Positions 1 to 64,000 are shown, numbered from the stretch's first letter. The stretch: 64,000 nt of DNA from an uncultured Pseudohongiella sp. (GCA_965228725.1 OZ245834.1:674198-738197), one strand, 5' to 3'. Notes: generated by a model not told the origin, from the sequence alone. Translations and numbers: made by a program.

Positions 1-1
1 A

Positions 2-145
2 ACATACGATGAAGAAACTGAAACACTCATAGTTCCGCAACTGTATTTGGACGGCAAGACTTACCGGACAATTCTAAATGCTCCATTCAACATCCAGGAG
101 CTGGAGCACTTAGGCGAGTTGGGTATTTATCACTACGATGAGTAA
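2..145 (+). CDS. 3' end of a cassette ORF (hypothetical protein, truncated by window edge)
   Basis: Open frame from position 2 (...TYDEETETLIVPQLYLDGKTYRTILNAPFNIQELEHLGELGIYHYDE*), stop TAA 143-145, immediately followed by an attC-like site. Confidence 0.4.
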   Translation, partial: TYDEETETLIVPQLYLDGKTYRTILNAPFNIQELEHLGELGIYHYDE

Positions 146-148
146 CAT

Positions 149-211
149 ACATAACAATCAGCTCTATCATGGACTCGGCTTACGCCGATCCCGCTGACAA
201 GAGCGTTACTA
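149..211 (+). repeat. attC-like recombination site (R'' ACATAAC ... R' GTTACTA)
   Basis: acataac-aatcagc-tctatcatggactcgg / ccgatcccgctga-caagagc-gttacta. Arms pair imperfectly with bulges. Resembles the class 1 attC (aadA7) layout as I recall it: TCTAAC-AATTC...CAAGC-GTTAGA. Confidence 0.6.
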
Positions 212-218
212 GCCTAGC

Positions 219-620
219 ATGAGAAATGTGCTTGTTTTAGTAATGTTGATACTTCTCGCCCAAGCAGGAGAAGCGACTACATACTCTGCTCGAGCACTTG
301 ATCCCGAGGAGGCTAGAAGATGGGGTATAAGCATAGTCGCTTTTCGGACTAGCGGACTCGAATCGATCATCACAATCGGTCTGAATGCAGCCAACTTCTC
401 AAGATGTCGAGTTTCGTATGTGACTATTCTGATCAGAGATAAAGACGGATATCTGGTACAAGCGATTCGCCCTTCTAAGCTAGGCCGGGAGTACTACGTA
501 AATCTCGATGAAGAAATATTAGGCAACTCTGAAATTGATTTAAAATGTGAACCCAAAAGAGCTACGCAGCCTGGTGAGCAATACACTATCAAATTGAGTA
601 GATTCGTCAGGGCTACGTAA
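219..620 (+). CDS. small secreted hypothetical protein (cassette ORF)
   Basis: 133-aa ORF with an N-terminal signal-like segment MRNVLVLVMLILLAQAGEA. Starts 13 nt after the GTT box. Confidence 0.6.
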   Translation: MRNVLVLVMLILLAQAGEATTYSARALDPEEARRWGISIVAFRTSGLESIITIGLNAANFSRCRVSYVTILIRDKDGYLVQAIRPSKLGREYYVNLDEEILGNSEIDLKCEPKRATQPGEQYTIKLSRFVRAT

Positions 621-674
621 CCAATAAATCAATTTGGATGCGCCATGGCGCGCCAATTATCACGGGCGGTATGT
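615..674 (+). repeat. attC-like site, degenerate right box (GGTATGT)
   Basis: acgTAAc overlaps the stop codon. Internal palindrome aatttgg-atgcgcc-atgg-cgcgccaatt, then cacgggc-ggtatgt. Confidence 0.45.
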
Positions 675-680
675 CCCTAA

Positions 681-1133
681 ATGATCAAGAGACGAATTCT
701 CACAGACACAATTACTTGCATGCTCCTAGCTGGAATTGCGTTCATTGGGTTTGCTTTCGCTCTTGGTCAAGCTCCAAGAGACTCAGCAGCGTATAAATTT
801 ACCTATATAGACACTGACAAGATAGATCCAGGAACGCACAAAATTGTGGTGTTTCAAGGAACCCCGATAGTATTTTCCAAACTAAGCAATGGTAGCGTTG
901 CAAGTTTTATCGCGTTAAGCAATTACAGCGAATGCCATTTGCAGTACGCTCCACCAGGTGCATTAGATGTGAATTGGAATGGCGGCTGGATTGACCCTTG
1001 TAGTACTGCAATCTGGGATAACGAAGGAAAATTTATATCTGGAAAAAATTCAGGAGTTAGCAGTGCTCTGGACAACCTACCTTCTCCAAATATGCTTTCT
1101 TGGCAGGGGAACACTGCGGTATTAAATCCATGA
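681..1133 (+). CDS. membrane-anchored protein with degenerate Rieske-like C-terminal domain (hypothetical)
   Basis: 150-aa ORF with an N-terminal TM helix. The segment ECHLQY...GGWIDPCSTAIWDNEGKFISG...LPSP aligns by eye to the Rieske pattern CTHLGC...GGWxCPCHGSxYDxxGRxxxGPAPxNL, but cluster ligands are missing. Confidence 0.5.
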   Translation: MIKRRILTDTITCMLLAGIAFIGFAFALGQAPRDSAAYKFTYIDTDKIDPGTHKIVVFQGTPIVFSKLSNGSVASFIALSNYSECHLQYAPPGALDVNWNGGWIDPCSTAIWDNEGKFISGKNSGVSSALDNLPSPNMLSWQGNTAVLNP

Positions 1134-1143
1134 ATACGGCACA

Positions 1144-1204
1144 CCGTAATTAATTCAATCGCCAGTCGCGACTGACTCAAGGACGAACAGCGACACAGTT
1201 TGTC
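1144..1204 (+). repeat. attC-like site (R'' CCGTAAT ... R' GTTTGTC)
   Basis: Inverted arms gtcgc/gcgac inside. Right end acagcgac-aca-gtttgtc. Next ORF begins shortly after. Confidence 0.45.
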
Positions 1205-1264
1205 CATTAACATGGCCACCTGATGCTTCGATACTTATTGCAACGTAGCCCAAAGGAGCTCCAA

Positions 1265-1933
1265 ATGATTGGTCCAAGTTACTCGTTAGTTGTCGCTTCA
1301 TTACTCTTATTCGTTGCATTCGTTGGTGGTACTGAAGCACAAGTATCAGGAACCACACCAAGTGCAGCCCCCTCCTATCAGCCTTTCTTCGAAATAGATA
1401 ATCACGAAGAAGATGATTCACCAGCAATGCAGGGTGGAATTTCGCCAGAAAGAGGATGCGGTACTGGTTCGCTGTCGTGGAGCGCAAACGACTCTGCAGA
1501 AGTGCCTGGAATCTATTGGGCCAACCTGAAGACTTACTGTAAAGATGGAGTTGAGATCACGATTTGGACGGATTTTGAGAGTGGCTTTTTTGGCGGCTCA
1601 GAAAGAGCACAGTCGAACGGCAGGATGATTGTGGATGGCGACAGTTATCAAGGACGGAACGGAAGCATTCGCGTTATTTCAGGAGTGTTGGAAGCAAATG
1701 CCAAAATCGCCTATGAATTTGAAGTATTCGGCAATGGTGATGGCATAGGATTCATCAATAAATCCGAGTTCCACCTGAAATACGGAGGGCTGTTCCTAAT
1801 CGCCAGCGATGGGAGCGACATAGAAATCAAGCAGATCCACTATAACACCGCGGGTATTTCTACACAGGATCTGAAACTTCTAGCGAGTAGACATGCAGAA
1901 ATTAGAACTTTTTTTGAAAACTATCACCAGTAG
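1265..1933 (+). CDS. secreted hypothetical protein (cassette ORF)
   Basis: ORF 1223-1933. The internal ATG at 1265 is preceded by aaaggag and begins a signal peptide MIGPSYSLVVASLLLFVAFVGGTEAQ. Confidence 0.6.
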   Translation: MIGPSYSLVVASLLLFVAFVGGTEAQVSGTTPSAAPSYQPFFEIDNHEEDDSPAMQGGISPERGCGTGSLSWSANDSAEVPGIYWANLKTYCKDGVEITIWTDFESGFFGGSERAQSNGRMIVDGDSYQGRNGSIRVISGVLEANAKIAYEFEVFGNGDGIGFINKSEFHLKYGGLFLIASDGSDIEIKQIHYNTAGISTQDLKLLASRHAEIRTFFENYHQ

Positions 1934-1958
1934 CCTAGAATAGAGTTCAGCAGCCAAC

Positions 1959-2024
1959 ACATATCAATCAGTTCATCTGGGACACGTCACTGCGTAGAGC
2001 GTAGCAATTACAGGGACGTTGTAT
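1959..2024 (+). repeat. attC-like site (R'' ACATATC ... R' GTTGTAT)
   Basis: acatatc-aatcagttc ... cagggac-gttgtat. Same left motif as the other sites, with AAC mutated to ATC. Confidence 0.5.
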
Positions 2025-2044
2025 AAACCGGCCAGCTACAAGAA

Positions 2045-2875
2045 ATGACAATGAGAATAATATTGCTATTTGCGCTTGTCTTCGCATCAAGTGTAGGCCA
2101 CGGACAATCCTCTGGCATTTCTAGATCTGTGACTTCAGCAGACGGCACAAGAATCGTCTATCAAGTCGAAGGCAGTGGACCGACAATCGTATTTCTTCAT
2201 GGGCTCGGCGGTGATAAATCCAGCTGGGGTACGTATGGCTACCCGACTTACCTACAAGACTATCGCCTAATTTTGGTGGACGCTCGAGGCCATGGGGCAA
2301 GCGGTGCGCCTGATGAGCCAGCCGGATTCGCTTTGCAGCGATTCGTTGAAGATTTGGAAGCAATCGTGCGGGAGGAAACTGATTCTCCTCCAATTTTCTG
2401 GGGCTACTCTTTGGGGGCCGTTGTTGGCTTCCATGTGCTATTACACAACCCGAACCTATTCAGTCGATACATATTGGGGGACGGCATGTATGGAATCTAC
2501 GGGCCTCCCCCTGATCAGAGATCGTCAGTGCTCGCATCTATTCAGACTCTCAGATTGCAGGAAAGCAGAGCCCACCCCAATGCGCGCAAATCAATAAAAG
2601 CCTTGGCAGATTTCCTTGAGCTAGATCGCACGAGTGAGTCTGAGGATATCAGAAGCCGTTTGGGACCTGTGGCGAAGCCGACCTTTATATACAGGTCAGG
2701 AGAAACGCGCGAAGAGCTAACTCTTGCCGAGCAGCGGACCAACTTCTACTTCGAGCCGCTCTTTGAAAGCCTCGAGGTCTTACTATTTCCTTCGTTTACA
2801 CACGCTGAGCTATTTGGTCGTTCCCAAGCAGTGGTACCCCCTATTCTGGAATTCATTGATAGTGGGAATTGTTAA
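2045..2875 (+). CDS. alpha/beta-fold hydrolase (secreted)
   Basis: Signal peptide, HGLGGD oxyanion-type motif, nucleophile elbow GYSLGA (GxSxG), 276 aa. Confidence 0.8.
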   Translation: MTMRIILLFALVFASSVGHGQSSGISRSVTSADGTRIVYQVEGSGPTIVFLHGLGGDKSSWGTYGYPTYLQDYRLILVDARGHGASGAPDEPAGFALQRFVEDLEAIVREETDSPPIFWGYSLGAVVGFHVLLHNPNLFSRYILGDGMYGIYGPPPDQRSSVLASIQTLRLQESRAHPNARKSIKALADFLELDRTSESEDIRSRLGPVAKPTFIYRSGETREELTLAEQRTNFYFEPLFESLEVLLFPSFTHAELFGRSQAVVPPILEFIDSGNC

Positions 2876-2923
2876 TAGTCCATCAACTCAGAAAAAGGAG
2901 ATCGGCTGAGAGATAGGACTGGA

Positions 2924-2989
2924 ACACAACAATCAGTTCGCTTGGTATATGCCACCACGTGGCGCTTCCCAATAAGCAGAGCAATTCTG
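2924..2989 (+). repeat. attC-like site, right box lost (AATTCTG)
   Basis: acacaac-aatcagttc-gcttgg..gccaccacgtggcgc..cccaa..gcagagc-aattctg. Confidence 0.4.
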
Positions 2990-3389
2990 ATCGCGTCTTG
3001 AACAAATTCTCGTCGAACACTACTGAATTGATTCTTCCTGACTTCCGAATTTCAATATCGCGCGGTCATTAACAAACTGCGCCCTGTTCCCACCTAGCAA
3101 TGCCTCTGCCCTGCCCTATACCAACGGCTCTGATCCCGGCGCCTGCAGGCAATGTGGAAAGCACGCGACATTAGGTTACGCACTATCTGTTACGTGGGCT
3201 TATGTGGGGCGGTACCCGACCAAATTTCTTTGCATCCCGGCAATTATGGGGTATTGTTCTTGTATCGGCGTCAGCTCAGCCCGCGTTCCGAAATCTGCCG
3301 ATTGAGCCTGCGGAACGACGCTTGGCGACAATTAACTCAATATTGGACGCACCTCGACTTCATCTGCGCATAGCGCCACCGGGGGAATA

Positions 3390-3650
3390 ATGTCAAACAA
3401 CTGGTTGCTGGCGGGGAAAAACTCGAAGTTTCAGCAAGCAGGTGCAGAGCCTGCCGGTATGGCAATTGGACTTTGGCACGGGGCGCTAATATTGGTTACC
3501 TGGTTTGCGAGCCTCTACGACTCAAACTACGGCATTTACGAACCGAACAATGACGGAGCATTCTACAATACAGGCTATGTCCTGGGTGCAAGTATAGGAA
3601 TTCTCGGTAGTCTACTCTTTCTAGTCTCGATTCTGTCTCGAGCTTACTAG
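3390..3650 (+). CDS. small membrane protein (hypothetical, cassette ORF)
   Basis: 86-aa ORF with two hydrophobic segments (GMAIGLWHGALILVTWF; YVLGASIGILGSLLFLVSIL). Confidence 0.5.
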   Translation: MSNNWLLAGKNSKFQQAGAEPAGMAIGLWHGALILVTWFASLYDSNYGIYEPNNDGAFYNTGYVLGASIGILGSLLFLVSILSRAY

Positions 3651-3658
3651 AAGCATGG

Positions 3659-3723
3659 GACAAACAATCTACTCAAATTTGACACTCTACTTCGTGGCGC
3701 TCCCTAAATTAAGGGCGTTACCT
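3659..3723 (+). repeat. attC-like site (R'' GACAAAC ... R' GTTACCT)
   Basis: gacaaac-aatctactc ... ctaaattaagggc-gttacct. The next ORF starts 15 nt downstream. Confidence 0.55.
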
Positions 3724-3737
3724 CTATAGGCATATTT

Positions 3738-4214
3738 ATGAGTTTACGATTAGTTAAGAACTTAGCCTTTGCTGTGCTTGCAACGATAAGTGCGCCATCT
3801 GCATACTCATCAAGCGTCTTCAAATACGCCGAGATCGATATTCCATTTGAAATTAGCGCGGATGGGACTTGGGTGGAGGTATTTGACAGTCAAGAAAGCT
3901 GGAGTAATTTCTATCGTGAGAATACACCGAGCTACATTGATGAAAACGACGAACGAGCTATACCCCCGGAGTTTGATTTCAGTTTGTATAGATTGATAGC
4001 CGGTGGACTAGGCGGCGGAAGCGCTGGTCGCACCATATTGATGGATGTGGAGCATACATATTCAACATCGTATATATCGTCGACGGTAGTGTTAGCTGGC
4101 AGTAATTGTGCCGTAGCAGCAGTCTACACAAACCCAACGATCGTGATTTTAATTCCCAGATTAGAGAAAAGTCTCGCAATTTCCAAAAGTGAACTAGTTA
4201 AAAACTGCGAGTGA
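3738..4214 (+). CDS. secreted hypothetical protein (cassette ORF)
   Basis: 158-aa ORF, signal peptide MSLRLVKNLAFAVLATISAPSAYS. Confidence 0.6.
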   Translation: MSLRLVKNLAFAVLATISAPSAYSSSVFKYAEIDIPFEISADGTWVEVFDSQESWSNFYRENTPSYIDENDERAIPPEFDFSLYRLIAGGLGGGSAGRTILMDVEHTYSTSYISSTVVLAGSNCAVAAVYTNPTIVILIPRLEKSLAISKSELVKNCE

Positions 4215-4231
4215 GGGCATACGCGATCGAA

Positions 4232-4314
4232 ATGTAACAATCAGCTCGGTCAGCCTTTTTCGATCCAATGGACAAACTGACCGCGTAGCTTGCCCATTAA
4301 CCAGAGCGTTTAGT
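4232..4314 (+). repeat. attC-like site (R'' ATGTAAC ... R' GTTTAGT)
   Basis: atgtaac-aatcagc-tcggtcag ... ctgaccg ... ccagagc-gtttagt. 7-bp perfect arm cggtcag/ctgaccg. Confidence 0.55.
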
Positions 4315-4316
4315 GT

Positions 4317-4835
4317 ATGAACATGAACCTGAGTCTTGCAATGTTAGCCTTACTAGCACCCCTAACTAGCCAAGCCCAGGAGTACTCCTGGTTCGAAGAC
4401 GAATGGGTATCGGACACTGAGGCAACCATTGCGATCAATCCCGAGTATCGGGACGGAGACGAAGCCACTCTGGTAGCTCTAAGAGAAATATACGGAAGAA
4501 TCAGATGGAATATAGAGGGCAACGAGCTAACTTTTATCGACCCAACAACCACGCCAGCGATCTCTTCTACCAACCCCTTTACCATCCATCCAATTGATTC
4601 AACTAGCTTTGATATTGTTATTGAGCAGAGTTTACCCAAAAACGACTCCGACAATTCTTTCGATTATGAAGCTCTCGATTTATCAGAAATTCAAACGAAT
4701 AGCTCCAGATATGTTATTACGATCACTAAGACTGAGAACGGTTTTTGCATAATTCCGAAGCCCAATTTCATTGTTGTTGCTGATGGCTCCAGGACAATGC
4801 TGAAGTACGAATGTTTTGAGCCATATGACCCGTAA
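4317..4835 (+). CDS. secreted hypothetical protein (cassette ORF)
   Basis: 172-aa ORF, signal peptide MNMNLSLAMLALLAPLTSQAQ. Starts 3 nt after the attC-like site. Confidence 0.6.
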   Translation: MNMNLSLAMLALLAPLTSQAQEYSWFEDEWVSDTEATIAINPEYRDGDEATLVALREIYGRIRWNIEGNELTFIDPTTTPAISSTNPFTIHPIDSTSFDIVIEQSLPKNDSDNSFDYEALDLSEIQTNSSRYVITITKTENGFCIIPKPNFIVVADGSRTMLKYECFEPYDP

Positions 4836-4895
4836 CAATCAGTTTGTTTGGGATTCGATTCGACACATTGATTCCGGTTAACTGTAGCGTTTTGT
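4830..4895 (+). repeat. attC-like site (R'' CCGTAAC ... R' GTTTTGT)
   Basis: Stop codon TAA (4833-4835) is embedded in ccgTAAc-aatcagttt ... ctgtagc-gttttgt. Confidence 0.55.
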
Positions 4896-4924
4896 GTTAT
4901 TGCAATGGAGTGCCAGATTAAAAA

Positions 4925-5440
4925 ATGAATTGGTTTAAAGATGTTTATCTAATCAATGCGAAGCAAGCCTCAATCGCACTTCGAGATGGCAGCATAACTG
5001 AGTATCAAGCCCTGAAACATTTGATTACAACAACTGTTCTCGTGGGTGCAAATGTATCTGTTCCTATTACATTTACTATGGAGTCTGAGTTCTCTTTTTC
5101 TGCATTTTATGTCGAGAATCTGATGTATTTTCTGATTCTTGCTGCTGTATCTTACTATGGACTGCTGATGTGCTATCAAGCCAATTCTAAAGGTGATGGC
5201 CGTGAGTTTTTCGTAAGACTGGTCACATTAGGCCTTCCTGTCATGATACGAGTAGCGGTTTTTTCAGCACTAGTTTTTATTCTACTAACCATGCTCTTGT
5301 CTCTACTGCTCGGCAATTTGGGCGGGATCAGCATGCCAACATTCAATAGCTATCAATTTCTTTTCATTGTGGCCGTGAATATGAGCTATTTCATTACTCT
5401 TAGAAAGTATGTGGCCAATTCAGCCGGTTATACACAGTAA
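4925..5440 (+). CDS. multi-pass membrane protein (hypothetical, cassette ORF)
   Basis: 171-aa ORF with about 4 hydrophobic helices. Confidence 0.6.
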   Translation: MNWFKDVYLINAKQASIALRDGSITEYQALKHLITTTVLVGANVSVPITFTMESEFSFSAFYVENLMYFLILAAVSYYGLLMCYQANSKGDGREFFVRLVTLGLPVMIRVAVFSALVFILLTMLLSLLLGNLGGISMPTFNSYQFLFIVAVNMSYFITLRKYVANSAGYTQ

Positions 5441-5445
5441 GTACT

Positions 5446-5529
5446 TCAAAATAATCAGTTCAATCACCCGGTAAGCCGACTACTCGGACAAATGACAACG
5501 ACACTGACCTATAACCACGGGCACTCTGT
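5446..5529 (+). repeat. attC-like site, strongly degenerate
   Basis: tcaaaat-aatcagttc left motif is retained. The right end cacgggc-actctgt lacks GTT. Confidence 0.3.
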
Positions 5530-5548
5530 ACGATAAAAACAAACAGCA

Positions 5549-5944
5549 ATGAACATCATACGGACAGCTATCTCAACGATTGCCCACTTCCTGCTGGCTG
5601 GGGTGTATTTAGTCACGATCTTTGGGTTCAGAACCGACTTTCAAGCTGTCGGAGATGTCGAACCGTTTCAGCAGGTAGTTTTCTGGGTTCTCTACGCGAT
5701 CTATATTGTATTTACCTTTCCACTGACACTTATGATCTATGCGTTCCCGGAATTACTGGGATTATTCGGGAAACACTTCACTCCTGTCTGGTTATTGTTA
5801 CAACTTGGTATTAGCTACATTCAAGTGCGTATAGCGAGGGACATACACAGAACACGCGCTCGCTCAGGACGCGCAGCTACTCAGCACATCACAAATAGCG
5901 AAGAAGTGTGTACCCAGGTCGGCTATGGAAGCTATGTTCATTGA
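5549..5944 (+). CDS. membrane protein (hypothetical)
   Basis: 131-aa ORF with 3-4 hydrophobic helices. Only 16 nt before the next ORF, so they share one unit. Confidence 0.55.
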   Translation: MNIIRTAISTIAHFLLAGVYLVTIFGFRTDFQAVGDVEPFQQVVFWVLYAIYIVFTFPLTLMIYAFPELLGLFGKHFTPVWLLLQLGISYIQVRIARDIHRTRARSGRAATQHITNSEEVCTQVGYGSYVH

Positions 5945-5960
5945 TGAAAAGTGAGGCATT

Positions 5961-6398
5961 GTGCAAAAAACCGCGCATGAGCAGGGTTTGGATATTGTTA
6001 AGCAACACAATCTCAAACTCAGTGAGAAGTCTTTGGCTTTGCTAAAACGCATTGAAGCTCAACCAGGGGCTATAGCAAAGCCTATGACTCCCCCTAAAGC
6101 ATCCGTTCCCAATGTCCTGGTTTACAAGGTCATGAACAAAATGTTCGCCATTATGTCCATACGCGGGACTGAGGGTGTGATTTTGAAATGCGACCCTGAC
6201 CTGGTGTTGTTCTTACGTGAGAAATACACAGGTGTCGGTCATCGTAGTCACCTGGATTCTCGGTTCTGGATTAGCGTGAGTCTCGACTCTGATGTCCCTG
6301 TAGATGAAATTAATAGGCTCGTCGAACATTCCTACGAACAAGTCTATTCGAAACTAACTCGCAAGCAGAAGGCTGAACTTTCAGAGCTAGCTAACTAG
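5961..6398 (+). CDS. MmcQ/YjbR-family putative DNA-binding protein
   Basis: Pattern KMFAIMS..GVILKCDPD...GHRSHLDSRFWISVSLDSDVP..EINRLVEHSYEQVYSKLTRKQK matches my recollection of the YjbR family. GTG start is uncertain. Confidence 0.65.
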   Translation: MQKTAHEQGLDIVKQHNLKLSEKSLALLKRIEAQPGAIAKPMTPPKASVPNVLVYKVMNKMFAIMSIRGTEGVILKCDPDLVLFLREKYTGVGHRSHLDSRFWISVSLDSDVPVDEINRLVEHSYEQVYSKLTRKQKAELSELAN

Positions 6399-6478
6399 AA
6401 TGACGTCAAACCATTGAAAATATGACGACAGATAGCGAACAGTTCCATGCACTGGCGTAAGTACCCAGCCTATGCGAC

Positions 6479-6561
6479 ACAAAATACCGGGATCAGCGCA
6501 GAACCGATCCCGCTTCTGGTTTTAGTTTTGACAGCTACATGCTTGTCGCCAGAGGTTAGGG
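6479..6561 (+). repeat. possible attC-like site (R' GTTAGGG)
   Basis: acaaaat-accgggatcagcgcagaaccgatccc (6-bp arms gggatc/gatccc) ... gccagag-gttaggg. The right box is followed by the palindrome partner cgctaac. Confidence 0.35.
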
Positions 6562-6631
6562 CGCTAACAGCGCAGCACCCTGCTACATTATCGAGCCCGC
6601 CATGGCTTTTACATTCTAAGCTTTCGCCGAG

Positions 6632-7207
6632 GTGAATTTGATCAGAATTGCTTTTGTCTATTACACCAATACAGACGTTACAGGTGAACTTATAAGGTCT
6701 GCTTTCGAGGAAATCGACACGTCAGGTGTTGAAGTATTCTCACATCGCATTTCAGGAAGTGAGATCATCGAAGGAAGGTTTGTAAATCAGGAGCTCATGA
6801 CCCTGCTCCATAGTTGCTCAGGAATAGTATTCGGTTCTCCGACCTACATGGGTAATGTCGCGGCGCAGTTCAAAGCATTCGCTGATGCGACCAGTGACTT
6901 CTGGTCAGAGCAGAAATGGTCCGGCAAAGTTGCAGCGGGTATTACTTCGGGCACTGGGCTCAATGGGGATCAGACTTGCTCACTTCAATACTTTTCTACA
7001 CTTGCCAGTCAGCATGGAATGCTATGGGTTGGACTAGACACGCCATACAGCAACGCAGAAGGCAATGTGAATCGGCTCGGATGCCAGCTTGGCGTAACTG
7101 CATGTAGTACAGACGGTGACATTCATCCAGGCGATAGTGAAAGCGCAAAGTATCTTGCTCGAAGGGTATTGGAAATTTGCCAAAAACTAGCACGCAACAG
7201 CAATTGA
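6632..7207 (+). CDS. flavodoxin-fold NAD(P)H:quinone oxidoreductase (WrbA-like)
   Basis: IAFVYYT..TG N-terminus, GIVFGSPTYMGNVAAQFKAFADAT, and a KVAAGITS...Q segment typical of the WrbA/flavodoxin-like fold. GTG start. Confidence 0.7.
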   Translation: MNLIRIAFVYYTNTDVTGELIRSAFEEIDTSGVEVFSHRISGSEIIEGRFVNQELMTLLHSCSGIVFGSPTYMGNVAAQFKAFADATSDFWSEQKWSGKVAAGITSGTGLNGDQTCSLQYFSTLASQHGMLWVGLDTPYSNAEGNVNRLGCQLGVTACSTDGDIHPGDSESAKYLARRVLEICQKLARNSN

Positions 7208-7258
7208 TAACTCAGCTGATAGATCCACGGACAGATCAACTCACTACAGGGCGCTACG
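7205..7258 (+). repeat. weak attC-like site
   Basis: tgataac-tcagctg ... acagggc-gctacgc. Short, with a GCT in place of GTT. Confidence 0.25.
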
Positions 7259-7303
7259 CCGACAGATCAATAAAAACAATAACGTAACAGCGAAACCACA
7301 ATA

Positions 7304-7672
7304 ATGAATAAATTTGCTTCAACCGTAGTCTATGTACTCGGCGATGCCAAAGACGTTCTGGATTTTTATGTCGATGCGTTTAGCTTGAAGATCAAACACT
7401 TTGACGAGCAGTTCAACTTCGGTGAGTTGGACACGGGAGACACGACAATCGCTGTGGCCAATCATTCAGCCGGCGAGTTTATGATAGGCAAGAACTACTT
7501 CGCACAATCTGACGGACTCCCGAAGAACATCGAGTTTGCGTTCTATGCAGAAGATGTAAGCCAGTCATATGACGTGGCGATTGAGAACGGCTGCGAAAGC
7601 CTGTTAGAACCCAGGACCATGTCCTGGGGGCAAACTGTTGCTTATGTAAAAGCATCGAGGGCACAATCGTAG
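7304..7672 (+). CDS. VOC/glyoxalase-family protein, C-terminus apparently frameshifted
   Basis: VVYVLGDAKDVLDFYVDAFSL...HSAGEF...FAFYAEDV is a VOC-like pattern. After the A-run at 7648-7651 the expected C-terminus (SIEGTIVGLISTP*) continues in another frame to 7692. Confidence 0.65.
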   Translation: MNKFASTVVYVLGDAKDVLDFYVDAFSLKIKHFDEQFNFGELDTGDTTIAVANHSAGEFMIGKNYFAQSDGLPKNIEFAFYAEDVSQSYDVAIENGCESLLEPRTMSWGQTVAYVKASRAQS

Positions 7673-7724
7673 GCCTGATATCCACCCCATAACACGGCCG
7701 CTCTTAGGCCCTTCTGGTGAGACG

Positions 7725-8156
7725 ATGAAATTCTATACGGCTCTTTTTACAACGCTGATTTCATTAACTGGCACTCATGCACACCATGACATTTCCGACG
7801 ATTTTGCTACCTCTCTCAGTCAAATTGGAGGCGTGATAACCGGCTTGGAGTGGAGCGATCCCCACGTGCTGGTTCGACTATCTATACATCCAGATTCAGC
7901 TAGTTCCCAGCATTATCTTATCGAGATGGGGCCTCCCGAGGAACTGGAAGAGGAAGGGATTACTATCGATACATTTGAGCTTATGAGCCGTGTCAGCATT
8001 GTTGCCTACTCATCCAAATCCAAGGTTTCTGAGCATGGATACTACCTGTATGGACTCTACCTTGTTGAATCCCAATCGCATAAGCTGCTTGTGAACAAGG
8101 CTTTATACGAGATACTCCCGCAAGTCGATTTTCCAAGCTTTAAAGTCGACCCATAA
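7725..8156 (+). CDS. secreted hypothetical protein
   Basis: 143-aa ORF, signal peptide MKFYTALFTTLISLTGTHA. Confidence 0.55.
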   Translation: MKFYTALFTTLISLTGTHAHHDISDDFATSLSQIGGVITGLEWSDPHVLVRLSIHPDSASSQHYLIEMGPPEELEEEGITIDTFELMSRVSIVAYSSKSKVSEHGYYLYGLYLVESQSHKLLVNKALYEILPQVDFPSFKVDP

Positions 8157-8171
8157 TATCCATGTAGAGAT

Positions 8172-14751: not shown

Positions 14752-16887
14752 ATGACCAACGCACTCAGCTTCTCCCCCGCTCTGCCTTCTCGCCGCAAAC
14801 TGCTTCCACTAGCAATAGTGCTGGCACTGCCCTGCACTGCTGCCGTGGCACAGAATGACAGCGAAGCGATGGAGGAGATTCTGGTAACGACCACGCGTAC
14901 CAACACGCCGCTGAGCCAGATTCCCAATACGGTAACTCTCATCGATCAGCAGGATCTGGATCAGCAGATCAGCATCAACAACGACCTCTCGACGCTGCTG
15001 GGTAACCTGATCCCCAGCTTCTCGCCAAGTCGCCAGAAGATGACCAGCTATGGTGAGAGTCTGCGCGGTCGTGATCCCTTGTATATGGTGGATGGCGTTC
15101 CCCAGTCGAATCCACTGCGCGACGGTTCCCGCGATGGACATACCATCGACCCCCTGATGCTGGAGCGCATTGAAGTGATACATGGCGCCAATGCCATTCA
15201 TGGTCTCGGCGCCTCGGGCGGCATTATCAATCTGATCACCCGTCGCCCTGAAGAAGCCTGGCAGCAGAGCCTGCGTGTTGAATCCTATGGCCAGGAGGAA
15301 GATCTCGGTGAGAGCCTGGGCTATGGCACTAACTACAGCGTGTCCGGTCGCAGTGGCGATGTCGACGTGCTGGCGAGCTTCAGCTATCGCACAACTGGCA
15401 TCAGCTACGATGCCAATGGCGATATCGTCGGCTTTGATAACGCGCAGGGCGACACCATGGATGCGGATACTCGCAACGTGTTCCTCAAGAGCGGCTATGA
15501 GTGGGACGATCAGCGCATCGAACTGACCCTCAATGACTTCACGCTTGAAGGCAATAGCGACTGGATTGCTGTAAACGGCGATATCTCCGAAGGCATCCCC
15601 ACCACGGCAGTCCCAGGCTCGGTGCCCGGTGAGCCAGTCAGCAATGACGTCACCATGGTCGCGCTGAGCTACAGCAACGACGATTTCTTCGGCCATGATC
15701 TGCGCCTGCAAGGTTACGACCAATCCTTTGCCGGTACTTATGGCGGCGGCAATTTTGGGACGTTCCAGGACCCAGCCTACGGGGCTGACGTCTATGACCA
15801 GTCACAAAACAATTCGGACAAACGCGGTTTCAAATTGACTATGGCGCTGGAGGAAGTGGGCGACCTGCCACTGGGCATCGTTTACGGTGCTGACTATCTG
15901 AGCGACGAGACTTTCCAACAGCTCGTGCTGACTGGTCGCAACTGGGTGCCCGAGACAAACTACGAGAACTACTCCTATTTCGCCCAGGCAGACTACAGCG
16001 GCATCGAAAACCTGACCATTACCGCAGGCATTCGCCATGAGCGGAGCGCGCTGGAGGTGAATGACTTCACCACACTGTACTCCTATAACGGCGGCCAGTT
16101 TGTTGCCGGTGGCGATCCTGATTTCAGCGAAACGCTCGGCAATATCGGCGCAACCTACAATGTGAGTGAGTCCTGGCGCCTGTTTGCCAATTACTCGGAA
16201 GGCTTCTCCATGCCGGATGTAGGACGTGTACTGCGCGGGATCAATATTCCCGATCAAAACGTGGAGACCTTCCTCAATCTGGAGCCAATCATCACGGAGA
16301 ATACAGAGCTCGGCGTGGAGTTCGATAACCGCGTTGTCTCTGCACAGCTCAGCTACTACACATCGGATTCCGATCTTGGCCAGCGCCTGCAGGCGAACGC
16401 CGACGGCATCTATAGCGTGCAGCGCGAGATGACAGAGATCGACGGCATCGAGGTGCGTGCCCAATGGCAGGCCAGCAACATCGATAGCCTGGGCTTTCGT
16501 TATGCACACACCGATGGCCAGTATGACTCCGACGACAATGGCTCAGTCGATACCGATCTCAGCGGCGCGAACATGTCGCCTTCCCGTCTCAATCTGAGCT
16601 GGGAGCGACAGTGGACTACTGACCTGCTCTCGCGACTGCAGATCAACGTATTGCAGGACAGAGACTTCGACAACGCCGCCGGCGTAACGACCACTCGCTT
16701 CGACGGCTATACCACGGTTGATCTGTACGGCGAATACAGCTTCGGCTCAAGCGCCGTGCGTGTGGGGCTTCAGAACCTCACCAATACCGACTATTTCACC
16801 TATTATTCCCAGACGCTGGGCAACGATGGGCGAAACTTCAAAGGGATCGGCCGCAGCTTCAGCCTGTCCTACAACATGAACTTCTAA
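14752..16887 (+). CDS. TonB-dependent outer-membrane (siderophore-type) receptor
   Basis: Signal peptide from the ATG at 14752, TonB-box-like EEILVTTTR, plug and beta-barrel pattern, C-terminal ...SLSYNMNF ending in an aromatic residue. Confidence 0.9.
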   Translation: MTNALSFSPALPSRRKLLPLAIVLALPCTAAVAQNDSEAMEEILVTTTRTNTPLSQIPNTVTLIDQQDLDQQISINNDLSTLLGNLIPSFSPSRQKMTSYGESLRGRDPLYMVDGVPQSNPLRDGSRDGHTIDPLMLERIEVIHGANAIHGLGASGGIINLITRRPEEAWQQSLRVESYGQEEDLGESLGYGTNYSVSGRSGDVDVLASFSYRTTGISYDANGDIVGFDNAQGDTMDADTRNVFLKSGYEWDDQRIELTLNDFTLEGNSDWIAVNGDISEGIPTTAVPGSVPGEPVSNDVTMVALSYSNDDFFGHDLRLQGYDQSFAGTYGGGNFGTFQDPAYGADVYDQSQNNSDKRGFKLTMALEEVGDLPLGIVYGADYLSDETFQQLVLTGRNWVPETNYENYSYFAQADYSGIENLTITAGIRHERSALEVNDFTTLYSYNGGQFVAGGDPDFSETLGNIGATYNVSESWRLFANYSEGFSMPDVGRVLRGINIPDQNVETFLNLEPIITENTELGVEFDNRVVSAQLSYYTSDSDLGQRLQANADGIYSVQREMTEIDGIEVRAQWQASNIDSLGFRYAHTDGQYDSDDNGSVDTDLSGANMSPSRLNLSWERQWTTDLLSRLQINVLQDRDFDNAAGVTTTRFDGYTTVDLYGEYSFGSSAVRVGLQNLTNTDYFTYYSQTLGNDGRNFKGIGRSFSLSYNMNF

Positions 16888-16908
16888 GCCCGCGCGGATT
16901 ATCTGTTC

Positions 16909-18057
16909 ATGCGTCAGCTACTCATCCTATTGCACAAGTACACCGGGCTTACCCTCGGTGTACTGCTCACTGTTACCGCACTCTCGGGAAGCCTTCTGGT
17001 ATTCGATCGTGAGCTGGATGAACTGCTGACTCCCGACACAGCGAGCTTCGAGCCCGCCACAACGCTGGCGTCGTTTCAGCTTGCGCTGGACAATGCCCGC
17101 GCCGCGGTAGACAACGGAACGGAACCCACGCGTCTTATGCTGGGCCGTCATTCCGGCGCTCCGCACATCATTCGCTTTCCTACCCCCGAGGGTGCACCCG
17201 GTCCGATCGAGGTCAGTATCAATCCGGGTACGGGTGAGGCGCTTAGCGTGAGAACCTGGGGCGAGTATCCGGTAACCTGGATCTATCATCTGCATCTGTC
17301 GTTTCTCGGAGGCCACACGGGTGAGATCGTCGTCGGTATCATGGGCTTCTGCCTGCTCTTCTTCTGTCTCAGTGGTGTAGTGATCTGGTGGCCCAAGATC
17401 AGCAAGGGACAGCGCCAATGGCGACGCGCACTGACAATCAAGCGCGGCGCAGGCAGCTTCCGTCTCAACTACGACTTGCACAAGACCACCGGCATTTATT
17501 TGTTGCCACTGTTCATTTTGTTGGCAGTAACCGGCATTGAGATCGTCTGGCACGATCCCTTCGAGCGCGTCGTCGCCGCCGTGTTGCCTGTACGAGAAGA
17601 TCCGAATCCACTTTCCCAGCCCGGACCGGGAGACATCACAATCGATGATGCCGCCGAGATCGCGCAGGCGGTATTTCCGGAGTCCCGCATGGGACGCCTT
17701 TATCTGCCCGCGACTGATACCGCTCCCTGGCGCGTGACCTTCATGCATCCCAACGAGTGGTGGAACGAATACGGTGCCAGCACGGTGTACATCGATCGCT
17801 ACAACGGCGCCGTGCTCGACATCTGGGATTCGCGAGAGTTGCCCGCCGGTAGCACCTTCCTCACCTGGATGTTTCCGTTGCACAACGGCGACGCGCTGGG
17901 TATGCCTGGTCGCATTGCCATCTTTATCAGCGGCCTGCTCATGGCCGGTCTGTTTATCACCGGCATTTACATGTGGCTCAAGAAACGCCGTCCGGCATTG
18001 CGCAAGGAAAAGCAGACTTCCGAGCAAGGGCTGGAACTGCAGTCTGCGGCGGACTGA
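16909..18057 (+). CDS. PepSY-associated transmembrane protein (PiuB-like)
   Basis: LHKYTGLTLGVLL..SGSLLVFDRELD N-terminus, 4 TM helices, FPLHNGDALG near the C-terminus. Sits directly after the receptor. Confidence 0.85.
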   Translation: MRQLLILLHKYTGLTLGVLLTVTALSGSLLVFDRELDELLTPDTASFEPATTLASFQLALDNARAAVDNGTEPTRLMLGRHSGAPHIIRFPTPEGAPGPIEVSINPGTGEALSVRTWGEYPVTWIYHLHLSFLGGHTGEIVVGIMGFCLLFFCLSGVVIWWPKISKGQRQWRRALTIKRGAGSFRLNYDLHKTTGIYLLPLFILLAVTGIEIVWHDPFERVVAAVLPVREDPNPLSQPGPGDITIDDAAEIAQAVFPESRMGRLYLPATDTAPWRVTFMHPNEWWNEYGASTVYIDRYNGAVLDIWDSRELPAGSTFLTWMFPLHNGDALGMPGRIAIFISGLLMAGLFITGIYMWLKKRRPALRKEKQTSEQGLELQSAAD

Positions 18058-18060
18058 TTA

Positions 18061-18260
18061 GTCCGCCTCTTTCCACTGCTCGTACTTTCTACACCACTTT
18101 ACTTCTGCTTAACTTTCTTTTTGCTTCACTTTCTTTCCAATTCATTTTTTTCTGCTTCACCTTCTTCCTACCTCACCTACTTCCGCCCGATCTGACTGCC
18201 CCTCCTTTATAGGCCCTCAGTTCAGCCCCTCCTTTCAACCGATCCCATTCTCCACCTCTC
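18061..18260 (+). repeat. ~200-nt polypyrimidine (CT-rich) low-complexity tract
   Basis: Reiterated cttcactttctt / ctgcttcaccttcttcc units, almost purine-free on the + strand. Confidence 0.6.
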
Positions 18261-18355
18261 CTAATTGACACACGCGGTTCACGCACCGCATTGTCAAGCC
18301 GAGGTGAAATGCAGTAATTTGGCACTATCGAGAACAAAAACAATAGGTCAACACC

Positions 18356-20545
18356 ATGCAGCGCTTCTCTCGTTCTTCAAGTAATTCACGTTATTCACGT
18401 ATTTCACACCGCCTCGCTGGCTCGTCAGTTATTGCTCTTGCATTCGGGGCACTCACCGCGCTCCTCACGTCTCTTGCTCAGGCACAGGTGCTTAGCGGCA
18501 CCGAGAATGGGGAGTGGCGTTATCTGGGCGGCCCGGTCGGGCATACCCGCTACTCGCCGCTTGATCAGATCAACCGCGACAATTTCGAAGAACTTGAACA
18601 GGCCTGGATCTGGCGCAGCGACAACTTCGGCCCCAACATCGATTACTTCTCGCGCTCCACACCGATTTATGTCGACGGCGTTTTGTACACAGTCGCTACG
18701 CCGCGGCGTCAGGTCGTCGCCATGGACCCGGCCACTGGGGAGACTCTCTGGACCTTTCGCGAACCGGAGACTATCCGCCATCAGCGTTCCCCGCGTCAGG
18801 CCTATGGCAAGGGCGTAGCCTATGCCGAGGTCAATGGCCGTGGCGTCATCTATATCACCACGCCCGGATTCTTCCTCTGGGCGCTGGATGCCAAGACGGG
18901 TCGTCCACTTGAAAACTGGGGCGGCGCGTTTCCGGTTGGCGGCTTCCCCGAGACCGGTTCCATCGATCTGATACCGCACCTGGTGGAAGACTGGGGCCCC
19001 TGGCAGGATCATCTCGTTGCTGGCGGTCGCTACGATGCCAACTACGGTATTCCCCGCGAGCTGGGCATGGTGACAGCCTCGGCCCCGCCCATTGTCGTGA
19101 ATGGTGTCGTCGTGGTGCTGGTTGGACATCAACCGAGCTATGGTCAAACGCGGATCGAGAATGTGCCAGGCGACATCATGGGTTTCGATGCGGAAACCGG
19201 TGAACGCCTGTGGAAGTTCCATGTGATCCCCCGCCCCGGCGAAGTCGGTCACGAGACCTGGCATAACGAGGCCTGGCGTTTCTCCGGCGACATGTCGACC
19301 TGGGCGCCCGCATCGGCCGATCCCGAGTTAGGCCTGGTGTATCTGGTAACCAATGCCTCCACCGTACAGACCTATGCCGGGCATCGGCCCGGCGACAATC
19401 TCTTCGGTGGCAGTGTGTTGGCACTGGATGTCGCCACGGGTGAGCGACGCTGGCATTTCCAGATTCATCGCAGCGATCAGTGGAACTACGACCTGCCGAC
19501 GCCGCCGATGCTGATGGACTTGCAGATGAACGGTGAGACCGTACCCGCACTGGTGCAATACACCAAACAGGGTTTGGTGTTTGCTTTCAATCGTGCCACG
19601 GGCGAACCGCTCTGGCCGATCGTGGACCGTCCTGTGATGCAGACCGAAGTACCCGGTAACTATACTGCGGCGACCCAGCCCTATCCCACGCGTCCGGAAC
19701 CAGTCGACCCCATAGTCTGGGATGGCATTACCGAAGAATTTGTCATGGACTACACGCCCGAGCTGAAGGCTCGCGCTACCGAGATACTTGCGAACTATCG
19801 CATCGGTGGCCTCTATGTGCCGCCGCTGCCCGAAGATCATGGCAATGACTTTGTGAACAATGTTGGCTGCAGCGGCTCGGGTAATGTCATCTCCCATCCA
19901 CCTGTGGCCGATCCGAGCACCGGCATGCTGTACGCGTCACACAACCGTACCTGTTCTGCACCACGCATGATGCGCGCCACCAATGGCGTCGACATCGACA
20001 ATCCGAACTATCCGGAACCGGGTGAAGGCGGTGCGACGCCGAACAGCACCCCCACCACGGGCACCACTGTTGCTGCGTGGTTGCCCGGCCGACCGGCGCC
20101 CTTACAGAGCATCGACGGGCTACCTGTCTACAAGCCACTGAACAATCAACTCACTGCTTACGACATGAACAGCGGCGACAAGACCTGGTCGCTCCCGGTC
20201 GGCGAGACGCGGGAATCGATTCGGAATCATCCCTTGCTGGAAGGTGTCGACATTCCCAATTCTGGCGGTGTTGGCTACTCCATTCAGATGGTAATGGGTG
20301 ACATACTGGTGCAGACCCGCGCGCTCAGCGAAGGAACGGCGCAGCTCATTCCCGACGCGCCGCTGCTGCTGCATGCGCGAGACAAAACCAGTGGCGAAAT
20401 ACTCGGCAGCGTGGAACTCCCCGCGCCGGCGCAATACGGCATGATGACGTATCTGCACAACGGCAGGCAGTATATCGTCGTACAGATTGGCAGCTTCCAG
20501 ACCGACTACCCCGGTGCGCTTGTCGCCTACCGCTTGCCGCTCTAG
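18356..20545 (+). CDS. PQQ-dependent (quinoprotein) dehydrogenase, soluble glucose/quinate-like type
   Basis: 729 aa with a signal peptide, W-rich beta-propeller repeats, and DQWNYDLP resembling the HDLWDMDVP motif of the quinoprotein GDH family. Confidence 0.8.
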   Translation: MQRFSRSSSNSRYSRISHRLAGSSVIALAFGALTALLTSLAQAQVLSGTENGEWRYLGGPVGHTRYSPLDQINRDNFEELEQAWIWRSDNFGPNIDYFSRSTPIYVDGVLYTVATPRRQVVAMDPATGETLWTFREPETIRHQRSPRQAYGKGVAYAEVNGRGVIYITTPGFFLWALDAKTGRPLENWGGAFPVGGFPETGSIDLIPHLVEDWGPWQDHLVAGGRYDANYGIPRELGMVTASAPPIVVNGVVVVLVGHQPSYGQTRIENVPGDIMGFDAETGERLWKFHVIPRPGEVGHETWHNEAWRFSGDMSTWAPASADPELGLVYLVTNASTVQTYAGHRPGDNLFGGSVLALDVATGERRWHFQIHRSDQWNYDLPTPPMLMDLQMNGETVPALVQYTKQGLVFAFNRATGEPLWPIVDRPVMQTEVPGNYTAATQPYPTRPEPVDPIVWDGITEEFVMDYTPELKARATEILANYRIGGLYVPPLPEDHGNDFVNNVGCSGSGNVISHPPVADPSTGMLYASHNRTCSAPRMMRATNGVDIDNPNYPEPGEGGATPNSTPTTGTTVAAWLPGRPAPLQSIDGLPVYKPLNNQLTAYDMNSGDKTWSLPVGETRESIRNHPLLEGVDIPNSGGVGYSIQMVMGDILVQTRALSEGTAQLIPDAPLLLHARDKTSGEILGSVELPAPAQYGMMTYLHNGRQYIVVQIGSFQTDYPGALVAYRLPL

Positions 20546-20628
20546 GACTGTAATTCACCAGACAACAGGGCCTGACTGTAGTGGTCGGGCCCCGTTGAAC
20601 TACCCACGCAGGGAACGCACCATAGCCC

Positions 20629-21132
20629 ATGAACCTGGACAGTGAACTCGCCGCCTGGGGTGGCAAATCTGCTGCGGATATCGGCGCGATCTATGAACGC
20701 CACTGCGCCCTGCAGGGCTTCAGCGAGCGCCTCATTGAACTCATTCATTCCGATGATTTACAAAAAGGTGCCACGTGGCTGCTGAAAAAATACCTGGAGT
20801 CCGGGGGCACGCTCGACAACAAGCAGATCAGCACCATCTACAACTCACTCTCCGCGCTGCAACAGTGGGAAACGAAACTCCATGTGCTGCAATGCGTTCC
20901 CTATATGGCCATTGCGAGTGGCGAAAAACGCAGGCTGGAAAATTTTCTGAGAAAAACACTCACCGATAGCAACAAATTTGTCCGTGCGTGGTCTTATAAT
21001 GGCTTTTACGAACTGGCACGACAGCATCCCGAGTATGTCGCTGAGGCGAAGCAATTCTTCGAGATGGCGATGCGCGATGAAGCTGCCTCGGTCAAGGCCA
21101 GAATCCGCACTATCGTCAAGCGCGGATTCTGA
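20629..21132 (+). CDS. HEAT-like helical repeat protein (DNA-alkylation-repair-like, uncertain)
   Basis: 167-aa all-helical ORF. Weak resemblance to the AlkD-like family. Confidence 0.4.
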   Translation: MNLDSELAAWGGKSAADIGAIYERHCALQGFSERLIELIHSDDLQKGATWLLKKYLESGGTLDNKQISTIYNSLSALQQWETKLHVLQCVPYMAIASGEKRRLENFLRKTLTDSNKFVRAWSYNGFYELARQHPEYVAEAKQFFEMAMRDEAASVKARIRTIVKRGF

Positions 21133-21181
21133 ACGAACTTTCCCTGCACAATCCACTGACATCCCCGTCTACGAGGAATGC

Positions 21182-21877
21182 ATGAATCAGGATGAATTGA
21201 CTGCCCTGTTTGACCAACAGGCAACGAATTACGATAAACAATGGGCCAAGACATCGCCGATCAGGGATTGCCTGCATCTGTTGCTGGACTCGCTGTTTGC
21301 TGACCTGCCAGCGAACGCCCACATTCTTTGCGTCGGCGCGGGAACAGGAGCGGAGCTGGCTCATCTGGCCCAGCGCAATCCCGGCTGGCAATTCACTGCT
21401 GTCGAGCCGTCCGAGTCCATGCTCGATGTGTGTCGCAGCAAGGCCGAGCAAGCGGGATTTGTCGAGCGATGCACGTTTCATCAAGGCTATCTAGACACGC
21501 TAACTACCGCTGCTGAGTTCGATGCGGCGACCTGTTTCCTGGTGTCCCAGTTTATTCTCGATCAGCAAGCACGCAGCGATTTCTTTGGCGGCATCGCGCG
21601 CCGCCTCAAGCCCGCGGGGCTGCTCGCGAGCACTGACCTCGCCTCGGATGTAACGTCGCCCGAGTACGAACTGCTGTTGCGAGCCTGGATGCAGATGATG
21701 TCGAGTGCCGAGATCCGGGCAGAAGACATCGAACGCATGCGCAACGCCTACGCCAATGACGTTGGCGTGCTACCGGCGGCGACGATCACCGCAATTATTC
21801 AGGCCGGCGGATTCGAGCTCCCCGTACAATTCTTTCAGGCCGGCCTGATTCATGGCTGGCTCTCGCGGCGCACCTGA
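21182..21877 (+). CDS. class I SAM-dependent methyltransferase
   Basis: Motif I ILCVGAGTGAELAHLA. Start chosen at MNQDELTALF (21182) instead of the long ORF start at 20978. Confidence 0.8.
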   Translation: MNQDELTALFDQQATNYDKQWAKTSPIRDCLHLLLDSLFADLPANAHILCVGAGTGAELAHLAQRNPGWQFTAVEPSESMLDVCRSKAEQAGFVERCTFHQGYLDTLTTAAEFDAATCFLVSQFILDQQARSDFFGGIARRLKPAGLLASTDLASDVTSPEYELLLRAWMQMMSSAEIRAEDIERMRNAYANDVGVLPAATITAIIQAGGFELPVQFFQAGLIHGWLSRRT

Positions 21878-21914
21878 GCCGCCCTTCGCAACTACACGAC
21901 ACAGGAATTAAAAG

Positions 21915-22391
21915 ATGAACCAGCCAGCAGACTGCCCCTCTTGTGGCGCTCAGGGAATTGGCGGACTGGCTGGCTGTGACGAGACCTTCTCTCAGCTTAT
22001 CGGCGAAGAGTTCTCCAACGCCTTGTTGTTTCGTGCTCACCGACTCACCGTCGATGCCTACTGCCTGCAACACCCCGAGAAATACATGATTTCCTCCAAA
22101 TCGGCCACGGCTCATCTTGCCGGGATATGCTGGTCGCTGGAGATTGAAGAGAGTGTGCATATGCCACCGGCATTGAAGCAACTCGTGGACGGGCCGCAGC
22201 AGTTCGAACGCATCGCTGTGCCTGCTCCGCAGCAACGTGGCGCAGTGAACATCCTGCATTTGACAGAGCTGACCGATCCGCAAGACTATCTACGGGCAGC
22301 GCGGGAATGGGCGCAATCAGCCTGGACTGCCTGGCCCCACGCCTGGGAGCAGACTCGCGCCTGGATAGCTCGTGCACGCAGGACTGAATAA
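21915..22391 (+). CDS. hypothetical protein with N-terminal CxxC
   Basis: 158-aa ORF, CPSCGAQGIGGLAGCDETF. Good coding appearance. Confidence 0.5.
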   Translation: MNQPADCPSCGAQGIGGLAGCDETFSQLIGEEFSNALLFRAHRLTVDAYCLQHPEKYMISSKSATAHLAGICWSLEIEESVHMPPALKQLVDGPQQFERIAVPAPQQRGAVNILHLTELTDPQDYLRAAREWAQSAWTAWPHAWEQTRAWIARARRTE

Positions 22392-22427
22392 TCCACAGGG
22401 CATAACCAAGCAAGCGGAGGCTACATC

Positions 22428-23069
22428 ATGGCCGTATCCCAAAAAGCCAAAGAGCTGATTGCGAAGCTCGGCGACGGCACGCGACTGGGTGACATCAAGA
22501 AGCTCGCCAAAGACATCAAGATTGACCACGCGCTCGCACAAGAACTGTGGGCACACGGCGCGCACAATCCGCGCTTGCTCGCCACACTCATTTTCGACAA
22601 GAAACTCCTCAGTGAATCAGACCTTGATTTAGTCGCTACCGATCTCGCCAAACTCTCGAGTGAAGAGCGCAATCAACTCAGCGACTGGCTGCTCGCGAAT
22701 CAATTGACCAAAGACAAGAAGTTAGTCGCACTGTTGGAATCCTGGCAACAGCATGCTTCCCCCGTCATGCGGCGTTGGTTCTGGTACTATCAAGCCCGAC
22801 AACGTTGGACAGGCAGAACTCCACCTGCGGGCAGTAGCGCGAAACTGATGGATGCAATTGAGGCGGATATCGCCGCGGAAGACCCTGATGTGCAATGGGT
22901 GATGAATTTTTGCGCGGGCTGGATCGGCGTCTATGAAGACAAACTGCGCACGCGTTGCGTCAAGCTCGGCAAACAACTCGCGCTGTATAAAGACGAGCCG
23001 GTCGCGCGTAATTGCACGCCTTCCTACCTACCGGAATTTATTCGTATCGAAGTGGCAAAACGCGCATGA
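22428..23069 (+). CDS. DNA alkylation repair (AlkC/AlkD-like HEAT) protein
   Basis: 213 aa. LAQELWAHGAHNPRLLATLIFD...WLLANQL...RRWFWYY pattern as I recall it for the DNA_alkylation family. Confidence 0.6.
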   Translation: MAVSQKAKELIAKLGDGTRLGDIKKLAKDIKIDHALAQELWAHGAHNPRLLATLIFDKKLLSESDLDLVATDLAKLSSEERNQLSDWLLANQLTKDKKLVALLESWQQHASPVMRRWFWYYQARQRWTGRTPPAGSSAKLMDAIEADIAAEDPDVQWVMNFCAGWIGVYEDKLRTRCVKLGKQLALYKDEPVARNCTPSYLPEFIRIEVAKRA

Positions 23070-23476
23070 GCAACGCTCGGCTGCAATGGTACTGGTACGG
23101 CTATTTCGTCCTGCTCCTGAGTGCAGGACTTGTCCAGATGCTGCGTAAAATACTGACCGATACAGGTGGCTTCCCATCGCGCTACAGCGCCATCATCGTC
23201 GCAGTTTGGCTTATAGCCGCCCTGTGTGCGAAGGCTCGAGGCATACGCCTTTGGAAGGCCTGGCCCTGGCAAGCACTGTATTATGTTCTGGCTACCATGA
23301 TCTGTGTTGGATTGCTGTATGCAGCCTATCTGTTGCTGAGCGGTGTCATTCCATCTGCGGCGTTATTGCTGGCAGCCATTGCCTTGTTACTCCCTGCAAC
23401 ACAGCAACTGCGCCACTACGCCTTTCGTTCGCCGGATATCTGGCGCGAGACCAAGACAAACGAGAGTCCCGCCTAG
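23066..23476 (+). CDS. membrane protein (hypothetical)
   Basis: ATGA overlap with the preceding stop. 4 hydrophobic helices. Confidence 0.55.
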   Translation: MSNARLQWYWYGYFVLLLSAGLVQMLRKILTDTGGFPSRYSAIIVAVWLIAALCAKARGIRLWKAWPWQALYYVLATMICVGLLYAAYLLLSGVIPSAALLLAAIALLLPATQQLRHYAFRSPDIWRETKTNESPA

Positions 23477-23506
23477 CAAGATTCCTGGCGTGAACAAGTA
23501 CATTGA

Positions 23507-24145
23507 ATGAGTAAAGCGGATTCCATAACAGCGAAGTTCATGACAACGAATTCCACATCAGAAGACAACGAGGCATCCAACGGTTGGGAAGCGGCGGCCG
23601 CCGACGTGCTGTCCTACCAACGCAACCGCATCGGCGAAAAGACCGTGGCGGAATGGTCAACCGTTCTGCAACCGGGTAGCCTACTGCTCGATGTCGGCTG
23701 CGGCTTCGGAGGCAGTTACACCCAGCATCTGCTGAACAATGAAATGGAGCTGTTTGCGATCGACTCCTCTCCTACGCTGCTCGGCGAATACCGCAAACGC
23801 TACCCGCAAGTCACCAGTCGCTGTGAAGCAATAGAGGACTCCTCCTTGTTCGCTCGGCAATTCCACGCCGTGCTCGCTATTGGCCTGATTTTTCTGCTCG
23901 ATCCAGAGCAACAGAATCGCGTATTGCAGAAATTGGCGAGCGTGCTCATGCCCGATGGGCGGCTGCTGTTCACCGCCCCGTGGCAGGTGTGCGATTGGCG
24001 CGATCTGTCGACGGGGCGTAAGTCACAGTCTCTGGGTCGCAATAGTTACGTGCAAACACTTGAAAACTGCGGACTGCACCTTATTACTGAATATACTGAC
24101 GAGGGAGAGAATCACTACTTCGAATTCAAAAAGTCGGCATCTTGA
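23507..24145 (+). CDS. class I SAM-dependent methyltransferase
   Basis: Motif I LLLDVGCGFGG, 212 aa. Confidence 0.75.
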   Translation: MSKADSITAKFMTTNSTSEDNEASNGWEAAAADVLSYQRNRIGEKTVAEWSTVLQPGSLLLDVGCGFGGSYTQHLLNNEMELFAIDSSPTLLGEYRKRYPQVTSRCEAIEDSSLFARQFHAVLAIGLIFLLDPEQQNRVLQKLASVLMPDGRLLFTAPWQVCDWRDLSTGRKSQSLGRNSYVQTLENCGLHLITEYTDEGENHYFEFKKSAS

Positions 24146-24274
24146 TTCAGCAACCAACTGATTATCAAGAGCTCACCTGAGCCGGCCGCTTGCAATTAGC
24201 CACTCCCTCCTTCCACCAGGCATCTTCAGTGCTGGCGCTGCAGCAACCGCAGCACACTCAGAAAAGGATTTCTC

Positions 24275-24727
24275 ATGAACAGGTATCACCTCGCGCAAAT
24301 CAATATCGCCAAAGCACGCGCCGAAATGGACAGCGATGTCATGCAGGGGTTTGTTAGCCGCCTCGATGAGATCAATGCGCTGGCAGACGATGCACCGGGC
24401 TTTGTCTGGCGCTTGCAGTCAGAAGATGGCGACGCAACGTCGATTCGCGTGTTCGATGATCCACTCCTGCTCGTGAACATGAGTGTCTGGGAAGATCTTG
24501 AGTCGCTGAAAGAGTACGTCTATCGCTCACTGCATGTCGAACTCATCAAGGACCGCGATGCCTGGTTCCACAAACTGGCTGCAGCGCATCAGGCGCTGTG
24601 GTGGATTCCCGCCGGACATACGCCTACACTGGAGGAAGCCAAAACACGGCTGGACATTCTTGACCGCTCAGGCCCAACAACAGAGGCCTTTACCTTTGCC
24701 AGGCCTGAAGCCGCTCCGCAGGAATAG
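24275..24727 (+). CDS. DUF3291-like protein
   Basis: HLAQINIAKA...GFVWRLQSEDGDAT...VNMSVWEDLESLKEYVYRS.H is a family pattern I recognise. Confidence 0.65.
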   Translation: MNRYHLAQINIAKARAEMDSDVMQGFVSRLDEINALADDAPGFVWRLQSEDGDATSIRVFDDPLLLVNMSVWEDLESLKEYVYRSLHVELIKDRDAWFHKLAAAHQALWWIPAGHTPTLEEAKTRLDILDRSGPTTEAFTFARPEAAPQE

Positions 24728-24812
24728 AGCCTTTCTTCGCGGGCTTATTTTCATGCCATACAGCGCATGCAATGCACACTATGGTTAGCACGGCTCAAAG
24801 GACCAAGTCACG

Positions 24813-25289
24813 ATGCACGCACTCGTCAAAGCCAAGCTTTTGTTATTCGCTGCGATCGCCATCAGCAGCAGCTATGCGTGTACCTGTTTCTATCAGGGTG
24901 TGTTTCTCGAGTATGCAGAAGCCCATCCCATCGTGGTACGAGGCACGATTAGTGGCTATGGCGAGCCACTGCGCAACGATGAGACATACTATGAGTCGAT
25001 GACAGTGGCAGTTAACTCGGTCGTGAAAGGGACTTATCCACATCGTCGCATCGAGTTTCAGGGCGACACTGGCATGTCCTGCCTGCGCTATGTCACGGAG
25101 CGGGATTACCCCATCGGCAGCGAACATTTTTTCATCGTCTCAGATCAAGCCGTACAACAACCCCTGCTCGTTTGCGGCGAAGGCAGTGTGCTGTTGACCG
25201 GCGAGCGCATTGAGGGGCGCAACCCGCCCGGGTCTGCAGAATTGACGTACAGCATCGCACTCGCTGACTTTCTGGCTGCTCTGAAATGA
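24813..25289 (+). CDS. secreted TIMP/NTR-like (CxC N-terminus) protein
   Basis: Signal peptide ...ISSSYA|CTCF would leave Cys as the mature residue 1. CTC...IVVRGTI...GMSCLRYV...HFFIV...LLVCGEG resembles the tissue-inhibitor-of-metalloproteinase/NTR layout. Confidence 0.45.
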   Translation: MHALVKAKLLLFAAIAISSSYACTCFYQGVFLEYAEAHPIVVRGTISGYGEPLRNDETYYESMTVAVNSVVKGTYPHRRIEFQGDTGMSCLRYVTERDYPIGSEHFFIVSDQAVQQPLLVCGEGSVLLTGERIEGRNPPGSAELTYSIALADFLAALK

Positions 25290-26026
25290 GTGCACTGTAC
25301 GATGTCATCGGCATTAACTACTCAGCGCTTCGCGGCACTGACCCGCGCATCGCCAACAAACTCTACGCTGAACTCGCCGGTGCACGCCGCATTGTTAATA
25401 TCGGTGCAGGTACAGGATCCTATGAGCCTGAGAACGTGGATCTCGTCGCCGTTGAACCCTCGGTCAGGATGATTGCCCAGCGGGCGAAGAACGCCTATCC
25501 GGTGCAACAGTCCTCTGCTGAGAACCTCCCCTTTGTGGACAAGACTTTCTCTCACGCCATGACTGTCCTGTCCATGCATCACTGGCAAGACCATGCCCTG
25601 GCGTTCGCCGAAATTAATCGCGTGACTACAGACAAGTTTGTCGCCGTCACCTGGGATCCGCAGGCAGAGCCCTTCTGGCTTACGCGCGACTACTTTCCGG
25701 AATTTCCGGCACAGGAAGCAGACAGCTTTCCGACGCTGGATAGCTTGCGCGAAGCATTCGACGACGTACACGTCGCTGTGCTGCCGATACCTGAAGATTG
25801 TCAGGACGGCTTTCTCGCCGCTTACTGGAAAAGGCCTCAAGCCTATCTCGACCCGCGTGTGCGACAGTCGATTTCCAGCTTTGCCCGAGCGACAGATCTG
25901 CAGCAAGGATTGGATAGACTAGCCGCCGATCTTGCGAGCGGTGACTGGCAGCAACGGAACGCGGCGATTCTCACACAATCAGAGCTGGATGCCGGCTACC
26001 GACTCGTCACGGCCCAAATCCGATAG
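25286..26026 (+). CDS. class I SAM-dependent methyltransferase
   Basis: Motif I RIVNIGAGTGSYEP. ATGA overlap with the preceding gene. Confidence 0.75.
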   Translation: MSALYDVIGINYSALRGTDPRIANKLYAELAGARRIVNIGAGTGSYEPENVDLVAVEPSVRMIAQRAKNAYPVQQSSAENLPFVDKTFSHAMTVLSMHHWQDHALAFAEINRVTTDKFVAVTWDPQAEPFWLTRDYFPEFPAQEADSFPTLDSLREAFDDVHVAVLPIPEDCQDGFLAAYWKRPQAYLDPRVRQSISSFARATDLQQGLDRLAADLASGDWQQRNAAILTQSELDAGYRLVTAQIR

Positions 26027-26129
26027 AATGATTCTAAACTACAGAGTAGTGATTTCTGATTACTCGTTATCGACCGCTGACCACTGACATCCGACAGCCA
26101 CAACAGCCCGCACCAGCGCGATTACTTCT

Positions 26130-26807
26130 ATGAGTAAGCCCATAATCACAAGCATAACGGACGCAATGCACGAGCCCGATGTGTCGAGCCCACTGGATTT
26201 CCATAAACTGGAGGATGCACTACAGTGGGAGAGCACGGCCATGGCGCGCCCTTTCCGCCTTGAGGCGTTTGATTGTTTCGCAGAGCAGTTAGCGCGTAGC
26301 GGAATTAAGAGCAGCGATACAGGGAACACTGGATTAACACACGTTCTGGAACTCGGTGCGGGTCCGGGTTTTCTGGTCGAGCACCTCGCCTCCCGCATCG
26401 ACTCACTGTGTTTCACATTACTCGATTATTCAGAGGCGATGCAGCAGCTCGCCCGCAAGCGACTAGAGCCCTATATCGAACGTATGAAATTTCTAACCCG
26501 CGATTTCAAACAGACGAACTGGCCCCATGGCATAAGCCCGGTTGACTGCATTCTCTGCAATCAGGCGTTGCATGAGTTACGCCACAAACGACACGTGCCG
26601 CTCTTTCATCGTCAGGTGCACTCGCTACTCCCACCGGGTGGCTTGTATCTTGTGTGCGATCACGTTCTTGATGCCGATGGTATGACTAATGAGAAGCTGT
26701 ATATGACAGCAACTGAGCAGTTAACCGCACTCAAAGAAGCTGGCTTCGCTGCCGACGTAGTATTCAGGAAAGGCAGCTTGCAACTGCTCCGGGCTAACGC
26801 TATTTGA
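26130..26807 (+). CDS. class I SAM-dependent methyltransferase
   Basis: Motif I VLELGAGPGFLVEHL, later LCNQALHEL. Confidence 0.75.
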   Translation: MSKPIITSITDAMHEPDVSSPLDFHKLEDALQWESTAMARPFRLEAFDCFAEQLARSGIKSSDTGNTGLTHVLELGAGPGFLVEHLASRIDSLCFTLLDYSEAMQQLARKRLEPYIERMKFLTRDFKQTNWPHGISPVDCILCNQALHELRHKRHVPLFHRQVHSLLPPGGLYLVCDHVLDADGMTNEKLYMTATEQLTALKEAGFAADVVFRKGSLQLLRANAI

Positions 26808-26884
26808 GTCCATCGCAGGAAGATGAATTGCCGCCGCTTAACTCATTGGTCTTGTAAACGAGTCATTATTTAATTCTTTCATCC

Positions 26885-27631
26885 ATGCTGTCCCGAAAAC
26901 GATCAGTCAAACAGGCCGCCGCACGGACTACGCAACCCGCTGCGGTAGCACAGGTTCAGAACGCTTCTTATCCGCAGGCAACAGCCCAGCTACAGGACAA
27001 TCGCAGCAGCACGCTGCAGCGAGTGCAGCAGTTGCGTGAGCTGAACGTAAAAGAGCCACACCAACAACTGAGCCAACTTAAGCAGCCAAATGCTGTGCTA
27101 CAAGCCGTGCTCTTCGAAGGCGCTCCTGGTGACTGGGAAGGCTGGAACGCCATGCTTGCACATCTTGAGGAGCTGCACGAAGAGCACGTATTGCCGGGCA
27201 AAGACGCGATCGACGAATTCGTCGCCGCTGCAGAAATTGACTGGTACGGCACCGAAGAACACAGTGCTGCCGTTGAGCAATTCAATGCCAAGATTACCCT
27301 GAAGTCGAAAATGAAATCGGCACTGGAGGAATTGAAGGTACCGCCCACTGACTCGGCCGATCTGGACTGGGATGAAATCGTAGGCTATCTGGCTGCGGAG
27401 ATTCACGCCAAGGGATTTATCACAGTCGAATCCGAGCATCGTCACTTGCCCGGCGGCCATGGACTCGGTTATTACTGGGCAGCGTCCGATGGCACGACAG
27501 GCACTGTGCCTGACAATGCACACGGTCGTGGCGAAGGCGCACTCAATGGTGCAAGGGGCAGCGTGCGCACTGTCATCATCGCGCACAACGCCGCAGTGGA
27601 TGCCGCCAAGGCTGCGGTGGACAATCTTTGA
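26885..27631 (+). CDS. hypothetical protein (Q-rich N-terminus)
   Basis: 248-aa ORF. No recognisable domain. Confidence 0.5.
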   Translation: MLSRKRSVKQAAARTTQPAAVAQVQNASYPQATAQLQDNRSSTLQRVQQLRELNVKEPHQQLSQLKQPNAVLQAVLFEGAPGDWEGWNAMLAHLEELHEEHVLPGKDAIDEFVAAAEIDWYGTEEHSAAVEQFNAKITLKSKMKSALEELKVPPTDSADLDWDEIVGYLAAEIHAKGFITVESEHRHLPGGHGLGYYWAASDGTTGTVPDNAHGRGEGALNGARGSVRTVIIAHNAAVDAAKAAVDNL

Positions 27632-27674
27632 TCAGGCTTTTCACACACCCCCGAATCCATGAGTCAGCTAGCCT

Positions 27675-28061
27675 ATGTTGAATAAAAGTGTCTTGATAAA
27701 AATTCTGCTAATAGTGCTCGTTTTCGCAGCCTTTCCATTCGCTGCGCCGGCGGCCATTGAGTTCATTCTGATGGTGGACTTGTTGGGTGTAGAGGCGCTG
27801 CTACTCTTTCTTCTCTATCAGGGGCGTCAGGGCATCATTCTGTTGATGCATCGTCTCGGGGCATGGTGGTTTCATGTCTGTTGCACCTTCGCCCTGATTG
27901 CCGCCCTGTATTGCCTTGAGCCGTCAGTTGCATTACTGCATCTCAGTGGCAGCGTACTCCTGTTCCTGCTCGCCTCCTCGCTGTTATTCGCGCTGTTGCT
28001 CTGGATACCTCCTATCCTGCTTAGCCGGCACGCACGGCACAGGAATCCTTGCCATGTCTAG
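27675..28061 (+). CDS. membrane protein (hypothetical)
   Basis: 128 aa, 4 hydrophobic helices. Confidence 0.5.
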   Translation: MLNKSVLIKILLIVLVFAAFPFAAPAAIEFILMVDLLGVEALLLFLLYQGRQGIILLMHRLGAWWFHVCCTFALIAALYCLEPSVALLHLSGSVLLFLLASSLLFALLLWIPPILLSRHARHRNPCHV

Positions 28062-28425
28062 CGAGATGACTCCAAAGGAAGTTGTCACGCAGTGGGTGGC
28101 GCTATTTAACGCCGCGGACGCTGACGCGCTCGCTGCACTCTATGCCGACGACGCGGTAAATCATCAGGTGGCACTCGAAGCAGTGACGGGGCGTGTGGCT
28201 ATTCACGCCATGTTCTCTGCCGAATTCGCCAGCGCTGACATGCTATGCATTGTCGAAAACCTGTTCTGTGATGGCGAATGGGCGATTCTCGAATGGAAGG
28301 ATCCACTCGGCCTACGTGGCTGTGGCTTTTTTCAGGTGCAGAATGGGCTGATCGTGTTCCAGCGTGGCTACTGGGACAGGCTCTCTTTTCTAAGAGCTCA
28401 GGGACTCGAACTTCCCCAGGAGTGA
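28054..28425 (+). CDS. NTF2-fold (SnoaL-like) protein
   Basis: EVVTQWVALFNAADADALAALYADDAVNHQV... is a typical SnoaL-like N-terminus. Start at ATG 28054 overlaps the previous gene. Confidence 0.7.
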   Translation: MSSEMTPKEVVTQWVALFNAADADALAALYADDAVNHQVALEAVTGRVAIHAMFSAEFASADMLCIVENLFCDGEWAILEWKDPLGLRGCGFFQVQNGLIVFQRGYWDRLSFLRAQGLELPQE

Positions 28426-28645
28426 ACGGCACAGACAACCGGCTGCCTGAATTGCTGGTGTCACCGGGCATTCCTGGAGCTAGCCAATGGGGCTGCGTTG
28501 CAATCTCCCTGCAAATACCCGGCAACCTCTCTGAAATGCCCCGTAAGCTCTCCTAATTCCTCCCTATAAGCTCCCAGAAAATCGCAATCTGTTGTCGGTT
28601 TTCTATAGCCATTTCCCGCTGATCTGGTAGAATGCCGCACTTTTT

Positions 28646-29284
28646 TTGACCGGACCTGGCAATCAAGTGAAATCTTTTCCGAACCCCTTTTACCGATGGC
28701 GCCCACATCCATGGCATGGCCTGGAAGTTGGCCCTGAAGCCCCGCGCGTTGTACACGCCTTCATCGAAATCTGTCCCTTCGACCTCGTAAAATATGAAGT
28801 CGATAAAACCACCGGTTATTTGCGCGTCGACCGACCGCACAGGACGTCATCCCAGCACCCTACTCTGTACGGTTTTATACCGAAAACCTACTGCGGGAAT
28901 CGCGTCGGTGCCTTGATGGACAGCGCCAGTCGTGGCGATGGCGACCCACTGGATATCTGCGTCATCAGCGAGCGTCCAATTTCAAAAACCGAGATTCTTC
29001 TCAATGCACGCGTTGTTGGCGGGCTTCCGATGCTGGATAATGACGAAGCTGACGACAAAATTATCGCCGTGCTGGAAAACGACCCACTCTGGGCATCAGT
29101 AGACGATATCTCAGACCTGCCGCCTGCGCTGATCGAGCGTATGCGACACTACTTCATGACCTACAAGCTGGTACCCGGCGAGGAAAACAAAGTCTCCATC
29201 GGGCCAGCCTACGGTTTCGAACATGCGCGGAAAGTATTGGAAGCCGCCATGGCAGATTATGACAATGAGTTTGGCGCTGACTAA
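28646..29284 (+). CDS. ppa: inorganic pyrophosphatase (family I)
   Basis: [30 protein letters not shown] signature, DDKIIAV. Confidence 0.9.
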
Positions 29285-29397
29285 ACTCGCTGGACTGTCA
29301 CTACCAAAATAACGTGCACATCAAGAGTGTGGAGCGCCGGCGATCCCGGTCAACCACCCGCATAAAAAGCAAGAATCGATAGCAATCGATCCTGACC

Positions 29398-29422
29398 GAA
29401 GCACCTGCTTGGCCGGTGCTTC
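29398..29422 (+). terminator. 8-bp perfect hairpin gaagcacc-N9-ggtgcttc downstream of ppa
   Basis: Read directly. Followed by agaatttat (poor U-tract). Confidence 0.3.
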
Positions 29423-29462
29423 AGAATTTATGCACATAAAAAAAGTGGAATGATCAAAAGTC

Positions 29463-29909
29463 ATGACCGAAATACCTGCTGACAATTTACGCACCCTCGT
29501 CGCGGCCGGAAACAATGGTTTCTACCGCGTCGAAATCGAAGGCGTTGGAAATGCCAGTGACCTGGCCCACGTCATCTCCAAAATCGCTGTCTTTCCTGAC
29601 TCAAGAAAGGAACTCTGGATTGCGACCAAGGTCCGCCTGACACTTAGTAGCGCGGAACTGGTGGCACTGGCCGATCGCGCAAAAGAAATGGCACATCGAC
29701 CTGACAAAGTGGCCATCGTCGCGAGCGACGACCTGACTTTCGGTCTGGGTCGCATCTATGCGGGCCATCGCGAGACCGCCGAGCATCAGATGAACGTGTT
29801 CCGTACCGAAGAGAGTGCGCTGGAGTGGCTCGACCTCGATGCCGCAACAGCCGCCAACGAGCAGTTGGAAGAGCGGGACTGGGAATACCACCAGACCGTG
29901 TCACGATAG
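29463..29909 (+). CDS. STAS/SpoIIAA-like fold protein (hypothetical)
   Basis: 148 aa. Paralogous in outline to the next ORF (…ESALEWL / …NEAMRWL C-termini). Confidence 0.45.
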   Translation: MTEIPADNLRTLVAAGNNGFYRVEIEGVGNASDLAHVISKIAVFPDSRKELWIATKVRLTLSSAELVALADRAKEMAHRPDKVAIVASDDLTFGLGRIYAGHRETAEHQMNVFRTEESALEWLDLDAATAANEQLEERDWEYHQTVSR

Positions 29910-29961
29910 CCTCGCCTGCGGCTCGCGCTTTGTGAGCCGCTGCACGCCGATCTACACAGCC

Positions 29962-30345
29962 ATGGCCGTAAACTTCACCTACACCCTGCACGACAATTAT
30001 CTGGAGATGCAGGTTGCGGGACGCTATGACTACGACGCGGCTATCAGGGAGTTTGCTGTCTTGCTCGACATGGCGCATGACGAAAAGACGCAGAAGGTTC
30101 TCGTTGATTACAGAGAGCTGGAACACATCGGCGGCGATGTGGAGAAGATTCTCTATACCTTCAAGGCCGAAGAGATCTACCGCTCCTATCTCACCAAGAC
30201 TGGCATGCCTTTGCGCCTGGCCTATCTCGCGCCTTCGATCGAATCCGAGCCGGGCGCCGATATTGGCAGGAAAGTCCCTGGCCTCGAATTCGAAATCTTC
30301 GCAGACAAGAATGAGGCCATGCGCTGGTTATTGTTTAACGTGTAG
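29962..30345 (+). CDS. STAS/SpoIIAA-like fold protein (hypothetical)
   Basis: Start taken at MAVNFTY (29962) inside the longer ORF 29815-30345. Confidence 0.45.
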   Translation: MAVNFTYTLHDNYLEMQVAGRYDYDAAIREFAVLLDMAHDEKTQKVLVDYRELEHIGGDVEKILYTFKAEEIYRSYLTKTGMPLRLAYLAPSIESEPGADIGRKVPGLEFEIFADKNEAMRWLLFNV

Positions 30346-30536
30346 TACGACGAAAAGTACTGTTAAGAGCACATCTCAGAGTAATAACAAGAGCGCAACG
30401 ATCGCTACGCTCTCGCGGCAAACAGCACACCGCTCTCATTTCATTTCGAAATACCACACATAATGCTTCCAGCCCCTGAAGCATTCCGCTCTCCAGTTCG
30501 CAGCCCTGCACAAGCCCGCTGAATGGGCTATCCGGG

Positions 30537-31751
30537 CTACACCGAGCGTGTCGCGATAGCCGGCTGAATGGCCGCCGCGCGCGTTGACGGACCAAGTGCC
30601 GCCAGCTGCCCGATGAAGACCAGCGCCAGTGCGCCGATAGGCGTGTAGTACCAGGCCATGGTCGGCATATTGAAATTGGTCGTGAGCATGATACTCAGTG
30701 CAATGGTGAGCACAGCACCAATTACCACGCCGATGGCCGTGATAAAGAAGTTTTCCAGCATGAAGTAGCGCACGATAGCCGGTCGCGTCGCACCGAGTGC
30801 GCGTCGCGTGCCAATCTGCTTCTTGCGACGATTGATACTGAACACGGCGAGGCCGACGATGCCCATCGAATTAATGAACATCAGCGTCACGATAACCACC
30901 AGCAAAATGGTACTCATGGCGCTATCGAGTCGATAGCTCGACTCGCGGGTCTGTTCCAGCGACTCCATATCCCTGATAACCCGTTCGGCTGGTCGCGACG
31001 CAAGCAACTCTTCCACTTCGATCATCAAGCTGTCACGCATGCCTGGCTCGGCGCGCACGATATAGCGAGTGAAGGTATCCAGATATAGCTCGGGGACAAT
31101 GATAGAGTTTTCTACGAAGCTTGCAGTCGGCCACGCCGCCTGCAAACGTTCGACAATACCGACGATCTGGATCGGCACTCCTCCGGGCAGCCACGCAGTG
31201 CGCCCTACCACTTCGTTCACCGTAGCCTCCGGGAACAATACCTCCGCCAGCGTGGAGGAAATTACCGCTTTGTCGGCGATCGTCTCGCCGGGCTCGTCAC
31301 GCATGCGCATATCGGCGGCGGTAAAATATTCTCCCGCAATCAAGTTCAATCCCAGCGTTTCAAATATTTGTTCGTCGGCGCGATAGATAGCAGTGGGTGT
31401 GCTGGCCGTATCAGGATCATCTACTGCGCGGATGCCCGTCGAAGAGCCACCGCCACTCACCGGAATCGCATTGATCGACGAGGCACTGCGCACACCGGGA
31501 AGCTGTCGCAGCAGATCGAGATCATCCGCTATTACCACGTCTTCGCGATACTCATCGCCATAACCAATGTTAACGACATGAAAGATATTTGCTTCGTCGA
31601 GACCGCTGGGCCGCGCCATCAGGCGAGAGCGCTCGTTGATGATGAACACCGCATTGATAATCACCGTCATGGTGAAGGCGATTTGGGCTGCAATGAGCAC
31701 CGCTCCCAGCTTGTTCCGCAGTAGCGCTCTGACAATTGGTCCAATTTCCAT
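30537..31751 (-). CDS. ABC transporter permease, FtsX/MacB type
   Basis: N-terminal TM, large periplasmic domain, and C-terminal FtsX module (RRKKQIGTRRALGATR...). Start at MEIGPIV (31751). Confidence 0.85.
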   Translation of the reverse strand: MEIGPIVRALLRNKLGAVLIAAQIAFTMTVIINAVFIINERSRLMARPSGLDEANIFHVVNIGYGDEYREDVVIADDLDLLRQLPGVRSASSINAIPVSGGGSSTGIRAVDDPDTASTPTAIYRADEQIFETLGLNLIAGEYFTAADMRMRDEPGETIADKAVISSTLAEVLFPEATVNEVVGRTAWLPGGVPIQIVGIVERLQAAWPTASFVENSIIVPELYLDTFTRYIVRAEPGMRDSLMIEVEELLASRPAERVIRDMESLEQTRESSYRLDSAMSTILLVVIVTLMFINSMGIVGLAVFSINRRKKQIGTRRALGATRPAIVRYFMLENFFITAIGVVIGAVLTIALSIMLTTNFNMPTMAWYYTPIGALALVFIGQLAALGPSTRAAAIQPAIATRSV

Positions 31752-31771
31752 AGTGACTCTCCAGTGCCCCG

Positions 31772-33079
31772 CTATTGCGTTTTTAGATGAATGGCCGGGT
31801 TGACGTTGCACGCGCGCCAGATGGGATAGAGTCCGGCGACGATAGTGCAGACGATGGCCAATGAGATTGTGACCAGAACCACGGGCACGTTGAGATGAAT
31901 CCAATCCGTGATCATGAGTTGATCGCCGATCAGAATCTTGATGCCTTCCAGTCCGAAGTGTGCAACCACGAGCCCGATCAGCCCGCCCAGCAAGCCGATG
32001 AATCCCGCCTCGATCACGTGCTGAATAAACAGCGAGCCCTTGTGTGCACCAAGTGCCTGGCGTTCACCGATCTCGGCGGACTTGCCGAGAAACTTGGCCA
32101 GCAACAAACCTATCGTATTGAGCAGGCAGACTGCCAGCAACATAGCCGCGAGAACTGACAGTATGCGCGTCTCATCCGGCATGACTTCCTGTTCAATCAT
32201 CCATTCCTGTACGTCGAACAGCGCGTTGTTCTGTGGTCTCTGAAAGCGGCCGAGCTGTTGTTGTTCAGCCGTATAGGCGTTGAGGAAACTCAGGTAGTCT
32301 TCTTCCTCTGCGCCGTTACGCAGTTCCACCCAGTACTGAATCCAGACACACTCGGAATTGAGAAAGGCCTGTTGCCCCGTTCCTTCGAGTGGCTTCCAGC
32401 AGTTGGTGTTACCCGGGCGCGGCATGTCCGACACGACGATGTGACGCCAGGGAATATAAAGCGCCTCACCGCTGTCGAAGGGTCCGTTGTTTACATCATA
32501 GAACTTGGGCACAGGATCCCAGTAGTCGAGCACGCCGGAGACCTGATAGTTTTGCCCGGCGAGCACCACCGTTTCTCCCACCGAATCGGCCCCACCAAAG
32601 AGTCGTTCATTGGTCTCCCGTGAGAGCACCACCACCTGCTCGATGTTTTCATCGGCCTGTGCTCCCCAGCCCTGACCATAGAGAAAGGGCACGTCGAACA
32701 TGGGAAAGAAATCGGCGAAGACGCCGCGACCGATTACCGAGAAAGGCCTGATCTCCGGATTGGCAGGCTCCACGATCACCGACAATTTCGAGCTGGCGGT
32801 TTGGCGGAATGCCCTGCCCGCATCCTGCAAGGCCATCGAGTCGATATAGGTGAGTTGTTCCGGCGGATCGTTGTCACGATCAGGATCGCCATTGTCGAGC
32901 TGCACATGAAACAGCTGTGAACTCTTGTGGGGAATGGGATCGCCACCCATCGTGTAGTTGAGGGTGAAGACCACCATGTAGGCGCCAATTCCTATCGCCA
33001 CAGCGAGCACCATCAGGGTGCTGAGTATGGGGTTGCGTTTGTAACTCAGCGCAGCCAGTCGCACATAATAAAAGAACAT
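31772..33079 (-). CDS. ABC transporter permease, FtsX/MacB type
   Basis: Same architecture as the neighbouring permease. GERQALGAHKGSLF... FtsX motif. Confidence 0.85.
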   Translation of the reverse strand: MFFYYVRLAALSYKRNPILSTLMVLAVAIGIGAYMVVFTLNYTMGGDPIPHKSSQLFHVQLDNGDPDRDNDPPEQLTYIDSMALQDAGRAFRQTASSKLSVIVEPANPEIRPFSVIGRGVFADFFPMFDVPFLYGQGWGAQADENIEQVVVLSRETNERLFGGADSVGETVVLAGQNYQVSGVLDYWDPVPKFYDVNNGPFDSGEALYIPWRHIVVSDMPRPGNTNCWKPLEGTGQQAFLNSECVWIQYWVELRNGAEEEDYLSFLNAYTAEQQQLGRFQRPQNNALFDVQEWMIEQEVMPDETRILSVLAAMLLAVCLLNTIGLLLAKFLGKSAEIGERQALGAHKGSLFIQHVIEAGFIGLLGGLIGLVVAHFGLEGIKILIGDQLMITDWIHLNVPVVLVTISLAIVCTIVAGLYPIWRACNVNPAIHLKTQ

Positions 33080-33099
33080 AGTTAATCCTCGCCCTAAGC

Positions 33100-33819
33100 T
33101 CAGGCTACCGCGACCGCAGACTCAGCACTGGCTGCCAGCGGTACTCGCTGTCCACTCTCTTCCGCGATGCGCCCATCCAGTATGTGGATGTTGCGCCGCG
33201 ATTGCTGCGCGAGTTCCTGATCATGAGTCACCATGATAATGGTCGTGCCCTGGGCGTTGATCTCGTTCAACAAGTCCATCACGCCGTGTGCAGTATTGGA
33301 GTCGAGATTTCCCGTGGGCTCGTCCGCGAGCAGGAAGCGTGGCTCACCCACCAGCGCCCGGGCAATCGCCACACGTTGCTGCTGTCCGCCAGAGAGCTGC
33401 GCGGGAAGATGTTTCTTGCGCCCGAGCAGGCCTACTGACTCCAGTGCCTTTTCCACTCTTGGTTTGCGTTCGCTGGCTTTCAGGCCGCGATAGCGCAGTG
33501 GTACATCAACGTTGTCGAACAGATTCAGATCGGGCATTAAGTTGAAGCTTTGAAAAATAAATCCGATCTTTTCATTGCGCAGGCGCGCGCGCTGAAAGTC
33601 GCCGAGTTCGGTAACATCGACGTTATCCAGCAGATAGGTGCCAGCGGTGTAGGTTTCCAGCAGCCCGGCGATATTCAGAAAGGTCGTCTTGCCACAACCA
33701 GAAGGACCGGTGATGGTAACGAACTCTCCCTCCTCCACCTGTAAAGTGAAGTCACTCAGGGCATGGGTTTCTACCAACTCCGTGCGAAACACTTTGCTGA
33801 TGTTGGTCATTTTCAACAT
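33100..33819 (-). CDS. ABC transporter ATP-binding protein (MacB/LolD-like)
   Basis: Walker A GPSGCGKTT, signature LSGGQQQRVAIARAL, Walker B LLADEPTGNLD. Confidence 0.95.
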   Translation of the reverse strand: MLKMTNISKVFRTELVETHALSDFTLQVEEGEFVTITGPSGCGKTTFLNIAGLLETYTAGTYLLDNVDVTELGDFQRARLRNEKIGFIFQSFNLMPDLNLFDNVDVPLRYRGLKASERKPRVEKALESVGLLGRKKHLPAQLSGGQQQRVAIARALVGEPRFLLADEPTGNLDSNTAHGVMDLLNEINAQGTTIIMVTHDQELAQQSRRNIHILDGRIAEESGQRVPLAASAESAVAVA

Positions 33820-33878
33820 GGGGCAACCTCTCTGTGCGTCATGCGTTGCATTTGCGAAGCCCGGCTTTCTGCCAGCGG

Positions 33879-35153
33879 CTAGTCGTTAATCAGGACGGTC
33901 TCCGCCCCATCGAATGTATCGGTACTCGAGATGATGATTGTTTCGCCGGCCTCGAGCCCGCTCAGAATCTCAATCGTATTCAGGCTTGTCGCACCGGTCG
34001 TGATAGTGCGGCGTCGCGCCATACCATCGGCGACCACGTAGGCAACACGGCCATTGCCGCTATCGAAAAATTGACCTCGCTGCACCATGATGACGTCGGC
34101 TTTTTCTTCGAGCAGGATGCGAGTTGTGAGGCGCTGGTTCTGTCGCAGGCCATCGGGGACCTGTCCATTGAAGCGTACGCGGCCGGTAACCTGATTGGCG
34201 ATAATTTCTGGCGAGACAGCGACGAGAGTCGCGGGGAACACATCGGTGCCTGCACGCACTTCGGACTGCATGCCGATGGCAAGATCGTCAGCATAACTCT
34301 CTGAGATTTGTACCTCGACTTCGAAGGCTGACAAATCAACGACACTTAGGATGGCCTGATTCTCAGCCACATTGGTTTTTTGATTGACCGCAAGGTTTCC
34401 GACGATGCCGCTCACCGGCGACAGCACTTGCAACTCATCGACCTGTCGCACAAGATCGGCGACCAATAACTCTTGCTGATCGACGCTAAGTTGAGTCGTC
34501 CGCAGTTCAAACTCGAGTCGTTCGTTGTCGAGTTCGGTATCCAGCACCGCATGCTTGTGTAGCAGCTCCGCTGTCTGCAGATCGTCCTGCGCCTTTTCGT
34601 AATCCACTTCGATCAGCGCACCGCGGGTAAAGGCGCGCTCAGCTCTCTGCATCTCACGCTGCGCTGCTTTGAGCGCAATGCTCGCAGAGTCTTCAGCCTT
34701 CTGGTTTTCCAGTTGCTGTTGCCTGGTAGTGATCTGCTGCCGCTCCATCTCTACCTGCAGAGACAACAAGCGAGACTGTTCCTGCGCCAGCCGATTCTCG
34801 ATCTCCGGGCTGTCTATTTCAGCCAGCACCTGTCCCGCCATTACACTGTCACCGGAGTCTACATTGAACGTGATAGTGCCCGATTTACTGGCGTAGAGTG
34901 TTGGGCTGACTGCGGCCACGACGCGCCCCTGCACCGAGATATCGCGCAGGAAATCGCCACGCCGCACCTCGGCCAGACGCAGTCGTTCCAACGCAACCGA
35001 TTGTTCTGCCTGACTCCAGCGTGCGAGCACTGGCGTGACCAGCCATAGCGTCACAAGTAACAGGATTGCGACCGCAATCCAGATAAACAGGGGGCGGCGC
35101 CCTGACGGTGGCGCGATGGCCACATCCTGGGCGGAGGTATCAGATATGCTCAC
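33879..35153 (-). CDS. HlyD/MacA-family periplasmic adaptor (membrane fusion protein)
   Basis: N-terminal TM, barrel-sandwich, long coiled-coil hairpin and beta-barrel order. First gene of the 4-gene exporter operon. Confidence 0.9.
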   Translation of the reverse strand: MSISDTSAQDVAIAPPSGRRPLFIWIAVAILLLVTLWLVTPVLARWSQAEQSVALERLRLAEVRRGDFLRDISVQGRVVAAVSPTLYASKSGTITFNVDSGDSVMAGQVLAEIDSPEIENRLAQEQSRLLSLQVEMERQQITTRQQQLENQKAEDSASIALKAAQREMQRAERAFTRGALIEVDYEKAQDDLQTAELLHKHAVLDTELDNERLEFELRTTQLSVDQQELLVADLVRQVDELQVLSPVSGIVGNLAVNQKTNVAENQAILSVVDLSAFEVEVQISESYADDLAIGMQSEVRAGTDVFPATLVAVSPEIIANQVTGRVRFNGQVPDGLRQNQRLTTRILLEEKADVIMVQRGQFFDSGNGRVAYVVADGMARRRTITTGATSLNTIEILSGLEAGETIIISSTDTFDGAETVLIND

Positions 35154-35498
35154 TCGGTCCTCGCGCGTAGTGCTTTATTGTCGTTATTCCCCAGAGCCAA
35201 GAGCCTCTGGCCTGGAATTAGTACTTGGACGAGTGGCAAATGAAAAAGGTTAACATTTTGGCAAATTTGTCTGGGCCGTACCTGCAGGGCAGGAATAGGC
35301 GCGTGCAGCTTCTGCCCATAGCATCGGGACCCAGACGGTGCTCGCGCTGCAGCGCATTGCAACAACAAGTTGGAGTGATACACTAAGTCAGTTCCGGATC
35401 GCTCACACCGTGATTGCGCTTACCGGAATACACAGACGCTCTGCCCCTGGAGTGACTGATGTTGCAACTCTCACAGAACAAAAGAATAAGGAGAGAGC

Positions 35499-36338
35499 AT
35501 GGAAAGCAGTTTACTCACAGGCCGTCGTCGCACCCTGCCCAGTGTGCTCGCACTGCTGACACTCGGCATTGCAGCTACCAAGATTCTGAACGGGCCGGTC
35601 AGTTACGCTGAAGACGCCGGTAATCTTTACAATACCCCTTTTGATATTCGCACCGGCGAGCGTTATTTCGAACGCCAGTGTTCGCGCTGTCATGGCTTCG
35701 ATGCGAAAGGCAATGACGAGACTGGTGCACCTGATTTGACAGGCCGCCTCAATCGCGCGAGTAGCGATGCGGGTATCTTCAATATCATTCGTGAAGGCGT
35801 GCCTGGCACAGCGATGCTACCCGTGGCGGCCGACGTTCCTGACGCAACGGTCTGGCAACTCGTTTCCTATATTGGCTCACTGCGCTATGACCCATCCAGC
35901 GTCGATCTCGCCGGAGACGCCGATGCCGGTCGCGCACTGTTTACTGGACGTGCCGAATGTAACAGTTGCCACATGGTGGCGGGTGAAGGCGGCCGCATGG
36001 GCCCCGATCTCTCCCGTGTGGGCGAGAACCAGCGCCCGGAAGACCTGCTCGACGCCCTGGTCAATCCCAGCGCCGATGTCGATCCTCGCTGGTGGACGCT
36101 GCGGGTAACCGGACCGGATGGTGTAACGCACGAAGGCTTTCGGATGAACGAGGACAGCTTCTCTTTGCGCATTATGGATGCCGACGAGGAGCTATGGTCC
36201 TTCCCCAAGAACCGCATCGAATCCTACGACCGAATTGAACAATCCACCATGCCCAGCTATGACCAGCGCCTGAGTGAAGACGAGCTCGACGACCTGGTCG
36301 CCTATCTGTTTTCACTGCGCCGGGAGAGATCCGAATAA
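35499..36338 (+). CDS. dihaem c-type cytochrome
   Basis: Signal peptide and two CxxCH motifs (CSRCH, CNSCH). Stop overlaps the start of the PQQ dehydrogenase. Confidence 0.8.
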   Translation: MESSLLTGRRRTLPSVLALLTLGIAATKILNGPVSYAEDAGNLYNTPFDIRTGERYFERQCSRCHGFDAKGNDETGAPDLTGRLNRASSDAGIFNIIREGVPGTAMLPVAADVPDATVWQLVSYIGSLRYDPSSVDLAGDADAGRALFTGRAECNSCHMVAGEGGRMGPDLSRVGENQRPEDLLDALVNPSADVDPRWWTLRVTGPDGVTHEGFRMNEDSFSLRIMDADEELWSFPKNRIESYDRIEQSTMPSYDQRLSEDELDDLVAYLFSLRRERSE

Positions 36339-38002
36339 TGAAAAGAACACGCCATGTCGCCCTGCTCGCTTCCTGCCTTTCCCTGGTTTCTGCCTCGCAG
36401 TTGCTTGCCCAGGAAACAGATCAGGAACAGCCCTTCACCTCGGTCATTACGCCGGCCTTTACACCCGTCACCTGGGAACGTCTGGTCGATGCGCGCAATG
36501 AACCGGAAAACTGGTTGATGTACTCGGGCACGCTGGACAGCCAGCGTTACAGCCTGCTGGATCAGGTCAATACCAGCAACGTCGATCAGCTTGAACTCAA
36601 GTGGTCCTACCAGATCCCTGTGATCGACCGCGCCGAGACCGTGCCGCTGGTCGTGGACGGAATCATGTTCATCACCGAGGCGCCGAGCAATGTGGTGGCG
36701 GTGGATGCTGCGACTGGACGTGAATACTGGCGCTATAACCATGACATGCCCGATGACCTGCGCATCTGCTGCGGACGCAACAACCGCGGTGTCGCAATCC
36801 TCGGCGAGACTCTCTTCATGAGCACGCTGGACGCGCACCTTGTCGCCATCGATGCCCGCACCGGTAACGTGCTCTGGGACAAGGAAGTGGCGCCCCATGA
36901 CACCGGTCACAGCAAAACGGCAGCCCCCCTGATCGTGAAAGATCTGGTCGTTACCGGCATTGCTGGCGGGGAATTCGGCATCCGCGGCTTTCTCGATGCC
37001 TACGACCCGGAGACTGGCGATCTGGTGTGGCGTACCTACACCATTCCGGGGCCGGGTGAATTCGGCAACGATACCTGGTCAGGGGACTCCTGGCAGAACG
37101 GTGGCAGCCCAACCTGGATCACGGGCTCCTATGATCCGGAACTGGACCTGATCTACTGGGGAACCGGTAACCCGGGCCCGGACTGGAATGGCGATGTCCG
37201 TCTCGGCGACAACCTCTATTCCGATTCCGTGCTGGCTCTCGATGCCGATACGGGCAATCTGGAGTGGTATTTCCAGTTCACACCTCATGACGTACACGAC
37301 TACGACGCGATCCAGATTCCCATCCTCGCAGATATCGAAGTGGGCGGCGAACAGGTCCCAGCCATGATGTGGGCCAATCGCAACGGCTTTTACTACACAT
37401 TCAATCGGGCCACGGGCGAGTTCCTGCTCGGCAAGCCCTACGCCACCGTGACCTGGGCCTCCGGTCTGGACCCACAAACTGGCGCCCCTATCCGGGTCCC
37501 AGGCATGGAGCCCACTTATGAGGGCGTGCTGGTCTCACCCCCGATTGTCGGTGCCACCAACTGGTACTCACCCGGTTACAGTCAGGACACCGGCCTCTTC
37601 TACGTCACCTCGTTCGATGGTGAACAGGAGTTTTACAAGCGCGATGAAGACTTTGAAGTCGGGGAACGCTATACGGGCGGCGGTGGTCGCTATATCCAGC
37701 CCATGGACTCCTTCCATAGTTCAATTCGTGCCATCGACCCAAGTACTGCCGATATCGTCTGGGAATTCCCGATCATGCCCCGTTCGTCTGCCGGCATTAC
37801 CACGACTGCCGGTGGATTGCTCTTCTCCGGCACTGCAGATGGTTATTTCTTCGCGCTCGATGCCGAATCCGGAGATGAGCTGTGGAACATCTCTCTGGGT
37901 AGCCGGGTACATGCCGCGCCAATGACTTACTCAGTCGATGGCGAGCAGTTCGTTACCATCGCATCGGGCAATGTGGTGTTTACTTTTGGCCTGAAAGACT
38001 GA
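36338..38002 (+). CDS. PQQ-dependent alcohol dehydrogenase (methanol/ethanol family)
   Basis: Signal peptide, vicinal Cys-Cys (LRICCGRNNRG, nt 36767-36772), TPHDVHDYD (nt 37298-37306), propeller W motifs. Confidence 0.9.
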   Translation: MKRTRHVALLASCLSLVSASQLLAQETDQEQPFTSVITPAFTPVTWERLVDARNEPENWLMYSGTLDSQRYSLLDQVNTSNVDQLELKWSYQIPVIDRAETVPLVVDGIMFITEAPSNVVAVDAATGREYWRYNHDMPDDLRICCGRNNRGVAILGETLFMSTLDAHLVAIDARTGNVLWDKEVAPHDTGHSKTAAPLIVKDLVVTGIAGGEFGIRGFLDAYDPETGDLVWRTYTIPGPGEFGNDTWSGDSWQNGGSPTWITGSYDPELDLIYWGTGNPGPDWNGDVRLGDNLYSDSVLALDADTGNLEWYFQFTPHDVHDYDAIQIPILADIEVGGEQVPAMMWANRNGFYYTFNRATGEFLLGKPYATVTWASGLDPQTGAPIRVPGMEPTYEGVLVSPPIVGATNWYSPGYSQDTGLFYVTSFDGEQEFYKRDEDFEVGERYTGGGGRYIQPMDSFHSSIRAIDPSTADIVWEFPIMPRSSAGITTTAGGLLFSGTADGYFFALDAESGDELWNISLGSRVHAAPMTYSVDGEQFVTIASGNVVFTFGLKD

Positions 38003-38427
38003 ACAGCCTGCCCCGTGGGCTCTATGCAGCCTGCGGGGAAATAAAACACGATTTTTCAATAGTTTAAAGTGTTTTATTAACGCTTAATCTGAAAGAAGGT
38101 GAAAAACCGCTCGTCTCGAGACAAAAACACCGTCCACGCTTGTCTTTTCCCGGGTCTAAGCCTCCAAAAAAGCTCTTGTTTACCTCGCTTTCCAAAACGA
38201 AATTGTTCGCTATTACAGTATGTTAGGGGGCAATTTGGAGGTTTGATGCGACACCTCTCGCCCTCTGCGGCCTGACAGCAACCACGACACTGCAAGCACC
38301 CCGCACCGAGTTTGACCCTCTGTTGTCCCTATAAAGCACTTTCCCGGAGCGAACCCTGTGGTTAACCTGCGGAGAATAGCTCGCAGGCAGTCCGCGCGAA
38401 AAACCCAGAACAACAACGGCATTCTCT

Positions 38428-40653
38428 ATGGCGATCAAGCACCCCCAGTTTCCGGCCGCCGCCTATAATGACACCGCTACGCTCGTGCAGCCCTGCCCTG
38501 GCTCACGCCTGGTCGAAGACGATAACGGTAGCGTCCTGTTTGGCCAGCCGCCCGAGGTTCTGAAAGGCCTGCTTCTGGCTGGGATCAATAATTTCGACAC
38601 CATCGTACTGCCGGATATCAAAGAGAAGAGCGGATCACTGACTAACAGCCTCGAGTTTCCCCTCTATTTCTTCCTCTTCGTCAGCAAGGGGCTGGAAGAA
38701 GGGCGCAGACTCAATCTGGTGGGCGAAGCCACCGATATCTCCCATGCCCTGCGCCTGCTGCGCATTACCCTGCTGGGGCCCACCCGACCTGAACTGGAGG
38801 GCTGGGGTACGGAACCCGCCCTACGAGACGAATGGCTGGCCGCGGCCTGTGAGCTCGCGCTCAAGGACGCAGACGGACGCATTATCCCGGTCGAAGACTT
38901 CTTCAATATCGTGCCTTTCGAGCAGGGTGTCGCTGCAATTGGGCGCCAGACGATAGCCCATCTCGGACCCGACCTCTTTGAACTCAGCTCCGCCGGCAAC
39001 GGCGTCATGCGGATCGATCTGAACGAAGATACGCGGATCGATCCCCCGTATCCCATGCAGCCGGATTATGTGCCTGGCGGGCTGGTCAAAATGGGCATCG
39101 AGGTACTTGGCGGAGCCTCGGGTTTCACACCGACAGAACCGTGTACGGGGCTCGCGCTGTGCTACAACGGGGAGTACCTGTTGATCGACTGCATACCCTT
39201 CCTGGAACAACATCTGTTCGCTCGCGGCATCTCCAGGAATCAGATCAGCGCAGTGTTCCTCACGCATCTGCATGACGACCACTCCTCGCTTTTACCGTTA
39301 CTGCAGATGCCCCAACGCATTGACCTCATCACGACCCGAGAAATCTACACGATGGCGATGGAGAAAATCGCCTGCGGGATCGGCTGGACTCCCGACGTGG
39401 TTGCGGAGCATTTTCGGCTGGAAGAAGTTGTTCCCGGCAAACGATTGAATTATTTCGGCCTGAGCATCGAACCCCACGTGACCGTGCACAGCATCCCGAC
39501 CATCGGCGCGACCTTCTCAACCGTCCACAAAGGAATCCGTCGAGAGATCTGCGTGGTCGGTGACAACCACGCCATGAGTTCAGTGCGCGAGATGACCAGT
39601 CGTGGCTTGATACGCGCGTCGACAACCAGCAATCTCGAACGTCTTTATAGTGATCGTTTCGCCCTGCTAGTGGCCGACGGTGGTGCTGGTGCCATCCATG
39701 GCGATCCTGCCGACGCCATTCAATCCGGTTCTGACCGCGTTGTGTTCGTACATGTAGAGCAGCTCACCAATGAGTTCAATACCACTTTCTCACTGGCGAC
39801 CAGCGGCAAACGCTACACTATTCTCGAGGGCGACCCGGCAATCTATACTTCGCAAATCAATCACTACCTCACCTGCTGGCTAGGCCGCCCCTTCCCGAAT
39901 CGCTGGATGCGCAGCTTGCTGGCCGAAGAGGAGATTCGTCGCTACAACGCCGACGATGTGATTCTGGTGCAAGACACTACCACCCGCGGCTTCGTCTACC
40001 TGATACTCACCGGCTATTGTGATGTTGTCCGTCACGATGGCAGGGAGTTGCATTACGAGGCCAGCCTGCAGGCCGGCGACATACTCGGCGAGATGGCTGT
40101 CATCACCGGCGTCGGCACACGAAACGCGAGTGTCGTAGCAAAGACACCTGTCACCTTATGCGTTTTCTCAGAGGAGACGTTCAAGTCTTTCATCTTCGCA
40201 GAAGGTTTTCAGGACAAACTTCTGATGCAATGGGCCATGCGTCCACTCGTCTCGAAGCAGCCGCAATTCCGGGAACTGAGTTCTACGGTGCTGGAGAAAT
40301 TATGCAAGATGGGTGAGACCCGCTCACTGCAAGCCGGCGATGATCTCGCCATCGATGAAACCTACTGGTATCTACTGGCGATGGGTGATGCCAGCATTAG
40401 CGGAAAGCGCCTGTGTCGCGATGATGACTTCGGCAAGCGCCCATTCGCCGAGCCGCGCTACGGCAGTGTGAGCACTGAAAAAGGCTGCAAGTTGTTGTTG
40501 TTCAACGCAGAGCAACTGGATCAACTGCGACTGAGCACTCCACAACTCAATTACATTCTGCGGAAATTGCGTGTGTTGGAGGATAGTGCTGGGGTAGACT
40601 GGCTACTGGGTCCTGTTTCGATAACCGATCAGTATTCAGCTATTCCACACTAG
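38428..40653 (+). CDS. MBL-fold metallohydrolase fused to tandem cyclic-nucleotide-binding domains
   Basis: HLHDDH (nt 39265-39282) fits HxHxDH. C-terminal FVYLILTGYCDVV...GDILGEMAVITG..RNASVVA is a cNMP-binding pattern, followed by a second weaker copy. 741 aa. Confidence 0.8.
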   Translation: MAIKHPQFPAAAYNDTATLVQPCPGSRLVEDDNGSVLFGQPPEVLKGLLLAGINNFDTIVLPDIKEKSGSLTNSLEFPLYFFLFVSKGLEEGRRLNLVGEATDISHALRLLRITLLGPTRPELEGWGTEPALRDEWLAAACELALKDADGRIIPVEDFFNIVPFEQGVAAIGRQTIAHLGPDLFELSSAGNGVMRIDLNEDTRIDPPYPMQPDYVPGGLVKMGIEVLGGASGFTPTEPCTGLALCYNGEYLLIDCIPFLEQHLFARGISRNQISAVFLTHLHDDHSSLLPLLQMPQRIDLITTREIYTMAMEKIACGIGWTPDVVAEHFRLEEVVPGKRLNYFGLSIEPHVTVHSIPTIGATFSTVHKGIRREICVVGDNHAMSSVREMTSRGLIRASTTSNLERLYSDRFALLVADGGAGAIHGDPADAIQSGSDRVVFVHVEQLTNEFNTTFSLATSGKRYTILEGDPAIYTSQINHYLTCWLGRPFPNRWMRSLLAEEEIRRYNADDVILVQDTTTRGFVYLILTGYCDVVRHDGRELHYEASLQAGDILGEMAVITGVGTRNASVVAKTPVTLCVFSEETFKSFIFAEGFQDKLLMQWAMRPLVSKQPQFRELSSTVLEKLCKMGETRSLQAGDDLAIDETYWYLLAMGDASISGKRLCRDDDFGKRPFAEPRYGSVSTEKGCKLLLFNAEQLDQLRLSTPQLNYILRKLRVLEDSAGVDWLLGPVSITDQYSAIPH

Positions 40654-40666
40654 AGTCTGTCGCAGT

Positions 40667-41524
40667 ATGAGCACACCCTCGACTCCCGTACCAAAATCGA
40701 CTATTCCGCACAGCGTCTCACCGCAACAGATTCTGGCGTTGAACGACGCAGCAAGTTCGGAAAATAAAATCCATAGCGACGAGATCGCAGCACGCTATGG
40801 CTTCAAGGGCGCGCTGGTCAGCGGCGTCAATCTGTTCGGCTATCTCACGCAGTCATTGGTACGCACCTATGGTGCCAGTTGGCTGGAGAGCGGCATCATG
40901 GATGTCGCCTTTCTCAAGCCCGCTTACGAAGACGAACTGCTATCGATCCGCACCGAGACGCTCGGTATGGAATCCAGTCAGCGCAATCATCTCACCAGTC
41001 TCTATAACGAGACTGGTCGCCTGCTGGCCAAGCTGGAGTCCTGGTTGCCCGATCAGCTCCCTGCCATTCAAAGCTGCCTGCCAGTGAACAGTGACATCGC
41101 TACCGCACCCGAGCAAAGACCGGAAGCCCACTGGGATGCGATCGAACTGATGCAACCGGCATCCGCCTTCATCTGGCAACCCGACAGCGCAGAGAACGCA
41201 GAACACGTAGCCATCCAGCGAGATCAGTCTGCGCTCTATCAGGGCGATGAAGCCTATCTGCACCCCTACCTCATTCTCAAGATGTGCAATCAGGCCCTGA
41301 TGCGACTGTATGCCATGCCTGCCTGGATACACACAGGCAGCAAACTGATCCTGCGCAAGGCGCTGCGGGTCGGCCAGTCGATTGAAATACGCAGCCTGCC
41401 GGTCGACAAGTGGGAACAACGTGGCCATCAGTTCATCAAGCTCTATGTTGCCATGCTGACGGCTGATGAGGTCGCGCTGGAAGTCGAGCACACAGCCATC
41501 TTCAGGATCGCCGACCAGTCCTGA
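40667..41524 (+). CDS. MaoC-like/hotdog-fold protein
   Basis: NKIHSDEIAARYGFKGALVSGVNLFGY matches the MaoC dehydratase N-x-I-H-x-D motif. Confidence 0.65.
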   Translation: MSTPSTPVPKSTIPHSVSPQQILALNDAASSENKIHSDEIAARYGFKGALVSGVNLFGYLTQSLVRTYGASWLESGIMDVAFLKPAYEDELLSIRTETLGMESSQRNHLTSLYNETGRLLAKLESWLPDQLPAIQSCLPVNSDIATAPEQRPEAHWDAIELMQPASAFIWQPDSAENAEHVAIQRDQSALYQGDEAYLHPYLILKMCNQALMRLYAMPAWIHTGSKLILRKALRVGQSIEIRSLPVDKWEQRGHQFIKLYVAMLTADEVALEVEHTAIFRIADQS

Positions 41525-41746
41525 GCTGAAGTCCCGCTCAGGCTACCGCAACTGTCCGGCGGATCATCTCTTCACCGCCCCTTCCCCCACCTCGCTTCAT
41601 GCCATACTGCTGGCACGCCGGACTTCGTTTCGAGTATAGTTTTCATCAGTACTGGCGGGATTTTCCAAATTCTTCGGTGCATACACAGGAATAACAAGAG
41701 CACACGCTGCAAGGCGTCAGAACCGACACAGAACCGGAAACCCAGC

Positions 41747-42310
41747 ATGCCTCTCGACATTACTTTCACTCTCAGCGACCGGGACATCGAGCGCTTCAAA
41801 TCTATTGTTAGCAACTCTCGCCACGCCGCCAGCGATCAGCAGGGAAAGATCGAGATCGAGAATGCGGCGCGCAGAATTGTCGACCTGGCCATGGGTGCAG
41901 ACTTGCCTGACTTCATCGCCAGCCGCCTGTTGCAACTCAAGACGCTACTGCAGATGTTGCAAGACCGGGAGTGGGATCTGGCCGAGAGCGAAAAGTCACG
42001 CATCATCAGTGCGCTGTCCTACTTTGCCAATCCCACCGACCTGATACCCGATCACATTCCCGGCATCGGCTTTCTCGACGATGCCATCTTTGTCGAAATT
42101 GTTATCAACGAGCTGCGGGACGAGATTGCTGCCTACGATGAGTTCTGCGATTTCCGCAACAGTGAAGAAGCACGCCGGGTCGCGGCCGGCGAAGACATTA
42201 CAGCCGCGCGCGAGGCCTGGCTGAAGGAAAAACGCGATGCGCTGCAAGCGCGCTTGCAAGAGAGTCGGGGCAACCCGGAAAGTGATGGACTCACATTCCA
42301 TTTCCTGTAG
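41747..42310 (+). CDS. DUF1232 (YkvA-like) domain protein
   Basis: PTDLIPDHIPGIGFLDDAIFVEIV is the characteristic DUF1232 motif. Confidence 0.7.
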   Translation: MPLDITFTLSDRDIERFKSIVSNSRHAASDQQGKIEIENAARRIVDLAMGADLPDFIASRLLQLKTLLQMLQDREWDLAESEKSRIISALSYFANPTDLIPDHIPGIGFLDDAIFVEIVINELRDEIAAYDEFCDFRNSEEARRVAAGEDITAAREAWLKEKRDALQARLQESRGNPESDGLTFHFL

Positions 42311-42379
42311 CATGCTTGCTCATTGACAGATAGACGGAAGCTCACGCCAACGAACCTGACTGATTGAATACTTTGTGCA

Positions 42380-44836
42380 ATGACGCATCAAGACGTAGCC
42401 AAACAACACGCACACCTCGGGTCTAGCCCTCTTTCCGACAGCGCAGCGCTCGACCTTGCCTACCGCGAGGACACTGCTGCATTGCTCAGCGAAGCGGCGG
42501 CCATGCGGGATATTGGCCATGGCAACATTGTGACGTATTCCCGCAAGGTCTTTATTCCGCTCACCCAGCTCTGTCGTGACGTCTGTCACTACTGCACTTT
42601 CGCGCAGACCCCGCGCCACATCCCGCAAGCCTATCTTCCCAAGCCGGAAGTCTTGCGCCTCTGCCGTGAAGGTGCCGCGCTCGGCTGCCAGGAAGCCCTC
42701 TTTACGCTCGGCGAGCGACCTGAGCTACGTTACAAAGCTGCACGCGACGCGCTGGCCGAGATGGGTTATGCCACGACACTGGACTATGTCCGCGACGTAG
42801 CGGAGGCAGTGCTCAAGGAAACCGGGCTACTCCCCCATATCAACGCGGGCACCATGACGCGCGACGAAATTGCCGCGCTCCGTCAGGTGAGTGCGTCCAT
42901 GGGTATCATGCTGGAATCCGCCTCGGAACGTCTCTGCGAAAAAGGCATGCCGCACTTCGGATCACCGGACAAGGCGCCGCAAGTCAGACTGGAGACGCTT
43001 CGTCTGGCGGGTGAAGCCAACGTGCCTTTTACTACCGGCATTCTCATCGGGATTGGAGAAACACGGCTTGAACGCATCGAGTCGCTACTCGCTATTCGCC
43101 GCTTGCATGAGGAATTCGGGCATATTCAGGAAATCATCGTGCAGAATTTCCGCCGCAAGCCCGGTACCAAGATGGCGCAAGCGCCAGAACCCGACCTGGA
43201 AGAAATGCTCTGGACTCTCGCGGTGACGCGGCTGATTTTCGGGCCCGCGATGAATATTCAGGCACCACCGAATCTCAGTCCGGGAGTATTACCGCAACTC
43301 GTTGCGGCTGGCATTAATGACTGGGGCGGCGTGTCACCTCTGACACCGGATCATGTAAACCCCGAAGCGCCGTGGCCGCACCTCGACAAGCTTGCCGCCG
43401 AGACTGCACAGGCAGGCAAGTTCCTGGATCAGCGACTGACAGTCTATCCAGAGTACGCGCGCAACGCAGAGCGCTGGATCGATCCCGCCGTCACGCCAAC
43501 CGTACTGCGGCAGATGGATTCCGACGGATTCGCCAAGAGGGATACCTGGCACTCAGGCGAGGAACAGCAACCACCTCTTCTCGACACGCAGTTGTTGAGA
43601 GACTCAATCACGGACTGTGTCAGCGAACGCATCAGCTCGATCGTACAAAAATGCGTCGCGGGCCAGAGCGTCTCCGAACCGGAAGTGGCCGAGCTATTCA
43701 GAGCACGCGGCGCTGACTTTGCCCATATCTGCCAACAGGCTGACCAACTGCGGCAAGCGCTGTCCGGCGACACCGTCAGCTATGTCGTCAATCGCAATAT
43801 CAACTACACCAATGTCTGCTATTTCAAGTGTCAGTTCTGCGCGTTCTCGAAGGGCAAGCTGGCTGAGAATTTACGCGGTCGGCCCTATGACATCAGTGCG
43901 GAAGAGATGGCTCGTCGCTGTGTCGAGGCCTGGGAGCGTGGCGCCACTGAAGTGTGCATGCAGGGCGGAATCCATCCCGATTACACCGGCAGTACGTATC
44001 TGGAGATCGTCGCGACGGTTCGCCAGGCAGTGCCGGGCATGCACATCCATGCGTTCTCGCCACTGGAGATCTATCAGGGCGCGCAGACGCTGGGCATCTC
44101 CTTGTCTGATTTTCTGCAGCAACTCAAAGACGCTGGCCTCAATACTCTTCCGGGTACAGCAGCCGAAATCCTGCATGATGACGTACGGCAAACACTGTGT
44201 CCCGACAAGCTGAACACCGAACAGTGGCTGGAAGTGATGGCGGCCGCGCACGCGTGTGGATTCAATACGACAGCGACCATCATGTTTGGTCACATCGACA
44301 CACCGGAACACTGGGCAGCGCACTTGCTGCGTATACGGGAACTGCAGGAACGTACAGGCGGATTCACCGAGTTTGTTCCCCTGCCCTATGTTCATATGGA
44401 AGCGCCCCTCTACTTGCGCGGGCGTTCCCGCTCCGGCCCGAGTTATCGTGAAGCGATTCTGATGCATGCTGTGCCGCGACTGGTGTTTAACAAGTTACTA
44501 CCGAATATCCAGACCTCCTGGGTCAAAATGGGACGTCAGGGTGCAATGGATTGCCTGCGCGCAGGAGCCAACGATCTGGGCGGCACACTCATGAACGAGA
44601 GTATTACCCGTGCAGCAGGTGCGGAGCACGGCCAGGAGTGGTCACCGGCTGAGATTGAGAGCACGATTGCGGCGCAGGGTCGGCGGCCGATGATGCGCAC
44701 AACGCTGTATCAGGCAGCCAGCGAGGAACGCCGGGACAGCGCCTTTGCGGCGCAGGCGCTCCAGCCCTGCCACAACGAGGCGGCACTCAAGACCCAGCGC
44801 AGCAAAAAGCTTATTGCTCTTAGCAATCCGGGTTAA
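42380..44836 (+). CDS. fbiC: bifunctional FO (7,8-didemethyl-8-hydroxy-5-deazariboflavin) synthase, CofG+CofH fusion
   Basis: 818 aa. Two radical-SAM CxxxCxxC motifs (CRDVCHYCTF; CYFKCQFCAF) in two homologous halves. Confidence 0.9.
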   Translation: MTHQDVAKQHAHLGSSPLSDSAALDLAYREDTAALLSEAAAMRDIGHGNIVTYSRKVFIPLTQLCRDVCHYCTFAQTPRHIPQAYLPKPEVLRLCREGAALGCQEALFTLGERPELRYKAARDALAEMGYATTLDYVRDVAEAVLKETGLLPHINAGTMTRDEIAALRQVSASMGIMLESASERLCEKGMPHFGSPDKAPQVRLETLRLAGEANVPFTTGILIGIGETRLERIESLLAIRRLHEEFGHIQEIIVQNFRRKPGTKMAQAPEPDLEEMLWTLAVTRLIFGPAMNIQAPPNLSPGVLPQLVAAGINDWGGVSPLTPDHVNPEAPWPHLDKLAAETAQAGKFLDQRLTVYPEYARNAERWIDPAVTPTVLRQMDSDGFAKRDTWHSGEEQQPPLLDTQLLRDSITDCVSERISSIVQKCVAGQSVSEPEVAELFRARGADFAHICQQADQLRQALSGDTVSYVVNRNINYTNVCYFKCQFCAFSKGKLAENLRGRPYDISAEEMARRCVEAWERGATEVCMQGGIHPDYTGSTYLEIVATVRQAVPGMHIHAFSPLEIYQGAQTLGISLSDFLQQLKDAGLNTLPGTAAEILHDDVRQTLCPDKLNTEQWLEVMAAAHACGFNTTATIMFGHIDTPEHWAAHLLRIRELQERTGGFTEFVPLPYVHMEAPLYLRGRSRSGPSYREAILMHAVPRLVFNKLLPNIQTSWVKMGRQGAMDCLRAGANDLGGTLMNESITRAAGAEHGQEWSPAEIESTIAAQGRRPMMRTTLYQAASEERRDSAFAAQALQPCHNEAALKTQRSKKLIALSNPG

Positions 44837-45067
44837 AACCCGATGCTTTGGGGCCTTCCTGCCACTCACCTGACTGCTGAACCGATGCCTGGATTACCAC
44901 CGAAACAGTTATCAAGCATTCCCTTTCCTATCGCAAAAAAATCGCCGCTTCGCGCTACAGTCTGTAACGCGACAGCAGAAACAGAATCAGTATAATCAAT
45001 TACCAAACAGGGTCTGATATCACACGCTGATTCAGATCACCGATAATAACAAGGATGCCCATAAGCA

Positions 45068-45961
45068 ATGAAAATAGCGGTAACTGGTGCCAACAGCAGT
45101 GTCGGAAAGGCTCTACTCGCTGAGCTCGCAGCACAGGGCCATCACGTCAGTGCTGGCGTTCGGAGTAGCAAGTCATTCGCAGATCTGCCTCAGCACGAAA
45201 ACATCTCTCCCTGCACGATCGATTATCAGGATACAGCCACCCTGCTCGCTGCGCTGAATGGCTGTGACGCAGTCATTCACCTCGCTGGCATTCTAATCGA
45301 AAGCAAGCATTCCAATTACGCGACAGCAAATATCGCAGCGACGGATGCAGTAGTTGCCGCGGCACGAGAAGCGAGCTTGAAGCATATTGTGTTCATCAGT
45401 GTCGTTAACGCCAGCGCCGACTCGCGCAATGCCTATCTGCGCTCCAAAGGTTTGGGCGAGGTGTCGGTGCAGCAATCGGGCATTCCCGCTACGGTGCTGC
45501 GCACTCCCATGCTACTCGGTCCGGGCACGGCAGGCGCCTCATCGCTTATTGGCACAGCACGCGGCAGCACGGCCAAGATTCTCGGTGGCGGCAACTACAC
45601 CATGCGACCACTCGATGTCGAAGACTTATGCAATGCAATTATCGCTGCCTGCAATAATCCACAAGAACACAATTGTGTTCGGGAACTCGTTGGCCCCGAA
45701 GGAATCACCTTCCGCGCGCTCATCGAAAAAACTGCTGCGCTACAGGGACGCGAGATCAGCATCAGCTCCATACCAATCTGGTCAGCGAAACTGTTTGCCG
45801 CGATTGGTTCGATCGTCAAGGGCGGCGGCATTAGCCCAACCGTGATCGATGTGATTACCAGCGATGAACACGTCAGCAGTAATGCCGACACCGCGCTGGG
45901 CATCACCCTGACACCGCTGGATACCACTCTTCAAAAAATACTAACGGCGCATTCCTCATGA
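45068..45961 (+). CDS. NAD(P)-binding Rossmann protein (atypical SDR/NmrA/epimerase-like)
   Basis: MKIAVTGANSSVGKAL N-terminus, 297 aa. Confidence 0.8.
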   Translation: MKIAVTGANSSVGKALLAELAAQGHHVSAGVRSSKSFADLPQHENISPCTIDYQDTATLLAALNGCDAVIHLAGILIESKHSNYATANIAATDAVVAAAREASLKHIVFISVVNASADSRNAYLRSKGLGEVSVQQSGIPATVLRTPMLLGPGTAGASSLIGTARGSTAKILGGGNYTMRPLDVEDLCNAIIAACNNPQEHNCVRELVGPEGITFRALIEKTAALQGREISISSIPIWSAKLFAAIGSIVKGGGISPTVIDVITSDEHVSSNADTALGITLTPLDTTLQKILTAHSS

Positions 45962-46953
45962 GCGAACCAACAGAAGCAACACCAGAAGTCCAGGCAGACA
46001 GCGCAGCGGCAGCAGCACCAGGCAAGAAAAAAAGCCCGGTCGGCCGTGTCATCTTCCTGATTATCACGGCCTTATGTTTCGCCTATCTCTACTACCGGCT
46101 CAATGGTGCGGCGATGCGCGAAGGCATGAGCCTGACTGCCTATATGACCCAGGTATTCGCCAATGTCGCCTGGCTCCCCTGGCTGGGCCTGATGATGGCC
46201 TATTCCCTGTTTTATTTCCTGATCGATACGCTCGTGGTCACCCGCGCACTGAACTGGTTTCTGGCGCCTATCCGCTATCGCGATATTCTGCCCATACGTG
46301 CCAGCGCCTATATTATTTCGATCTTCAATGAGCAGATTGGTAAAGGTGCGATGGCCTACTACCTTAACAAACGCGACAAGGTGCCAGGCTGGGAAGTCGG
46401 CTCAGTCATGTTGTTTATCATGTTCTGCGAGATCTTCTATCTACTGATCTGGGCAACGGCCGGCTACCTCTTCAGCGGCGCCGAATTACCCGAAGTGTTC
46501 AGTATCCTGCCTGTTATTAGCATCAGTGCATTCATTTTTCTGGCGCTCTGGATGCTCTACTTCAACGGCAAGATTCTGCCCAACAATCAGTTTCGCGAGC
46601 GGCGCATTCTCGCAGCGTTTCGACAGGCCAAGCCCTGGCACTATGGCGCATTCTTCCTGTTGCGCTCACCTGCCCTGTTGGCTGCGGTGGTGGTCTATAC
46701 CACGGCACTCAATCTGTTTGGAGTTGAAGCCTCCATCATGAATCTGCTGCCCTATCTGCCGGTAATATTTTTCGCAGCGGCGGTGCCGACCCCGATGCGT
46801 GCTGCAGCGATCACTTTCTGGGTAGTGCTCTTTCCGGAGAATGAGGGCCAGATGGCTGCGTTTGGCTTTGTGCAGCACAACTTCTTTATCCTGTTCAACG
46901 CCCTGATCGGCCTCCTGTTCTGGCGCCGCGCGCAACGCGACCTGTTTGCTTGA
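45958..46953 (+). CDS. flippase-like / lysyl-PG-synthase-TM-region family membrane protein
   Basis: About 8 TM helices. ATGA overlap with the upstream gene. Family call is from general pattern only. Confidence 0.55.
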   Translation: MSEPTEATPEVQADSAAAAAPGKKKSPVGRVIFLIITALCFAYLYYRLNGAAMREGMSLTAYMTQVFANVAWLPWLGLMMAYSLFYFLIDTLVVTRALNWFLAPIRYRDILPIRASAYIISIFNEQIGKGAMAYYLNKRDKVPGWEVGSVMLFIMFCEIFYLLIWATAGYLFSGAELPEVFSILPVISISAFIFLALWMLYFNGKILPNNQFRERRILAAFRQAKPWHYGAFFLLRSPALLAAVVVYTTALNLFGVEASIMNLLPYLPVIFFAAAVPTPMRAAAITFWVVLFPENEGQMAAFGFVQHNFFILFNALIGLLFWRRAQRDLFA

Positions 46954-47474
46954 TGCTCGCCAATCTGCTGACTGGCATACGTGTACTGCTGATCGCACCG
47001 CTGGTGGTGTTGATCAGCAGCGCAGACGAGTCTTCGGCAACCTTGCTGCTGGGCCTGCTTCTCATCGCCATTGCCAGCGACTATTTCGATGGCATCGTCG
47101 CACGCCGCATGCAAACCGCATCACCGCGTGGCCAGTTATTCGATCACAGTACCGACTTCCTGTTTGTCACTTCCGGGCTATTCGCCGCGGCATCCACAGG
47201 ACTCCTGACCATCTGGCTCCCGATTCTCATTGTGTTGGCTTTCAGCCAATACGTATTGGACTCCTACTTCCTCTATCGACAGAAGCAATTGCGCATGAGT
47301 TTTCTCGGCCGCTGGAATGGGATTTTCTACTTCGCCCCACTGCTGCTCATCGCCTTTGACCGCCTGGTGGCTGTTGATCTGGGCATCGCGTTACAGGGAC
47401 TCGCCTGGCTGCTCTTGTTCACGACCCTGCTGTCGATTGCAGACCGGCTACTCGCACCACTGCGTCAAACCTGA
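46953..47474 (+). CDS. CDP-alcohol phosphatidyltransferase family protein
   Basis: DYFDGIVARRMQTASPRGQLFDHSTDFLF matches D-x2-D-G-x2-A-R-x8-G-x3-D-x3-D. TGATG overlap with the upstream gene. Confidence 0.8.
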   Translation: MLANLLTGIRVLLIAPLVVLISSADESSATLLLGLLLIAIASDYFDGIVARRMQTASPRGQLFDHSTDFLFVTSGLFAAASTGLLTIWLPILIVLAFSQYVLDSYFLYRQKQLRMSFLGRWNGIFYFAPLLLIAFDRLVAVDLGIALQGLAWLLLFTTLLSIADRLLAPLRQT

Positions 47475-47538
47475 AGCTGCAGGCAGCGCAGCCTGCTCAT
47501 AGGATACGAATCGAGAATTGACACAGGAGCGCTATCGC

Positions 47539-48123
47539 TCATTCCTCTGGCGGGCGTGAACCGAAGCTGAGTGGGTATAGCGGGTAGAGAGTAAAGAAGT
47601 CGCGCAGCCTGAACTCGTTCAGTACTTTTTGACTGTAGCCACGCTTGCGGTTGCGAAATTGGTCATAATCGCGATAGCGCAGTTTGTGCAGGCAATCCTT
47701 GCACACGACCAGGCCATGCGACACCAGCGACACATCCCCGCCCGGTCGAATCTTCAACAAATCATAGTCTTCAGCGAGTCGGGTCGTGGCCAGAAATTCC
47801 TGCTGCGGGTGCTCGGCCAGCTCTGTTTCGATCCGCGCACAGCGCGCGACATGGTAGGTAGGAAACTCGCGGTGGGTGCGATAGTAGTTTTCATCGGGAT
47901 TGTAGATGAGTACCCGGGAATTTTTCACGGCAAGTGTGTTATCCGGGAGGAACTTCAATTGCGCTAACGGCAGCAGTTTACCCGCGCTCTCAAGTTCCGA
48001 ACGCTCATTTCCTGTCAGGTGGATCGCCGGGTCAAACAGCTCGAAGTAACCGAGCTCACTCGCACCCATCTTCTCCCGTAGCGTATTGAACGGAGCGAAG
48101 TCGGTGAAATCCAGCAACTCCAT
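47539..48123 (-). CDS. small Cys/His-containing protein, third gene of the MotAB-like trio (candidate effector)
   Basis: 194 aa. TYHVARCARI ... SHGLVVCKDCLHKL. Starts immediately after the MotB-like stop. Confidence 0.6.
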   Translation of the reverse strand: MELLDFTDFAPFNTLREKMGASELGYFELFDPAIHLTGNERSELESAGKLLPLAQLKFLPDNTLAVKNSRVLIYNPDENYYRTHREFPTYHVARCARIETELAEHPQQEFLATTRLAEDYDLLKIRPGGDVSLVSHGLVVCKDCLHKLRYRDYDQFRNRKRGYSQKVLNEFRLRDFFTLYPLYPLSFGSRPPEE

Positions 48124-48831
48124 TTAGCGGATCTCCTGCAAAATGGTCGACAGCCGGGTTTCCGCGTCGGTTACAACAACGAATTCAACGCGCCGTGAAC
48201 GATCTGCGTCTTCAAAACCGTCTGGTGAGCGAATCAATTGCGAAGACGAGAGGCCGTTGGCGGTCAGGCGCTGTCGCAACCAGTCTTTCTCATGCGCCAC
48301 AGCGTCGAGTTCCATCAGATAGCCTAGCGTCGAGCGGGTACGCTCCTGAGAAAGCGCCATGTTTAACAGATAGGCCGCATCACTATCCTGTGCCTGAGAC
48401 CAGGAGCTGGAAGTGTGCCCTTCGATCCTGATCTCCAGAATCTCCTCGCGGTATTTGGGCGAGGCAAGTATTGTCATATAGCGCGGAAAAAACTCGGCAA
48501 GAATGTTTGCGAACTCAGCGCGCAGACTGGACTCCCCTTCCTCAAACAGCAGATCGGTGTTGGTGAAGCGCAAGCGCAGATCTTCATCGAGCTGTGCACC
48601 CCAGCGCGGCAAATCGCTTGCGAACTCCTGCTGCAGATCCGTGTAGAGTTCCTCTCGCAGATCCTCATACAGAACAACGACACGCTCAATCTCGTCATTC
48701 TTGCGCTCGACGATCACGAGATACATGACCGCAATCAGCAGGAACAGCATCATCAGCCCACTCATCAGATCGCTGACAGCAATCCAGTGTTCTTCCGTCT
48801 CCTGTTCCAGTTCTGTGTGCTGCAGACTCAT
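48124..48831 (-). CDS. MotB/OmpA-family peptidoglycan-binding stator-like protein (ZorB-like)
   Basis: TM helix with conserved Asp (WIAVSDLMSGLMMLFLL), like the MotB plug/TM. C-terminal OmpA-like IRIEGHTSS...NMALSQERTRS...RRVEFVV. Confidence 0.8.
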   Translation of the reverse strand: MSLQHTELEQETEEHWIAVSDLMSGLMMLFLLIAVMYLVIVERKNDEIERVVVLYEDLREELYTDLQQEFASDLPRWGAQLDEDLRLRFTNTDLLFEEGESSLRAEFANILAEFFPRYMTILASPKYREEILEIRIEGHTSSSWSQAQDSDAAYLLNMALSQERTRSTLGYLMELDAVAHEKDWLRQRLTANGLSSSQLIRSPDGFEDADRSRRVEFVVVTDAETRLSTILQEIR

Positions 48832-48861
48832 TACTGTGTGCTCTTCACTTGCAGCGCGGCG

Positions 48862-50082
48862 CTAGTTGCGCGGCGCCTCAAGTTGTTGTTCGGCGATTTG
48901 CAGCACCGAGCGCAGGCGATCCGTTAGCGGCATATAGTCATTCACGAATTTCTCAGACAGCGCAGTCAATTGATAACCAAAAGTCTGCAAAGCCTGAGTG
49001 AGCTCCTTCTCCATGGCCTCGTCGAGACGGCGTGCCTGTGCATCCGTTTTGTCTGCCATGGCCCGTACATGTTCCGCCAGCCCGCTATGGGCACTGTTGA
49101 CCGAAGCAGCAAGCGATTGATTGACCTCTGCTACCGTGGCGCTGATATCCCGAGCCGCCTGGCTGAGCAATTGGGTCACACTGCTGTTGTTCTGCTCGAT
49201 ACTCGCCGTGAGTTTCACCGTCAGCTCGCTGACATAATCACTCAGCGCGGGCAGCCCTTTTGAAGCCTGCCCCACCAGCCCCGACAAGCCGGACAGATAG
49301 CCTTCCAGATTGCGAGTCTGTTGCTCAAGCCCACTGAGCAGCTCACCCAGGGAACCGGCCACGCGATTGAATTCCCGCGAGTGTTCCAGCATTTGTTCGT
49401 AGGAGTCCCCCGCTTGCTGGATCACCTGAATACTGGACTGCTGTGCCTGCAGCATCTTGTCGAGCTGTGCTGTGTAGGACTGCTGCCAATCCAGAAGCTG
49501 GCCGAGTGACGCATTGAACTTCTGAAAATTCTCGCCGTATTGCACTTCGATGCGACTATTGAAGTCACGCATCACGGTCTCAATCGCCAGCGTTAACGCG
49601 TCACTGTTGGCACCAACCATCTCCTCGCGATAATGCCGATTGGCCTCGAGCAGGCTCGCATTGTCTTCCCGGCTCTCGAGCCTGAGTGCGTTGAGATTGT
49701 CGTTCAGCGCCACGATGGCATTGTTAAGGTCTGTGACAGTCGCCTGCTGGCTGGTCGCTGCGTCGGATTGCCGTATCGAGCGCAGAGCGGCACGCAGGCG
49801 GATACTGAGTGCACCGAGTATGCCTGTCACCGATGACCAGACTGCCACACCAAGGCCATCGATCATCAACGGCACACTCGCTTCGATATTGGCGCTATCA
49901 AATTGCATCAGGCCGAAGGCGATGCCGAGAAAAGTGCCAAAGATACCGAAGCTGGTCAGGATCGAGGGTGCACTGCGCACTGTCTGCTGCGAAAAACTCG
50001 GGCCATGGAAATAGGCGATCAAGCCCAGCATGGCGGCAATCAACACCCAGGTGATAGTGGTCAGGTCGAGCAGTGCAGCCAT
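48862..50082 (-). CDS. MotA/ExbB/TolQ-family channel protein with ~300-aa C-terminal coiled coil (ZorA-like)
   Basis: 3 TM helices, with ILTSFGIFGTFLGIAFGL matching the MotA/ExbB LGLLGTVxGm motif, then a long heptad-rich tail. Confidence 0.7.
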   Translation of the reverse strand: MAALLDLTTITWVLIAAMLGLIAYFHGPSFSQQTVRSAPSILTSFGIFGTFLGIAFGLMQFDSANIEASVPLMIDGLGVAVWSSVTGILGALSIRLRAALRSIRQSDAATSQQATVTDLNNAIVALNDNLNALRLESREDNASLLEANRHYREEMVGANSDALTLAIETVMRDFNSRIEVQYGENFQKFNASLGQLLDWQQSYTAQLDKMLQAQQSSIQVIQQAGDSYEQMLEHSREFNRVAGSLGELLSGLEQQTRNLEGYLSGLSGLVGQASKGLPALSDYVSELTVKLTASIEQNNSSVTQLLSQAARDISATVAEVNQSLAASVNSAHSGLAEHVRAMADKTDAQARRLDEAMEKELTQALQTFGYQLTALSEKFVNDYMPLTDRLRSVLQIAEQQLEAPRN

Positions 50083-50093
50083 CGCAATTCCCG

Positions 50094-50930
50094 TCAGTCT
50101 TCAGCCTGGCGACGATAGGCGCCGTAGATGAGCTCTTCAGTGAACTCCACACACTTGAATTCGAGTAGCTGAGCGTTCTCATCCAGCCGTCGATACAGAG
50201 GCAAGCGCAGGGTCCATGGGCGTGTGTAGGTATTGGGATCTTCCAGAGTCGCCTCATAGATCAACACGTCTGGCCCGCGATGTGTATAGCGCTCGGTCAC
50301 GCGCAATGCATCGCTGTGGTGATTACCTGCGTGGTCCAGCCAGGTATCCGGCACCTGATCGGTGACATCGATGACCAGAGTATCGCCCTCGAAATGCGCT
50401 CGTGAGTGACCCATCCAGGAGAATACCGGTGCCTCGAAGTCCGGGCGGTCGACATAGACGATGCGACTGGCACTGGCGAATTCGTAGGCGAATATCAGGT
50501 GCTCCGGTGATTGCACTATCTGGAAAGGGAATGGCAGGTAGTTCGCACGCGGCACACCCGGCATATAACACTTGACCAGTGGGTCGAGAGACAACCAGTC
50601 AGCGGCATTGGCCTGCTGCTGGGCCCTCGCTTCAGCGGTATATGGGATTTCTCCGCCAACCACGACTCCCACACTGGCCGCTGAGGCCCCAAAGGCGCCC
50701 AATACTGGCAAGGGGGGAAAGTCGGCTGCACTCGGCTCGACATTCCAGTGAGCAGCGCCGAGTGCCTGCCACAAGCCATTAAAATCCGGTCTGCCATCTG
50801 CGGTGCGCGGGATATCCTGCGCATTTGCCAGTCCCGCGACCGCGAGACTCACTACTACGAGCAGGACGCTCGCGAGGCGGTGTTGACCCATTTCCAGGAA
50901 CTTCTTAACCAACAACATGTTATGGAGCAT
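50094..50930 (-). CDS. periplasmic hypothetical protein
   Basis: Signal peptide ...AVAGLANAQD, 278-aa ORF (probable start at M14, 50891). Stop lies 11 nt before the ZorA-like start. Confidence 0.6.
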   Translation of the reverse strand: MLHNMLLVKKFLEMGQHRLASVLLVVVSLAVAGLANAQDIPRTADGRPDFNGLWQALGAAHWNVEPSAADFPPLPVLGAFGASAASVGVVVGGEIPYTAEARAQQQANAADWLSLDPLVKCYMPGVPRANYLPFPFQIVQSPEHLIFAYEFASASRIVYVDRPDFEAPVFSWMGHSRAHFEGDTLVIDVTDQVPDTWLDHAGNHHSDALRVTERYTHRGPDVLIYEATLEDPNTYTRPWTLRLPLYRRLDENAQLLEFKCVEFTEELIYGAYRRQAED

Positions 50931-51076
50931 CTTCTACGGTCTCCTCGAGTCGTGACTTGTTATTTTGAATTGCTGTTATTATCACAGGCCATGCGTTGTC
51001 AGCTGGCTCGCGCCAGTCTAGCACAGGCAGCGAGACAGGCTCGCCTTTGTCAAAAACTGTGCTCTCGCCAGTGCCA

Positions 51077-51592
51077 ATGCAAGCGATTAACACAGGCCCG
51101 GACTACATGTTGTATTTACTCGCCAGAGTTGAGGAAACCCCGCTCAGCAGCTGGCTACGAGAGTCCGGCCCTGCCTTCTTCAGCTCTCTTGCGCTGCACT
51201 CGCTGGCCATGGCTGTGGTCGTAGGAATTAATTGCGCAGTCGCATTCAGATTGCTCGGCATCGTACCAGCCTATTCACTGCAACGGTTTCAGCCGTTCTA
51301 CCGGCTCAATTGGCTGGGTGTCGTGCTAATTTTGCTCTCAGGCACTGCCCTGTTGCTCGCCTATCCGGCCAAGGCGCTCACTAACCCGGTCTTCTATGGC
51401 AAGTTGACCGCCTTGCTTGCTGCGTTACTGCTGTTCCGCAATGTGCAGCAACACGCACGCCAGACACACGACCTGTGGGGCAGCGAGAAGCGTATCGGGA
51501 TGGTGTTGCTGGCGCTGTGGGTCGGCGTTCTGTTCGCCGGTCGCTTTCTGGCCTACACCCACTCCATCCTGCTCGCTTCGAGTTTTCACTAG
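51077..51592 (+). CDS. membrane protein (hypothetical)
   Basis: 4 hydrophobic helices. Start uncertain (ORF opens at 50996). Confidence 0.5.
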   Translation: MQAINTGPDYMLYLLARVEETPLSSWLRESGPAFFSSLALHSLAMAVVVGINCAVAFRLLGIVPAYSLQRFQPFYRLNWLGVVLILLSGTALLLAYPAKALTNPVFYGKLTALLAALLLFRNVQQHARQTHDLWGSEKRIGMVLLALWVGVLFAGRFLAYTHSILLASSFH

Positions 51593-51607
51593 AACGGGCA
51601 GCCTGGT

Positions 51608-52132
51608 ATGGTCACGATGCAGCAAGCAGAACACGCCCTACTCACCTTCGCACAGGACTCTGGCATCTATGCCTTTATGCATTCCCCCTGGGGTTGGCCT
51701 ACGATCGAGTCGTTGCACTTCGTCGGGCTGTGCCTGTTGCTGGGCACAGTAGGTGTCTTCGATTTACGTCTCTTGGGTGTCGGGCGCGGCATCAGCTACC
51801 AACAGCTCCATGCATTGGTGCCGTATGGCGTGATTGGCTTTATTCTTAATGTGATTACTGGCACCTTCTTCGTTGTTTCAGCGCCCGATCAGTATCTCTA
51901 CAACCCTGCCTGGCTGAGCAAGATCACTCTGATGCTGGTCGCTGGCGGCAATTTACTGTTGTTCTATGCATTCATGGCACGCGTCGTGCGCCGTACCGAT
52001 GCTGTCAGTGCCGTACCTGCGACAGCAAAAATCATGGCCGCAGTTTCCCTGACCGCCTGGTGCGGGATCATTGTTGCCGGGCGGCTCATTACTTACTATC
52101 GCCCACCCTATCACTGGTGTGTTCTTTGTTAA
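51608..52132 (+). CDS. membrane protein (hypothetical)
   Basis: 174 aa, 4 hydrophobic helices. Paralogous in outline to the preceding ORF. Confidence 0.55.
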   Translation: MVTMQQAEHALLTFAQDSGIYAFMHSPWGWPTIESLHFVGLCLLLGTVGVFDLRLLGVGRGISYQQLHALVPYGVIGFILNVITGTFFVVSAPDQYLYNPAWLSKITLMLVAGGNLLLFYAFMARVVRRTDAVSAVPATAKIMAAVSLTAWCGIIVAGRLITYYRPPYHWCVLC

Positions 52133-52260
52133 TTGCATACTGCCTGATGCGAACTGCCCTCGCTGCCCAGCCCTGTTGTTGGAGGCCATTCTGCACTAAA
52201 ATTCGCAGTAATTTTTCTGACCAACAATCAGCCTCGTCGACAACGAATTCATCGAAACGC

Positions 52261-53025
52261 ATGTTAACTAGCAAAGAATACTCTCTGGGCCGCTTCCATA
52301 TCCGCATCAACTGGTTGATTGCTGCGTGCGTAGCGATCACTGCCATCACACTGGGTCGTCTCGGCATCTGGCAACTCGACCGCGCCGCAGAGAAAGTCGC
52401 TGCTCAGGAAGAACTCCGCGCTGAACTGCAAGAGAATGCCCCGGCGATTCAGGACATTAGTCCTAGCGAACTGACACCAGCCAATCCGACGCTACAAAAC
52501 CGCCATGTCACCCTGCAGGGCGAATACCTCAATGAGCGCACGATTCTGTTGCCAGGCGAATTCTTCGATGGCCAGATCGGCTACGGCGTCGTGACACCAT
52601 TTCGTCTCGAAGAAACCGGCGAACTGGTGCTGGTAAGCCGGGGCTGGACGACAGGCATCCTGCCGCCTGATACACCACCCTATCTGAACCCGGTAGATGG
52701 GGCAGTCGAAATAGCCGGACAGATCTATGTTCCCGATGGCAATGCCCGTGTCATCGCCAGTGAAATTGATCCCAATGTGTGGCCACTGCGCATGCGCAGC
52801 CTGGAAATCGATATCGTCGCCGACATACTCGGCGAAGCGGTCTTCCCGTTCGAAGTGCGCATCACAGAAGGACAGGCTGGCACGCTCGTACGCCATTGGC
52901 CGGCGGTTAACGTCGACGTGAACCAGAATCTCTTCTATGCCGTCCAATGGTTCAGTTTTGCCCTAATCGTTGTTTTCGCGGCGGTGCTGGCAAGCAGCAA
53001 TCTCTGGCAGTTGATGAAAGAGTAG
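52261..53025 (+). CDS. SURF1-family (cytochrome oxidase assembly) protein
   Basis: LGRLGIWQLDRAAEK, GYGVVTPFRL..G..VLVSRGW, C-terminal TM YAVQWFSFALIV. Confidence 0.8.
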   Translation: MLTSKEYSLGRFHIRINWLIAACVAITAITLGRLGIWQLDRAAEKVAAQEELRAELQENAPAIQDISPSELTPANPTLQNRHVTLQGEYLNERTILLPGEFFDGQIGYGVVTPFRLEETGELVLVSRGWTTGILPPDTPPYLNPVDGAVEIAGQIYVPDGNARVIASEIDPNVWPLRMRSLEIDIVADILGEAVFPFEVRITEGQAGTLVRHWPAVNVDVNQNLFYAVQWFSFALIVVFAAVLASSNLWQLMKE

Positions 53026-53247
53026 TCCTGCCCACGGGGCTCAGCGCGCTGGGGTATTCCAGAGTTCGCATACGCGGAATCCTGCCGCATTCCAATGCGA
53101 TCTGCATTCAAAAATAAATTCATTAGTGCTACCGTTCTGGTCACAGGCGATTGACCTGTCACTGACTTGCACCACGCTATTGATGAAAAATAGATGATCG
53201 ATAGCAGAACAACAAAAGCAACCAGGATCGCAGCGAGTGAAGCCACT

Positions 53248-54222
53248 ATGAATCAAGCAGTAATCCGTAATCTTTGCGTACCGTTTACCCGTTCCTCAAA
53301 ATTTCCAAACTCTCTACTCAGCGCACTGCTTTTGTTCCTGTCGATGGGTACAGTGTTCGTCTCATCCGAGGTACTGGGTCAAACCTATCGCGCCGGGCAG
53401 CATGTTGAACCCGCCTACGAAGGCTGGCGAGAGAACGAGGATGGCACTTTCAGTTTCATGTTTGGCTACATGAACGAGAACTGGGAAGAAACACCCTTTG
53501 TGCCAGTCGGGGACAATAATTTCTTTTCGCCGGGTGACGCGGACCGAGGCCAACCAACGAAGTTCCTCCCGCGCCGTAACCGCTTTAACTTTGAAGTCAC
53601 CGTACCTGCGGACTGGGGTGATCGGGAGCTGGTCTGGACCCTGAACGTCAATGGTGTGGAACGCAGGGCCTATGCCACACTAAGACAAGACTATCTGGTC
53701 GACAATATGGTGATCGCCTCAGAGACTGGCTCACTCGGTGCCGGCACTTCCAGTCCGGAGTCCCGCGCTAACGTGCCTCCTGTGGTCACCATTGAGGGCG
53801 ACATGGTACGCAGCGCCCGCGTGGGCGAGCCAATCACCCTGCGCGCGCACGTCTGGGACGATGGACTGCCTGAACCGAGCCGCGAGCCAACCATCGCGCC
53901 CGATGCCTTTCAGGCGCGTCTGATGCGACCGCCCAGCCGCGTTACCGTGGGCAAAGTGAATGGTCTCTTTCTGTCCTGGAATATCTATCGCGGAGACGGT
54001 GAAGTCACTATCGACCCGCCCCTGCCGAAACCCTGGGAAGACACCCGCACTTCAGCCAATTCTCCCTGGGGCGCGTTATGGCTACCTCCTGAGCAGCCAG
54101 AAGATGGTGTCTGGGAAGTCACTGCCACGTTCGACCGACCCGGCAGTTATATCCTGTGGGGGCGAGCCGATGATGGCGGCCTGTATCACGATGCGTATAT
54201 CACTGTGCACGTAAGTGAATAG
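53248..54222 (+). CDS. secreted hypothetical protein
   Basis: Signal-anchor LLSALLLFLSMGTVFVSSEVLGQ. 324 aa counted from ATG 53248. Confidence 0.55.
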   Translation: MNQAVIRNLCVPFTRSSKFPNSLLSALLLFLSMGTVFVSSEVLGQTYRAGQHVEPAYEGWRENEDGTFSFMFGYMNENWEETPFVPVGDNNFFSPGDADRGQPTKFLPRRNRFNFEVTVPADWGDRELVWTLNVNGVERRAYATLRQDYLVDNMVIASETGSLGAGTSSPESRANVPPVVTIEGDMVRSARVGEPITLRAHVWDDGLPEPSREPTIAPDAFQARLMRPPSRVTVGKVNGLFLSWNIYRGDGEVTIDPPLPKPWEDTRTSANSPWGALWLPPEQPEDGVWEVTATFDRPGSYILWGRADDGGLYHDAYITVHVSE

Positions 54223-54377
54223 GATGTGGCCTGCGTTTTGCGCAGGATGGACTAACGGTTGAGCAACAAGGGCGGTTGATCCGCCCTTCGCTTGCTCGGT
54301 GAATTTACGATCAGGGTTATCGGAGAAGTTCGCTCGACACTATTAACTGACGCATCTTGTAGCTGGCGTAACTGGCG

Positions 54378-54980
54378 CTAATTGCGATCGTCATTGTCGA
54401 GACGGATAGTAAACGGTGGATCGAAGCGCGGTGGATCCTGATCGAGAATTATCTGCGTTGGTGGTGGCGCGACATAGCGAATCGATGGATCCCCATAGCG
54501 TTCTTCCAGTAGCAATTCCTGCGCTCGCCTGATGGCTGAAGGCGCTTCTGCATCAGGCCCAAATGCGAAGCTGAAGCTGCCGCGAATCAACTGGTCATTC
54601 CTACCGAGAATCGCCCAGTCGGCAGTATAATAATTCGCCTGCTGCAATCCCGGGAGTTGCCAGACGAAATCCTGACCCGGGCGCGGGTTGTAGCGAAAAT
54701 CGATATCAATCCAGTCTCTGTTTTCGGTGTGCAAAGTCAGCTTGACCAGACGTACGCGCTCGGGAAATCGCAGAGCCAATTGATCTGGCGGAGTCGTCAG
54801 TACTGCGTCGTCGCTTGGGATAGTCTCGGTGGCAGCGAGCAAGTCACTGCCCGCTAAAACGTGCAAGCTGCCCCCCTGGGCTGGCTGCTGTGCAAACACA
54901 CCCTGCAGGGACAATAGACTCGCCAGGCACACTAAGGCACACAGACTCGCTGTGAGCTTTGAGTTGCCTGACCCATGCAT
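54378..54980 (-). CDS. CopC-like domain protein (divergent)
   Basis: Signal peptide. P.D.AVLTTPPDQLALRFPERVRLVKLTL...YTADWAILGRNDQLIRGSFSFAF parallels the CopC layout but lacks DGH. Confidence 0.45.
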   Translation of the reverse strand: MHGSGNSKLTASLCALVCLASLLSLQGVFAQQPAQGGSLHVLAGSDLLAATETIPSDDAVLTTPPDQLALRFPERVRLVKLTLHTENRDWIDIDFRYNPRPGQDFVWQLPGLQQANYYTADWAILGRNDQLIRGSFSFAFGPDAEAPSAIRRAQELLLEERYGDPSIRYVAPPPTQIILDQDPPRFDPPFTIRLDNDDRN

Positions 54981-55092
54981 GCTGCTACACACTGAAATCT
55001 CTCGAATCATAACCATGCTACTAACTGCAATTCACAGTGAAATACGAAACAATTCGTGGCCTATAATGCCCGTCTAAGGTCAAGCATAGCAC

Positions 55093-55935
55093 ATGCTGGT
55101 GACCGAGAAACACGAAGGAGACGTGATAGAAATGGATGCCAACTCGATGAATACCCTGCTACAGAATCTGCTCAACAGCGATAGCAATCGCACTGCGTTC
55201 GATGAGACCTGGACACAGGGGCGCTCTGCCTTTGGTGGCCTGTCTGCAGCGTTTGCTGTTACCTCGATGCGCAAGACGCTGGGCAGCCCTCTCCCTCTGC
55301 GTTCCCTTATGGTCTCGTTCATCGCGCCATTGCCCAGTGGTGAAATCGAGGCGCAGGCCACGATCCAGCGTCAGGGCAAGAATGTGACCCAGATGAGTAG
55401 CTCGGTCTACTCGTCGGGCAATTTGTGTTTGCAGGCCATGGCAGCTTTCGGGCACTCACGCGATGAGTTAGTGGTACCCGCCGCGCGCGCCGAGACTGTT
55501 CCCCGTGGCAATGGCATTCAGATCGCCGATCACGCAAGAAGACTGCCGGCTTTTCTTGGCTACTTCGAAGGTGAGTGGGTGAGTCAGGGGCTTCCTTTCT
55601 CTGGCCAGAAGAGCACCGAATTGCAGATGTGGGTACGCCATCGCAGCGAGATGAAGGATTTTGCGGCCGAAAAACTGGTCGCTATCGCCGACATCCCACC
55701 ACCGGTTGTCCTGTCATTCTTTGACACCCCACCGGTCCCCGCCAGCTCGCTAACCTGGTCCCTGGAGTTTGTGATCTCACCGGAAAAAGTCGAGAGTGAC
55801 TGGTTTTATCTGGATTTTACGGCCGAAGCCGCTGCCGAGGGCTACACGCAGCAATCGGGCCGCATCTATACAGAGGATGGGCAGCTCTGTGCGCTGACGC
55901 GGCAGTGCATGGTCTATTTCGGCAATCGGGGATAA
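55093..55935 (+). CDS. acyl-CoA thioesterase (TesB-like double hotdog)
   Basis: GRSAFGGLSAAFAV... and C-terminal ...GRIYTEDGQLCALTRQ pattern. Confidence 0.65.
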   Translation: MLVTEKHEGDVIEMDANSMNTLLQNLLNSDSNRTAFDETWTQGRSAFGGLSAAFAVTSMRKTLGSPLPLRSLMVSFIAPLPSGEIEAQATIQRQGKNVTQMSSSVYSSGNLCLQAMAAFGHSRDELVVPAARAETVPRGNGIQIADHARRLPAFLGYFEGEWVSQGLPFSGQKSTELQMWVRHRSEMKDFAAEKLVAIADIPPPVVLSFFDTPPVPASSLTWSLEFVISPEKVESDWFYLDFTAEAAAEGYTQQSGRIYTEDGQLCALTRQCMVYFGNRG

Positions 55936-56056
55936 TAGAAAAATTCAGGCTATTGCCGACTACGGCACACCAGGCAAAGTAACAGACCCAGGCTCAAACC
56001 CGCCTCTGCAATTAGCTGGCAACTACTTGGTAGTTGCTGGGTAGTTACTGGGTGGG

Positions 56057-56794
56057 TTACTTGAAGGTAAAGCCCTGCCCGGCCAGGAACTCTTTCATAT
56101 GGGGACGGGACTTTTCTGCCAACAGCTTGGCCACCTGCTCAGTCCACTTGGTCCCATGGCCGCCGCCGGTGCGCGTGCGATAGTACTCCTGCACCGCCGC
56201 ATCATAGGCCGCGATCGCCTCCCGGTCGCCCTCTTCGTTATACACTTCCTGTTTCAGTATCACTGACTCGGGAAGACGCGGTTTGCACTCCGGATCCTGA
56301 TCGGGATACCCAAGGCACAGTCCGAAAACCGGGTATACACCCTTCGGCAATTCAAGCAATTCGGAAACCGGGCCCGGATTGTTTCGGATGCCTCCGATGT
56401 AGCAGATGCCCAGACCTACCGCTTCGGCGGCCGTCACCAGCGACTGCGCCATGAGCGCAACATCAACCGTCGCGATAATGAAATGTTCGGTGTAATCGCC
56501 TTCGAATTCCATCTGGTATTCGCGACAGTAATTCCCGGGCCGTTTGAGGTCTGCGCAGAAAACCAAAAACTCGGCCGCCGTCTCAACATAGGCCTGATTA
56601 CCTGCGAGCTTGGCCAGTTGGGCACGTGACTCAGGCTTGCTCACGCGGATAATGGTGCTGCCTTGCAAAAAACTGGACGTGGCTGCCGATTGACCAGCTC
56701 GAATGAGTTCGGAAAATAATTCAGGGGCGATTTTCTGGTCAGTAAATTTGCGAATGCTGCGGTGAGATTTCAGCAGATCTATAACGGGATGCAT
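56057..56794 (-). CDS. nfsA: oxygen-insensitive NADPH nitroreductase
   Basis: LLKSHRSIRKFTDQ N-terminus, 245 aa, NfsA-type pattern throughout. Confidence 0.85.
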   Translation of the reverse strand: MHPVIDLLKSHRSIRKFTDQKIAPELFSELIRAGQSAATSSFLQGSTIIRVSKPESRAQLAKLAGNQAYVETAAEFLVFCADLKRPGNYCREYQMEFEGDYTEHFIIATVDVALMAQSLVTAAEAVGLGICYIGGIRNNPGPVSELLELPKGVYPVFGLCLGYPDQDPECKPRLPESVILKQEVYNEEGDREAIAAYDAAVQEYYRTRTGGGHGTKWTEQVAKLLAEKSRPHMKEFLAGQGFTFK

Positions 56795-56832
56795 AAACGG
56801 TCCGATCGGGAGTGGGTTACTGGTTCGGCGAA

Positions 56833-58011
56833 TTAGTCGGCGGAGCCTGCGGTGTTCAGCAGCAGGTCATTAAGGAAATTCGGCACGACATCGTTGGCGA
56901 GATTCGATTCGCCGTTGAACATCAGCACCATACCAATATTGGCATCTGGGACAAAGACCATTTCCGAGCGGTAACCACGGACGCCGCCGCCATGATGAAC
57001 GGCGCGCACGCCTTTGAAATCCAACACGCGCCAGCCGATGCCGTAATAGGCCTTTTCCAGACCCGACCAGCGATTGAAATAGTTGCCATAAGGCGTGCCG
57101 ATTACGGGGCTGTGCATCTCTGCCAGTAACTCAGGAGGCAAGACATCCGGGAAAGCGCCCAGATTGGCCCGCAACCACTGTGTCATGTCCATCAAGCTGG
57201 CATTAATACCGGAGGCCGGGGCGACGCTGTAGTACGCCGCGTTGATGCTGGTCTTACGCCAGCCATCACGCACCTTGCGATGTGGAGCTGTGACCGAGTC
57301 GGATTGATAATACCCATCGAGGCCCAGACTCGCGGTCACCATGCCCAGCGGGCGAAACAACTTGTCTTCGAGATAGCGGGCGTAGCTCTCGCCGCTACGT
57401 TGTTCGATAACATCCCCAACCAGCGAGAACACAACGTTCTGGTAGCCATAGCAATCACCCGGCGCGCACACGGTCGGGATCTGGTTGAACTTGCCCTTGA
57501 TGTCGGCGTAATCCACTCCGGCATCCAGCATGTTGGAATAGGAATGCGGCATCAGGCCCGTTGAATGGCTTATGACATGGCGCAGATTAATGCTGTGCGA
57601 GTTGGCGGATGACCCCAATTGCATTTCCGGAAAATAGTCGCTGAGCAGTGTATCCCAGGATTCCTGCTGCTCGTGCACCAGCTTGGCAGTCGCCGCGCCG
57701 GCAAAAGTCTTGGACATGGAGGCAATGCGGAACACCGAATTGACCCCGACTCGATCCGCGGTGCCCGCTTCGCGGACGCCCCAGGTGCGCATGGTATGAA
57801 TTCCATCACGGGAAACAATGCCCAGTGCGACTCCCGGAATGCCGCGCTCTTTCGCCGCGCCATCCAGCCAGGTGATGAAATCGATAAAATTGTAGTTGTA
57901 GTGGCGGGTCGGGATTAGCGCCTGACCAGACTCATCGATCGGTCCGGCAACGAGCTGAGCCGAGGACAATGCAGCACTGCTGACAATGACTAGCGCTGGC
58001 AGTTGCGCCAT
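56833..58011 (-). CDS. serine hydrolase, beta-lactamase (class C/esterase) family
   Basis: SxxK motif SMSKTF, later YSN, signal peptide from M at 58011. Confidence 0.85.
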   Translation of the reverse strand: MAQLPALVIVSSAALSSAQLVAGPIDESGQALIPTRHYNYNFIDFITWLDGAAKERGIPGVALGIVSRDGIHTMRTWGVREAGTADRVGVNSVFRIASMSKTFAGAATAKLVHEQQESWDTLLSDYFPEMQLGSSANSHSINLRHVISHSTGLMPHSYSNMLDAGVDYADIKGKFNQIPTVCAPGDCYGYQNVVFSLVGDVIEQRSGESYARYLEDKLFRPLGMVTASLGLDGYYQSDSVTAPHRKVRDGWRKTSINAAYYSVAPASGINASLMDMTQWLRANLGAFPDVLPPELLAEMHSPVIGTPYGNYFNRWSGLEKAYYGIGWRVLDFKGVRAVHHGGGVRGYRSEMVFVPDANIGMVLMFNGESNLANDVVPNFLNDLLLNTAGSAD

Positions 58012-58234
58012 GAAGGCCTTGCCAGGCTTCAGGCATGACTGCAAAAAAAGCTTTAAGTAATTACTGTAACTCACTGATCGCACTAAAGACTTCGTTCAGA
58101 TACTTCAGAAATGTGACGCGGATTTTACCGCTGCGGTGGAAAAGTACCACGCTGCCCTGCCCTGTGGAAGCAGTGATCCGAGACACAGATTCTGCTGCGA
58201 GTTCTCAAAGCTCAGCGCGACCACTTGTTAGCAT

Positions 58235-58264
58235 AAAAAAAGCCGACTCACGGGAAGCCTTGGC
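58235..58264 (-). terminator. hairpin plus T7 run on the minus strand
   Basis: Minus strand reads gccaaggcttcccgtgagtcggc-ttttttt. The stem is short and imperfect. Confidence 0.3.
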
Positions 58265-58427
58265 ATGGATGTGTTCTGACCTGTGTACATTGCTGAGTGC
58301 GTTACAGGGCGCGGACAAACCGGTCCAGGGCTTCCCACTAAGTCGGCCAAGCGGGGGCACAATTTAGGAGTACTGAGTCAGGGCTGCTGAGGCGGTGCGC
58401 GCAAAGGCTCCAGACGCTCCGGTCAGA

Positions 58428-58455
58428 AGCGCGCAGGCGCAACAGCCTGCGCGCT
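58428..58455 (-). terminator. 11-bp GC-rich perfect hairpin 9 nt downstream of the protease stop
   Basis: agcgcgcaggc-gcaaca-gcctgcgcgct. No U-tract. Confidence 0.3.
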
Positions 58456-58463
58456 CAGCCCTG

Positions 58464-59876
58464 TCAGGGAACAAAGAGCAGCAACCTGCGACCTTCACGA
58501 AGCACGGTGAGCGCCGCGAGTCTTTCGCTGTCACCCAGCGCACTGTTGAATTGTTCCAGCCCATTGATGGCACGGCGATTGACCTCGATGATCACATCCT
58601 CGGCTTGCAAGCCGGCTGCTGCTGCAGGGCTCCCTGCCTGAACAGAAAGCACCAGCACGCCAGCAGCAGCCCGGTCTGACTCAGCGGCTGCCAGAGAACG
58701 GAGCTCCGCTCCCCGGAATCCACTGGCGGTAGTCTCTTCGTCATTACTCGCAATCGCGTTACCTTCCGGGCCACCAATCACTGCGTCCAGCTCCATTGCC
58801 CGCCCATTGCGATACAGGCGCAGGCTTACTTCTTCTCCGCGACGCAGCAATCCCACGGTATTGCGCAGATCACTGGAACTCGTAATCTCTTCACCATTGA
58901 GCTCGACAATGACATCAGAGACCTCGATGCCTGCGAGTTCAGCAGCGCTGCCAGACATCACACTGGTCACCAACGCACCGGCGTTCAGGTCCACATCCAG
59001 CGCCTCGGCTACCTGCGGATTGATATCGGTAATCGTGACGCCCAGAAGACCTCGGCGCACCTCGCCATCCCGCTCCAGGTGACCGACTACTGAAGACACC
59101 ATATCTACCGGCACCGCGAAACCAATGCCGTTGGAGCCGCCATTGCCACTGATAATGGCCGTGTTGATGCCGATCAGGCGCCCTTCCAGGTCAACCAACG
59201 CACCTCCTGAATTACCCATGTTGATGGCCGCGTCAGTCTGGATAAAGTCCTCGTAGTTGTTGCGGTTAAGACCCGTGCGACCGAGTGCACTAACGATGCC
59301 GGAAGTCACTGTCTGGCCGATGCCAAATGGATTGCCGATGGCGACGACATAATCTCCAACTGCCACGGTCTCGACGTCAGCAAAGGGAATATCAGCCAGG
59401 CCGTCTGCCTCAATGCGCAGTAGCGCCACATCGGTGTTCTCATCACTGCCCAGCAATTCCGCCTCAAAGGTCCGGCCGTCATGTAATTGCACGGAAATGG
59501 TCGCAGCACTGTCGACCACGTGGTGATTGGTCACGATCAGGCCGCTATCGGCATCGACAATGACGCCGGAACCCGCACCCGTTGCATAGGGGCGCTGCCG
59601 ATACTCCTGCTCCGACTCTGGGCCCCGGGGAAAGTAGCGGCGCAGTTGTTCGGGCAACTCTTCGCCGTTAAAGAAATAGCGCGATGTCGTCGGCAAAGTC
59701 TTGGCTACCCGGATACTAACTACGGCCGGCGTAACACCCTCCAGCATCGGCGCGAGACTCGGCAGTCCTGCCAGCTTCGCCTCATCGCTAATCGCCAGAG
59801 ACTGGGACGCGACACCAGCCAGTGCCGTGCATAGTGCGGCAATCTTCAGGTGTTTGACCAAAATGTGAAATCTCAT
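58464..59876 (-). CDS. periplasmic serine endoprotease, DegP/DegQ (HtrA) family with two PDZ domains
   Basis: Signal peptide, TNHHVV, D..LL, GNSGGALV catalytic motifs, two PDZ-like segments. Confidence 0.9.
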   Translation of the reverse strand: MRFHILVKHLKIAALCTALAGVASQSLAISDEAKLAGLPSLAPMLEGVTPAVVSIRVAKTLPTTSRYFFNGEELPEQLRRYFPRGPESEQEYRQRPYATGAGSGVIVDADSGLIVTNHHVVDSAATISVQLHDGRTFEAELLGSDENTDVALLRIEADGLADIPFADVETVAVGDYVVAIGNPFGIGQTVTSGIVSALGRTGLNRNNYEDFIQTDAAINMGNSGGALVDLEGRLIGINTAIISGNGGSNGIGFAVPVDMVSSVVGHLERDGEVRRGLLGVTITDINPQVAEALDVDLNAGALVTSVMSGSAAELAGIEVSDVIVELNGEEITSSSDLRNTVGLLRRGEEVSLRLYRNGRAMELDAVIGGPEGNAIASNDEETTASGFRGAELRSLAAAESDRAAAGVLVLSVQAGSPAAAAGLQAEDVIIEVNRRAINGLEQFNSALGDSERLAALTVLREGRRLLLFVP

Positions 59877-60238
59877 TGCACCTACCTCATTGTGAATACT
59901 CTTCAATCGGTTTACAGCCGCTTTTTACAGGCTGCGATGGCAAGCAATGTAGAGCCACGAACGGTGAATTACCTGAAATTGCGGTGAACTTAATGTCCAG
60001 AAAAGCTGCAGATGGAGAAAATGCCAATCAGGCGGGTCTACTATCAGGTAATCTCGCCGATGGATCAGAAGTAGGTTCAGACAGGGACGCTGGAGTAACC
60101 ATTTGTGCTACTGATCGTCAAATAGAACACAAAGGCTAAAAACGCTGGCCAAGACTTGAAAATTCTGCCAGCAACCACATTAACAATAACTAGCAAGCTA
60201 CTGTAATCCAAGGTTTTAGTGACCAGATTGTATAGATT

Positions 60239-61363
60239 ATGGGGGATGTCATGACCAGTTCGGAACTTCACTCACCAACGCATCAGCAGGGCAAGAAGGA
60301 TGCTCGTCACGCTGTCTTGCTCAAGCCCTTTCGGCTCGCCGGCTGGCTGGTCGAACCAGCCCTGAACCGGATAAGCCATGCTCAGGCCGGTGAGAGGCAT
60401 CTGGAACCGCGTCTGATGAAACTGCTCTGCTATCTCGCTGCCAATCAGGGCGAGGTGCTGGCACGAGAGGAACTGGTAGCGGAACTCTGGCCACACGTGA
60501 TCGTGAATGAAAACTCCCTGACCCGCGCCGTGTCCGAATTGCGCAAACATCTGACTCATGAGCAACTGGATACCCGAGACCTAATTCAGACGGTACCTAA
60601 ACGCGGCTATCTCCTGACCGGAAGAGTAGTACAGGCACAGCCGCTCACGCAGACGGAATCCGTGACTGCCGACCCAGTCGTTGTGACAGACTCTGCAACA
60701 GAGTCAGGCACTGCCGCACGCCTCTCAAACAAGCCCTGGAGCTTGCTGCAGCAACCTCTGGCAGCCGCCAGCAGCGCCGCTGCGCTTAGTATTTGCCTCA
60801 CTCTGGCAATCGGCTTCGATATCAGCCGCTCTGAGACCGCGGACACTCCCCTGCTCAGCCTGTGGCAGGATGAACTCATTCCCAGTGACGAGCCACTGTA
60901 TGGCGCTGAGATCAGCCTCAGCGCCGCCTGGTCAGAGACCTTGCCAGCCGGCACCATCGAAAAGCCCGCCGTTGCGGCTGATGGCGAACGATTTGCATTT
61001 ATCAAACACGATTTAATGGGGTCTGCGATCTATCTGGGTGAACTGAATTCGGAAGAAAGCCCGATGCTGGTATTCCAGGGGCCCTGCGAGATAAGCAATT
61101 TGACCTGGTCACCGCTGGGCGATGCCCTGTTGTTCGCTCGGGAACCGATGCTCACACCGGCAGCGCTGTTCAATGCCCATGCCAATGGGCAGACTACGAG
61201 GGAGCTGTTCAGCCTGAACCTGTCAACACTGGAGCTGAGCAAGCTGGTGGAAGATACGGCATCTGACGCCGAGCAGGAAACCCCTGCCGCCAGCCTGACC
61301 TATGCACCGCTCGATAAGGCTTCCGAGCAAGCCCCTGCAGAGAAAGCGATCGCTCCGGTCTAG
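60239..61363 (+). CDS. CadC/ToxR-like membrane-anchored winged-helix transcriptional regulator
   Basis: OmpR-type wHTH (LEPRLMKLLCYLAANQGEVLAREELVAELW...ENSLTRAVSELRKHL...IQTVPKRGYLL), one TM, periplasmic domain. Confidence 0.75.
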   Translation: MGDVMTSSELHSPTHQQGKKDARHAVLLKPFRLAGWLVEPALNRISHAQAGERHLEPRLMKLLCYLAANQGEVLAREELVAELWPHVIVNENSLTRAVSELRKHLTHEQLDTRDLIQTVPKRGYLLTGRVVQAQPLTQTESVTADPVVVTDSATESGTAARLSNKPWSLLQQPLAAASSAAALSICLTLAIGFDISRSETADTPLLSLWQDELIPSDEPLYGAEISLSAAWSETLPAGTIEKPAVAADGERFAFIKHDLMGSAIYLGELNSEESPMLVFQGPCEISNLTWSPLGDALLFAREPMLTPAALFNAHANGQTTRELFSLNLSTLELSKLVEDTASDAEQETPAASLTYAPLDKASEQAPAEKAIAPV

Positions 61364-61382
61364 GGAACCTCTGATTCATTCC

Positions 61383-62321
61383 CTATGCGTGCGCGGCGGG
61401 TCCCACCAGCGTCGACAAGTAGGCAGTGACGAGCAGAATCAGAACAGCGAGCACGCCTTCCAGACGTATAGACTTCGCCAGTTTGTCCGCTGCCGATGTG
61501 GCCTGATAGTGGGTTTGCTGCAGTGCCGGCACCAGGGTAAAGCGATTCGCTGCCGCCACTGCTATCAGCCCCGCGACCAGCGCGAATTTCACGGTAAGTG
61601 AGAGACCATACGGCGTCTGCAGTAATTCACCGGGCGTTTCCAGTAACTGCCACACCATTAGTGCGCCTGCCAGCACCAGCACAGCCAGCATCAGCCGGGC
61701 GTGATCACCGAAGCGGGCCATCATCCAGTGCAGATCACTCGCCTCCAGGCGCCTGCTCAACCAGTACAGCGGCAACAGGGAACCAATCCAGCAAGCGAAG
61801 GCGATCACATGTAAAGCTATGGCCAGTTGCCCACTCGTGCCGAGCACAGCCACATGACCACTCATCTGGAAGCTGCCTGCCAGGATGATTAATGCCATCG
61901 CCAGCGGCAACAGGATAAGCCGCAATTGCTGGCGTGTCGGTGGCCGCGTGAGCCTGGCGCAGCGGCTCAGGCCCCAGGCAAGACTGATCATGGCCAGCGT
62001 GAAACCTAACAGACGCCACACAGTGCTTTCGCCTTGCGGGGTGTCCAGCAGGAGCTGAATCATGCCAAAGTCGAACATGCCGGCGAGGCCATTCCCGCTG
62101 ATCATGCCTACCTGGATAAGGTAATTAAACAGCACGCCCTGAAATCCGATCACTGCCCCGAGCAAGCCATACATCTGCAGGCCTTGCACAGTTTGGCGGC
62201 TGCCATCGTTATAGAGCGAGAGATTAAGCAGACAGCCCATGACGGAACACAGACCAGTATAGAGTGCCAGTTTGCAAAGCAGACTGGCCAGCTCCCAACT
62301 TGAAGGAATGACGAAAGACAC
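61383..62321 (-). CDS. copD: copper resistance protein D family membrane protein
   Basis: About 8 TM helices, directly downstream of copC on the same strand. Confidence 0.8.
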   Translation of the reverse strand: MSFVIPSSWELASLLCKLALYTGLCSVMGCLLNLSLYNDGSRQTVQGLQMYGLLGAVIGFQGVLFNYLIQVGMISGNGLAGMFDFGMIQLLLDTPQGESTVWRLLGFTLAMISLAWGLSRCARLTRPPTRQQLRLILLPLAMALIILAGSFQMSGHVAVLGTSGQLAIALHVIAFACWIGSLLPLYWLSRRLEASDLHWMMARFGDHARLMLAVLVLAGALMVWQLLETPGELLQTPYGLSLTVKFALVAGLIAVAAANRFTLVPALQQTHYQATSAADKLAKSIRLEGVLAVLILLVTAYLSTLVGPAAHA

Positions 62322-62370
62322 AGTAAGGGAGTGGCTGGTCAGAACGGATCTGACCAGCTAGCAGAATCGG

Positions 62371-64000: not shown

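What the first reader, a model, noticed from the sequence alone, without database searches (positions are those of the whole stretch)
47539..50082. Zorya-like MotA/MotB stator module with a short tail and an unrecognised third gene
- Gene 1 (406 aa) has three TM helices carrying the MotA/ExbB channel motif (SFGIFGTFLGIAFGL), followed by a ~300-aa coiled coil.
- Gene 2 (235 aa) has a MotB-type TM with the proton-relay Asp (AVSDLMSGL) and an OmpA-like peptidoglycan-binding domain.
- Gene 3 (194 aa) starts at the nucleotide after the gene 2 stop.
- This is the ZorA-ZorB-plus-effector logic of Zorya anti-phage systems, and gene order and size resemble type II (ZorABE).
- The MotA-like protein lacks the large cytoplasmic insert and very long tail that I associate with type I ZorA.
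- I cannot recognise gene 3 as a canonical HNH ZorE. It may therefore be a variant or new Zorya subtype.
Basis: partly seen in the sequence, partly recalled or inferred. Interest (0 to 1): 0.65.

Follow-up and report, generated by a model that had tools for sequence, protein, structure and literature searches.

The report
Zorya II system lacking its nuclease
This is a recognisable type II Zorya anti-phage gene trio (ZorA-ZorB-ZorE) whose third protein keeps only the zinc-binding front half of ZorE and lacks the DNA-cutting HNH domain thought to do the killing, so it is a natural test of how Zorya works without its nuclease.

Summary
The three minus-strand genes exist exactly as described: 406, 235 and 194 aa, with the zorB stop abutting the zorE ATG. 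PADLOC profiles assign them to type II Zorya: ZorA2 at E 5e-92 and ZorB2 at E 4e-90, both full length, and ZorE2 at E 4e-27. Genes 1 and 2 best match PDB 8VVI, the type II ZorA5B2 motor, and the critical ZorB Asp (D21) is present. The "short tail" is normal for type II.

Gene 3 is a ZorE homologue that covers only the N-terminal DUF8245 domain. It has an invariant H91/C95/C141/C144 site, and the HNH nuclease domain is absent. This is not a truncation:
- About 130 relatives are all 178-225 aa.
- dN/dS is about 0.07-0.16.
- 51 of 70 short cluster representatives form one clade.
- No ZorE-type HNH is encoded in the window or in 57 related loci.
- The DUF8245 model (pLDDT 93) has no structural neighbour in the PDB or BFVD.

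In Pseudohongiellaceae the trio sits in one fixed chromosomal slot among housekeeping genes and co-diverges with them. Unbiased sampling shows it has been lost repeatedly, so it is not a core locus.

Verdict: a new, uncharacterised variant of a known system. The effector step is unknown.

The parts
48862..50082 (-). zorA (406 aa), the type II ZorA: three N-terminal TM segments, then a C-terminal helical tail of about 310 aa
   Evidence: PADLOC ZorA2 PDLC00637, E 5e-92, full length. Best PDB match is 8VVI chain F, the type II ZorA of S. kujiense, E 7e-35, including the conserved tail tip FGYQLTALSEKFVNDYMPLTDRLR. Three hydrophobic windows.
49801..50073 (-). ZorA membrane core (residues 4-94) with the channel motif SFGIFGTFLGIAFGL at residue 44
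   Evidence: Hydropathy windows 4-22, 41-59 and 76-94. Aligned to the 8VVI ZorA TM region.
48865..49785 (-). ZorA cytoplasmic tail (residues 100-406)
   Evidence: No TM segment and pI 4.7. Aligns to the 8VVI tail. The type II tail is described as residues 110-378 in S. kujiense.
48124..48831 (-). zorB (235 aa): one TM segment plus an OmpA-like peptidoglycan-binding domain
   Evidence: PADLOC ZorB2 PDLC00641, E 4e-90. Pfam OmpA 29.4 bits, above the gathering score of 27.2. 8VVI chain A, E 4e-49.
48769..48771 (-). ZorB Asp21 codon, the ion-relay aspartate
   Evidence: D21 in WIAVSD21LM aligns with the Asp of 8VVI ZorB. D21 is named as the critical type II ZorB residue in PMC11890865. Position confirmed.
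47539..48123 (-). Short zorE (194 aa): DUF8245 domain only, no HNH nuclease domain
   Evidence: PADLOC ZorE2, E 4e-27, covering only profile positions 3-179 of 282. All relatives carry PF26739/DUF8245 only. Aligns at 1-181 to residues 5-180 of a 291-aa ZorE whose HNH is at 218-259. No HNH by regex or HMM.
48016..48123 (-). Conserved N-terminal peptide of ZorE (residues 1-36, M-x-L-x-D-F..F.PFN.LR..M...), shared by short and long ZorE
   Evidence: L3, F6, L15 and M19 are at least 89% conserved in both length classes. A docking role on the ZorA tail is inference only.
47692..47853 (-). Span containing the putative zinc site H91 (47851-47853), C95 (47839-47841), C141 (47701-47703) and C144 (47692-47694)
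   Evidence: These are the only four invariant columns across 117 short and long family members, and are 100% conserved in both classes. H91 corresponds to H90 of E. coli ZorE, which is placed in a predicted Zn site there, and H90A abolishes defence there. Codons read directly.
47632..47655 (-). Basic insertion specific to short forms, R157-N-R-K-R-G-Y-S164 (family consensus RNRRRGYS)
   Evidence: R157, N158, R159, R161, G162 and S164 are invariant in the 40-sequence family alignment. Columns 159/160 are gaps in at least 90% of long forms.
47479..47496 (.). GC-rich hairpin (gcaggc-tgcgct-gcctgc) in the 64-nt gap between zorE and the convergent CDP-alcohol phosphatidyltransferase gene; a possible bidirectional terminator
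   Evidence: Read directly. It was not picked up by the terminator scan because it has no T-run, so this is weak and inferred.

Best explanation
The locus is a three-gene type II Zorya system, zorA-zorB-zorE, in a Pseudohongiellaceae chromosome. Its ZorE is a naturally short protein made only of the DUF8245 domain.

Shown:
- ZorA and ZorB are full-length homologues of the structurally solved type II ZorA5B2 ion-driven, peptidoglycan-anchored motor, with the relay Asp intact.
- ZorE keeps the family-invariant H/C/C/C site and the conserved N-terminal peptide, but has no HNH domain. No ZorE-type HNH is encoded nearby.
- The three genes are translationally packed, are under strong purifying selection, and decay together when lost.

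Inferred mechanism, by analogy with published type II work: ZorA5B2 senses phage-induced envelope perturbation. Ion flow through the ZorB Asp drives the ZorA tail. The tail then recruits or activates the soluble ZorE at the membrane.

Because this ZorE cannot cut DNA by the HNH route, the last step must be different. My preferred guess is that the DUF8245 module engages the incoming nucleic acid, or a host factor, non-catalytically. It would then block the target or hand it to a nuclease encoded elsewhere. The identity of the system is near certain. The defence role is probable. The effector chemistry is unknown.
For: Identity:
- PADLOC ZorA2, ZorB2 and ZorE2 at E 5e-92, 4e-90 and 4e-27.
- PDB 8VVI (type II ZorAB) is the best match for genes 1 and 2.
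- D21 is present. The OmpA domain scores above the gathering threshold.

Short ZorE is real and functional:
- 131 relatives, all 178-225 aa, all PF26739 only.
- 49 invariant columns in the 40-sequence family alignment.
- dN/dS is 0.07 (median) to 0.16 (summed ratio), against 0.12-0.26 for flanking housekeeping genes.
- In the 1.84-billion-protein library the family is bimodal: 72 short and 69 long among the top 150. The HNH motif occurs in 0/72 short and 50/69 long representatives.
- 51 of 70 short representatives form one pure clade.
- Complete short ORFs with stop codons occur in cultured Reinekea and Aestuariirhabdus genomes.

No HNH in cis: an HMM built from 44 ZorE HNH domains finds nothing at E<=10 in six-frame ORFs of the window plus 57 loci. 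The same HMM recovers 68 long representatives.

Functional coupling: in decayed loci zorE is broken whenever zorAB is deleted. TAA and ATG abut.

Mechanistic precedent: ZorE is recruited to the membrane by ZorAB on infection. The DUF8245 H90 Zn-site residue is required for defence in E. coli.
Against: - In E. coli the HNH catalytic residues (H226 and others) are required for Zorya II defence. A nuclease-less ZorE therefore has no demonstrated way to stop a phage.
- The locus is not in a defence island. Its neighbours are metabolic and housekeeping genes, with no tRNA or integrase. The short form is absent from plasmids and phages.
- All three proteins fall far below the NCBIfam equivalog cut-offs.
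- Gene 3 is not basic: pI 6.1, with a short-class median of 7.6 against 8.9 for long-form N-domains. It has also lost the long-form motifs YIRD and RYV. Both points weaken a simple DNA-binding model.
- A confident DUF8245 model has no structural neighbour, so there is no fold-based functional hint.
- No phenotype data exist.
Confidence: 0.55

Rival explanations
1. Adaptor model. The short ZorE is only the ZorA-tail-binding or target-binding half of the effector. It works with a nuclease, or another toxic effector, encoded elsewhere in the genome. ZorAB activation then brings two separately encoded proteins together.
For: - The N-terminal peptide and the Zn site are conserved between short and long forms. 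This suggests DUF8245 carries a shared, non-catalytic role.
- E. coli ZorE can cooperate functionally with another system (Druantia III) without a stable complex.
- There is no nuclease in either of the two conserved neighbourhoods.
Against: - No candidate partner was seen.
- The only gene often adjacent, the 278-aa secreted ORF, is absent from about 9 carriers and stays intact when zor decays.
- The Reinekea-type neighbour is a TRAP-transporter TAtT component.
- The rest of the genome could not be searched.
Confidence: 0.2
2. Domesticated, non-defence module. In this lineage the ZorAB motor and the DUF8245 protein have been co-opted for a cellular role, such as envelope-stress or ion-motive-force sensing coupled to a cytoplasmic response. 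That would explain the loss of the nuclease.
For: - The trio sits in a fixed chromosomal slot among housekeeping genes in more than 40 species.
- Zor proteins co-diverge with the flanks: Pearson r 0.79-0.85, Mantel p<=5e-4, as tight as housekeeping versus housekeeping at 0.81-0.88.
- ZorB and ZorA are as conserved as, or more conserved than, FbiC and SURF1. dN/dS is 0.07-0.16.
- There is a second deep synteny, oadA-oadB-zorABE, across Reinekea, Saccharospirillum and Aestuariirhabdus.
- There is no mobile-element association.
Against: - Sampling anchored on a flank gene shows the trio is often missing: 3 intact, 5 decayed and 15 absent among slot-spanning metagenome contigs. Absences are nested among carriers, with at least 6-8 transitions. 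It is therefore dispensable, as accessory defence genes are.
- Every known relative with a phenotype is anti-phage.
Confidence: 0.2
3. Degenerating system. Gene 3 is a truncated ZorE remnant and the locus is on its way to being lost.
For: Several relatives do show genuine decay of this locus.
Against: - In the window all three ORFs are intact.
- The 194-aa form is the norm in about 130 clusters and in a clade of 51 clusters.
- It is under strong purifying selection.
- It ends at the natural DUF8245 boundary, not at a random point.
- Truly decayed copies look different: split ORFs, a C144W change, and fusions.
Confidence: 0.03
4. Ordinary stator or energiser pair (MotAB/PomAB, TolQR, ExbBD) with an unrelated downstream gene.
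For: There is remote MotA/MotB ancestry. Weak MotB-family NCBIfam hits and a MotB_plug hit fall below threshold.
Against: - The best matches by tens of orders of magnitude are ZorA2 and ZorB2 and the Zorya II structure 8VVI.
- Gene 1 has a 300-aa tail that MotA, TolQ and ExbB lack.
- There are no TolA, TonB or flagellar genes nearby.
- Gene 3 is a ZorE homologue.
Confidence: 0.02

Closest known systems
Type II Zorya (ZorA-ZorB-ZorE) of E. coli ATCC 8739/EDL933 and Sulfuricurvum kujiense (PDB 8VVI)
   Same: - Same gene order and strand.
- ZorA has a 3-TM core plus a C-terminal tail, and the tail tip is conserved.
- ZorB has D21 and an OmpA-like peptidoglycan-binding domain.
- ZorE has the DUF8245 N-terminal domain with the His/Cys site equivalent to E. 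coli H90.

   Different: - The ZorE here ends at the DUF8245 boundary. It lacks the central HNHc domain, whose residues (H226, K231, N234/H235, H247/H253) are needed for E. coli defence.
- It lacks the long-form motifs YIRD and RYV and has a short-form-specific RNRRRGYS insertion.
- It scores below the NCBIfam equivalog cut-offs.
- It sits in a fixed housekeeping context, not a defence island.
Zorya II on Psychrobacter plasmid pA17BP1 (NZ_MN657036.1; locus L058)
   Same: A compact zorA (363 aa)-zorB (223 aa, OmpA)-zorE trio. Its ZorE residues 5-180 align with gene 3 residues 1-181 (24% identity, E 2e-19).
   Different: - The plasmid ZorE is 291 aa with a Pfam HNH domain at 218-259.
- It is carried on a 7.4-kb mobilizable plasmid. 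The short form was found on no plasmid or phage.
Short-ZorE Zorya II of Reinekea blandensis MED297, Saccharospirillum spp. and Aestuariirhabdus sp. (L052-L057)
   Same: The same architecture with a DUF8245-only ZorE of 166-220 aa. ZorB is 52-58%, ZorA 40-44% and ZorE 37-40% identical to the window proteins.
   Different: A different fixed context, downstream of oadA-oadB. These are cultured isolates, so they are experimentally tractable.
Type I Zorya (ZorABCD, E. coli; PDB 8QYD/8QYY) and type III (ZorABFG)
   Same: A ZorA5B2-type motor with a tail. Soluble effectors are recruited.
   Different: - Only weak matches to ZorA1 and ZorB1 models (E 1e-8 for ZorA1; ZorB1 E 5e-54, against ZorB2 at 4e-90).
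- No zorC/zorD or zorF/zorG genes.
- The tail is much shorter than in type I.
Flagellar MotAB/PomAB, TolQR and ExbBD 5:2 motors
   Same: A common ancestry of the membrane core, a relay Asp on the B subunit, and an OmpA-like peptidoglycan anchor.
   Different: - Gene 1 has no Pfam MotA_ExbB hit.
- Gene 1 has a long cytoplasmic tail.
- There are no flagellar, Tol or Ton partner genes nearby.

Membership tests
Zorya type II | ZorA: MotA/ExbB-like membrane core followed by a long C-terminal helical tail, matching ZorA2 profiles | tested here: met
   PADLOC PDLC00637, E 5e-92, profile 8-419/420. 8VVI_F, E 7e-35. Three TM windows plus a 310-aa tail.
Zorya type II | ZorB: single TM segment with the critical Asp (D21 in type II) and an OmpA-like peptidoglycan-binding domain | tested here: met
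   PDLC00641, E 4e-90. OmpA 29.4 bits, above 27.2. D21 aligned to 8VVI_A.
Zorya type II | Gene order zorA-zorB-zorE on one strand, tightly packed | tested here: met
   30-nt gap between zorA and zorB; zorB TAA abuts the zorE ATG. The same order is seen in more than 50 related loci.
Zorya type II | ZorE N-terminal DUF8245 domain with the conserved His/Cys (Zn) site | tested here: met
   PDLC00643, E 4e-27, positions 3-179/282. PF26739 is recorded on gene 3's exact-sequence database entry (P0001) and on all relatives. H91, C95, C141 and C144 are invariant in 117 sequences. H90 equivalence from PMC13192584.
Zorya type II | ZorE HNH endonuclease (nickase) domain | tested here: not met
   No Pfam HNH hit. 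HNH regex in 0/72 short versus 50/69 long representatives. HNH HMM finds no hit in the window plus 57 loci. Gene 3 ends before the HNH of a canonical ZorE.
Zorya type II | NCBIfam equivalog cut-offs for ZorA2, ZorB2 and ZorE | tested here: not met
   124.5 vs 700; 214.8 vs 400; 31.3 vs 600 bits. The proteins are distant from the E. coli-type seed sequences.
Zorya type II | Protection against phage that depends on all three genes and on ion flow | not testable with these tools
   No experimental data exist for any short-ZorE system. The only paper holding the term DUF8245 kept only ZorE variants with a recognisable endonuclease domain for its phylogeny.
Zorya type II | Typical (not defining) context: defence island or mobile element, patchy distribution | tested here: inconclusive
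   There is no defence island or mobile element, and the trio is vertically inherited. However, its distribution is patchy through repeated loss.
Zorya type I / type III | Presence of zorC+zorD (type I) or zorF+zorG (type III), with best matches to ZorA1/ZorA3 profiles | tested here: not met
   ZorA1 E 1e-8 and ZorA3 E 0.075, against ZorA2 at 5e-92. Only one downstream gene is present, and it matches ZorE.
MotAB / TolQR / ExbBD | Pfam MotA_ExbB domain above threshold and conserved partner genes (flagellar, TolA/Pal, TonB) | tested here: not met
   Gene 1 has no MotA_ExbB hit. MotB_plug scores 13.5 against 24. The neighbours are FbiC, an epimerase, a CDP-OH transferase, SURF1, DUF6644 and CopC.

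The most novel reading that the evidence does not exclude
A large, ancient clade of Zorya II systems works without any nuclease. In this reading the DUF8245 module, a zinc-binding fold with no solved relative, is the real conserved output of the ZorAB motor, and the HNH domain of textbook ZorE is an add-on. In these marine Gammaproteobacteria, ZorAB plus DUF8245 would then do one of two things. It could defend by a non-nucleolytic mechanism, such as blocking or capturing incoming DNA or signalling to host factors. Or it could have been co-opted for a non-immune envelope-sensing role.
Probability: 0.3. Interest if true: 0.75.

Novelty: new variant of a known kind. Interest (0 to 1): 0.5.

Why it matters
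Current models of type II Zorya end with the ZorE HNH nickase damaging DNA, and catalytic HNH mutants abolish defence in E. coli. This locus represents a large family in which the motor (ZorA, ZorB), the ZorE N-terminal domain and its zinc site are strongly conserved, while the nuclease is missing both from the protein and from the neighbourhood.

That gives a natural separation of function:
- It isolates what DUF8245 does on its own.
- It asks whether ZorAB signalling can be read out without DNA cleavage.

The repeated independent losses in Pseudohongiellaceae also provide a ready-made phylogenetic-profiling experiment for finding any partner encoded in trans. Carriers exist in cultured strains (Reinekea blandensis MED297, Saccharospirillum, Aestuariirhabdus).

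Practical point: HMM-based tools will label such loci "Zorya II" although the presumed effector chemistry is absent. At least one published ZorE phylogeny filtered these variants out instead of studying them.

Tried and rejected
1. Truncation or frameshift of a long zorE: rejected. Only 64 nt separate the stop from a convergent gene. The HNH HMM finds nothing in any frame. The short form is the family norm.

2. A split-off HNH gene, or a fourth conserved gene: rejected.
- The 278-aa secreted ORF abutting zorA is missing in about 9 carriers and survives when zor decays.
- It is unrelated to the gene downstream of the Reinekea-type loci, which is a TRAP TAtT component.

3. "Core, housekeeping-like locus": this was my own interim idea. 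I rejected it as stated after recognising that those loci had been found using gene 3 itself. Re-sampling on the flank gene TM331 showed frequent absence and decay. Vertical inheritance and strong constraint still stand. Universality does not.

4. A deeper alignment gave pLDDT 93. Foldseek found nothing at E<=0.001 in the PDB or BFVD. The PDB sequence search was also empty.

5. Promoter and terminator scans gave nothing above the shuffle expectation.

6. A cryptic HNH-like beta-beta-alpha motif around H136...C141xxC144...H146...N158: considered by eye. No third metal ligand is conserved, and the Cys/His residues are accounted for by the Zn site shared with long forms, which carry their HNH separately. 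Not pursued.

7. A scripting slip loaded only some locus files. It was corrected.

8. The literature searches turned up no study of nuclease-less ZorE or of family-level inheritance of Zorya.
Full report
**Observation**

- Gene 1 has three hydrophobic segments (residues 4-22, 41-59, 76-94). The quoted motif starts at residue 44. An acidic soluble tail of about 310 residues follows.
- Gene 2 has one TM segment (23-41) preceded by D21 within AVSDLMSGL. It has a Pfam OmpA domain just above the gathering score (29.4 vs 27.2 bits).
- The gene 2 TAA is directly followed by the gene 3 ATG.

**What the genes are**

PADLOC profiles give unambiguous type II Zorya assignments:
- Gene 1: ZorA2 (PDLC00637, E 5e-92, profile 8-419 of 420).
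- Gene 2: ZorB2 (PDLC00641, E 4e-90).
- Gene 3: ZorE2 (PDLC00643, E 4e-27).

Against the PDB, genes 1 and 2 best match chains F and A of 8VVI (E 7e-35 and 4e-49). [quoted passage not shown] That paper names D21 as the critical type II ZorB aspartate, and gene 2 has D21 at the aligned position. The 8VVI ZorA is 378 aa with its tail at residues 110-378, and type II tails are described as shorter than type I tails.

There is no support for an ordinary stator. Gene 1 has no Pfam MotA_ExbB hit. The surrounding genes are FbiC-like CofGH, an epimerase, a CDP-alcohol phosphatidyltransferase, SURF1, DUF6644, CopC, a thioesterase, a nitroreductase and a DegP-like protease.

All three proteins are far below the NCBIfam equivalog cut-offs. 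They are distant from the E. coli-type seeds, and public sources name them "hypothetical".

**Gene 3 is a ZorE without its nuclease**

The PADLOC match covers only profile positions 3-179 of 282. The NCBIfam ZorE match covers positions 88-170 of 358. Pfam gives no HNH hit.

A 2026 preprint (PMC13192584) describes E. coli ZorE as follows:
- An N-terminal DUF8245 domain, with H90 in a predicted Zn site and E99 and Y109 near DNA.
- A central HNHc domain (Y189, H226, K231, N234/H235, N238, H247, H253).
- Sometimes a C-terminal extension.
- Both H90A and H226A abolish defence.

Every one of the relatives of gene 3 found in the 5.8-billion-protein collection (131 at E <= 0.001; the 120 listed) is 178-225 aa and carries only PF26739 = DUF8245.

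As an annotated comparator I used the 7.4-kb mobilizable Psychrobacter plasmid pA17BP1. It carries a canonical zorA-zorB-zorE trio. Its 291-aa ZorE aligns at residues 5-180 with gene 3 residues 1-181 (E 2e-19), and its Pfam HNH domain lies at 218-259. Gene 3 ends 13 residues after the shared region.

**It is a family, not an accident**

A profile search of 1.84 billion cluster representatives found 642 family members. The top 150 are bimodal in length: 72 of 140-230 aa and 69 of at least 255 aa.
- A regular expression for the HNH block (CxxC...HH/HN...N...CxxCH) matches 0 of 72 short and 50 of 69 long representatives, starting at residues 202-243.
- An HMM built from 44 of these HNH domains recovers 68 long representatives (all at least 252 aa) and no short one. 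It finds nothing at E <= 10 in the six-frame translation of the 64-kb window and 57 related loci.
- On a neighbour-joining tree of the N-domain, 51 of 70 short representatives form a single pure clade.

Across 117 short and long sequences, the only invariant columns are H91, C95, C141 and C144. This is consistent with the Zn site reported for E. coli H90. The N-terminal peptide (L3, F6, L15, M19) is also shared. Short forms lack the long-form motifs Y-I-R-D (74-77) and R-Y-V (109-111). They carry a short-form-specific basic insertion, RNRRRGYS (157-164).

**Structure**

With the 40-sequence family alignment, AlphaFold2 gave a mediocre model (pLDDT 66). With 117 diverse sequences it gave a confident one (pLDDT 93, pTM 0.83). 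Foldseek found no neighbour at E <= 0.001 in the PDB or in BFVD with either model searched, and the PDB sequence search was empty. DUF8245 therefore has no solved relative, and the fold gives no hint of catalysis. Gene 3 is not notably basic (pI 6.1).

**Evolutionary behaviour**

A scan of GTDB species representatives with the gene 3 profile returned 51 loci. Forty-five are from Pseudohongiella, Pseudohongiellaceae or unclassified Pseudomonadales MAGs. All 45 carry zor genes in the same slot (intact in 42, decayed in 3): CopC / P342 / SURF1 / DUF6644 / TM198 / (a 278-aa secreted ORF) / zorA-zorB-zorE / a variable 0-6 kb / CDP-OH transferase / TM331 / epimerase / FbiC.

Among 24 genomes:
- Mean pairwise identity is 0.80 for ZorB, 0.75 for ZorA and 0.68 for ZorE. 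For comparison it is 0.73 for FbiC, 0.69 for SURF1 and 0.62 for the epimerase.
- Zor divergence tracks flank divergence (Pearson r 0.79-0.85, Mantel p <= 5e-4). Housekeeping-versus-housekeeping correlations are 0.81-0.88.
- dN/dS for pairs with unsaturated dS is 0.11 (ZorA), 0.095 (ZorB) and 0.07-0.16 (ZorE), against 0.12-0.26 for the flanks.

Six more distant loci also have a DUF8245-only ZorE (166-220 aa). They come from Reinekea blandensis MED297, three Saccharospirillum species, Granulosicoccus and Aestuariirhabdus. In five of them (all but the short Granulosicoccus contig) the trio lies downstream of oadA-oadB. The short form has no match in 50,697 phage records. In 72,556 plasmid records it has only two distant matches, both to non-short ZorE-like sequences.

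**A correction to my own reading**

Those loci were found using gene 3, so they say nothing about prevalence. I therefore anchored a metagenome scan on the flanking TM331 gene. Of the 23 contigs that span the slot:
- 3 have an intact trio.
- 5 have remnants.
- 15 have none. Three of these 15 belong to a deep outgroup.

On a TM331 tree, carriers are spread over the whole ingroup, and absent or decayed loci are nested among them. This needs at least 6 (any trace versus none) to 8 (intact versus not) changes.

The remnants show what real decay looks like:
- L043 has a 104-aa zorA stub, no zorB, and a zorE split into two ORFs with a C144W change.
- L050 has lost zorAB and has a split zorE.
- L051 is an in-frame zorA-zorE fusion.

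The 278-aa upstream ORF stays intact in all three, so it is not part of the system. ZorE decays whenever zorAB goes, which argues that the three genes work together.

In summary, the system is ancestral to this family, is inherited vertically without detectable replacement, and is tightly constrained where kept. It is also dispensable and has been lost repeatedly. That pattern fits an accessory function under fluctuating selection better than a housekeeping one.

**Mechanism**

What is shown is homology to an ion-driven, peptidoglycan-anchored 5:2 motor, and to the non-catalytic half of its effector.

What is inferred from published type II work is this: ZorAB recruits ZorE to the membrane on infection, and the motor, the tail and peptidoglycan binding are all required. 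On that basis ZorA5B2 would sense envelope perturbation and, through its tail, engage the short ZorE. The conserved N-terminal peptide and DUF8245 surface are the likely contact points.

The terminal step cannot be HNH nicking. I favour a non-catalytic action of DUF8245 on nucleic acid or on a host factor. A nuclease supplied in trans and a non-immune, co-opted role are the serious alternatives. I cannot discriminate among these with the tools available.

**Novelty**

The system type is known, and existing HMMs find it. PADLOC even contains a 162-position ZorE2 profile that gene 3 matches weakly. [quoted passage not shown] So nuclease-less ZorE calls have been seen, but they were set aside. 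I found no paper that analyses them. I rate this a new variant of a known kind, of moderate interest.

**Caveats**
- Trees are neighbour-joining on single proteins.
- Presence and absence states come from tblastn coverage on MAGs and metagenome contigs, which can contain assembly errors.
- The metagenome sample is limited to the best 80 loci and includes near-duplicates.
- The rest of the host genome could not be examined for a partner nuclease.

Noticed in passing
window 1-14000: GC content is 0.43-0.50 here against 0.53-0.60 for the rest of the window, which suggests a horizontally acquired island. Most ORFs there have no Pfam family. Exceptions are an alpha/beta hydrolase (2045-2875) and an FMN reductase (6632-7207).
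   Followed up: partly
window 9570-13555 (minus strand): Three consecutive ORFs of 305, 610 and 391 aa lie in the low-GC region. Only weak hits were found: a RicinB-like lectin for the first. For the third, there are coiled-coil-type cross-matches to PADLOC ZorA1-tail, LmuB and JetC models (E 6e-7 to 2e-4). This may be an uncharacterised module.
   Followed up: partly
window 50094-50930 (minus strand): A 278-aa ORF with an N-terminal signal-peptide-like sequence ends 11 nt upstream of the zorA start. It has no Pfam, NCBIfam or PADLOC family. It is 70-87% conserved and sits next to zorA in about 36 of 45 related loci, is absent in about 9, and remains intact where zor has decayed. It is probably independent of the system.
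   Followed up: yes
window 38428-40653 (plus strand): A 741-aa protein combines a metallo-beta-lactamase-fold domain with a cyclic-nucleotide-binding domain. Its PADLOC hits to Pycsar effector models come only from the cNMP-binding domain.
   Followed up: partly
L063, L064, L065 (metagenome loci; zor slot at about 10100-16500 in locus coordinates): Three closely related contigs appear to show successive stages of zor decay. L064 still has partial zorA (0.53 coverage), zorB (0.87) and zorE (0.48). L063 and L065 keep a near-full zorE plus a 20% zorB stub.
   Followed up: partly
L052-L054, L056, L057 (about 4800-10700 in L052-L054 and L057; about 1760-7400 in L056): In Saccharospirillum, Reinekea and Aestuariirhabdus the short-ZorE trio lies immediately downstream of the oxaloacetate decarboxylase genes oadA-oadB (a Na+ pump). 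In most of them it also lies upstream of a TRAP-transporter TAtT gene. Whether the link to a Na+-translocating enzyme means anything for the motor's coupling ion is unknown.
   Followed up: partly
window 47475-47538: The trio converges on a CDP-alcohol phosphatidyltransferase gene with only 64 nt between the stop codons. In relatives the same junction holds 0-6 kb of variable cargo (glyoxalase, DUF4440, M20 peptidase, DUF1232, NMO). It is therefore a local hotspot of gene-content change, with no defence genes seen there.
   Followed up: partly
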